Source of the DNA: an uncultured Methanosarcinales archaeon
GTDB lineage: Archaea; Nanobdellota; Nanobdellia; Woesearchaeales; JACPBV01
Direction: 5' to 3'
NCBI GenBank assembly: GCA_964492935.1
Contig: CAZBLF010000009.1
Coordinates: 1 to 35,648 of the forward strand
Length of the DNA: 35,648 bases
Part shown: positions 1 to 35,648 of the stretch, piece after piece
Position numbering within the stretch: the first letter of the stretch is position 1
Layout of the letters: each line of letters starts with the position of its first letter
Translations under genes and position numbers: made by a program
The notes under the pieces: model-generated
Told to the model about the DNA's origin: nothing
What the model saw: only the letters and a program-made list of their open reading frames with translations
Database searches by the model: none

Positions 1-813
1 AGAGGCGAACCTGGTGTTGCAGATGAACCTCAACATGTTAAACAGGGCGAGGTTACTTCGGCTGTTTTTGATGCGATGGGGATTGCACATGCAGTGTTGC
101 CGGATACTATGGAGGATGCTGCTGAATGTGTTGAGAAAGCTTTGGCTAGTGCTCAGGAACATTCTGCTCCTTATGCAATTCTTGTTAAGAAAGGGACCTT
201 TGAATCGTATTCTGGTAAGGCGTCTGCGGGTTCTGGTAGCATGACGCGAGAGGAGGCTTTACGAATGATTGTTGATGCGATTGGAGATAGTGTTGTTGTT
301 TCTACTACTGGGAAAACTTCACGCGAGGTGTATGAGTTGCGAGAAGCAAAAGGCCAGGATCACGCTCATGATTTTTTAACGGTTGGTTCGATGGGCCATG
401 CTTCTTCGATTACTTTGGGTATTGCACTTGAACAGAAAAAGCAGGTATACTGTTTAGATGGTGATGGTGCGTTTATCATGCATATGGGCAGTGCCGCGGT
501 GATTGGGGCGCAGTCGTGTAAGAACTTCAAACATATAGTGATTAATAATGGGGCTCATGATTCAGTTGGTGGTCAACCTACGGCGGGTGCGGATGTTGCG
601 CTTGGTGCTATTGCAAAGGATTGTGGGTATGTTGCTATTTATACTGCTGACGATGAGAAATCGTTGAAAGATGCGCTCAGTGAGCTTGCTTTAAGTGAAG
701 GCCCTTCATTCTTAGAAATTAGGGTGAAGAAAGGTGCTCGCTCGGATTTGGGTCGGCCTACGAGTACGCCTGCCGATAATAAGAAGGCGTTTATGGAGTT
801 TCTACAGAAATGA
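1..813 (+). CDS. ppd: Phosphonopyruvate decarboxylase (5' end lies outside the window)
   Basis: Frame 1 is open from base 1 and reads RGEPGVADEPQHVKQG, a Ppd-type motif. It also has STTGKTSRE, FLTVGSMGHASSI, the ThDP motif DGDGA...NNGAHDSVGGQPT and a C-terminal DLGRP. pepM is nearby. Confidence 0.95.
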   Translation, partial: RGEPGVADEPQHVKQGEVTSAVFDAMGIAHAVLPDTMEDAAECVEKALASAQEHSAPYAILVKKGTFESYSGKASAGSGSMTREEALRMIVDAIGDSVVVSTTGKTSREVYELREAKGQDHAHDFLTVGSMGHASSITLGIALEQKKQVYCLDGDGAFIMHMGSAAVIGAQSCKNFKHIVINNGAHDSVGGQPTAGADVALGAIAKDCGYVAIYTADDEKSLKDALSELALSEGPSFLEIRVKKGARSDLGRPTSTPADNKKAFMEFLQK

Positions 814-1940
814 GTCATGAAATTCTTTCTGGGTATGGTAGTATTGAGCAGCTTTCTGGAATCTTAAAGGAGAGCGCTCCGAAACACATCTTGTTGGTGA
901 CGGGCGAGCAATCGTATGTCTCGTGTGGTGCAGAGAAATCTCTTGAACCGTTGCTCGCGCCTTATGCATATACACGCTTTTCTGATTTTGAGGTTAATGT
1001 TAAGTTAACAGATTTAGAACGAGGTATTGATCTTGCTGCCCGGCATCAATGTGACTTTGTGATTGGTATTGGTGGTGGAAGTGTGATGGATATGGCTAAG
1101 GCTATTGCTTTGTTAGCTGGACAGGAAGGTAGCCTGGAGGCAGTCATCAAGGGCGATGCTGAGATTGTTGGCAGAGACATTGGTTCGGTGATGATTCCTA
1201 CGACAGCTGGAACGGGAAGTGAGTCTGATAGGTATTCTGTTGTTTATGTGGGTAAAACTAAGTATTCGTTGACTCATGATTCGAATCTGCCTGATTATGC
1301 TATTTTAGATGCGACCTTTACTAGCGATCTTCCGAAACCGATTACTGCGGTAACGGGAATGGATGCGGTGGCGCAGGCCATTGAAAGCTATTGGTCTGTG
1401 AAGTCAACTGACGCTTCTCGTGCATTGAGCAAGCAGGCGTTGGAGTTGGGATTAGCGCATCTGGAGGGTGCGGTTAATAGTCCTACCCAGGAACATAGAG
1501 AGCAGATGTTGATTGCTGCGAACCTTGCTGGACAGGCGATTCATATTGCTAGTACGACGGCGCCACACGCGGTATCGTATCCGATGACTTCTTACTTTGA
1601 GGTTGCGCATGGCCAGGCGGTTGGTGTAACGTTACCTTCATTCTTTGAATATAATTGTGGTGTGGATGCTGATAACGTTCAGAACGGAATTTCGGTCGAG
1701 GATGCGCAGCAACGGATGCAGGAATTACTTGAGATTCTGGGTGTTGAAACGGGTAAAGAAGCAAATGTGAAATTGACTGCCTTGATGAAGTCAATTGGTT
1801 TAGATACTACGTTGTCTGCCTTAGGTGTTACCGATACTGATGTTGTTGTTAAGCATGGTTTCAACCCGGCACGAATGGGAAATAATCCTCGCAAGGTTGC
1901 TGAGGGCGATTTGAAGACATTATTGGCTGGTTTGCACTAG
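810..1940 (+). CDS. Group III (iron-containing) alcohol dehydrogenase, phosphonoacetaldehyde reductase-like (PhpC/FomC type)
   Basis: Motifs GGGSVMD, IPTTAGTGSE, DAVAQAIES, TTAPHAVSYP, HGQA and NNPR. ATGA overlap with the ppd stop. Confidence 0.88.
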   Translation: MSHEILSGYGSIEQLSGILKESAPKHILLVTGEQSYVSCGAEKSLEPLLAPYAYTRFSDFEVNVKLTDLERGIDLAARHQCDFVIGIGGGSVMDMAKAIALLAGQEGSLEAVIKGDAEIVGRDIGSVMIPTTAGTGSESDRYSVVYVGKTKYSLTHDSNLPDYAILDATFTSDLPKPITAVTGMDAVAQAIESYWSVKSTDASRALSKQALELGLAHLEGAVNSPTQEHREQMLIAANLAGQAIHIASTTAPHAVSYPMTSYFEVAHGQAVGVTLPSFFEYNCGVDADNVQNGISVEDAQQRMQELLEILGVETGKEANVKLTALMKSIGLDTTLSALGVTDTDVVVKHGFNPARMGNNPRKVAEGDLKTLLAGLH

Positions 1941-1950
1941 TTTTATAAAA
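1941..1950 (+). promoter_or_regulatory. Archaeal TATA box candidate for the 1972 gene
   Basis: TTTTATAAAA 22-31 nt upstream of ATG 1972. Confidence 0.5.
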
Positions 1951-1971
1951 ACAGATTAACTTCTTGAGGTT

Positions 1972-3354
1972 ATGGGAAAACCTAATATTGTGTACATCAT
2001 GATTGATGCGTGTAGGGCGCAGGCATTAGGATGTTATGGGTTTTCTAAGAATGTTTCTCCCAACATTGATGCGTTGGCGAAAAAAGGTTTATTGTGTAAG
2101 CAGGCGTTTTCATCGCATACCGTAACTGATCATTCTCGTATTTCTTTATTGGGTGGACGGCACCTGATTCCTGAAGAGAAGCTTGATTTTATTGTGACTC
2201 AGGATGTTATTGATCGCTTTTTTGAATCTGGTGGGAAGTTTCTACAGGAGTATCTGCAGGATGCAGGATATCATACGCAATCGTTCAAGGAATTGAAGGG
2301 TTGGAGAGGACAGGGTTTTGATGTTGTTGCTACCGATAGAAAAAGTAAAAAGAAATTTGTGCAGAGTGTTGCGAGCATGGTTAATAGAATTCCACTCGTT
2401 TCTTCTGTGGCGAAGCATGTCTTTTACAAGGGTCTTCCGAAAAAGATGACGGATGCCGTAAGACGAACGGTGGGTGGAGAACAAGAGACAAATGATGCTG
2501 TTAGATTTTTAAAAAGGCAGGATGGGAAGAAGCCATTTTTCATGTATCTGGAATATAAGAGTGCACATATGCCGTATGCGGTGGATGAACCCTTTGCAAC
2601 GCGATTTAGAGAGGATGACGATCGGTTGTTTTTTGATGTGATTAAGGAGCGGAATTTTTCTAAGGAATTGTTGGCGTTTTACAAGACGGTGTTTGATCCT
2701 CGTGAAACGATGGCAGGTATTATTGGTCGATATTATGGTGCGATTGCGTATATTGATAGTTTGGTGGGGCGTGTTGTTGAAGCTTTGGATGAGACTGGGT
2801 TGCGGGAAAATACTCTTATTGTTCTAACGGCAGATCATGGTGAAAGTTTAATTGAACACGATATCTTTTTTGAACATTATGGATTATATGATGTTACTAC
2901 GCAGGTGCCCTTGATTATTTCGGGAAAGGGTTTTTCAGGTAGTCAGGACGGACTGGTGCAGCTTGAGGATGTGGTTCCTACATTGTTGAAGGCTGCCGGT
3001 ATTGCGCATGATGCGGATGCGTTTGATGGTTTTGATGTGGTATCGGGAAAGGGTCGCGATTTTGTGTTTATGGAGGAGTCTTTCATGCAGCGGAAGCAGG
3101 CTCTGCGGGATGCTCGCTATAAATTAATCATGGCTCCTAGTCGAAAGGAAGCTACTTGTGTTCGGACTGGTGCTGTACAGGGTGGCGTGGTGGAATTATA
3201 TGATCTGATTGCTGATCCATTAGAGGAACATTCTCTTGTAAAAGAGAAACAGGATGTTGTTGTTCGAATGGCCACCCAATTACGGCAGACGGTTGATGTA
3301 ATGAAAACGAGAGAGGAGAAGCGGCGCATTGCGATGCGTCTAGAATCACTATGA
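1972..3354 (+). CDS. Sulfatase-fold / alkaline phosphatase superfamily protein with Thr at the nucleophile position
   Basis: PNIVYIMIDACR, SPNIDALA, TVTDHSRISLLGG (T where sulfatases have CxPxR), HMPY, TADHGE, VPLII and ELYDLIADPLE. No signal peptide or TM segment seen. Confidence 0.85.
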   Translation: MGKPNIVYIMIDACRAQALGCYGFSKNVSPNIDALAKKGLLCKQAFSSHTVTDHSRISLLGGRHLIPEEKLDFIVTQDVIDRFFESGGKFLQEYLQDAGYHTQSFKELKGWRGQGFDVVATDRKSKKKFVQSVASMVNRIPLVSSVAKHVFYKGLPKKMTDAVRRTVGGEQETNDAVRFLKRQDGKKPFFMYLEYKSAHMPYAVDEPFATRFREDDDRLFFDVIKERNFSKELLAFYKTVFDPRETMAGIIGRYYGAIAYIDSLVGRVVEALDETGLRENTLIVLTADHGESLIEHDIFFEHYGLYDVTTQVPLIISGKGFSGSQDGLVQLEDVVPTLLKAAGIAHDADAFDGFDVVSGKGRDFVFMEESFMQRKQALRDARYKLIMAPSRKEATCVRTGAVQGGVVELYDLIADPLEEHSLVKEKQDVVVRMATQLRQTVDVMKTREEKRRIAMRLESL

Positions 3355-4445
3355 AAAAGAAAAATGTGCTCTTTTTGTTATTAGATGGTATTCGCTCGGA
3401 TAGAATTTCGAGGTGTCCGTATTTGACTTCGGTGTTGAAGAAAGGTACTTATTTTCCTAACATGATCACGAGTGCTCCGTATACGCTCGGAGCGGTACAT
3501 TCTCTGTTAACGGGTTTGTATCCGTATAAGCACGGTGTTAATGGGTATCACAAGATGTTTGCGTATCGGAAAAATGCATGTAAGCATATTGGCCAATATC
3601 TGCAGGATGCTGGCTATTACACGGGATGGAATATGGTTAACAAAAATCTTGCACCTCAGGAAGGTTTTGATTCGGTGTCTACGCATGATGAGATGCATGA
3701 TGATTTGTTTAGTGCTCACTCTTCGATTCTGGACTCGGTGAAGGATAAGCCGTTTTGTTTATTGTTACAATACAGTAAGGTGCATGCCACGTATGTGAAT
3801 ACGTATCTGAAGTCGGAGGAGGATTATTTTGGAAACGTGGAAAAGAACGTTGCTGCATATAACTCTGCGCTGGATGATTTAGATTCGTATCTGAAGAAGA
3901 TGTTTAGTTATTTGAAAGATACTGGGTTGATGGAGGATACGATTGTGGTGGTGTTCTCTGATCATGGCACATCGAACGGTGAAAAGAAAGGGGAGAAATT
4001 TTACGGAGCGTTTACGTATGATAGTACGATCAAGATTTTTTGTTCGATTTTTATGCCGGGAATGCAGGCAAAGGAGATTGGGGCGCAAGTCTCTCTTATT
4101 GATGTGCTGCCGACCTTGCTTGAGGAGTTGGATATTGCTCCGGATGCTGGATTTGAGGAAATTCAGGGTAAGTCTTTGTTTCCTTTTATCTCGGGGACTG
4201 AAGATAAAGATAGGGTTGCGTTTACTGAAACTGGTGGTTTAACGGGGCCGTGGCCTTCACCGGAAAAGCATAATGTCTTTTCGATGCGGATGGATGGGTT
4301 TAAGGTGGTTAAGACACCGGATGGATGGGAATTGTATAATCTACATAAGGATCCTTTAGAACTTGATAACTTGGCCTCTACCGAGAAAAAGTTGTTGTCG
4401 ATGTTGCAGCCGTTGCTACAGAAGCATATTGATGAGATGTCTTAG
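3351..4445 (+). CDS. Second sulfatase-fold / alkaline phosphatase superfamily protein with Thr nucleophile
   Basis: NVLFLLLDGIR, SAPYTLGAVHSLLTGLYP, FSDHG, LIDVLPTL and ELYNLHKDPLE. ATGA overlap with the previous gene. Confidence 0.85.
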   Translation: MKKKNVLFLLLDGIRSDRISRCPYLTSVLKKGTYFPNMITSAPYTLGAVHSLLTGLYPYKHGVNGYHKMFAYRKNACKHIGQYLQDAGYYTGWNMVNKNLAPQEGFDSVSTHDEMHDDLFSAHSSILDSVKDKPFCLLLQYSKVHATYVNTYLKSEEDYFGNVEKNVAAYNSALDDLDSYLKKMFSYLKDTGLMEDTIVVVFSDHGTSNGEKKGEKFYGAFTYDSTIKIFCSIFMPGMQAKEIGAQVSLIDVLPTLLEELDIAPDAGFEEIQGKSLFPFISGTEDKDRVAFTETGGLTGPWPSPEKHNVFSMRMDGFKVVKTPDGWELYNLHKDPLELDNLASTEKKLLSMLQPLLQKHIDEMS

Positions 4446-4645
4446 TCAATATATCCCATTTCTTTGAGATTTTTTCTGATTTCTTCTTCGTCTGCCTTGG
4501 TTTCAGTAGGTGAATTTTCTTTCGTGTCATCTAGGACTTTTCTTAGGACGAATGCGATATAGTCTTCTGCCGAGGTGAAGTTTGCTTGCTTAGCTTTTTC
4601 TTCTACCTTCTTTAGGAGATCTGCTGGTATCGATATGGTTTTCAT
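4442..4645 (-). CDS. Small CopG/ribbon-helix-helix-like protein with a C-terminal [15 protein letters not shown] tail
   Basis: N-terminal [23 protein letters not shown] pattern is typical of RHH proteins. Its ATG overlaps the pepM stop (ATGA). Confidence 0.75.
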
Positions 4646-5943
4646 TTTGTACCTGGAATTAATTCTAGTATTTCCTTGATGGGGATGCAGTTTTCATCAG
4701 CTTCGAGGGCGCGTCCCTCTTTCAGAATGCTTTGCGCAGTATGCAGCATTGCGGGGTATGCGCTTCGCAGCATTTGATTGGCGTAGATAACCATGTTGAT
4801 GCCTGCTTTTGATAGTGTCTCTTCGGTGACTGAGCTGTAGGTTGAGGGTACTGCGATTAGGGGCACTTTTTTCTCGAATTGCTCGTATGCTTTGCAGAAT
4901 TCTAGGATTTCATTAGGTGTGGTTGATTTACTATGGATCATAATTGCGTCTGCGCCGGCTTCGATGTAGGCTTTAGCCCGGGTTAGTGCATCCTCCATGC
5001 CTGTTTTGAGGATGAGGCTTTCGATTCTGGCGATAATCATGAAGTCTTCGGTGACTTGCGCTTTCTTTCCGATGTGCAGTTTCTTAGAGAAGCCCTCTAT
5101 GGTGTCTTGTTCTTGTTCCTCTGTGTCCTCTAGCAGTGAATTTTTCTTTAATCCCACTTTGTCTTCGATGATGATGGCTGAAACGCCGGTTCTCTCGAGA
5201 GTCTTTACGGTCATCGGGAAATGTTCGATCATTCCGCCGGTATCTCCATCTACGATGATGGGCTTTGTGGTAACGTCAAGAATTTCGTTAATCGTGTTGA
5301 GACGTGAGGTTAAATCTACGTATTCGATATCGGGTTTTCCTTTTGCGGTTGAATCGGTTAGGCTGGAAATCCAGATGCCGTCGAATTCTTTTTTTCCTTT
5401 ATTGGTATCAAGAGCGGTATGTTCGATGATTAATCCGGAGATGCCATTATGTGCTTCTAGTACGCGGACGATTTCGTTGGTACCGAGTAGTCTTCGTAAT
5501 CTCTTTTGACGGAGCTCGGGTGTAGTTCCGACCTCTCGGATTGCTTTTCGTAATAGGGAGGAGGACATGTTCTTGGTGTATTCTGGCTCGATTAACTTCC
5601 CGCCCCATTCGGCTAGGACTTCGATGACTTTAGCGCGCGTTTTCTTTTGTACGCCGGTTTTCCAGTCATCTCCATGGACAACAAAATCGGGTTTTACTTT
5701 TCTGAGATTAGGTTCGTAGTCTAGGGTTTCTTGAGGGATAACCTGGGCAACTCCCTTAATGTTTTCAGCGATCTTCTTTCTATCTTCGAACGGGAGATAG
5801 GGTACTGCCTTATAGGATGCGATGGCCTGGTCGGTTAAGACTCCAACGGTGACTTCTCCATGTTTGGCAGCCTCGCTAATGATATTGAGGTGTCCGGTGT
5901 GGACGATGTCTATGCTGAGACCTACGTAAACTTTTTTGGTCAT
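4642..5943 (-). CDS. pepM: Phosphoenolpyruvate mutase with fused N-terminal cytidylyltransferase (Fom1-like architecture)
   Basis: PepM signature [10 protein letters not shown] (EDK-x5-NS), plus [21 protein letters not shown] and IYAN. The N-terminal ~135 aa has HTGH, HGDDW and MSSS motifs of the TagD-like HxGH cytidylyltransferases. Confidence 0.96.
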
Positions 5944-5965
5944 ACACCTAAGAATAAATAGCGAC

Positions 5966-5998
5966 TTTTAAACCTTTGGATACCGTCAGTTTTATAAA
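5966..5998. promoter_or_regulatory. Divergent archaeal TATA boxes for pepM (-) and the flippase (+)
   Basis: TTTTAAA at 5966-5972 is ~23-29 nt before ATG 5943 on the minus strand. TTTATAAA at 5991-5998 is ~23-30 nt before ATG 6021. Confidence 0.55.
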
Positions 5999-6020
5999 GA
6001 TTGGAGCGCTTATTTAGGGT

Positions 6021-7448
6021 ATGAGCGTAGCGAAAAAGATTGCCAAGAACACGGGAATTTTGTTTACTTCTGAGGTTGTGAGCAATATTTTTTCGTTCTT
6101 TTTGGTTATTGTTATTTCTCATTACTTGGGAGATAGTGGATTCGGGAAATATACGTTTGCGTTCGCTTTTGTCAATATTGCACTCATTTTTTCGCATTTG
6201 GGGATGCGGACGTATGTATTTAGAGAGATTTCTAAACATCCTGACCAGACCAAGAAGTTCTTGGATAATGTGTTTACGCTTCGTTTCTTTTTGACGTGGA
6301 TTGTGTATGGTGTTGCGTTATTGATTGCATTTACTATTCCTGAGGCTCGAGAGATTATTATTATTTTGGTATTGGCCATGATTCATGAGCAGTTGTATCT
6401 GTTTGTGCGGTTGGCGAATACGGTGTTTAATGCTCACGAACGCAATCGTTTTGTTCTGACTTCTAGGACCTTGCTGAAAAGTCTTGGTTTGGTGATTGGA
6501 GCTTCGGTTTTGTTCTTAGGGTATGGTTTGATAGGATTGATGCTTGGGTTGATTGCGGTGCAGGTTGTTGTTTGTGGATATTGTTATTCTGTTTTGAAAA
6601 GAAATTTTGTTACGCCGTCCTTGAGCTTTGATTTTGGATATTGGAAGAAGTTGGTTAACGCCTCTCTTCCTTTTTGGTTTACTTTTCTATTTCAAAGGAT
6701 CTATTACCGGATTGATACTATTATGTTAGGGAGTATGACTACGTTTTCGGCTACGGGATTGTATGGTGCTTCGTTTTCGGTTGTGAATGCGTTATCGTTT
6801 ATTCCGGCTGTTATTATTACTGCTTCGTTTCCCTCTATGTCACGCATGTTTCATACCGATAATAAAGAGAAATTGTCATTCTTGTATCACAAGGTGTTTT
6901 CTTATCTGTTTACGATTGGCTTTCCGGCTGTGATTGGATTGTCGTTGCTGGCTGGCAAGATCATGCCCCTAGTATTTGGTGCTGAGTTTGTTGGTGCTGG
7001 ACCTTTACTTCGGGTGTTGAGTTGGTCCATTCTGTTCATTTTCTTGACTCATCTGCTGGGATATTTATTGAATGCAATTGACCAGCAGAAGAAGTTTACT
7101 ATTGCGACTGCAATTACTGCGTTTGCTAACGTGGGATTAAATCTTCTTTTGATTCCGAGGTTTGGTGCTCTCGGGGCTGCGTATGCTACTGTTTCTACGT
7201 ATGTGGTGTTGTTTTTTTCTCTTTTGTATTTTACTTCCCGTCACGGTTATTCGTTGCCGTTGTTTAGGTTAGTGTGGAGGCCGTTAGTAGCTGGATTGGT
7301 GATGGGTTGGGTTGTTGCTCGAATGATGGAGATGCATCTGTTTGTTGGTGTTTTGGTAGGCGTATTTAGTTTCTTTGGGATACTCTTCTTGCTCGGTGGC
7401 TTGGGTGCGGATGAGAAGAGGTTATTGAAGTCGTTTGTTAAGAAGTGA
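6021..7448 (+). CDS. Wzx/AglR-type oligosaccharide flippase (MOP superfamily)
   Basis: KIAKNT start, YLG..FGKY, IDTIMLG..ATGLY, LNLLLIPRFGALGAAYAT and ~12-14 hydrophobic segments. Confidence 0.93.
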   Translation: MSVAKKIAKNTGILFTSEVVSNIFSFFLVIVISHYLGDSGFGKYTFAFAFVNIALIFSHLGMRTYVFREISKHPDQTKKFLDNVFTLRFFLTWIVYGVALLIAFTIPEAREIIIILVLAMIHEQLYLFVRLANTVFNAHERNRFVLTSRTLLKSLGLVIGASVLFLGYGLIGLMLGLIAVQVVVCGYCYSVLKRNFVTPSLSFDFGYWKKLVNASLPFWFTFLFQRIYYRIDTIMLGSMTTFSATGLYGASFSVVNALSFIPAVIITASFPSMSRMFHTDNKEKLSFLYHKVFSYLFTIGFPAVIGLSLLAGKIMPLVFGAEFVGAGPLLRVLSWSILFIFLTHLLGYLLNAIDQQKKFTIATAITAFANVGLNLLLIPRFGALGAAYATVSTYVVLFFSLLYFTSRHGYSLPLFRLVWRPLVAGLVMGWVVARMMEMHLFVGVLVGVFSFFGILFLLGGLGADEKRLLKSFVKK

Positions 7449-8574
7449 TAAGCGAATCGTAGAATGTTTCTAGCTTTTTCATGAAGAGGTCGTAATCGTA
7501 GTCGTTCATTAGTTTTTGGACTGCTTTGCCTTTTTGCTCTCTCAGCGGTTTGCTGGCGAAGTAGTTCTCAAATATTTTTGCAAGTTGTTCTTTGTTTCTT
7601 GGAATTGAGTATAGTGCGTGTTCTTTGAAGACGCTGGTGAAAGAACCGATATCGGAGAGACAGAGAGGAATGGCGGCTGCGGCTGCCTCATAGACCGATA
7701 TTCCCATGGTTTCGGGGTCTGAATTGTTGACAAAGAGATCGGTTATTGCGAAGATGTTGCGTACTTGTTTATAGTTGAGGCTGCCAGTAAAGATGACCGA
7801 TTCTTGGAGGTTTAGTTTTCTCACGGTGTCTTCAGGGTTTTGAACGTTTTTGAAGCGTTTTGAGGCTTGGTCTTTGTATCTGGGATTATTAAATTGGTTT
7901 GCTCCTACGATGAGGAGTCTTGCTTTGGGATGGTTTCTTTGAAAGATTGCGAATGATTCGATGATGGTGTCTACATTCTTGAACTTTCTGAAATTGGAGA
8001 CTGAGGTGATGATGAAATTGCTTTCTTTGAGATCGTATAGCTTTCTGACTGCTGACTTATTTGCTTGTTCGGTTGCTGAGAAGAAATTTACATCGATTGC
8101 GTGAGGTAGTAGTGTTATCTTGTTTTTGGGGATTCCGTTTTTTTCGTAGATTTCCCTTTCGAATGGAGTAAGTGCGATTATTTTCTTGAACTTTTTCATA
8201 CAGTATAGTGAGAATTTTTTAATTAAGGCGTTAGATCCTAATTCGTAGGTGTGCGGTAGTAAGATGCATTTCTTTCCTGTGAATGGGGAAAGGAGTGCGG
8301 GTAGAAAGGGTCGTAGATTTGCTAGAACTAATTCTACTTCTTTATCTTTCTTTAATGCTCTGAGTAGTTTCCAGGTTGAGGTGAATCTTCTTATTGGTAG
8401 TTTGTCTAGTACTTCGTACTCTTTTTGATTTGGTTTCTTTAACGTCCAGATTTCGCATTGGTAGTTGCGCGCTTGCATGACTTTGATGGGGTTCATGCCG
8501 TAGTGTTCTTTTGCGGAGACTTGCTTACCGGAGGCTTCGTTCCAACCCATTACTATCTGGATAAACTTTTTCAT
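7438..8574 (-). CDS. Glycosyltransferase family 4 (GT-B)
   Basis: KNVDTIIESF and DLFVNNSDPETMGISVYEAAAA (Ex7E motif). ATG 8574 (MKKFIQ) preferred over the TTG at 8625. Confidence 0.88.
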   Translation of the reverse strand: MKKFIQIVMGWNEASGKQVSAKEHYGMNPIKVMQARNYQCEIWTLKKPNQKEYEVLDKLPIRRFTSTWKLLRALKKDKEVELVLANLRPFLPALLSPFTGKKCILLPHTYELGSNALIKKFSLYCMKKFKKIIALTPFEREIYEKNGIPKNKITLLPHAIDVNFFSATEQANKSAVRKLYDLKESNFIITSVSNFRKFKNVDTIIESFAIFQRNHPKARLLIVGANQFNNPRYKDQASKRFKNVQNPEDTVRKLNLQESVIFTGSLNYKQVRNIFAITDLFVNNSDPETMGISVYEAAAAAIPLCLSDIGSFTSVFKEHALYSIPRNKEQLAKIFENYFASKPLREQKGKAVQKLMNDYDYDLFMKKLETFYDSLITS

Positions 8575-8644
8575 ATTGAGGATGATTGCAATTTCATTTA
8601 ATAATGTTTGTAGAATGGGCGTCAATAGGGTTCTAGTATCAGAA

Positions 8645-9616
8645 TTACTTTTTCATCAATCTTTCTTGTGTTTTGAGGTCTTCGTCGACCATCTTCTCTA
8701 CGAGTTCTTTGAACTTTACCTTGGGTTCCCAGTTGAGTACTTTCTTTGCTTTGGATGAGTCTCCGACTAGAAGATCTACTTCTGCTGGACGTAGGAACTT
8801 TTTATCGATTTTTACGTGGTCCTCCCAGTTTAGGCCTACGTGTTCGAATGCTGCCTGGCAGAGTTCCTTAACGGAATGCATCTCTCCTGTTGCAATGACG
8901 AAATCGTCTGCTTCGTCGTGTTGGAGAATTAACCACATGGCTTCGGCGTAATCTCCTGCGAATCCCCAGTCTCTTTTTGCGTCTAGGTTTCCTAGGAAAA
9001 GGTCTTTTTGTAATCCTAATTTAATTTTTGCTACGGATTCGGTTACTTTCTTGGTTACGAATTGTTGGCCTCTTCTGGGAGATTCGTGATTGAATAAGAT
9101 TCCATTTGCTGCGAATAAGTTGAAGCTTTCTCTGTAGTTCTTGGTGATCCAGTGGGCATATACTTTGGATACTCCATACGGAGATCGTGGATAAAAGGGA
9201 GTGGTCTCGGTTTGCGGTGTTTCTTGTACTTTTCCGTACATTTCACTTGAGCCTGCCTGATAGAATTTGATTTTAGGATTAACTATTTTGATTGCTTCTA
9301 GCATTCTGGTTGTACCGAGAGCGGTAATTTCTGCTGTTAACAATGGTTGAGACCAGGACGCGGGAACGAAGCTTTGTGCCCCTAGATGGTAGATTTCGTC
9401 GGGTTGGACGTCTTTGATGGTGTTGATGATTGAACTTAAATCTGTGAGATCTGCGCTAATCAGGTTGATTTTGCTTTTAATGTGATTAATTCTTTCGAAC
9501 GTTTCGGTTGAGGCCCTTCTATACATACCATAGACTTCGTATCCCTTTTCTAATAGGAATTCTGCTAGGTAGGAGCCGTCTTGGCCTGTAATTCCGGTGA
9601 TTAATGCTTTCTTCAT
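8645..9616 (-). CDS. gmd: GDP-mannose 4,6-dehydratase
   Basis: [52 protein letters not shown] and RPAEVDLL. Confidence 0.98.
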
Positions 9617-9696
9617 TGATGTTTGTGAACTGGGAATTCTTTTTAAATGTTCCTTAATAGATACGCTTTTATAGGCTTTTTCACACTTGTTGTAGA

Positions 9697-10650
9697 ATGA
9701 ATAAGGCGTTGAGAACGATGTTGCAGCTGAGTGTTGGTATTCTACTGTTTGTATTTCTGTTTAGTCAGGTAGGTATTGGTGCGTTCTGGGAGGTGTTGAA
9801 GACTATCAATTTGTGGTGGTTGATTCCTTCTGTTTTGATGACGATTCCTACTCAGGTGTTGGCTGCTAGTAATTTTTCGGTGTTGTTTTCGGCATTGGGT
9901 AAGAACAGTTCGTTTTCGCACCTGTTTAGATCGGGAATGCTGAGTTTTTCCATTGGTATGGTTGCTCCCGGTAAGTTGGGAGATTTGTCATTGGTTTCTT
10001 TGTTGCGCGAAGGCGATATTGGGTATGGCGATACGTTGGCAGCTACGGTTGCTGATAAGATGATTAGTTTATTTGTGACTGGAGTGTTGGCATTGCTGGG
10101 AATTGCTTGGTTTTTGGACTTGCAGACGTTTTGGATCGTCTTCGGAGTGGGTGCTGGTGCATTCTTAGTTGGAATGTTGGGAATTAGTTCATCAAGGATT
10201 CGGGGTTTGGTGAAGAAATATATTTTACGAAGGCACGCAAAGCACTTTGATGGGTTTTATTCAAATCTGCGGTTGCTTGTACGTGAGAAGAAACTTTATT
10301 TGTTGGTGAATATTGTACTGACACTTATGAAGTTCTTTAGTGGCTTTATCGGGACGTGGTTCTTGTTTAGGGCGTTTGATGTGCAAGTCTCGTTGTTAGT
10401 TATCTTATTCGTTACGGCGATTACGAGCCTTCTCAGTTTAATCCCTATCAGTATTTCTGGATTAGGAGTGAGAGAGGGAGTGGGGACGTATTTGTATACT
10501 CTTGTTGGTGGCGTTTCGGTTGTGTTGAGTGCGAATGTTGTCATTATTGCAACGGTTCGGAAGTATGTGGTTGCGTTGATTTATTATTTTATGAATATTC
10601 ACTTGCTTGAGCGTTTACAGAAAACGATGCAGGATGTGAGACGAGGATGA
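9697..10650 (+). CDS. Lysylphosphatidylglycerol-synthase TM / UPF0104 (AglD2-like) flippase-like membrane protein
   Basis: PGKLGD motif, DK before a TM, the [13 protein letters not shown] signature and multiple TMs. Confidence 0.85.
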
Positions 10651-11642
10651 AGGAGACGTTAATCGTTGCTCCGGGAAAGGGATGGCCACGTAATGAGGCG
10701 TGGACTAAAGAGATTGCTTTGGTTTCTGAGAAACTGGGGATTGATGTGGTTGCTACTGGTAAGATTCGTTGGTTGTTTTCTCGAAAAGGTAGGTATTTGA
10801 TTATTCGTCATAGCTTTTTGTTGTATGGTGTGTTTGCTTTGATTGTGTTTTTTAGGTCGTTGCGTTATAAGCAAGTTATATTGGAATGTACACCAGGGAG
10901 TTTGTATTTTAGATTGCTTTCGGGTTTAATTGGTCGGAAGAAGATTGTGTATCATTTACGGGATCCTGAATGGAGGATTTCTTCTGACGAGTTATCTGGT
11001 TTTAAGTCGGTGGTGGTTCCTTTTGCTATCAAGAAGGCTCCCGGTGCAACTGTATTTCCGTTTGGGATTGATCTTGCGAAATATAGCGTGGCTCGGAAGA
11101 AGCACAACGGTTTTACGGTGCTCTTTGCTAGCGCTCCGTTGCAGCATCATGACTTTGAACAGATTTTTGATGAGAAAGGGGTGTTGTTATTGCTTGAATC
11201 CTTTGCGCAGCTTGATGTTAAGGGTAAAAAATTAGTTTTGATCTGGAGAGGGGCGTATCACTCTGAGTTGAAAGGCATTATACGAAAACTGTATAGTGAT
11301 TTAGACATTGAGGTGGTAAATGAGGTTGTTGATTTGGCTTCTTATTATGCTCGGGCCGATGTAACAGTGTTATGCGCACAGTCGCGCGAACATACTCCGG
11401 CATATCCCTCTTCGGCGATGGAATCTGTTGCGTGTGGGACGCCAGTGATTGTTTCTAGGGTGTTGCCGATTAGTTCTGTTGTTTCCAAGGAGCGGTTTGG
11501 TGTTGTTTGTGATGCTGATTCTCTCACTGATGCTTTGGAGACGGTTCAGAAAAAGAATGCTTCGTTTGTTGCTGCATGTAAGAGTCGTCGATCGGTGTTT
11601 GATGTTAGTAAGAGTTTAGATCATTTGAAGAAGGGTCTTTAG
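10647..11642 (+). CDS. Divergent GT4-like glycosyltransferase
   Basis: PFGIDL, KGVLLLLESF and YYARADV..PAYPSSAMESVACGTPVIVS. Confidence 0.75.
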   Translation: MKETLIVAPGKGWPRNEAWTKEIALVSEKLGIDVVATGKIRWLFSRKGRYLIIRHSFLLYGVFALIVFFRSLRYKQVILECTPGSLYFRLLSGLIGRKKIVYHLRDPEWRISSDELSGFKSVVVPFAIKKAPGATVFPFGIDLAKYSVARKKHNGFTVLFASAPLQHHDFEQIFDEKGVLLLLESFAQLDVKGKKLVLIWRGAYHSELKGIIRKLYSDLDIEVVNEVVDLASYYARADVTVLCAQSREHTPAYPSSAMESVACGTPVIVSRVLPISSVVSKERFGVVCDADSLTDALETVQKKNASFVAACKSRRSVFDVSKSLDHLKKGL

Positions 11643-11656
11643 AGTTCTTTTGTTGG

Positions 11657-13141
11657 CTAGATTTCTTTCCAGAGGGTATTTTTTGCTTTGTTGATGACTT
11701 CTTGTAGTGGCATATTGGCATCGATGTCTACGATCTTGGTTGATTTTCCGTATTGGAGTGTTTTGAGGGTGTTGCTCTTGGTTTGGAGTTCGTTAAGGGT
11801 GATGTCGGACTTTCTCTTTACGGCGATGTTGGGTGAAACGTTTAGTCTGAGTACAAGATCGGGGGCGTTGTTGAATGCTAGCTCGTAGGTTTTGAATTCC
11901 CAGCGTGCTAGTTTTTTCATTATTGATGATTTGCTCTGGAGGTGGTCCATCAGAAGAGGGCCGTCGCTCAGATATTGGATATTCTTTTGTGGGAAGCGGT
12001 CGCAGATGATGATCATGCCGCGATTTCGTGCTTTGATCATCTTTTTTAGTTTAATTCTTTTTTCTCTGGCTAGAAGAAGTGCCCAGGTAATGAGGCCTAC
12101 CTTTTTTATTGCGTGTAGAGGAGAGGTGCTGTTTGCTTTTTCTTGTTTATAGACTTTTTCGATGTTGCCTGAGGAGTTTGAGGTGAAGATACTTGCCAGG
12201 AGCTTGAGGGGTAGGCGTAATAGGGATATGGTGCCTTGGCCGCTGCCGAAATAGATGGGGATTGGATTGAACTTCCAGGAAAGCCATTTTGTTAATTCAT
12301 TTGTTATGGTGGACTTTCCTGATCCGTCGGTGCCGATGCAGGCGATTACCTTTCCTTTTTTTCCAACACGGAGTCCAGCGGTTGTAGGTTGATGGAAATA
12401 GCGCTGGTTTATTTTGTGAGTTATCCAGATAAGCTCTCGTTTCCAGGATTGGAGGGTTGCATCGATTAGATTGTGTTGCTTATGTGAGTGTAGTCTTGGT
12501 TTTATGATGCGTCTTAGTTTTGTTAGTGAGAATAATGAGGGTTTAAGACTGACGATATGTTGTGCTGCTTTTTTTCCTAATACTTTTTGTGCGTACTTTC
12601 TCAGTTTCTCTTTATTTGATCGTTGCTGTAGCCAATTGAACTCCCGCTTGTCGTCTTTTGAAAAGTAGATTTGTCCTAGGAAGAAGAGGGGATAATCTCT
12701 GCACCGAATTTTGAGTGCGGAACGTGTTAGTAGTAAGATGAGCTCTAGATTGGGGTCTGCTATCGTGATATTTGTTGCGGGATCGTTGGTTGCGGTGTTT
12801 AATAGTAGGGACTCCCACGGTAGGATGTAGCCTTTCAGATGTTTTTGTCCTAGACGCAAATAATCGTGGAGGTGGATGTGAGAGAGTTGCTTTGTTTCGG
12901 CATCCATTCCGATCCAATGCTCCAATCCCTTGTATTCCATAGTGTCGGGTCCGGAAAAGAGTTGAAATCCTGACTTTTGAAGAATGGTTTTTGCTGAAGT
13001 TGAGGTGTTTTTAGCTATCAGAATATCTAGATCGGTCTTTCCTTGTAATCCTGCTTTGAGATGCTCATTGCTCTTCCAATGGCAGTACTGGATATTGGCT
13101 TTTTGGAGGGCTTTGAACAGCTTTTTGTTGATGGTTAACAT
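11657..13141 (-). CDS. Nucleotidyltransferase-fold domain fused to a thymidylate-kinase-like P-loop domain
   Basis: N-terminal YCHWKSNEHL..GKTDLDIL..HIHLH (Pol-beta-like DxD). C-terminal IGTDGSGKST, IICDRF and PDLVLRLNVSP. ATG 13141 preferred over the GTG at 13183. Confidence 0.75.
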   Translation of the reverse strand: MLTINKKLFKALQKANIQYCHWKSNEHLKAGLQGKTDLDILIAKNTSTSAKTILQKSGFQLFSGPDTMEYKGLEHWIGMDAETKQLSHIHLHDYLRLGQKHLKGYILPWESLLLNTATNDPATNITIADPNLELILLLTRSALKIRCRDYPLFFLGQIYFSKDDKREFNWLQQRSNKEKLRKYAQKVLGKKAAQHIVSLKPSLFSLTKLRRIIKPRLHSHKQHNLIDATLQSWKRELIWITHKINQRYFHQPTTAGLRVGKKGKVIACIGTDGSGKSTITNELTKWLSWKFNPIPIYFGSGQGTISLLRLPLKLLASIFTSNSSGNIEKVYKQEKANSTSPLHAIKKVGLITWALLLAREKRIKLKKMIKARNRGMIIICDRFPQKNIQYLSDGPLLMDHLQSKSSIMKKLARWEFKTYELAFNNAPDLVLRLNVSPNIAVKRKSDITLNELQTKSNTLKTLQYGKSTKIVDIDANMPLQEVINKAKNTLWKEI

Positions 13142-13186
13142 TGTTTTTGCATTCGATAAGCGGTGTTTTTTACAAGTCTCCACTCA

Positions 13187-13270
13187 GTAAAAGACAAATA
13201 TCTTTATAATTTGTTTGTCTTTTACAACATAGACGACGATAATAATCAAACTTATGTCGTCCTCTATGTT
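13187..13270. repeat. Two abutting inverted repeats in a divergent intergenic region
   Basis: Perfect 12-bp IR GTAAAAGACAAA (13187-13198) / TTTGTCTTTTAC (13214-13225). Imperfect IR AACATAGA..GAC..ATAA / TTAT..GTC..TCTATGTT at 13226-13270. Confidence 0.75.
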
Positions 13271-13330
13271 ATAATAAACTTTATATAACTTGTGGGCATT
13301 TTCCCCTATAAGTAAGGGTGGTATGAAACT

Positions 13331-14545
13331 ATGAATCCTGATATGATGAGGGCTATAGACAAATACGTAGGTGTTCCTCTTTGCTTTTTGTTGTCGCTTG
13401 CAGTGAGTTTTCAGCGGTTGTTAGGGTTTAGAAAGCCTAAACAGGGCTATAAGCCGAAAAAGATCTTATTCTTGGAGCTTTCGGAGATGGGGAGTACGAT
13501 TTTGGCGTATAGTGCCATGAAAAAGGCTAAGGAATTGTTTAATGCTGAATTGTATTTCATGATTTTCAAGGAAAATAGAGCAAGTATTGATTTGCTTGAT
13601 ATTATTCCTGAGAAGAATGTGATTACTATCCGTTCAGGTAACTTTTTTGTTTTGACTTTTGATACGTTACGGGCGATCATAAAGACTCGTTCGTTACGTA
13701 TCGATACGGTTGTTGATTTAGAGTTGTTTTCTCGCTTTACGAGCATCTTGTCTTTCTTTACGGGTGCTAAAGCGGTTTCTGGCTTTTACAAATACCATAT
13801 GGAGGGCTTGTACCGGGGCAATATCCAGACGCATCGCGTTATGTATAATCCTCACTACCATATTAGCCAGAGTTTTATGGCGTTGGTGTATGCTTTGTTG
13901 GAGGATCCTCAATCTTCAGAACCGATGGTGAAGCGTGTTATTAGTATGGGTGAAATTGTAGCTTGTTCGGTTACTTCTGATGGTAAGGCTAAAGGTGCGA
14001 TTTATGCGAAATTAAAAGCATTGAATGCTGATATTGATGAGAAAAGTAGGATTGTGTTGTTAAATCCGAATGCCTCTGATTTGTTGCCTATTCGTAAATG
14101 GCCGTTGGGGAATTTTCAAAAGTTGGCTGCGGAATTGTTGAAGGATAAGCAGACGTTTATTGTGGTTACTGGTGTGGAAAAGGAAAAGCCGGATGCGGAT
14201 GCTATTGTGAACCATGTGAAGAATGATCGGTGTCTTGATTTTACAGGAAAAACTTCGATGCCGGAACTTATTGATTTGTATAACGTTTCTGATTATTTGA
14301 TTACGAACGATTCGGGACCTGCGCATTTTTCTTCGTTGACTCCGATCAAGACGATTGTGTTCTTTGGGCCGGAGACGCCTGCATTGTATAAGCCTCTTAG
14401 TAAGAACTGTACTGCATTGTATTCGAGCATGGCATGTAGTCCGTGTGTTTCTGCTTTTAATCATAGAAAGACTTCGTGTAATGATAATAAGTGCTTGCAG
14501 GCGATTTCCCTTAATCAGGTTTTGAAGCTGGTTCGGGGTGCGTGA
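13331..14545 (+). CDS. Glycosyltransferase family 9 (heptosyltransferase-like)
   Basis: LSEMGS, LLNPNAS..RKWP, DFTGKTS..EL, ITNDSGPAH, FFGPET and C-terminal CSPC..C..C. Confidence 0.88.
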   Translation: MNPDMMRAIDKYVGVPLCFLLSLAVSFQRLLGFRKPKQGYKPKKILFLELSEMGSTILAYSAMKKAKELFNAELYFMIFKENRASIDLLDIIPEKNVITIRSGNFFVLTFDTLRAIIKTRSLRIDTVVDLELFSRFTSILSFFTGAKAVSGFYKYHMEGLYRGNIQTHRVMYNPHYHISQSFMALVYALLEDPQSSEPMVKRVISMGEIVACSVTSDGKAKGAIYAKLKALNADIDEKSRIVLLNPNASDLLPIRKWPLGNFQKLAAELLKDKQTFIVVTGVEKEKPDADAIVNHVKNDRCLDFTGKTSMPELIDLYNVSDYLITNDSGPAHFSSLTPIKTIVFFGPETPALYKPLSKNCTALYSSMACSPCVSAFNHRKTSCNDNKCLQAISLNQVLKLVRGA

Positions 14546-16095
14546 TGAAATTTACTAAACAGCACGATCTTATTGCTTTGACGTTGTTATTCTTAGGGAT
14601 GCTTGTGTTGTGGACACTTCCATTGCAGTCTTCTGTTGCTCCGTATGGTGAGGTTGATGCAGCATCTCATTATGCGATTGCTGAATTTTCGTATGCTCAG
14701 GATAGAGCGATGAGTAGCTTGCCAACGTTTATCGATAAACGGTATGGTGGCGATAATAAGTATAAGCCGCACACGCTGTGGTATCCTCCGCCGTTTCATA
14801 TGGGTTTGGCGGTTGGTTCGGTTGTGGGTGGTAGTGCTGATGTTCCGATTTATATCATGAACTCGCTGTTTGGATCGCTAATTGTGCTGAGTGTGTTCTT
14901 CTTATTGCGTAGACTGTATGGATTGCCGATTGCATTTGCTTCTGCTTTGTTGTTGCTGTTTTCGATGCGTGATATCTTGATTACGATCTGGGGTCAGTGG
15001 CCTGAACGGATGGGTTTTGCTTATCTGCCATTGGTGTTGTATTGTGCCTACCTGTATATTGAGAGCTTTCTTGCTAAACAGGAGAAGCCTCGGTATTTGG
15101 TGTTGATGTCTTTGTTATTGGCGGTCAATCTCTTTATTCATCCGATGGATTTTTTTCATACGATAGCTGCGTTGGGATTGTTTACGATTTTTGTTGTGGT
15201 TAAGGAACGGAAATGGTGCTTTAACACAAAGCATCTGTCTTTGGTTATTCTGTTGTTTGTTTTGGTTGTTTCTGTCTTTCCGACCCAGACGCTGAACGTG
15301 TTTGCTCGATTAGGTTCGGATAGCTCATTAGATCAGCCGGGTAAAGGTGAGGTTGGTCGGTTATTCCATTGGTTCTCTCCCCAGGGAGATAATAATGGAG
15401 TTCCAGCTTCGTATTACTCATATAGTGAGATGATTGCTCCTTCTTGGACGATGGCGTTTGTGTGGTTAGGTGTGTTGGCGTTGGGTCTGCGTCGTAATCG
15501 TAAGGACTTGTTGTTGTTGGCATGGCTGGTTAGTTTGTATGTGATGATTCATCTTGACTTTTTGGGGATGGGGCGTGTGCATCGGTCATTAAGTGGGACT
15601 GCGCATATCTTTTATCCGTTGATGGTGATCGGTGTGTGGCAGTTGATTTCGTTTATTCCTTTGAAGCGTGATGTTAAGCCGTTGGCGAAGTTGGGCGGTG
15701 TTGTGTTATTTACTGTCGTGATGTTATTTTCGATTGTGCCGGGTGCAGTAGGTACGTTAAAGGATGCTTATCCTGGTATTTCAAGAGTGAATGAGGATCA
15801 GATTACATTAACTCGTTACTTGAAGGCAAGTAGTTCTGTACCGGAAGATGCTACTCTTTTGCATTTGGGTTCTATAAGTCTTGCAAAGACACGCTGGATT
15901 CGCACGATGGGGCATCGTTATGTGAAGGATAAGGGGGAGTTATCTGATTATTCGTATGTGATTTTTGATTACTCGGATTTTGCCCGGATTGGTCGGCAGG
16001 ATTTGGTTGATGGGATGTTGCAATTAGAGCAATCGCTTGCGAATTCTAGTTCGGTATTGTATAGTAGTTCGAATATTAGGGTGCATAAGACATGA
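14542..16095 (+). CDS. Polytopic membrane protein, GT-C-like (lipid-phosphate-sugar-dependent transferase candidate)
   Basis: GEVDAASH after TM1, WYPPPFH, IHP motif, ~11 TMs and a C-terminal soluble domain. Confidence 0.6.
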   Translation: MMKFTKQHDLIALTLLFLGMLVLWTLPLQSSVAPYGEVDAASHYAIAEFSYAQDRAMSSLPTFIDKRYGGDNKYKPHTLWYPPPFHMGLAVGSVVGGSADVPIYIMNSLFGSLIVLSVFFLLRRLYGLPIAFASALLLLFSMRDILITIWGQWPERMGFAYLPLVLYCAYLYIESFLAKQEKPRYLVLMSLLLAVNLFIHPMDFFHTIAALGLFTIFVVVKERKWCFNTKHLSLVILLFVLVVSVFPTQTLNVFARLGSDSSLDQPGKGEVGRLFHWFSPQGDNNGVPASYYSYSEMIAPSWTMAFVWLGVLALGLRRNRKDLLLLAWLVSLYVMIHLDFLGMGRVHRSLSGTAHIFYPLMVIGVWQLISFIPLKRDVKPLAKLGGVVLFTVVMLFSIVPGAVGTLKDAYPGISRVNEDQITLTRYLKASSSVPEDATLLHLGSISLAKTRWIRTMGHRYVKDKGELSDYSYVIFDYSDFARIGRQDLVDGMLQLEQSLANSSSVLYSSSNIRVHKT

Positions 16096-16409
16096 AGTAT
16101 CGCGATATGATGTTAGGTTGTGTGTTTATGGTAGCTTTGGTATCGTTACTTACACTCGGTGTTGTTGGATTACGTACTGTTGTAGGCATGCTTCTGGTTA
16201 TGGTGGTTCCTGTTTACTTTATTTTGAGTTCTTTTGTTTCGGATGATTTGGAGCGGATTGTGTTTTCTCTGTTCTTGGGTGTTGGATTAGTTCCGGCTTT
16301 GATTTATTGGCCTGCTACTGTTGTTTCTTTAAAGCTGACGGTTGTTGTGGTTGCTCTAGTTCTTGTAGCGATTGGGTTTTGGTTGAAGAGAAGACGTTCT
16401 AAATCTTAA
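16092..16409 (+). CDS. Small 4-TM membrane protein
   Basis: Hydrophobic helices, DDLERIVFSLFLG motif and a basic C-terminal tail. ATGA overlap with the upstream gene. Confidence 0.7.
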   Translation: MKYRDMMLGCVFMVALVSLLTLGVVGLRTVVGMLLVMVVPVYFILSSFVSDDLERIVFSLFLGVGLVPALIYWPATVVSLKLTVVVVALVLVAIGFWLKRRRSKS

Positions 16410-18249
16410 AAATGATAATGCCTGGGTTTTGATAGGCTACCGATGTTTGGGGCAATGCTGAAAATTCTTGGATGTGTTGGTTGAGGAGTTGATCTGTTCT
16501 ATTTCCGTAGTACTTCTTGTGGTCTCTGAATGCTTTGCCATCGAATAGGATATATTCGTAGTTGTTTTGCTTGGTCCACTGGTATACTTCATCGGTTGTG
16601 CGATTGAGTAATCCTTTTCGGAATGCTATGACGTCTTCACACCAGAGACAGCTGAACATATTTACACCGAGTGTTTGTTCGTCGTTGCTGTATGCAAAGA
16701 CTTTGGTGTTTACCGGGAGATCCTTCATCCAGACGTAGCCAGTAATCTCTTCATTCGAGGTCCACATCTGGCCAGGCGGCCAGTTTGCGGTATTGACGTC
16801 TATCTTTTGTTTGCCGGCGGTGAAGAAGATTAGGGTGAGCAGCAATAAGATGGTTGCTACTTTGGGGATGTTTACTTGTTTAGCTAGCTGTGCTAGTGAG
16901 ACGATGCCCTCTGCGGTAAGTATTGACACGGGAATTGCTAGAATCATCCAGAATCTGAAGGCGAATAATCCAAGAGGAAGGTTGAAGGTTAATGAGTTTA
17001 CTCCAAAAAAGGCGAAGATGAGCCATCCTAGGGTAGTTAGTGTCCAGATCTTCTTTTGTTTCTTCATGCCTTTGAGGGCTAGGCAAATTAGGGCTATTGA
17101 GATGAGGGTGATGATGGAAATTGCTATTCCTAATCCTACTGGGTTGTTGATGAGATTTTGAGATTTTACGACAAAGAAATCGTTAAAGGTGTAGGCGCGT
17201 GTTGCGGTGCCGCCGTAGGGGGGAAAGAAGTCTTGGATGGTTGCCCAGACTTTTGCTAATCCCGTGGGTGAGTTAATGTATAGATCGGGTTGGTCTTTGT
17301 AGACACGCGATCCGAAACTTAATCCGTTCTTTATCCACCAGATTAATGATAAGAGGTAGCCGGCTGCTATGGTGAGGCCTTGTCGTACGGGAATTTTCTT
17401 TTGTACGAGTGCTTTTACTAGTAGGAAGATTCCAAACAGGACTGCATACTTGATGGGTTGGGAGGGTTGTGTTAGTACCATGCCGGTGATTGCTAAAACG
17501 GCTGGCAAAATCCACATTTTGTTCTCATCTGCTTTTATTACCGGGTAGAGTGAGATGATGAAGAGCGTGATGACGAGGGAATGCGCCCAGATGAAGTGGC
17601 TCAGGTATGAGGGGAGCATGGCTAATGTTGCGGTTGCTAGCAGCGCTTTTTGGCTGCTCTGCATGAAGGTTTTGGCGAAGAAAAAGAAACAGGCTATTCC
17701 TATTGCGATAATTAAAGAGTTGAAGAATTTCATGGTCCACATGATCTCAGGCGAGGTTTGATGGAGTACCCCCATGACGGCATCGTAGCCGGGTGGATAG
17801 GGGTCAATATACTTTAACTTGCTATTCGGATCGTCTAATTTCTTTTCGATGCTGACATATTTTATGCCCACGGCGTGTACCCATGGATCGTCGTCTTCGA
17901 AATAGGGATAGTTGAAAGCTCCGTTGAGGAAAATGACGAGTACTACAAGGGAGATGATTATTGCAGATGTTGCATAGAGGTCTGATTTGGTGATTTTAGG
18001 TTTTGATGGTAGTTTGCGGTGTTTAATGAGGTCGTAGAGTGGTTTAATCAAACAGATTGCTAGTAGGATTTTCCAATCTACAGGTAGGTGGAGGGTGTAG
18101 AGGAGGACGAGAAGTAATGGTAGGACTGCTAGGCCGATTCCTACTCGCATAACGTGTTTTTCAACGGTTGGTGCGTTGCTGTGTTTGGTTACTGAATAGC
18201 CTAGGGCGTAGGTGTAGATAAAGAACAATACTATGGTAATTATGCTCAT
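16399..18249 (-). CDS. Polytopic membrane protein, GT-C-like (ArnT/PMT-like)
   Basis: FEDDDPWVH, DPYPPGYD, LPSYL..WAHS, AFRFW, many TMs and a C-terminal soluble domain. Confidence 0.65.
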   Translation of the reverse strand: MSIITIVLFFIYTYALGYSVTKHSNAPTVEKHVMRVGIGLAVLPLLLVLLYTLHLPVDWKILLAICLIKPLYDLIKHRKLPSKPKITKSDLYATSAIIISLVVLVIFLNGAFNYPYFEDDDPWVHAVGIKYVSIEKKLDDPNSKLKYIDPYPPGYDAVMGVLHQTSPEIMWTMKFFNSLIIAIGIACFFFFAKTFMQSSQKALLATATLAMLPSYLSHFIWAHSLVITLFIISLYPVIKADENKMWILPAVLAITGMVLTQPSQPIKYAVLFGIFLLVKALVQKKIPVRQGLTIAAGYLLSLIWWIKNGLSFGSRVYKDQPDLYINSPTGLAKVWATIQDFFPPYGGTATRAYTFNDFFVVKSQNLINNPVGLGIAISIITLISIALICLALKGMKKQKKIWTLTTLGWLIFAFFGVNSLTFNLPLGLFAFRFWMILAIPVSILTAEGIVSLAQLAKQVNIPKVATILLLLTLIFFTAGKQKIDVNTANWPPGQMWTSNEEITGYVWMKDLPVNTKVFAYSNDEQTLGVNMFSCLWCEDVIAFRKGLLNRTTDEVYQWTKQNNYEYILFDGKAFRDHKKYYGNRTDQLLNQHIQEFSALPQTSVAYQNPGIIIFKI

Positions 18250-18272
18250 TTCACTCTCGGAAAGTCCGAAAT

Positions 18273-18284
18273 CTATTTAAATAG
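18273..18284. promoter_or_regulatory. Palindromic bidirectional TATA box
   Basis: CTATTTAAATAG is a perfect 12-bp palindrome between the divergent ATGs at 18249 (-) and 18304 (+). Confidence 0.55.
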
Positions 18285-18303
18285 TTTGCCGTTTTAGAGG
18301 GTT

Positions 18304-19185
18304 ATGAAAATAGTCGTTTGTATTCCCGCTTACAATGAGGAGAAGACTTTACCTGAAGTCCTTAGCTCTATTAAGAAAATGGTAGATGCGAGCTCGGATT
18401 CTTACTCATTTCTTGTTGTTGATGATGGGAGTTCTGATAAAACTGCCTCGGTTGCTCGTGATTTAGGGGCTACGGTTGTTTCTCATCCTAGTAATTACGG
18501 GTTGGCTGAGACCTTTAGAACGGAGATGAAGGAAGTTTTGAAGTTGAATCCTGATATTATCCTTCATATTGATGCGGATGGTCAATACCTGGCTAAAGAT
18601 ATCGCTGCGGTCGTTGCTCCGGTTAAAGCTGGGAAGGCGGACTTAGTATTAGGCAGTCGCTTTGCAGGCCATATCGAATCGATGCCATGGTTGAAGCGTT
18701 TTGGAAATAAAGCATTTTCTCGTGTAATTTCATCTATTGTTCGACAGAAGATTAGTGATGGACAGACGGGTTTTAGGGCGTTTATTCCTGCCGTTGCCAA
18801 GATTTCAATTTTATCTGATTTTACGTATACTCAGGAGCAGATTATTAGGTCTGCTCGGGAACATTTTAGAATTAGCGAAGTTCCTGTTCATTTTGCTAGA
18901 AGAGATGGACAGAGTAGATTGATGAAGAATGCGTTTCACTATGCAGTTCATGCTTGGGTTGGAATCTTGCGAATTCAAAGAGATTACCTGCCGTTGAAGT
19001 TTTTTGGAGCTGTCGGTGGTTTTTTTGTTGCTTTAGGTTTGGCGTTAGGTGCATTGATTTTGTATTCTTGGATTACTGTTGATGCTGTGGGTGGAATTCC
19101 TAGAGTTATTTTATCGGCATTGTTTATTATGACAGGAATTCAGATCGTGTTGTTTGGTTTCTTGGCTGATATGCGGAAGAAGTGA
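18304..19185 (+). CDS. GT2 glycosyltransferase, DPM1/polyprenol-phosphate glycosyltransferase-like, with two C-terminal TMs
   Basis: IPAYNEE, VVDDGSSDKT, IDADGQY, VLGSRF and DGQTGFRA. Confidence 0.92.
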   Translation: MKIVVCIPAYNEEKTLPEVLSSIKKMVDASSDSYSFLVVDDGSSDKTASVARDLGATVVSHPSNYGLAETFRTEMKEVLKLNPDIILHIDADGQYLAKDIAAVVAPVKAGKADLVLGSRFAGHIESMPWLKRFGNKAFSRVISSIVRQKISDGQTGFRAFIPAVAKISILSDFTYTQEQIIRSAREHFRISEVPVHFARRDGQSRLMKNAFHYAVHAWVGILRIQRDYLPLKFFGAVGGFFVALGLALGALILYSWITVDAVGGIPRVILSALFIMTGIQIVLFGFLADMRKK

Positions 19186-19273
19186 ATTGTTGTCTGATTG
19201 TTTACTTTGAAAGTGGTGCCATTAGAACAATCACTTCAATAATATTTATAAGCATGAACCTCCAAACAATTGT

Positions 19274-21004
19274 ATGGCTACATTGAAAAAGGAGGTCTTC
19301 GCTCTCAATCACCTTTATGACCTCTTAAGAATATCGGGGGCACAGTATTCAGCCAACGAAGCTAAGCTCGATCAATACTACGATGAGTTGCTTGAGGGAA
19401 ATCTAGAACATACTCATGAATGGAGAGATATGTGGTTAGAACACATCGACAATTTGGAAAAAGTAAAATCTCAGTGTTCTCGTAATTTTCCAGGTGCGGT
19501 AAATCAACTAAAAGATTTTGTAAAACTCGCTGTTCAGCACCATATTTTTCAGCTACTACCAGAAGATACTTCTTCACAAGAAAAGAAAGAGATTGTTGAT
19601 TCGATGCGACGAGCAAATCAACTGCTCAGAACAGAGACCGTCAACGAGAACCGAATCCTAAAAAAGCATCTTCCTAAGGGAACCAATCTACTAGAAAAAA
19701 TGATCAAGAATAGATCCCCTCTCAAAAGAAAGGAAACAAAAGAGGTAACTCTCCTGATGCATCTTAACACCGAATTTGCTGACACCTATGAGAAAATAAA
19801 GCGAAGTATCCAATTCATTCACCACGTTAAGCGACCATTGTATGGTGCAGAAAAAGACCACCTCGCACAACTTATTCACGAGCTAGTTGAAATCGTAACT
19901 AAAGAGTTTGAAGCCATATCAGAGGTAAGGCTAGATTCTGAATTAGACGAGGCCTGGATCAAGAAAGATTTAGCCTCTTACGAAAAAGACTTTCCTCCCG
20001 ATGCCCTACCATACGTCCGCGAAATTGATACTAAACTGACAAATTTCCTCAAAAAAGATGCGGATTTCGCAGCAAAACTGGAAGCGGAAGAAAAAGCTAA
20101 CGGGAAAGAAATTCAGCAGCAACTGGTAGAAAAGAGGGAGAGGAGCAATATTCTCATCGGCACACCAGGATTTTATTTCCAGGAGATCATCATCGTTTAT
20201 GGTACTCATTCAAGCGAAAAAACCGCACAAGAAATGGCAATGATAGCCTACGATTTTCTGAAACAAAAAGGATTTCCTGTAAAGATTGTTGGGCAGTGGC
20301 AGGATCTTGACAGGAAGATGGTGATGGCATACAGAAAAAGGAAAGGAAAGAAAATGAGAATGGAGAAGACAGAGGGGATTGAAGCTGAAAATATTCCCAA
20401 ATGGACTGATTCACACGAAGCTAGCAACAAGGAATTTGTCCTTTCCTCCAGAAATCCACGAGCAGTCATCTGTAGTTTTCACAATTCTGGAGTCAATAGA
20501 GCCAGTATTTGGGGCGGGTGTCGCGATGTAATCACAAGGCAGGAGCGAGAGGAACGTGCTGCATCCTGGCACAGGACAAAGGATACGGGGAATTGGAAAG
20601 TAAAGTTTCTGTTTGACCCCAATGATCCTTGGGAATATACTCTTAACGATCGAAAAGTTGATAAGAATCAAGGTCACATCTGGTGCGGACCTTATAAGGA
20701 TAATTTGAATCTATGTGTTTTTGAATTTCCTATATATTACAAGAATCAGAAAAATTCCCCTACGGATTATTGGAAGGGAGCATCAGCTGCAACTCGAGCG
20801 TTGTTCGAAGAAGGCGATGAGGGGATAAATCAGTATTACGTCATTCCAGACCTAAAAAAGACCTACAACTCCCCTTTTAGTCCAAGAAATCTCACACCCA
20901 TATTTCTACATGGTTTCTGGAGATTAATGAATGACACCTATAACAATAGAAATTGGATAGAGAAATGGGGATGGAAACTTGAAAGGCATACAGACATTTT
21001 CTAA
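19274..21004 (+). CDS. Hypothetical protein: helical N-terminal half plus a putative Zn-hydrolase (amidase/M14-like) C-terminal domain
   Basis: 576-aa ORF with TATA (TTTATA 19245-19250) upstream. Motifs IIIVYGTHSSE, VICSFHNS and CVFEFP. Confidence 0.7.
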   Translation: MATLKKEVFALNHLYDLLRISGAQYSANEAKLDQYYDELLEGNLEHTHEWRDMWLEHIDNLEKVKSQCSRNFPGAVNQLKDFVKLAVQHHIFQLLPEDTSSQEKKEIVDSMRRANQLLRTETVNENRILKKHLPKGTNLLEKMIKNRSPLKRKETKEVTLLMHLNTEFADTYEKIKRSIQFIHHVKRPLYGAEKDHLAQLIHELVEIVTKEFEAISEVRLDSELDEAWIKKDLASYEKDFPPDALPYVREIDTKLTNFLKKDADFAAKLEAEEKANGKEIQQQLVEKRERSNILIGTPGFYFQEIIIVYGTHSSEKTAQEMAMIAYDFLKQKGFPVKIVGQWQDLDRKMVMAYRKRKGKKMRMEKTEGIEAENIPKWTDSHEASNKEFVLSSRNPRAVICSFHNSGVNRASIWGGCRDVITRQEREERAASWHRTKDTGNWKVKFLFDPNDPWEYTLNDRKVDKNQGHIWCGPYKDNLNLCVFEFPIYYKNQKNSPTDYWKGASAATRALFEEGDEGINQYYVIPDLKKTYNSPFSPRNLTPIFLHGFWRLMNDTYNNRNWIEKWGWKLERHTDIF

Positions 21005-21056
21005 TAATAGTAGAGTACCCCTTAAACAATCGCATCATTATATGCTGAAAAGGTGT

Positions 21057-22913
21057 TTACAGAATACTCTCGAAGCCTTTCGGTTTCTTTGCGTCGTTGT
21101 CTAGATAGATTCTTGCCCAGACTTCGAAGTTTAATAATGTCCATAATTGTCTGCTGGCGTAGATTTTGGACTTGTTGTAGTTGTTGAAGAGTTTTTCTAC
21201 GTAGTTGTGCTTGATGAGTCCGCGCTTTGCCAGGGATTCTTTTGAGAGTAGGTCTTGCGCTGTGCTTTTCAGTTCTTTTCCTAGCCATTCATGGACGGGG
21301 ACATTGAAGCCGTGCTTTTTTCGTTTGTAGATGGATTTTGGGACGCGTTTTTTCATTGCTTGTCTTAGGATGTACTTTTCTTTGTTGTGTCTTAGTTTTA
21401 GCGATGCCGGTATTTTGGATGCTAGCTCAATCATATCGGGATCTAGGAAGGGAACGCGAGCTTCTAGACCGTGAGCCATCGTGGTTTTGTCTACTTTCAT
21501 GAGCAGATCTTCTGGGAGCCAGGTTTTGAAGTCTAACGTTGTTAAGGCGTCGGTTAATGGTCGTTTTTTGAGATAGGGAGTTACTAGCTCGGCGGAGTGG
21601 CCTTTTGATTCTGGATGGAGCATGAGCTCTTGCTTTTCTTGCTTGTTGAAATAGGAAATTAAATTGAGATAGTACTCGGTTGTGGAGGATGATTTATTTA
21701 ATTCTAGGAATCTTTTTGCTGCAGAGGAGGAGGTAAAGGGTGCGGCTACTCGTGACATCAATTTTCTTACTACGAGAGGAGTCATGGTTTTGTAGGTGTT
21801 GAACGCGTTGAGATATTTGTACTTTCTATATCCTGCAAATAATTCGTCGGCGCCTTCACCGGTTAATACAACGGATACTTTCTTCTTTGCGAATTCGGAG
21901 AGGATATAGGTAGGGATAGAGGCGAAATCTGCTATGGGCTCGTCCATGTGCCACATGATTTTTGGAAGTAATTCGAATGATTTCTCTTTTACGAAGATTT
22001 CGTGGTGGTCGGTATCGTAGGTTTCTGAAGCAATTCTTGCAAAGGTACTCTCGTCGTAGCCCTGGCCGTGCTCGAAGCCTACGGAAAATGTTTTTATGGG
22101 CTGGTCGTTTAATTCTTTCATTAAGCTTACAATATAGGTTGAATCTAGGCCACCGGAAAGGAAGACTCCTAGAGGTACATCACTCATTAATCTCTTGCGT
22201 ACTGCTTCTTGTAATGTGTCATCGATCTTTGATGCATATTGGTTGTCCTTTACGGGCTTTATCGAGAGATCCCAGAACTCTTTTTGTGTTAGTTTTCCTG
22301 ATTTGTAGATTGCATGATGGCCAGGAGGTAGTTTTTGGATGTCTTGGAAGAGTGTTTGTTGGTCAGGGGTGTAGCGGAAGGTGAGGAACTTTTGGAATGC
22401 TGGTTTACTTAGATCCTTGGAGATGTGTTCATGGAGTAAAATAGCTTTTAGCTCAGAGGCGAAGACTAATTTCTTGTCTTTTATCGAGTAATAGAGGGGT
22501 TTGACACCTGCACGATCGCGTGCTAGGAAGAATTCCTTTTTGGTTGCGTCGTAGATGGCGAATGCAAACATTCCGTTGAATTTTTCTACACACTTTGCTC
22601 CATATTCTTGGTAGGCGTGAAGGATTACTTCGGTATCGGTTTCTGATTTGAATTTGTGGCCTTTAGTTCTTAGCTCATCTCTTATTTCCTTGAAATTGTA
22701 GATTTCTCCGTTGAAGGTGATGGTTAATGCTTCATTCGTCATGGGTTGTTTGCCGGCATTGGACAGATCTATGATGCTTAGTCTTGCATGGCCTAAAGAA
22801 CAGTTCTTATCGGTATAGATTCCATCTTGGTCGGGGCCGCGATGTTTTTGGATTGCGACCATGCTTTTGATGAGCTTACTGTCGTCCCATGAAAATCCGG
22901 TTATTCCGCACAT
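21057..22913 (-). CDS. asnB: Asparagine synthase (glutamine-hydrolysing) family amidotransferase
   Basis: MCGI N-terminal nucleophile, HRGPD, RLSIIDLS, FNGEIYN, LSGGLDS, TGEGADELFAGY and EARVPFLD. Confidence 0.96.
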   Translation of the reverse strand: MCGITGFSWDDSKLIKSMVAIQKHRGPDQDGIYTDKNCSLGHARLSIIDLSNAGKQPMTNEALTITFNGEIYNFKEIRDELRTKGHKFKSETDTEVILHAYQEYGAKCVEKFNGMFAFAIYDATKKEFFLARDRAGVKPLYYSIKDKKLVFASELKAILLHEHISKDLSKPAFQKFLTFRYTPDQQTLFQDIQKLPPGHHAIYKSGKLTQKEFWDLSIKPVKDNQYASKIDDTLQEAVRKRLMSDVPLGVFLSGGLDSTYIVSLMKELNDQPIKTFSVGFEHGQGYDESTFARIASETYDTDHHEIFVKEKSFELLPKIMWHMDEPIADFASIPTYILSEFAKKKVSVVLTGEGADELFAGYRKYKYLNAFNTYKTMTPLVVRKLMSRVAAPFTSSSAAKRFLELNKSSSTTEYYLNLISYFNKQEKQELMLHPESKGHSAELVTPYLKKRPLTDALTTLDFKTWLPEDLLMKVDKTTMAHGLEARVPFLDPDMIELASKIPASLKLRHNKEKYILRQAMKKRVPKSIYKRKKHGFNVPVHEWLGKELKSTAQDLLSKESLAKRGLIKHNYVEKLFNNYNKSKIYASRQLWTLLNFEVWARIYLDNDAKKPKGFESIL

Positions 22914-24073
22914 GTTGCCTCTTTGTAGAGTTTGATGAACTTTTTAGCAGAGTCATCCCAGGATACTTTGGATGTGAGGATGTTTTTTCTTGCTGTCTTT
23001 GCTAGTTTCGTAGCTTTGGTGTTGTTGTTGAGTAATTCGATTGCCGCTTTTGCTATTGCATTTGGATTTTTTGTAGGTACGAGGATGCCATTCTTCTTGT
23101 TTTGAATTAATTCGTTGGTTCCAGGTATATTGGTTGCGATGATGGGTAGTTGAGACAGCATTGCCTCGTAGATTACATTGGGTCTTCCTTCTGTGAGGCT
23201 GGGAAGGATGAATAGATCTGCTTTCGACATATAATCTGCCACTTTCTCTGGAGATACTGAATCTATCATCTTGACCTTGCTTTGGAGTCCTGCCTTTTTT
23301 ATTGTTGTTTTAATTTTGCTCTTGAGGGAGCCACTACCTATGAGTTGGAGGATTGCTTGTGGATGTTGTTCGTGTATTTTTGTAAAGGCGTTTACGAGAT
23401 CTAGTACTCCTTTGCGCTCTATGAGCCAGCCTACGAAGAGGATTTTTTTTTGTGATGTTTTAGCGCGAGGTTTGTAGAGCTTGGTATCTACGCCATTTGG
23501 AATGGAGATGATCTTGCTTTTTGGAATTCCTAGCTTTTTTATGCTTTCTAGGTGATGGATGTTGTTTGGTGTAATGTAGTCTGCGTTCTTTAATACGCTC
23601 TTGAGGATGGGCTTCATCCATTTGCTTTTCGAGGCTTTCTGAACGGCGACTCCTCGAGTGGAGATGATTAACGGTTTCTTGAACATCTTTTTGAGGTATA
23701 CTCCTACTAGGCCGGAGAGCGACCATTGCGCGTGGATGATGTCGGCATTGCGAGCGTACTTGATTGCTTTTAGGAAGTAGACAAAGAGATAGGGCATTAA
23801 TTCTATTTTTGAGAGATGGGAGCGTTTCAGGTTATGAGGTAGGCCGCCGCCTTTATGGAGGCCTTGGAGCGTTGCCGGATAGAGATATTGGAAACGATGT
23901 ACACGAACGCCGTTGATGGTTTCTTCTTTGTCTTTTCCTTTATGGTAAAATGGACAGACTACATCGACTTTTACTTTATTTCTTGCTAGGGCCTCCGCTA
24001 AACTGAGAATAAAAGGGCTTTGATGGTGGCCTTTGTGCGAGGGAAATGAGGTCGTCAGCATGCAGACTTTCAT
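22901..24073 (-). CDS. Glycosyltransferase family 4
   Basis: MKVCMLTTSFP, PNGVD, FVGWLIERKG and FILPSLTEGRPNVIYEAM. ATG 24073 has TTATATAAA ~21-29 nt upstream. Confidence 0.92.
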   Translation of the reverse strand: MKVCMLTTSFPSHKGHHQSPFILSLAEALARNKVKVDVVCPFYHKGKDKEETINGVRVHRFQYLYPATLQGLHKGGGLPHNLKRSHLSKIELMPYLFVYFLKAIKYARNADIIHAQWSLSGLVGVYLKKMFKKPLIISTRGVAVQKASKSKWMKPILKSVLKNADYITPNNIHHLESIKKLGIPKSKIISIPNGVDTKLYKPRAKTSQKKILFVGWLIERKGVLDLVNAFTKIHEQHPQAILQLIGSGSLKSKIKTTIKKAGLQSKVKMIDSVSPEKVADYMSKADLFILPSLTEGRPNVIYEAMLSQLPIIATNIPGTNELIQNKKNGILVPTKNPNAIAKAAIELLNNNTKATKLAKTARKNILTSKVSWDDSAKKFIKLYKEATCAE

Positions 24074-24112
24074 GTGCTTACTAGTGCTTTTTCTTATATA
24101 AAGGTATTGCAC

Positions 24113-25312
24113 TTACTCAGAAAAAAACTCGATGATTTTATCGACGATATATTGTTTTTCTTCGTCTTTTAGGTAGTGGTGGCAGCCGAAATAGAATCCG
24201 TTCTTTCTGACGTTTTCTGCTACTGGGAAGTCTTTCTCGATGTCGCCAAAACGTTCTTTGATGAAGGGTTGATTTAGTAGCGGTACCATATCTCGGGTTT
24301 CGATCTTGTTCTCTTCTAGGAAATTTACCAATTGTTCCTTTGTCTTAGGACTATCTTGCTTGACCACAATAGGATACATCATGAAGCCGTGGTCGCGGTC
24401 TTCTTTTGTGGCTGGAAGTTGGAGATAGTTAGCTACTGATGCTAATTGCTCGGTGAAAAATGCAGCATTTGCTTTTCGCTTGGTGATGATCTCGTCTACG
24501 ATGTCTAATTGGCCGAGACCTATTGCTGCTTCGAACTCGGTTGCGCGGAAACTGTGGCCAAGTCTGACGAAATTAAATCTTCGTGATACGATGGATGCTA
24601 ATTCTTCTCCTTTTTTGTCGGTGTCGGCATCCATATTCAGATAGATTGAGTCGCGGCCGTGATTCATGTAGCTGCGGAGCATGATGGCTAGGTCGTTGTC
24701 GTTGGTTAAGCAGAATCCGCCGACGCCGGTAACGAGGAAATGTGCTATATAGGTTGAGAAGCAGGAGATGTTGCCGAACGAGCCTACAGGCTTGCCCTTG
24801 TATTTTGCAAACATGGCCTCGCAGGAGTCCTCGATGACTTGTAGCTTGTGTTTATTCGCGATCTCCATGATCGGATCCATATCGCAGGGTTGTCCGAAGA
24901 GATGGACGGGAATAATGCATTTTGTTTTATCGGTTATTTTTTCTTCAATCTTCTTTGGATCCATGTTGTAGGTGTCGGGTTCGATATCTACGAACACTGG
25001 TTTTAAGTTTGTGTGTAGAACGACATTGCAGGTTGAAATGAAGGTTAGGGCAGGAATGATGATTTCGTCGCCGTCTTTCCAGTTAAACTTTTCTTTTAAT
25101 ACTGCGAGAGACATGTGTAATGCTGATGTTCCTGAATTGCAGAAGAGAGCGTGCTTGCACTCGTGATGCTTTGCAAAGCGTGCCTCGAAATCTTGACTTA
25201 AAGGGCCATAGGAGATTCTACTGGATTCTATTACTTTCGCTAAGTATTTCTTTTCGTGTTCGGAGATAACGATGTCTCCAGTTCCTATTTGTTTTTCGGG
25301 TGTATAGGTCAT
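24113..25312 (-). CDS. DegT/DnrJ-fold PLP/PMP enzyme with His instead of the catalytic Lys (ColD/E1-type 3-dehydratase-like)
   Basis: NSGTSALH, PVHLFGQPCDM, IEDSCEA and FSTYIAHFLVTGVGG, with His where aminotransferases have SFxxxK. Confidence 0.85.
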   Translation of the reverse strand: MTYTPEKQIGTGDIVISEHEKKYLAKVIESSRISYGPLSQDFEARFAKHHECKHALFCNSGTSALHMSLAVLKEKFNWKDGDEIIIPALTFISTCNVVLHTNLKPVFVDIEPDTYNMDPKKIEEKITDKTKCIIPVHLFGQPCDMDPIMEIANKHKLQVIEDSCEAMFAKYKGKPVGSFGNISCFSTYIAHFLVTGVGGFCLTNDNDLAIMLRSYMNHGRDSIYLNMDADTDKKGEELASIVSRRFNFVRLGHSFRATEFEAAIGLGQLDIVDEIITKRKANAAFFTEQLASVANYLQLPATKEDRDHGFMMYPIVVKQDSPKTKEQLVNFLEENKIETRDMVPLLNQPFIKERFGDIEKDFPVAENVRKNGFYFGCHHYLKDEEKQYIVDKIIEFFSE

Positions 25313-25328
25313 TTTACTGTGTATACTC

Positions 25329-25411
25329 AAAGCAAATAATTATCGAACATTTCTTTGCTTTTCGTAATAAGCAAATGCAATATCCCTGTTCGGAAATTAG
25401 TTGCCTTTGCT
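25329..25411 (-). repeat. Nested inverted repeats upstream of the ColD-like gene; candidate structured 5' leader
   Basis: AAAGCAAA/TTTGCTTT (25329-25361) and AGCAAAtGCAA/TTGCcTTTGCT (25370-25411). Their loops carry complementary CGAACA (25344-25349) and TGTTCG (25387-25392). Confidence 0.55.
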
Positions 25412-25465
25412 ATATTGGGGTCGTTTAACGGTTTTTAAACATTGCCTTTAAGTGCATTGCTGAGG

Positions 25466-27148
25466 CTATTTAGAAAATCGTAAGGAGAAAATCTTCTTGA
25501 TTGCACGCATTCCGGAGCTTGCGATGGGCATTTTGGTCTCGCCTGAATCGCGTTCGATGAAGTCGGTGGGTGCTTCTATTACTTTCAGTCCTGCTCGCTG
25601 GGCTTTAACGGTTAATTCTAGGCAAAATTCTGGGTGGTGGTGGTCGTGTACCTGGTCTTTGACTTTGTTGTATGCCTTTCGTGAAATGGCACGATAGCTG
25701 TGGGTGTTGTCATTCATTTTTGTTCCGAGTAGATATCTGATGACCTGATTCATGAGCCTGCTAGAGTATTGTTTGATCCATTTCTGGCCGATGATGGTGC
25801 AGGCAGGGATAAATCGTGAACCGATGATCATGTCGTATCCGGTGTGGATGCCGTAGACGAAATCGATGATGGTGTTGACGTCGGGAGAGCCATCGGAATC
25901 CATGATGCAGATGATGTCGTTAATTGCATTATCTAATCCTAGTTTATGTGCATAGCCTAATCCTTTCTTGTTGGGATTTACTAGCAGTTGTACATTTGAA
26001 TTTGATTTCATGACCTGTCTTACGACGTCTGCGGTTCCATCGGGACTTGAATCGTCAACGACTAGGATTTCGTGCTTTTTTACGATGGTTGAAAGTAATT
26101 GTTCTGTTTTCTTGATGGTTGCAGCGATGATTTTCTTCTCGTTGTAGCTGGGAAGGATGACGGTTATGGAAAGGTTGAGTTTGTCCCTATTTTGTTCTAG
26201 ATAATCGCGTTTGAACCATCTTGAAGTATTAAGGATGCCTTGCTGGAGTGAGATCTCGTTGTTGTACTTGTAGGATTGAAGTTTGGTGGTGTCGAATGCT
26301 AGTAGTGGTGTGTCGCCCTCGCGCTTTGTTTGCTCATTCTTTAGATCTGGAGCATTTGAGAAGTAGGAATGGATCTTTTTTGCGATTTCTTTGAGTGCGT
26401 ATTCTTCGCCGGAGCCTACGTTGACGATGTCTCCATTGAATTCTGCATGCTCGATGGATGCTATTGTTGCATCCACCTGATTGGTGACGTAATTGATGTC
26501 TCTACGTTGTTTTCCGGAGCCTTTGATGAGAATAGGTTCTTTGTTTTTGTTGATGAGTGAGTCATGATGTTTTTTAATGAGATCGTAGACGAAGAGTTTC
26601 TTTTGTCTCGGTCCATAGGTTCCGGAATAGCGTAGGATGAGGGTTTTGAGTTTGTTATCTTTGGCGTAGGACTGTGTGTGGATGTCGGCTGCAAGTTTGC
26701 TTTTTCCGTAGGGTGAGAGTGGTATGGTATCATCTTGCTCGTTTATTTTTCTGTTGATTGAGCCGTAGACCCCGATGGTGCTGGCATAGACGAAAAGTGG
26801 CTTCTTTTCCTTTTTGGAGAGGCACTCTAGGATGCGCTTGGTTGATTCTTCATTGAGTTTGAATTCTCGCTCTGGATTCTTAAATGAAGGCCAGATTTCG
26901 GAGGTGCCTGCGAGATGGATGACGATATCGAAGGATTCGCGGTTGAGGTAGGTGAGAAAATCATCGGAAAGGATGTCATATCGTAGTTGTGTGACTTTCG
27001 GATGTACATGAGGATGGAGGGTTTTGCCTATTGCTACTACGTCATTGTTCTTACATAATTCGTTTGCAAGGTGGCTTCCGATGAAGCCGAATCCGCCTAC
27101 TACTGCGATTCTTTTTCCCTTGAGCTCTCTCGTTTTATTCTGAACCAT
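25466..27148 (-). CDS. Fusion: NAD(P)-dependent sugar epimerase/reductase (extended SDR) plus DPM1-like GT2
   Basis: N-terminal VVGGFGFIGSHL, YAST, SPYGKSK and YGPRQ. C-terminal ILPSYNEK, VVDDSSPDGT, MDSDGS and IGSRF. Confidence 0.88.
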   Translation of the reverse strand: MVQNKTRELKGKRIAVVGGFGFIGSHLANELCKNNDVVAIGKTLHPHVHPKVTQLRYDILSDDFLTYLNRESFDIVIHLAGTSEIWPSFKNPEREFKLNEESTKRILECLSKKEKKPLFVYASTIGVYGSINRKINEQDDTIPLSPYGKSKLAADIHTQSYAKDNKLKTLILRYSGTYGPRQKKLFVYDLIKKHHDSLINKNKEPILIKGSGKQRRDINYVTNQVDATIASIEHAEFNGDIVNVGSGEEYALKEIAKKIHSYFSNAPDLKNEQTKREGDTPLLAFDTTKLQSYKYNNEISLQQGILNTSRWFKRDYLEQNRDKLNLSITVILPSYNEKKIIAATIKKTEQLLSTIVKKHEILVVDDSSPDGTADVVRQVMKSNSNVQLLVNPNKKGLGYAHKLGLDNAINDIICIMDSDGSPDVNTIIDFVYGIHTGYDMIIGSRFIPACTIIGQKWIKQYSSRLMNQVIRYLLGTKMNDNTHSYRAISRKAYNKVKDQVHDHHHPEFCLELTVKAQRAGLKVIEAPTDFIERDSGETKMPIASSGMRAIKKIFSLRFSK

Positions 27149-27230
27149 TAGTCCTTGGAATCAAAAGTGCTTATTAAAAGCTTTTCATTCATGCGAAGAT
27201 TTATTAAATGCTAAAGCGCTTCAATAGAAG

Positions 27231-28868
27231 ATGGATGGCGGGAACAGGTTATCGTTGCGGAAAACGTACCTACTGATTATTTTTCTGGCTTTAGTGGTTC
27301 AATTATTTCACTCGTATCCGAGTTTAACGGATAGGTATGCGATTGCGGATGATGTTCGGCTCAGCGTGTATTGGATGCAGTCGTTTTCTGACAGTTCTTT
27401 GTACCCAGACGATGTGTTGACTTCGTATTCGGCCTATGCGTATGGGCAGCCATTAGGTTTTGTTGCTCTCTATCGGGTGTTGATGCTGTTATTTGGTGAT
27501 GCTTTGTTGGTGTTCAAGCTGTTGCCGTTCTTGTTGGTGCCTCTCGCTGCATTGTTTATGTTTAAGATTGGTGATACCCTTCGTGATAAGCGCTTAGGAT
27601 GGTATTTGGTTGGATTGTTCCTAGTATTCTTGCCGTTGATGAATGTCTTTAGAGGATATTACAAGGATATGGCAGTCTTGTTGTTTGTGATGTTTGTGTA
27701 TTACTTACTTTCTTCGGATTTTTTGAAGACTTCTTTGGTTATGGTGTTGACGGTGTTCTTTTATCCGAGCATTACTTTGATTTGTCTGTTCTTGATGTTC
27801 TTTGATTTGTTGTATCGTTTATATCGTACAAAGATCTTGGCGAACAAGAAGGTGATTGTCCATTATGGGATTGGTTTTGTTGTGGTTCTGGGGTTGTTGT
27901 TGCAGCTGTATGTGTTGACGGCTACTACTGAATATGGTTCGTTTATTAGTTATGACCAGGCTGCAGAGATGCCTGAATTTTACGCTGGTGGGAAGATGCG
28001 CTTTTCTGGCATTCCGGTGTTGCCGTTGAGTGCCTTTGTCAATCCGATGATTGGGCTAACGGCGAAGATGTTTGTTCCGGAAGTTTTTGTGTATGGGAAA
28101 GCATTCTTGAATGGCTTTTCATGGCACCTTGCTTTTGTTGCGTTGCGAGTATTACTTGTGGTGGCGTTTTTTCTTTATCTAGGTATTCGGTTTAAGGGGT
28201 CGAAGCTGCCTCGTGTCTTTTGGATGTTGTTGGGGACTTCGTTGGTGTTGTCGTTGTTGGCTAAGCTCTTTGCATTCCATCTGTTTTATCCTTCACGTTA
28301 TTGGCGCTTTACCTATCCGCTTTTGGTAATCCTGTTTGCGGGATTGGCATTGCATAGGATGAAGCGTGTTGCGGTGTTCTTTGGTTGTGTTGTTGTGTTG
28401 TTTGCTATTCCGATGGTGCAACTTGGGCAGGGGATGATGGATAGTACGGAGTGTGGTGAACAGGCTGGATTGCTTGACTTTATTTCGGGATTGCCGGTTG
28501 ATGTGATGGTTGCGGGGCATCCGTACGATATGGATTGTGTTCCTACCTTTTCTAAAAGATCTGCATATGTGACGTTTGAACATACGCTGCCTCACCATGT
28601 TGGGTTTTATGCTGAGATGGAAAGAAGGACGAACGCGGTGTTTGATGCTTATTATTCCTCTGATGTGACTTCAGTGGGTGCATTTTGCTTAGAAGAGGGT
28701 GTTGATTATTTTGTGTTTGGTAAAAGTCGGTTTGAGGATGCCTCTTACTTTAAGCCGTATTCAGCTCGAATAGATGCGCTCCTTGATTTGAATGCAGGGA
28801 ATTTTGCTTCTGAGAAATTTGATGATTTCGTGTATGAGGATGAAGAATATTCTGTACTTGCGTGTTAG
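27231..28868 (+). CDS. Polytopic membrane protein, GT-C-like
   Basis: IADDV acidic pair after TM1, QPLG, FYP, YPSRY, ~11 TMs and a C-terminal soluble domain. Confidence 0.6.
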   Translation: MDGGNRLSLRKTYLLIIFLALVVQLFHSYPSLTDRYAIADDVRLSVYWMQSFSDSSLYPDDVLTSYSAYAYGQPLGFVALYRVLMLLFGDALLVFKLLPFLLVPLAALFMFKIGDTLRDKRLGWYLVGLFLVFLPLMNVFRGYYKDMAVLLFVMFVYYLLSSDFLKTSLVMVLTVFFYPSITLICLFLMFFDLLYRLYRTKILANKKVIVHYGIGFVVVLGLLLQLYVLTATTEYGSFISYDQAAEMPEFYAGGKMRFSGIPVLPLSAFVNPMIGLTAKMFVPEVFVYGKAFLNGFSWHLAFVALRVLLVVAFFLYLGIRFKGSKLPRVFWMLLGTSLVLSLLAKLFAFHLFYPSRYWRFTYPLLVILFAGLALHRMKRVAVFFGCVVVLFAIPMVQLGQGMMDSTECGEQAGLLDFISGLPVDVMVAGHPYDMDCVPTFSKRSAYVTFEHTLPHHVGFYAEMERRTNAVFDAYYSSDVTSVGAFCLEEGVDYFVFGKSRFEDASYFKPYSARIDALLDLNAGNFASEKFDDFVYEDEEYSVLAC

Positions 28869-29599
28869 GGCTTGAAGTTTTTTTGTGCTAGCTCTAGTTG
28901 TTCTTTGTTACCGATGTCGATCCATTGTTTTTCGGTGGTGAAACAGTAGACATCGTCCTTTTTGTGGAGATGCTCTAGGAAATTTCCTGCTTTATCGGTA
29001 TTTGGGAATTGGTTTACGAACTCCTTTAGGGTTTTTACTGCATCGCGAGTGTAGAGGTAGACGCCGGTCGATGCTAGGGTTGACTTTGGTTGTTCTGGTT
29101 TTTCTTCGAACTCGATCATCTTGTTGTTTTCGTCTATTGCAACGATTCCGTATAATTTCGCTAGTTCTTCGTCTTTAACGTCATAGAGTGCTACAACGCT
29201 TTTCTGCTTTTCTTGGTAGAATTTTTCTAGATCTGCTAGTGAGAATTGGAAGAGGTTGTCGCCTGCTACAACGAGGATGTCGTCTTGGATGTTTTCTTGT
29301 TCTAATACGTAATTAACATCTCCTAGCGATCCTAGACGGTCTTCATTAGAGGTTGTTTGGTCGTTGACGATGGTTATGGGTGTCTCGTAAGTGAAGTTTG
29401 CTTTCCAGTCTTCGAAATGTTTGTGGAATTTATCATTGGTGATGATGTAAATATGATCAACTGAGGTCATGTCTTTTATTTTATCGAGAAGATGTGCTAC
29501 GATGGGTTTTCCTTGGACTTCTAGAAGTGGTTTGGGTTGGTTTTCGGTTAATGGATAGAGTCTTGTTGCGTATCCTGCCGCGAGTAGAATTGCTTTCAT
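28865..29599 (-). CDS. Sugar-phosphate nucleotidyltransferase (NTP_transferase family)
   Basis: MKAILLAAGYATRLYPLT..PKPLL, AGDN, FEEKP and WIDIG. Confidence 0.93.
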   Translation of the reverse strand: MKAILLAAGYATRLYPLTENQPKPLLEVQGKPIVAHLLDKIKDMTSVDHIYIITNDKFHKHFEDWKANFTYETPITIVNDQTTSNEDRLGSLGDVNYVLEQENIQDDILVVAGDNLFQFSLADLEKFYQEKQKSVVALYDVKDEELAKLYGIVAIDENNKMIEFEEKPEQPKSTLASTGVYLYTRDAVKTLKEFVNQFPNTDKAGNFLEHLHKKDDVYCFTTEKQWIDIGNKEQLELAQKNFKP

Positions 29600-29601
29600 G
29601 A

Positions 29602-30900
29602 TTACCTACCTACGCCGATATAGTTGAATCCTAATTGTTCCATCTCGTCTGGCTCGTAGATGTTTCTTCCATCGACAATATTGGGTTGGTTCATTGATTC
29701 TTTTACTTTATTAAGATCGAGATTTCTGAATTCGTTCCATTCGGTTACGATGACCAATGCATCTGCACCTTTTGCTGATTCATACGGATCTTGCGTGTAG
29801 GTGATGTCTTTGAGTACGGTTTTAGCCGTTTCTTCTGCCTCTGGATCGAAGGCTTGGATTATTGCTCCTTGCTCTTGGAGTTGATTGATGATGGTGATTG
29901 AGGGAGCTTCTCGCATGTCATCGGTTTTGGGTTTGAAGGCTAGGCCCCAGATTGCGATGTTCTTTCCTTTAAGATCGGGAACAAGACTCTTTATTTTTGG
30001 TAAGAGGGATTGCTTCTGTTCGTTGTTGACTTGTTCGACTGCGGTGATGACGGTTGACTTGAGATTGTGCTGTTGGAGTGTCTTTGCTAGGGCTTTGACG
30101 TCTTTTGGGAAGCAGCTTCCGCCGTATCCTACGCCTGCTTGCAGGAATCTCGGACCGATTCTTGTGTCGAGTCCCATTCCGCGAGCGACGTCTTTGATGT
30201 CTGCGCCGGTTTTCTCGCATAAGGCAGCAATTTCATTCATGAAGCTGATTCTTGTTGCGAGCATTGCGTTAGAGGTGTATTTGATGATCTCTGCAGATTT
30301 GATATCGGTAAACATGATGGGTCGGTCGATTCTTGCAACGCCTTCGAAGAGTGAGCTAAGAATCTTTTTTGGTTTTTCTGAGTCTGTTCCGATAACGACA
30401 CGATCGGGATTCATGAAATCTCTAATGGCTGCGCCTTCTCTTAAGAATTCGGGATTGGAAACGACGTCGAATTCGATTTCTTCTTTTTGGTTTTCTTTGA
30501 TGATGGTTTTAACAATGTCTCCGGTGCCTACGGGAACGGTTGATTTGTTAACGATGATTTTGTACTCTTGCATATTTTCGGCAATGGTTTTAGCAACTGC
30601 TTTTACTGCTGATAGGTCTGCTTCGTCATCTTTTCCGGGTGGCGTGCCGACTGCGGTGAAGATGACTTCTGCATGGTTTACTCCAGCAGATGCATCGGTT
30701 GAGAATTGGATTCTTTTTTCTCTCAGATTTCTCTTGAGCATGTCGCCTAATCCTGGCTCATAGATCGGTACGTTGCCTTCTTGTAATGCTTTTACTTTGG
30801 CATCGTCAATGTCTAGACAGATGACATCATTACCTAATTCTGCTAGGCAAACACCTACGGTTAAGCCAACGTATCCACTGCCGAAAACGGTTATTTTCAT
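29602..30900 (-). CDS. ugd: UDP-glucose 6-dehydrogenase
   Basis: GSGYVGL, KSTVPVGT, SNPEFLREG, GYGGSCFPKD and GLAFKPKTDDMRE. Confidence 0.96.
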   Translation of the reverse strand: MKITVFGSGYVGLTVGVCLAELGNDVICLDIDDAKVKALQEGNVPIYEPGLGDMLKRNLREKRIQFSTDASAGVNHAEVIFTAVGTPPGKDDEADLSAVKAVAKTIAENMQEYKIIVNKSTVPVGTGDIVKTIIKENQKEEIEFDVVSNPEFLREGAAIRDFMNPDRVVIGTDSEKPKKILSSLFEGVARIDRPIMFTDIKSAEIIKYTSNAMLATRISFMNEIAALCEKTGADIKDVARGMGLDTRIGPRFLQAGVGYGGSCFPKDVKALAKTLQQHNLKSTVITAVEQVNNEQKQSLLPKIKSLVPDLKGKNIAIWGLAFKPKTDDMREAPSITIINQLQEQGAIIQAFDPEAEETAKTVLKDITYTQDPYESAKGADALVIVTEWNEFRNLDLNKVKESMNQPNIVDGRNIYEPDEMEQLGFNYIGVGR

Positions 30901-30980
30901 ACTGGAAGAGGGTAGAAAGCTCTTTAAAAAGGTTGTTGAAAACTGAATGAAATGTATGGGAGTATAAATTGTAATCTACG

Positions 30981-31090
30981 TTGCACTTGCCATTCTCGGT
31001 TGTCCAGTGTGTTAGAGGCTTAGGACTTGTAATTACATTGCCTAAGACCTTTCTGACTTGCACTTGCCACTTGCCAGGTGCGGCCATGGC
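30981..31090 (+). ncRNA. Candidate structured RNA or hairpin element with direct repeats
   Basis: TTGCACTTGCCA at 30981-30992 and 31058-31069. Long stem-loop at 31011-31057 (GUUAGA/UCUGAC, CUUAGG/CCUAAG). GCCAU(30989)/AUGGC(31086) closing pair. GTATAAAT at 30962-30969 upstream. Confidence 0.35.
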
Positions 31091-31120
31091 AAATATAAAT
31101 GCGAATCACTTACAATTTAC

Positions 31121-31825
31121 ATGATAACAGAAAGCTTTGCTCGATGTATAGCCAAGATAAGCGGAGATGGCTACCTCTATCATCGCTACATTCGTTATAG
31201 CAATACCTGTCCTGAGTTGCTGCAAGAATTTAGGGAAGATGTCGTTGCAGAATTTGGAGATATCCCTTTAACTGAAGGTGTTGGGAATTCGGGAACTCCG
31301 TTTGTTCAAATTCACAGAAAAGAAATAATCAAAACGTTTCTTGATGTTCTTCCTGACTTTAGAAGTGATTTCATCTTTGTTCCTCATGCAGTGCATGGAG
31401 GTAATCTCCCTGTTAAGAAAGCGTATCTTCGTGCATTTTATGATGATGAAGGTTCTCCCTGTCTTCGGCTAAATAGAAGCACTAACGAATGGAAGAGAAG
31501 TTTGACTTTAACATCCAATTCAAAGCGAATTCTTGAACAGATTAAACAAATTCTCAAGGAAGATTTTCATATCACCACCAACATTATCATCAGAACATCA
31601 AGATTTTCAGAACGCGATCGCTCATTTGTGCTTGGAATAACTGGCAAAGAAAACTTGATCAACTTCCAAAAAAATATCGGTTCTTTGGTCCCTTCTAAAA
31701 TTAGAAGATTAGCATTAATTATTGAAAGTTATGGCCAAACTTACGCTAGAAATAGGCAGGGGTTTGAAGAGATAAAAGAAAAGGTGGACAGCTTTCCTCG
31801 TTTCCCGCTTAAGGCAGTACCGTGA
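31121..31825 (+). CDS. Free-standing double-motif LAGLIDADG homing endonuclease-like protein
   Basis: Motif 1 FARCIAKISGDGY, motif 2 AYLRAFYDDEGS, and LTSNSKRILEQIKQIL. ATG 31121 has ATATAAAT ~21-28 nt upstream. No intein splicing termini. Confidence 0.85.
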   Translation: MITESFARCIAKISGDGYLYHRYIRYSNTCPELLQEFREDVVAEFGDIPLTEGVGNSGTPFVQIHRKEIIKTFLDVLPDFRSDFIFVPHAVHGGNLPVKKAYLRAFYDDEGSPCLRLNRSTNEWKRSLTLTSNSKRILEQIKQILKEDFHITTNIIIRTSRFSERDRSFVLGITGKENLINFQKNIGSLVPSKIRRLALIIESYGQTYARNRQGFEEIKEKVDSFPRFPLKAVP

Positions 31826-31895
31826 AGAACGGAGGCTCGCTTGACTTCTGTGTTCGAAATGAGAACAGGTATGACCAAGCCCCTATGGCCGTCCA
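31785..31895 (-). rRNA. rrf: 5S ribosomal RNA (unlinked, ~111 nt)
   Basis: The minus strand reads UGGACGGCCAUAG..CCUGUUCUCAUUUCGAACACAGAAGUCAAGC..GUACUG..GGGAAA..GCUGUCCA. It has helix I UGGACGGC/GCUGUCCA and the conserved CGAAC and GAAGUYAAGC. TTTAAAAA TATA at 31917-31924 and a U-rich tract after the 3' end. Confidence 0.92.
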
Positions 31896-31931
31896 ATGAT
31901 TAGAATTCAAGCTGTGTTTAAAAAGCTTTAC

Positions 31932-32141
31932 TTATTTCTTCTTCTTTCCTTTTTTTGGCTTGACGCTACAGCAGTGTTCTTCGCGCTCCTGAATGCTCAT
32001 GGAGAGAATTACGAGTGCTGCGATGATGACTCCTGTTTTTCCGATGCCGCCATCAATAAGGGCGAAAATGATGATGAAAATACTCAAAATGAGCCTTGAA
32101 TCGTGTTTCTCGGGATGTCCATTATTCGAACAAAATGCCAT
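31932..32141 (-). CDS. Small 2-TM membrane protein with basic tail
   Basis: AGGTGG Shine-Dalgarno-like sequence upstream of the ATG, two hydrophobic helices, and an HCC plus Lys-rich C-terminus. Confidence 0.55.
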   Translation of the reverse strand: MAFCSNNGHPEKHDSRLILSIFIIIFALIDGGIGKTGVIIAALVILSMSIQEREEHCCSVKPKKGKKKK

Positions 32142-32220
32142 GTGCTACCACCTTCTTTTTTTTGTACTATTGGAAATATAATCCAATTTCCAATTCCTCA
32201 GATCGATCCTCAGATCAGAG

Positions 32221-33663
32221 TTACTTATGCTCGACGACTTCAATCTTGTAATCGTCATCTAATGCTATGACATCGTCCTTATTTAACTGTTTCGATTCCT
32301 TGGGTTCTTCCAAATCTGCAAATGGATCTTCCTCGGTTTCCTCAGCTTGCTCGGTTTCCGGTTCATTATAACGGACTTCCTCTGGCATGGCATCATTGAG
32401 AACTTCTTGTGCTTTTACGTAATCTGAAGCTGCTCTCATTTCTTCATGGGTTTCCTCTTGTTGTTTCTCTTGCTCGATTTCGGAGATTCTTTTCACGGAG
32501 ATGAGGCCAAAGAGCCCGGATTTTTTCTTTTTCACGGGTTCGTCAAAGCTTTCTAGATTGTCGGGATCGATCTCCTTCCAATCTGACTCTTCATCTTGGG
32601 TATTGAGTTTAAGTTCTTCTTTGTGTTTACCAGATGCGACTGCGTATTGAATTGCATTGATTTCTTCCTGTTGAAGGTGTTGCCAGTCGTTCTTGGGTTC
32701 ATGCTTGGATACGCTGTTGCCGGCGTAGCTAATATCGTCCTCGGCCTCATAGGCGAAATCTTGATAGGAATCTTCTGCGGCTTGATCGGTTTTTGAAGGT
32801 GCTGTCGTGGGTTTGAAGAGTTCTCTTAAGCGGGATTTTGTTTTAGGGGGTGGTGGAGGTGGTCCGGGTGGAAGAGGGAGTTCTGAGAGTGGCGGCAATG
32901 GAGCATCGGGAGTGGAGATGTCTTCGACCTTGGTCGCTATTTCGTCCATGCGCTCTCCCAATTTTTTGCTGGTTTCCAGAAGAAGATTGATGGCATCTGG
33001 ATGGATTTGTGGTTCGGGTGCGGCTTCGGGAACGGGGATAGGGGGTGTTTCTGGTTGGATGGGTTCTGGGGTTGGTTCTGGTTCGGGTGTTGGTTCGGGA
33101 TCTGGGGTTGGTTCTGGTGTGGGTTCTGGGATTTCTGGTTCTTGTTGAGTCTCGGATTCTGGTTCCTGGATTTCGGGTTCGGGTGTTGGTTCTGGTTGTG
33201 GCTCAGGTGGAGGGATTTGGGCTGCGATTGCCTTTGCTTTTGCCTGTGCTTTCTGTGTTGCGAGCTCTTGCTTGAGATTTCTTCGTTCTTCTCGAGCTGC
33301 GTTTTTTGCAAGAATGCGCTCTTGCTTGAATTTTTCTTTTTCCGCCTGTAGTGCTGTTTTTTGCTCGAAACGCTCCTTTTTGAGATTGAGCTTTTCTTTA
33401 AGCTCTATTTTCTTGCGCTCGAGGCTTTCGGATTTTGCTATTTCTCGTTTCTTTTGGAGTTCTTCCTTTCTCTGGAGTATTTCTTCCTTTTTGTTCTTGA
33501 TATTGGATTTTATGTTGCCCTTTAGATTATCTTTCTTTTCGTCGACAGAACTCATGAAAATCGATGCTTTATTCTTTGCCTTGTCTGCTAGCGTCTTCAG
33601 AAATGCTTTTTTCTTTCTTCCACCGAGATAACGGCCCATATCTTTCGAAAATCCCTTTCCCAT
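32221..33663 (-). CDS. Hypothetical low-complexity protein: basic coiled coil, PE/PT-repeat linker, polyproline, acidic C-terminus
   Basis: 480-aa ORF with TTTAAA (33688-33693) upstream. Contains PEPTPEP repeats and PLPPGPPPPPPK. Confidence 0.8.
   Translation of the reverse strand: MGKGFSKDMGRYLGGRKKKAFLKTLADKAKNKASIFMSSVDEKKDNLKGNIKSNIKNKKEEILQRKEELQKKREIAKSESLERKKIELKEKLNLKKERFEQKTALQAEKEKFKQERILAKNAAREERRNLKQELATQKAQAKAKAIAAQIPPPEPQPEPTPEPEIQEPESETQQEPEIPEPTPEPTPDPEPTPEPEPTPEPIQPETPPIPVPEAAPEPQIHPDAINLLLETSKKLGERMDEIATKVEDISTPDAPLPPLSELPLPPGPPPPPPKTKSRLRELFKPTTAPSKTDQAAEDSYQDFAYEAEDDISYAGNSVSKHEPKNDWQHLQQEEINAIQYAVASGKHKEELKLNTQDEESDWKEIDPDNLESFDEPVKKKKSGLFGLISVKRISEIEQEKQQEETHEEMRAASDYVKAQEVLNDAMPEEVRYNEPETEQAEETEEDPFADLEEPKESKQLNKDDVIALDDDYKIEVVEHK
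33020..33205 (-). repeat. Coding tandem repeats (PEPTPEP/PEPQ), seen as ggttctgg/ggttcggg units on the + strand
   Basis: Repeated imperfect 6-12 nt units encoding Pro-Glu/Pro-Thr. Confidence 0.8.
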
Positions 33664-33702
33664 AGACGCGTCTGGGGATTGAAAATATTTAAACCTTTTT
33701 GT

Positions 33703-34809
33703 TTAGAGCTCGACGGTTATGGTTTTATCGCGAGGATTGAGATCTTTGATGATTTTGTGGCTTTTGAGCTTCTTTTTCATCTCTTGGAGCGTCATTTCTT
33801 GTTTTGCGTCATTTATTTGTTGCATTAGCTTCTGGAGGAGTTGGTATTGAGAGTAAATAAGCTCTCCTTTGTCTTGCTCTTCCTTGGATTGGATTTCTAT
33901 CTGTTGGAGGTGTTTCTTTTGTGTTTTGAGTATTCTTTCTAGTTTTTCCTTTGCTTTTTCTTTTGGGGTTTTTTCTCGAATTTCTAGATTTTTGGAGCAA
34001 TAGGTGTCGAGTGCCCCACTATAGGTCTTGAATGGCTTTTGTTCTAGGTCTTTGTAAAGCTCTAGAGGGATGGGGACGACGTCGATGATCTCGTCTTCTT
34101 CAGTGATGATTGCTGGTTCTGGAGAACGTGAAAGGACTTCTTTGATCTTTTTTGAGATGCTGCTTGCCTGCTCCTTGTTGAGCTCGCTTGCCTTTTTTGT
34201 TTTGGGAGTATCTGCTAACTTGCAGACTTCCTCTGCATACGTTCCGCCAATGCCGATCTCGGTTGCAAGGCATTTTACTAATGTTTTTATACTTTTTTTG
34301 AGGATGTTGACTATGTCTTGCTCTTTCGCTTTGAAAATGTTTATGGGCATGGTAGGATAGGAGTAGGGTTGCTTTGGTCTGATAACTCGCTCTTTGAAGG
34401 TGTTGTGTTTTAGTGTTGCGAGGATAGTTTCGTCTTTCTTGGTGAGAATGACATTTCCTTTAGCAAATAATTCGATGTAGAGGTTCATCTTTTCTTCTTT
34501 TTCTAGTTCTAGTTTCAGGATTCTTTCGCTTTCGCACTGAGTTACTTTGTTTACACGCGCATTGAGGATATGTCTACGCAGGTCGAGGCAGAACCCCGAT
34601 GGTTTTTCATGAGGGCGTTTATTCTTACTGAGGAAGCAGAAACTTCCATTGAAATATTTTAGAATTTTCTTGCCTAACGTAGGTACATGAAAGACGATGT
34701 AGAGTTCCTCTTTATCCGGATGATAGATGGAGTCTACTTTAGCTTGCTCTAGTAGTTGGAGTTCTTGTACTAGGTAATTTATTTCTACAGAGGTGAGATT
34801 TGATTTCAT
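33703..34809 (-). CDS. NFACT/Rqc2 (RqcH/FbpA) family protein, N-terminal domains only
   Basis: PSGFCLDLRRHI, ESERILKL, YIELFAKGNVIL, the HhH motif GIGGTYAEEVC, and a coiled coil with KGELIY. It ends at 368 aa with no recognisable NFACT-R domain. Confidence 0.88.
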   Translation of the reverse strand: MKSNLTSVEINYLVQELQLLEQAKVDSIYHPDKEELYIVFHVPTLGKKILKYFNGSFCFLSKNKRPHEKPSGFCLDLRRHILNARVNKVTQCESERILKLELEKEEKMNLYIELFAKGNVILTKKDETILATLKHNTFKERVIRPKQPYSYPTMPINIFKAKEQDIVNILKKSIKTLVKCLATEIGIGGTYAEEVCKLADTPKTKKASELNKEQASSISKKIKEVLSRSPEPAIITEEDEIIDVVPIPLELYKDLEQKPFKTYSGALDTYCSKNLEIREKTPKEKAKEKLERILKTQKKHLQQIEIQSKEEQDKGELIYSQYQLLQKLMQQINDAKQEMTLQEMKKKLKSHKIIKDLNPRDKTITVEL

Positions 34810-34842
34810 GTGTTGGTAGTTGAGGCAATCCTATATAATATT

Positions 34843-34960
34843 TAGCTAAAAAAATCGTTTTGTGGCGATAATGAGGCACGGCGCGATAATGAGTTGCATC
34901 TGAAGATGAAACTCATGCGCCTCGATGGGCGTCATTATCGTCACTAGCTAAAAAGATCGT
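34843..34960. mobile_element. MITE/REP-like 83-nt hairpin flanked by 16-bp direct repeats
   Basis: TAGCTAAAAAAATCGT (34843-34858) and TAGCTAAAAAGATCGT (34945-34960) differ by 1 mismatch. Nested IRs between them at 34862-34944: GTGGCGATAATGA/TCATTATCGTCAC, GGCGC/GCGCC, ATGAGTT/AACTCAT, CATC/GATG. Confidence 0.55.
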
Positions 34961-34966
34961 AGATTG

Positions 34967-35566
34967 CTAGGTAGCCTTTGAAGCCGAGTGTTTTTGCATC
35001 CTTAAGAATATCTGCGGTGATGGTTCCGCGATCGAGCTCTGCCTGGATTGCGGTGATGATGTTGTCGTTGTTGAGTGGGTATTGTTACAGGATTCACAAA
35101 CGTCACCGTATTGGTCTTCGGCATGGCATTTAGGGCAATTTCCTTTAATGTAGCGGTCTGAAAGAAATCGGTTACATTTAGTACAGTAAGAAAGTTCGAT
35201 TTCTTTTGTGTAAATGAGATTTTTTTCCTTTAATCGTTCAAAAATAAGGTCACAAAAGTACTTGTTTTCTTTGGAATTTGTTGAATAATAGCTGTCGAAC
35301 TTTATTGAGAAGGTTGTGAAGTCTCTGAGGTGTTCTTTGTGATATCTGCTGATTAATTGTTCTGGTAGAATGCCTTCTTTTTCTGCTGAAATTTGGATTG
35401 GGGTGCCGTGGGTGTCGTCTGCGCAGCAATATAAAGCGTTTTTACCAATTGCTTTTAAGAATCTTACATAGATATCTGTTTGGATGTATTCAACGAGATG
35501 GCCCACGTGGATAGAGCCGTTGCTATAGGGGAGGGCAGATGTTACGATTATTTGTTTTTTTGTCAT
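34967..35566 (-). pseudogene. metG: Methionyl-tRNA synthetase, N-terminal fragment only (truncated or chimeric)
   Basis: TSALPYSNGSIHVGH (HIGH motif), ADDTHGTPI and the Zn knuckle CxxC..FLSDRYIKGNCPKC..DQYGDVCESC. MetRS-like sequence stops at ~35072; no KMSKS or anticodon-binding domain. Confidence 0.85.
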
Positions 35567-35648
35567 GATGCTTTTTGGAGAGGGTGGATGTTTAAAAATG
35601 TATGGGGGAAAATCGAACTGAGAATGATTCACTTTCTCTGAATTATGA

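What the first reader, a model, noticed from the sequence alone, without database searches (positions are those of the whole stretch)
1..7448. Complete CMP-hydroxyethylphosphonate module heading an archaeal (DPANN-like) surface-glycan island
Seen: ppd, an Fe-ADH, a cytidylyltransferase-PepM fusion and an adjacent Wzx flippase, with glycosyltransferases downstream. Established: PepM, Ppd and a PhpC/FomC-type Fe-ADH convert PEP to 2-hydroxyethylphosphonate (HEP), and the HxGH cytidylyltransferase domain of Fom1 in Streptomyces fosfomycin biosynthesis makes CMP-HEP. Inference: this organism makes CMP-HEP and attaches C-P groups to its N-glycan or surface polysaccharide. That is a costly investment for a lineage usually described as metabolically reduced, and could give a phosphatase-resistant coat. 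No AEP transaminase or MpnS is visible in the window, which favours HEP, though genes upstream of base 1 are unseen.
Basis: partly seen in the sequence, partly recalled or inferred. Interest (0 to 1): 0.8.

Follow-up and report, generated by a model that had tools for sequence, protein, structure and literature searches.

The report
Archaeal hydroxyethylphosphonate surface-decoration gene cluster
A tiny marine DPANN archaeon carries the well-known three-enzyme route to the carbon-phosphorus compound 2-hydroxyethylphosphonate, in CMP-activated form, inside a cell-surface sugar gene island; the chemistry is ordinary, and only the enzymes that attach the compound remain unclear.

Summary
The genes are real, but the description is incomplete. 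The window is a whole contig. Another contig of the same genome (C29) overlaps its start and supplies the ppd 5' end and the unseen upstream genes: a GT4 glycosyltransferase and a divergent CDP-alcohol-phosphotransferase-like gene. The genome is archaeal, 1.15 Mb, with Woesearchaeota/Nanoarchaeota relatives.

I found no AEP transaminase, MpnS/HepD or B12-radical-SAM gene in the 84.8%-complete genome, so CMP-2-hydroxyethylphosphonate is the likely end of the soluble pathway. Its acceptor, glycan or lipid, is not established.

The cassette is common:
- PepM passes its curated cut-off in 21 of 401 genomes sampled from the phylum.
- Cytidylyltransferase-like (PF01467)-Ppm fusions make up 23.6% of known Ppm enzymes (Rice 2019).
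- This scan has already reported the same cassette on other DNA, including another DPANN archaeon.

The fresher leads are a conserved pair of cytoplasmic sulfatase-fold proteins with Thr/Ser in place of formylglycine, and CDP-alcohol-type transferases lacking the fourth signature Asp. Verdict: a new member of a known kind, of modest interest.

The parts
1..813 (+). Phosphonopyruvate decarboxylase (Ppd), C-terminal 270 codons. The first ~99 codons lie on contig C29 (13516-13851), which overlaps the window start by 39 nt.
   Evidence: TIGR03297 338.8 bits against cut-off 312.5. PF02775. TPP_enzyme_N at the C29 end. The overlap is identical at 37 of 39 nt. The orthologue in L055 is a single 370-aa gene.
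810..1940 (+). Fe-dependent alcohol dehydrogenase, the presumed phosphonoacetaldehyde reductase that makes 2-HEP. Its start overlaps the ppd stop (ATGA).
   Evidence: PF00465 and PF25137. The best NCBIfam hit is Phn_Fe-ADH TIGR03405 at 170.8 bits, below the 423.7 cut-off. A homologue lies near PepM in 17 of 20 related loci, including the two inspected loci that carry MpnS, at 46% identity. The overlap is shown.
1972..3354 (+). Sulf1: a soluble sulfatase/PMH-fold alkaline-phosphatase-superfamily protein with Thr52 where sulfatases have the formylglycine Cys. Role open (phosphonyl transfer or phosphonate-ester/anhydride hydrolysis).
   Evidence: PF00884 145.3 bits. Best PDB hits are 4upi and 4upl, with several phosphonate monoester hydrolases also listed; T aligns with C. 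No [CS]xPxR motif. No TM segment. D12 and D288-H289 are invariant in 5 homologues. The fold search returns sulfatases and PMH. Only two close relatives were found, at 90% and 68% identity.
3351..4445 (+). Sulf2: a second soluble sulfatase-fold protein, with Thr45 at the nucleophile position. Its start overlaps the Sulf1 stop (ATGA).
   Evidence: PF00884 107.8 bits and PF01663 60.7 bits. T aligns with the Cys of 6hr5. Across 10 homologues the column holds T in 6 and S in 4, and D12 and D204-H205 are invariant. The model has pLDDT 86.5; TMq is 0.79-0.81 to choline sulfatase, PMH and YidJ.
4642..5943 (-). Fom1-type bifunctional protein: an N-terminal cytidylyltransferase (HTGH at residue 15) and a C-terminal PEP mutase ([10 protein letters not shown] at residue 260).
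   Evidence: PF01467 and PF13714. TIGR02320 406.2 bits against 319.55. 5x3d Fom1 CyTase domain at E 5.1e-54. Homologues of about 432 aa at 65-79% identity in archaea and bacteria.
5944..6020 (.). 77-nt divergent intergenic region between the fusion gene and wzx. The 99-codon ORF at 5940-6239 (-) overlaps wzx and has no family hit, so it is probably not a gene.
6021..7448 (+). Wzx/MOP-family flippase.
   Evidence: PF01943 99.8 bits and PF13440 77.6 bits. About 10 hydrophobic segments. A Polysacc_synt gene lies within 4.5 kb of the cassette in 8 of 20 related loci.
7438..8625 (-). GT4 glycosyltransferase, the first of the downstream glycan genes. The island continues to about 30900.
   Evidence: PF00534 91.2 bits. 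Further glycosyltransferases and sugar-nucleotide enzymes.

Best explanation
This is a cell-envelope phosphonate-decoration cluster of a marine DPANN (Woesearchaeota/Nanoarchaeota-type) archaeon.

The proposed steps are:
1. The PepM domain converts PEP to phosphonopyruvate.
2. Ppd decarboxylates phosphonopyruvate to phosphonoacetaldehyde.
3. The Fe-ADH reduces phosphonoacetaldehyde to 2-hydroxyethylphosphonate (HEP).
4. The N-terminal Fom1-type cytidylyltransferase domain of the PepM protein makes CMP-HEP from CTP.

These four steps are assigned by family membership and homology. None is shown biochemically.

The inferred continuation is that the phosphonyl group is passed from CMP-HEP to a membrane-bound acceptor built by the co-operonic GT4: a lipid-linked sugar or a glycolipid. 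The candidate transferases are the divergent CDP-alcohol-phosphotransferase-like membrane protein encoded two genes upstream of ppd on contig C29, the Thr-nucleophile sulfatase-fold pair Sulf1/Sulf2, or both. The adjacent Wzx would then flip the product to the outside.

The functional unit is a six-gene operon, CDP-OH-like - GT4 - Ppd - Fe-ADH - Sulf1 - Sulf2, that spans the C29|C9 assembly break, plus the CyT-PepM gene.
For: Core enzymes:
- PepM and Ppd score above their curated equivalog cut-offs.
- The EDKxxxxxNS and HxGH motifs are present.
- The CyT domain matches Fom1 CyTase 5x3d at E 5.1e-54.
- Rice et al. 2019 (passages read) state that Fom1's CyTase makes CMP-HEP, and that PF01467-Ppm fusions are 23.6% of Ppm enzymes.

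HEP as the endpoint (G000 is 84.8% complete):
- The best TIGR03301 AEP-transaminase match is 45.1 bits against a cut-off of 360.8.
- There is no MpnS/HepD match. The same query finds G068, G224 and G157.
- No B12-binding domain passes its cut-off, and tblastn finds no LicD homologue.

Fe-ADH role:
- A homologue lies near PepM in 17 of 20 related loci, and in 14 of 14 loci with a Fom1-type fusion.
- These include L036 and L037, which also encode an MpnS homologue (6b9s, E 3.6e-165). MpnS uses HEP as its substrate (Acker 2022 passage).

Operon and junction:
- The start/stop overlaps and the 23-33 nt gaps are shown.
- An independent Nanoarchaeota-labelled MAG locus (L055) has GT4 - Ppd - Fe-ADH - Sulf1 - Sulf2 in the same order at 68-77% identity. 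Its CyT-PepM (78%) and a CDP-OH-like gene (41%) are adjacent.
- Contigs from two other studies run 984 and 2126 nt past window base 1.

Envelope destination, from families within 4.5 kb of the cassette in 20 related loci (135 of 148 neighbours scanned):
- CDP-OH_P_transf in 10 of 20.
- Polysacc_synt/Wzx in 8 of 20.
- Sulfatase/Phosphodiest in 6 of 20.
- Glycosyltransferases in most.

Sulf2 orthologues (E <= 1e-60) occur in 9 of 400 other genomes of the phylum. Four of those 9 have PepM, against 26 of 400 overall. One of the 9, G360, is flagged unpublished.
Against: - The Fe-ADH is far below the phosphonate Fe-ADH equivalog cut-off (170.8 against 423.7 bits), and its PDB relatives are generic group-III ADHs.
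- No transferase is identified with confidence. The CDP-OH-like protein scores only 30.8-31.6 bits on PF01066, and its signature reads DxxDGxxSK..G..E...H in place of DxxDGxxAR..G..D...D.
- That protein has no close orthologue in 400 sampled genomes. The best matches are 25-31% identical, and only 4 of the 16 genomes with matches are PepM-positive.
- Sulf1 and Sulf2 are soluble, with no signal peptide or TM segment. By my recall, the known transferases of this superfamily (EptA, LtaS, OpgB) are membrane-anchored and extracytoplasmic, and soluble members are usually hydrolases.
- Five of the 9 genomes with Sulf2 orthologues showed no PepM.
- With 15% of the genome unassembled, a missing tailoring gene cannot be excluded.
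- Nothing here distinguishes a glycan acceptor from a lipid acceptor.
Confidence: 0.6

Rival explanations
1. The product is a phosphonolipid rather than a phosphonoglycan. The CDP-alcohol-phosphotransferase-like protein would transfer the hydroxyethylphosphonyl head group from CMP-HEP to diacylglycerol, archaeol or a glycolipid. By my recall, this is how CMP-AEP is used for phosphonolipids in eukaryotes.
For: - A CDP-OH_P_transf gene lies in the operon, and one is present in 10 of 20 related loci.
- Li & Horsman 2022 (passages read) report that PepM clusters with CDP-OH genes ('Burkholderiales_CDP-OH', Group 1) and with multiple sulfatases (Group 4) were classed as predicted phosphonolipid clusters by Yu et al.
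- G000 has six PF01066 matches.
- Earlier notes of this scan, which I did not check, report bacterial-type lipid genes in the same genome.
Against: - The cluster sits inside a glycan island next to a Wzx flippase and many glycosyltransferases.
- A GT4 is conserved in the operon.
- The CDP-OH-like protein lacks two of the signature Asp residues.
- According to the same paper, no phosphonolipid has been characterised from the bacterial CDP-OH groups.
Confidence: 0.22
2. Cytidylylation is transient, as in fosfomycin biosynthesis. Sulf1 and Sulf2 would be hydrolases that release or recycle the phosphonate (CMP-HEP or HEP esters), so the output is a free small phosphonate or a remodelled decoration rather than a stable conjugate made by them.
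For: - Sulf1 and Sulf2 are soluble, and their fold and best PDB matches are hydrolases, including phosphonate monoester hydrolases 2vqr, 2w8s, 4upk and 4uph.
- The metal ligands and a Thr/Ser nucleophile are conserved.
- The reference title cited in Rice 2019 calls Fom1's cytidylylation of HEP 'transient'.
Against: - No Fom3-type, HppE-type or other small-molecule tailoring gene was found in the genome.
- The GT4, CDP-OH-like and Wzx context is conserved.
- Sulf2 orthologues elsewhere sit in glycan loci beside nucleotidyltransferases.
Confidence: 0.1
3. The final phosphonate is not HEP. A branch enzyme such as an AEP transaminase, MpnS or a methyltransferase would be encoded in the unassembled ~15% of the genome, or the Fe-ADH would have another substrate.
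For: - Genome completeness is 84.8%.
- The Fe-ADH is below the equivalog cut-off.
- Relatives carry MpnS (3 strong matches in 400 genomes), B12-radical-SAM genes (7 of 20 loci) or an NTP_transf-aminotransferase fusion (L040, and L069 in G261) next to the same cassette.
Against: - In relatives, these branch genes lie within a few kb of PepM.
- Here both flanks are visible, 13.8 kb upstream on C29 and 28 kb downstream, and they contain none.
- The closest relative, L055, also lacks them beside its HEP operon.
Confidence: 0.08

Closest known systems
Fom1 / Fom2 / FomC, the early steps of fosfomycin biosynthesis in Streptomyces wedmorensis (Cho et al. 2017, as cited in Rice et al. 2019, PMC6697681; passages read)
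   Same: Both have a CyTase-PepM fusion with HxGH, a Ppd and an Fe-ADH giving CMP-HEP. The CyT domain matches the Fom1 CyTase structure 5x3d at E 5.1e-54.
   Different: No Fom3-type B12-radical-SAM, HppE or FomD-type gene was found. The context is glycosyltransferases and a flippase, not antibiotic tailoring. The host is an archaeon.
HEP- and methylphosphonate-decorated exopolysaccharide clusters: Stackebrandtia nassauensis (HEP conjugate) and Nitrosopumilus maritimus (methylphosphonate adduct), as listed by Li & Horsman 2022 (PMC8942020; passages read)
   Same: Both use the PepM-Ppd-PhpC-like ADH route to HEP in a cell-surface context. The N. maritimus case shows that archaea do this.
   Different: MpnS is not found here. 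The organism is DPANN, not a thaumarchaeon. I did not compare the gene complements directly, because Metcalf 2012 was not held.
Phosphonyl-tailoring (Pnt) pathways with PntC cytidylyltransferases making CMP-AEP (Rice et al. 2019)
   Same: Both use nucleotidyl activation of a phosphonate by a domain fused to Ppm, followed by transfer to cell-wall glycans.
   Different: PntC belongs to the PF12804/LicC type and prefers AEP; here the domain is PF01467 and no AEP transaminase is found. Those bacterial loci carry LicD-like transferases, and none was found here.
'Burkholderiales_CDP-OH' (Group 1) and sulfatase-rich Selenomonas (Group 4) predicted phosphonolipid clusters (Yu et al. 2013, as described in Li & Horsman 2022)
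   Same: PepM clusters that carry CDP-alcohol phosphatidyltransferase genes or several 'sulfatase' genes.
   Different: Those clusters are AEP-based and bacterial. Here the core is HEP-based and both accessory types occur together with a GT4 and a Wzx. The CDP-OH-like protein has E and H where the third and fourth signature Asp residues normally stand.
S1 sulfatases and phosphonate monoester hydrolases of the alkaline phosphatase superfamily (for example 6g5z, 2vqr/9gve, 2w8s, 4upi)
   Same: Sulf1 and Sulf2 have this fold (Sulf2 model TMq 0.79-0.81). The metal-binding Asp and Asp-His positions are conserved.
   Different: There is no C/S-x-P-x-R formylglycine motif; Thr52 and Thr45 (Thr or Ser in homologues) occupy the nucleophile position. 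The proteins are shorter (364 and 460 aa) and cytoplasmic by sequence.

Membership tests
PEP mutase (TIGR02320 / PF13714) | Score above the curated equivalog cut-off | tested here: met
   406.2 bits against 319.55.
PEP mutase (TIGR02320 / PF13714) | EDKxxxxxNS catalytic motif, which separates Ppm from isocitrate-lyase relatives (criterion quoted in Rice 2019) | tested here: met
   [10 protein letters not shown] at residue 260.
Fom1-type bifunctional CyTase-PepM | N-terminal PF01467 cytidylyltransferase domain with HxGH, fused to PepM | tested here: met
   PF01467 at residues 12-133. HTGH at residue 15. 5x3d at E 5.1e-54.
Fom1-type bifunctional CyTase-PepM | CTP:HEP cytidylyltransferase activity | not testable with these tools
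   Needs an enzyme assay. PF01467-Ppm fusions also occur in AEP clusters (Li & Horsman), so the substrate is inferred from the absence of an AEP transaminase.
Phosphonopyruvate decarboxylase (TIGR03297) | Score above the equivalog cut-off, with both TPP-binding domains | tested here: met
   338.8 bits against 312.5 on the truncated ORF. The N-terminal TPP domain lies at the end of C29.
Phosphonate-pathway Fe-ADH (TIGR03405, PhpC/FomC-like) | Score above the equivalog cut-off | tested here: not met
   170.8 bits against 423.7, although it is the best-scoring NCBIfam model. Membership of the general Fe-ADH Pfam families is met.
Formylglycine-dependent (S1) sulfatase | C/S-x-P-x-R motif at the nucleophile position | tested here: not met
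   The motif is absent from both proteins. Thr aligns with the Cys of PDB sulfatases, and homologues have Thr or Ser there. The fold itself is met.
CDP-alcohol phosphotransferase (PF01066) | Pfam score above the gathering cut-off | tested here: met
   30.8 bits against 22. It is the weakest of the six matches in the genome.
CDP-alcohol phosphotransferase (PF01066) | Full signature DxxDGxxAR...G...D...D (signature recalled from the literature) | tested here: not met
   The own protein reads D-x2-D-G-x2-S-K-x8-G-x3-E-x3-H. L055 keeps A-R but also has E and H. Of the 19 proteins examined, which include both of G000's C29 paralogues and L055's two, 5 keep an Asp at the fourth position. No NCBIfam equivalog is reached (at most 32.5 bits against cut-offs of 170 or more).
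Wzx / MOP flippase | Polysacc_synt domain above cut-off and a polytopic membrane protein | tested here: met
   PF01943 99.8 bits. About 10 hydrophobic segments.
DPANN archaeon (Nanoarchaeota/Woesearchaeota in the names given by sources) | Archaeal rRNA, a small genome and marker-gene relatives in that group | tested here: met
   Archaeal SSU at 1445 bits and LSU at 2209 bits are the best of their clans. The genome is 1.15 Mb at 84.8% completeness. All named MetRS relatives are from the group. I built no marker-gene phylogeny.

The most novel reading that the evidence does not exclude
Sulf1 and Sulf2 may represent an uncharacterised class of cytoplasmic sulfatase-fold enzymes that use a Thr/Ser nucleophile. 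They would move CMP-activated small phosphorus head groups onto lipid-linked envelope precursors, working with CDP-alcohol-type membrane transferases that lack the usual catalytic Asp. The head group would be HEP here, imported phosphonate in the PepM-less relative G175, and possibly a phosphoramidate in G230.

A bolder version is that CMP-HEP is polymerised head-to-tail into a teichoic-acid-like poly(hydroxyethylphosphonate).

Either way, small marine DPANN cells would be an overlooked source of the HEP esters found in marine high-molecular-weight dissolved organic phosphorus.
Probability: 0.2. Interest if true: 0.6.

Novelty: new member of a known kind. Interest (0 to 1): 0.35.

Why it matters
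[quoted passage not shown] 2022, passages read). This stretch occurs almost unchanged in marine, seawater and hydrothermal-vent metagenomes: 15 runs hold at least half of the sampled words. The organism is therefore a widespread small archaeon that very probably makes CMP-HEP.

For DPANN biology, it adds a phosphatase-resistant envelope decoration to lineages whose surface is central to attaching to hosts. Such genes occur in about 1 in 20 sampled genomes of the phylum, so they are not exceptional.

For enzymology, the core is textbook. The open and testable question is which protein transfers the phosphonyl group. The conserved Thr-type sulfatase-fold pair and the atypical CDP-alcohol-type transferases are concrete candidates.

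Tried and rejected
Searches of G000 (84.8% complete) that found nothing:
- AEP transaminase: TIGR03301 gave 45.1 bits against 360.8. The only strong Aminotran_5 match is on C2.
- MpnS/HepD: no match.
- B12-binding radical SAM: nothing over the cut-off.
- LicD and NPP-type Phosphodiest homologues of relatives: none by tblastn.
- PhnD-type phosphonate-binding protein: none.

Other steps that led nowhere or fell short:
- The genome-contig scan with the fusion protein gave only 19 loci, because the peptide patterns were too specific. It cannot serve as a distribution survey.
- The search for orthologues of the CDP-OH-like protein in the phylum gave only 25-31% identical matches in 16 of 400 genomes (one of them the unpublished G360) and no clear link to PepM.
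- The B12-radical-SAM proteins of relatives could not be tied to Fom3. The best PDB hit was 6fd2 at E 2.7e-13, so 'Fom3-like' rests on domain architecture only.
- The Fe-ADH has only generic PDB relatives.
- The careful tree search did not finish. Only a quick tree of 39 rows was obtained. In it DPANN and bacterial fusion proteins interleave; it shows no donor or direction of transfer.
- Expression: no RNA holder was listed. All four runs laid were DNA contigs.
- Metcalf et al. 2012 (PMC3466329) is not held. My recollection that the N. maritimus cluster contains 'sulfatase' and nucleotidyltransferase genes is therefore unverified.

Literature on DPANN phosphonate synthesis:
- 'phosphonate' / 'DPANN' / 'pepM': the one work listed that holds all three terms (preprint and journal version; journal version read) mentions DPANN only for phosphate-transporter genes.
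- 'phosphonate' + 'Woesearchaeota': 7 papers, none with either term in title or abstract.
- 'phosphoenolpyruvate mutase' / 'phosphonoglycan' with DPANN names: none of the 20 listed papers holds either phosphonate term.
- I found no description, but supplements and subscription journals were not searched.

Not attempted: I did not run complex prediction for Sulf1-Sulf2, because I make no binding claim.

Full report
**What is in the sequence**

The window is the whole of contig C9 of a 1,151,202-base, 57-contig genome. Six-frame ORFs scanned against Pfam and NCBIfam give, for 1-7448:

| Coordinates | Strand | Assignment | Evidence |
|---|---|---|---|
| 1-813 | + | Ppd, 5'-open ORF, profile positions 89-360 of 360 | TIGR03297 338.8 bits, cut-off 312.5 |
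| 810-1940 | + | Fe-ADH | PF00465 137.1 bits, PF25137 111 bits |
| 1972-3354 | + | 'Sulfatase' PF00884 (Sulf1) | 145.3 bits |
| 3351-4445 | + | 'Sulfatase' PF00884 (Sulf2) | 107.8 bits |
| 4642-5943 | - | CTP_transf_like + PEP_mutase fusion | TIGR02320 406.2 bits, cut-off 319.55 |
| 6021-7448 | + | Polysacc_synt/Wzx | PF01943 99.8 bits |

- The ppd stop overlaps the ADH start, and the Sulf1 stop overlaps the Sulf2 start, each as ATGA.
- The fusion protein has HTGH at residue 15 and [10 protein letters not shown] at residue 260.
- Downstream lie many glycosyltransferase and sugar-nucleotide genes.
It skipped the two sulfatase-family genes, and the ppd in the window is only a fragment.

**The unseen upstream genes**

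A search of the genome for the N-terminal TPP domain found a 3'-open frame at the very end of contig C29. The last 39 nt of C29 match window 1-39 at 37 of 39 positions, in frame. That gives a Ppd of about 369 residues.

Pfam on C29 shows:
- A GT4 glycosyltransferase directly upstream of ppd (12460-13482).
- Before it, a CDP-OH_P_transf-family membrane protein (11615-12436). Its probable true start is Met52, judged against the 226-residue orthologue in L055.
- Further upstream, an HTH-pyruvate kinase/ATP-sulfurylase/APS-kinase operon, a RuBisCO-like/kinase/nucleotidyltransferase operon, a second CDP-OH_P_transf gene, and sugar-modifying genes.

Gaps between the operon genes are 23-33 nt.

The join has independent support. 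Locus L055, from a MAG labelled Nanoarchaeota, carries GT4 - Ppd (one 370-residue gene) - Fe-ADH - Sulf1 - Sulf2 in the same order at 68-77% identity. Its CyT-PepM (78%) and a CDP-OH-like gene (41%) lie next to them. Contigs of two other metagenome studies run 984 and 2126 nt beyond window base 1.

**Taxonomy**

- Archaeal SSU (1445 bits) and LSU (2209 bits) rRNA genes lie on contig C18 and beat the other models of their clans.
- All contigs share about 42% G+C and an unusually strong GC skew.
- For the methionyl-tRNA synthetase fragment at the far end of the window, every named relative among the 120 listed is Woesearchaeota, Nanoarchaeota, Nanoarchaeia or 'archaeon'.
- The contig is therefore archaeal and DPANN-type. 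I built no marker phylogeny.

**What the pathway makes**

- The CyT domain (residues 5-138) matches the solved CyTase domain of Fom1 (5x3d) at E 5.1e-54. By my count, 82 of 134 aligned positions are identical.
- Rice et al. 2019 (passages read) state that this Fom1 domain makes CMP-HEP from CTP and HEP. They also report that PF01467 domains are fused to 23.6% of Ppm enzymes.
- The branch enzymes that would lead away from HEP were sought in the whole genome and not found (details under Tried and rejected).
- The MpnS query is a homologue from a relative (L037; 6b9s at E 3.6e-165). It gave strong matches in three other genomes of the phylum, so the negative result in G000 is meaningful within its 84.8% completeness.
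- The Fe-ADH does not reach the phosphonate Fe-ADH equivalog cut-off (170.8 against 423.7 bits). Its role rests on context, set out in the next section.

**How common it is**

PepM (TIGR02320) passes its cut-off in 21 of 401 genomes sampled from the same phylum, G000 included. It was found in 0 of 2 genomes of the same family. I fetched 20 of these loci and compared them:

- 14 of 20 have a Fom1-type fusion at 60-70% identity. Five have a PepM-nucleotidyltransferase fusion. In L024 the CyT is a separate gene.
- A Ppd homologue lies nearby in 18 of 20 loci and an Fe-ADH homologue in 17 of 20 (E <= 1e-10). The Fe-ADH is present in 14 of 14 loci with a Fom1-type fusion.
- Two of those loci (L036, L037) also carry MpnS, whose substrate is HEP (Acker 2022).

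Beyond the phylum:
- The fusion protein has relatives of about 432 residues at 65-70% identity in many bacterial phyla.
- A quick tree of 39 sequences interleaves DPANN and bacterial rows. This is compatible with inter-domain transfer, but the direction was not tested.
- Earlier reports of this scan describe the same cassette in other genomes, including another marine DPANN archaeon.

**Who transfers the phosphonate**

Pfam on 135 of the 148 neighbours within 4.5 kb of the cassette in the 20 loci (the 13 longest were dropped) gives these counts:

| Family | Loci (of 20) |
|---|---|
| CDP-OH_P_transf | 10 |
| Polysacc_synt/Wzx | 8 |
| B12-binding radical SAM | 7 |
| Sulfatase/Phosphodiest | 6 |
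| LicD | 1 |
| NTP_transf-aminotransferase fusion | 1 |

*The CDP-OH-like protein*
- It is the weakest of six PF01066 matches in the genome.
- It reaches no NCBIfam equivalog.
- Its signature reads DxxDGxxSK-x8-G-x3-E-x3-H.
- Of the 19 proteins examined, only 5 keep Asp at the fourth signature position. The 19 include the second C29 paralogue and its L055 counterpart, which do not lie next to the cassette and account for 2 of those 5.
- It has no close orthologue in 400 sampled genomes.

*Sulf1 and Sulf2*
- Both have the S1 sulfatase/phosphonate-monoester-hydrolase fold. The Sulf2 model has pLDDT 86.5 and TMq 0.79-0.81. The Sulf1 model has pLDDT 71.4.
- Neither has a C/S-x-P-x-R motif. Thr52 and Thr45 align with the formylglycine Cys of solved sulfatases.
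- In homologues this column holds Thr or Ser, while the metal ligands are invariant.
- Both lack signal peptides and membrane segments.
- Sulf1 is rare: only two close relatives, then 33% identity.
- Full-length Sulf2 orthologues occur in 9 of 400 other genomes of the phylum (one, G360, flagged unpublished). Four of these have PepM, against 26 of 400 overall.

*Sulf2 orthologues in the loci I inspected*
- In G175, which lacks PepM, the orthologue sits in a row with a cytidylyltransferase, a Phosphodiest protein, a B12-radical-SAM protein, a PhnD-type binding protein with its ABC partners, and a Wzx.
- In G230, which has PepM about 38 kb away on the same contig, the orthologue sits beside genes resembling the phosphoramidate (MeOPN) pathway.
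- These enzymes therefore travel with nucleotide-activated phosphorus head groups in glycan loci. Whether they transfer or hydrolyse cannot be decided here.

**Glycan or lipid**

For a glycan:
- The cluster lies next to Wzx and inside a long glycosyltransferase island.
- A GT4 is conserved inside the operon.
- The genome has an AglB/STT3 gene on another contig.

For a lipid:
- CDP-alcohol transferases are lipid head-group enzymes.
- PepM clusters with CDP-OH or multiple sulfatase genes were classed as predicted phosphonolipid clusters (Li & Horsman 2022).
- Earlier notes of this scan, which I did not check, report bacterial-type lipid genes in this genome.

I rate an envelope glycoconjugate as most likely and a phosphonolipid as the main rival.

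**Novelty and verdict**

The core is a textbook Fom1/Fom2/FomC-type HEP module, already annotated in public DPANN MAGs ('phosphoenolpyruvate mutase [Candidatus Woesearchaeota archaeon]'). It is present in about 5% of the phylum.

I found no paper describing phosphonate synthesis in DPANN in three full-text searches. Supplements and subscription journals were not covered.

The stretch is nearly identical in marine, seawater and vent metagenomes of many studies. The organism is therefore a plausible contributor to marine HEP esters.

It is a new member of a known kind. The useful leads are the Thr-type sulfatase-fold pair and the atypical CDP-alcohol-type transferases.

Noticed in passing
whole window and all 57 contigs of G000: The GC skew is very strong on every contig (|0.05|-|0.37|; window +0.219, 0.05-0.36 in 2-kb windows). 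It keeps its sign across genes on both strands, so the compositional asymmetry follows the DNA strand and not the coding strand.
   Followed up: no
L037:5881-7248 (G068), G224:C19:12794-14152, G157:C10:40669-42000: Three relatives in the same phylum encode full-length methylphosphonate synthase homologues (L037 against PDB 6b9s, E 3.6e-165). In the two loci I inspected (L036, L037) the gene lies next to CyT-PepM, Ppd and Fe-ADH; all three genomes are PepM-positive. Some DPANN archaea may therefore make methylphosphonate. The MpnS-versus-HepD determinant residues were not checked.
   Followed up: partly
L065:3301-14385 (G175, no PepM found at E<=1e-30): One gene row holds Aminotran_3, B12-radical SAM, Phosphodiest, a Sulf2 orthologue, a small cytidylyltransferase, a PhnD-type phosphonate-binding protein with ABC ATPase and permease, and an NTP_transferase, with a Wzx directly after it on the opposite strand. 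It looks like import and activation of external phosphonate for surface decoration in a genome without PepM.
   Followed up: partly
L070:2069-10997 (G230): A Sulf2 orthologue and a Phosphodiest protein lie close to, and on the same strand as, a 964-residue CyT + PPDK_N + PEP-utilizers fusion, a Peptidase_C26/GATase and an NTP_transf_3 gene; a Wzx on the opposite strand separates the two groups. By my recall this set resembles the O-methyl phosphoramidate pathway of Campylobacter.
   Followed up: no
L024, L026, L032, L035, L039, L041, L043: B12-binding radical SAM genes, up to three per locus, lie within 4.5 kb of the HEP cassette in 7 of 20 related loci. By recall this is the domain architecture of Fom3, which would suggest C-methylated phosphonates. 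No link to Fom3 could be shown.
   Followed up: partly
L041:15839-19333 (G121): A 1164-residue ORF combines Fe-ADH (40% identical to the window's), a CyT domain (49%) and an NTP_transferase region in one protein.
   Followed up: no
L055:3-1706: The closest relative carries a second PepM, fused to an N-terminal NTP_transf_3 domain (567 residues), about 2.4 kb from its HEP operon. G000 shows only one PepM.
   Followed up: no
contig C29 (L004) 11615-12436, and 18 other proteins of relatives: Most CDP-OH_P_transf proteins next to phosphonate cassettes keep DxxDGxxAR..G...D/E but lack the fourth signature Asp. They have H, S, A, N, G or E there; own and L055 have E...H.
   Followed up: partly
window 11657-13183 (-): A 508-residue protein has only a weak dTMP-kinase-like P-loop region in its C-terminal half. 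A similarly annotated 430-residue protein lies next to the Fe-ADH in L031, but the two were not detectably homologous by BLAST.
   Followed up: no
window 31058-31825 (+); G000:C18:6970-11387: The window contains a free-standing LAGLIDADG_3 ORF. The 23S rRNA match spans 4418 nt for a 2987-position model, which implies large insertions.
   Followed up: no
window 33703-34809 (-) and 32221-33663 (-): An NFACT N-terminal/middle domain protein of only 368 residues is followed on the same strand by a 480-residue ORF with no family hit. This may be a split NFACT gene.
   Followed up: no
contig C29 (L004) 4167-11646: The upstream contig carries an NTP_transferase / His-phosphatase-kinase fusion / RuBisCO-like operon and a wHTH-pyruvate kinase / ATP sulfurylase / APS kinase / PHP operon. 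Other reports of this scan already cover both. No sulfotransferase was seen in the window, although L030 has one beside its HEP cassette.
   Followed up: no
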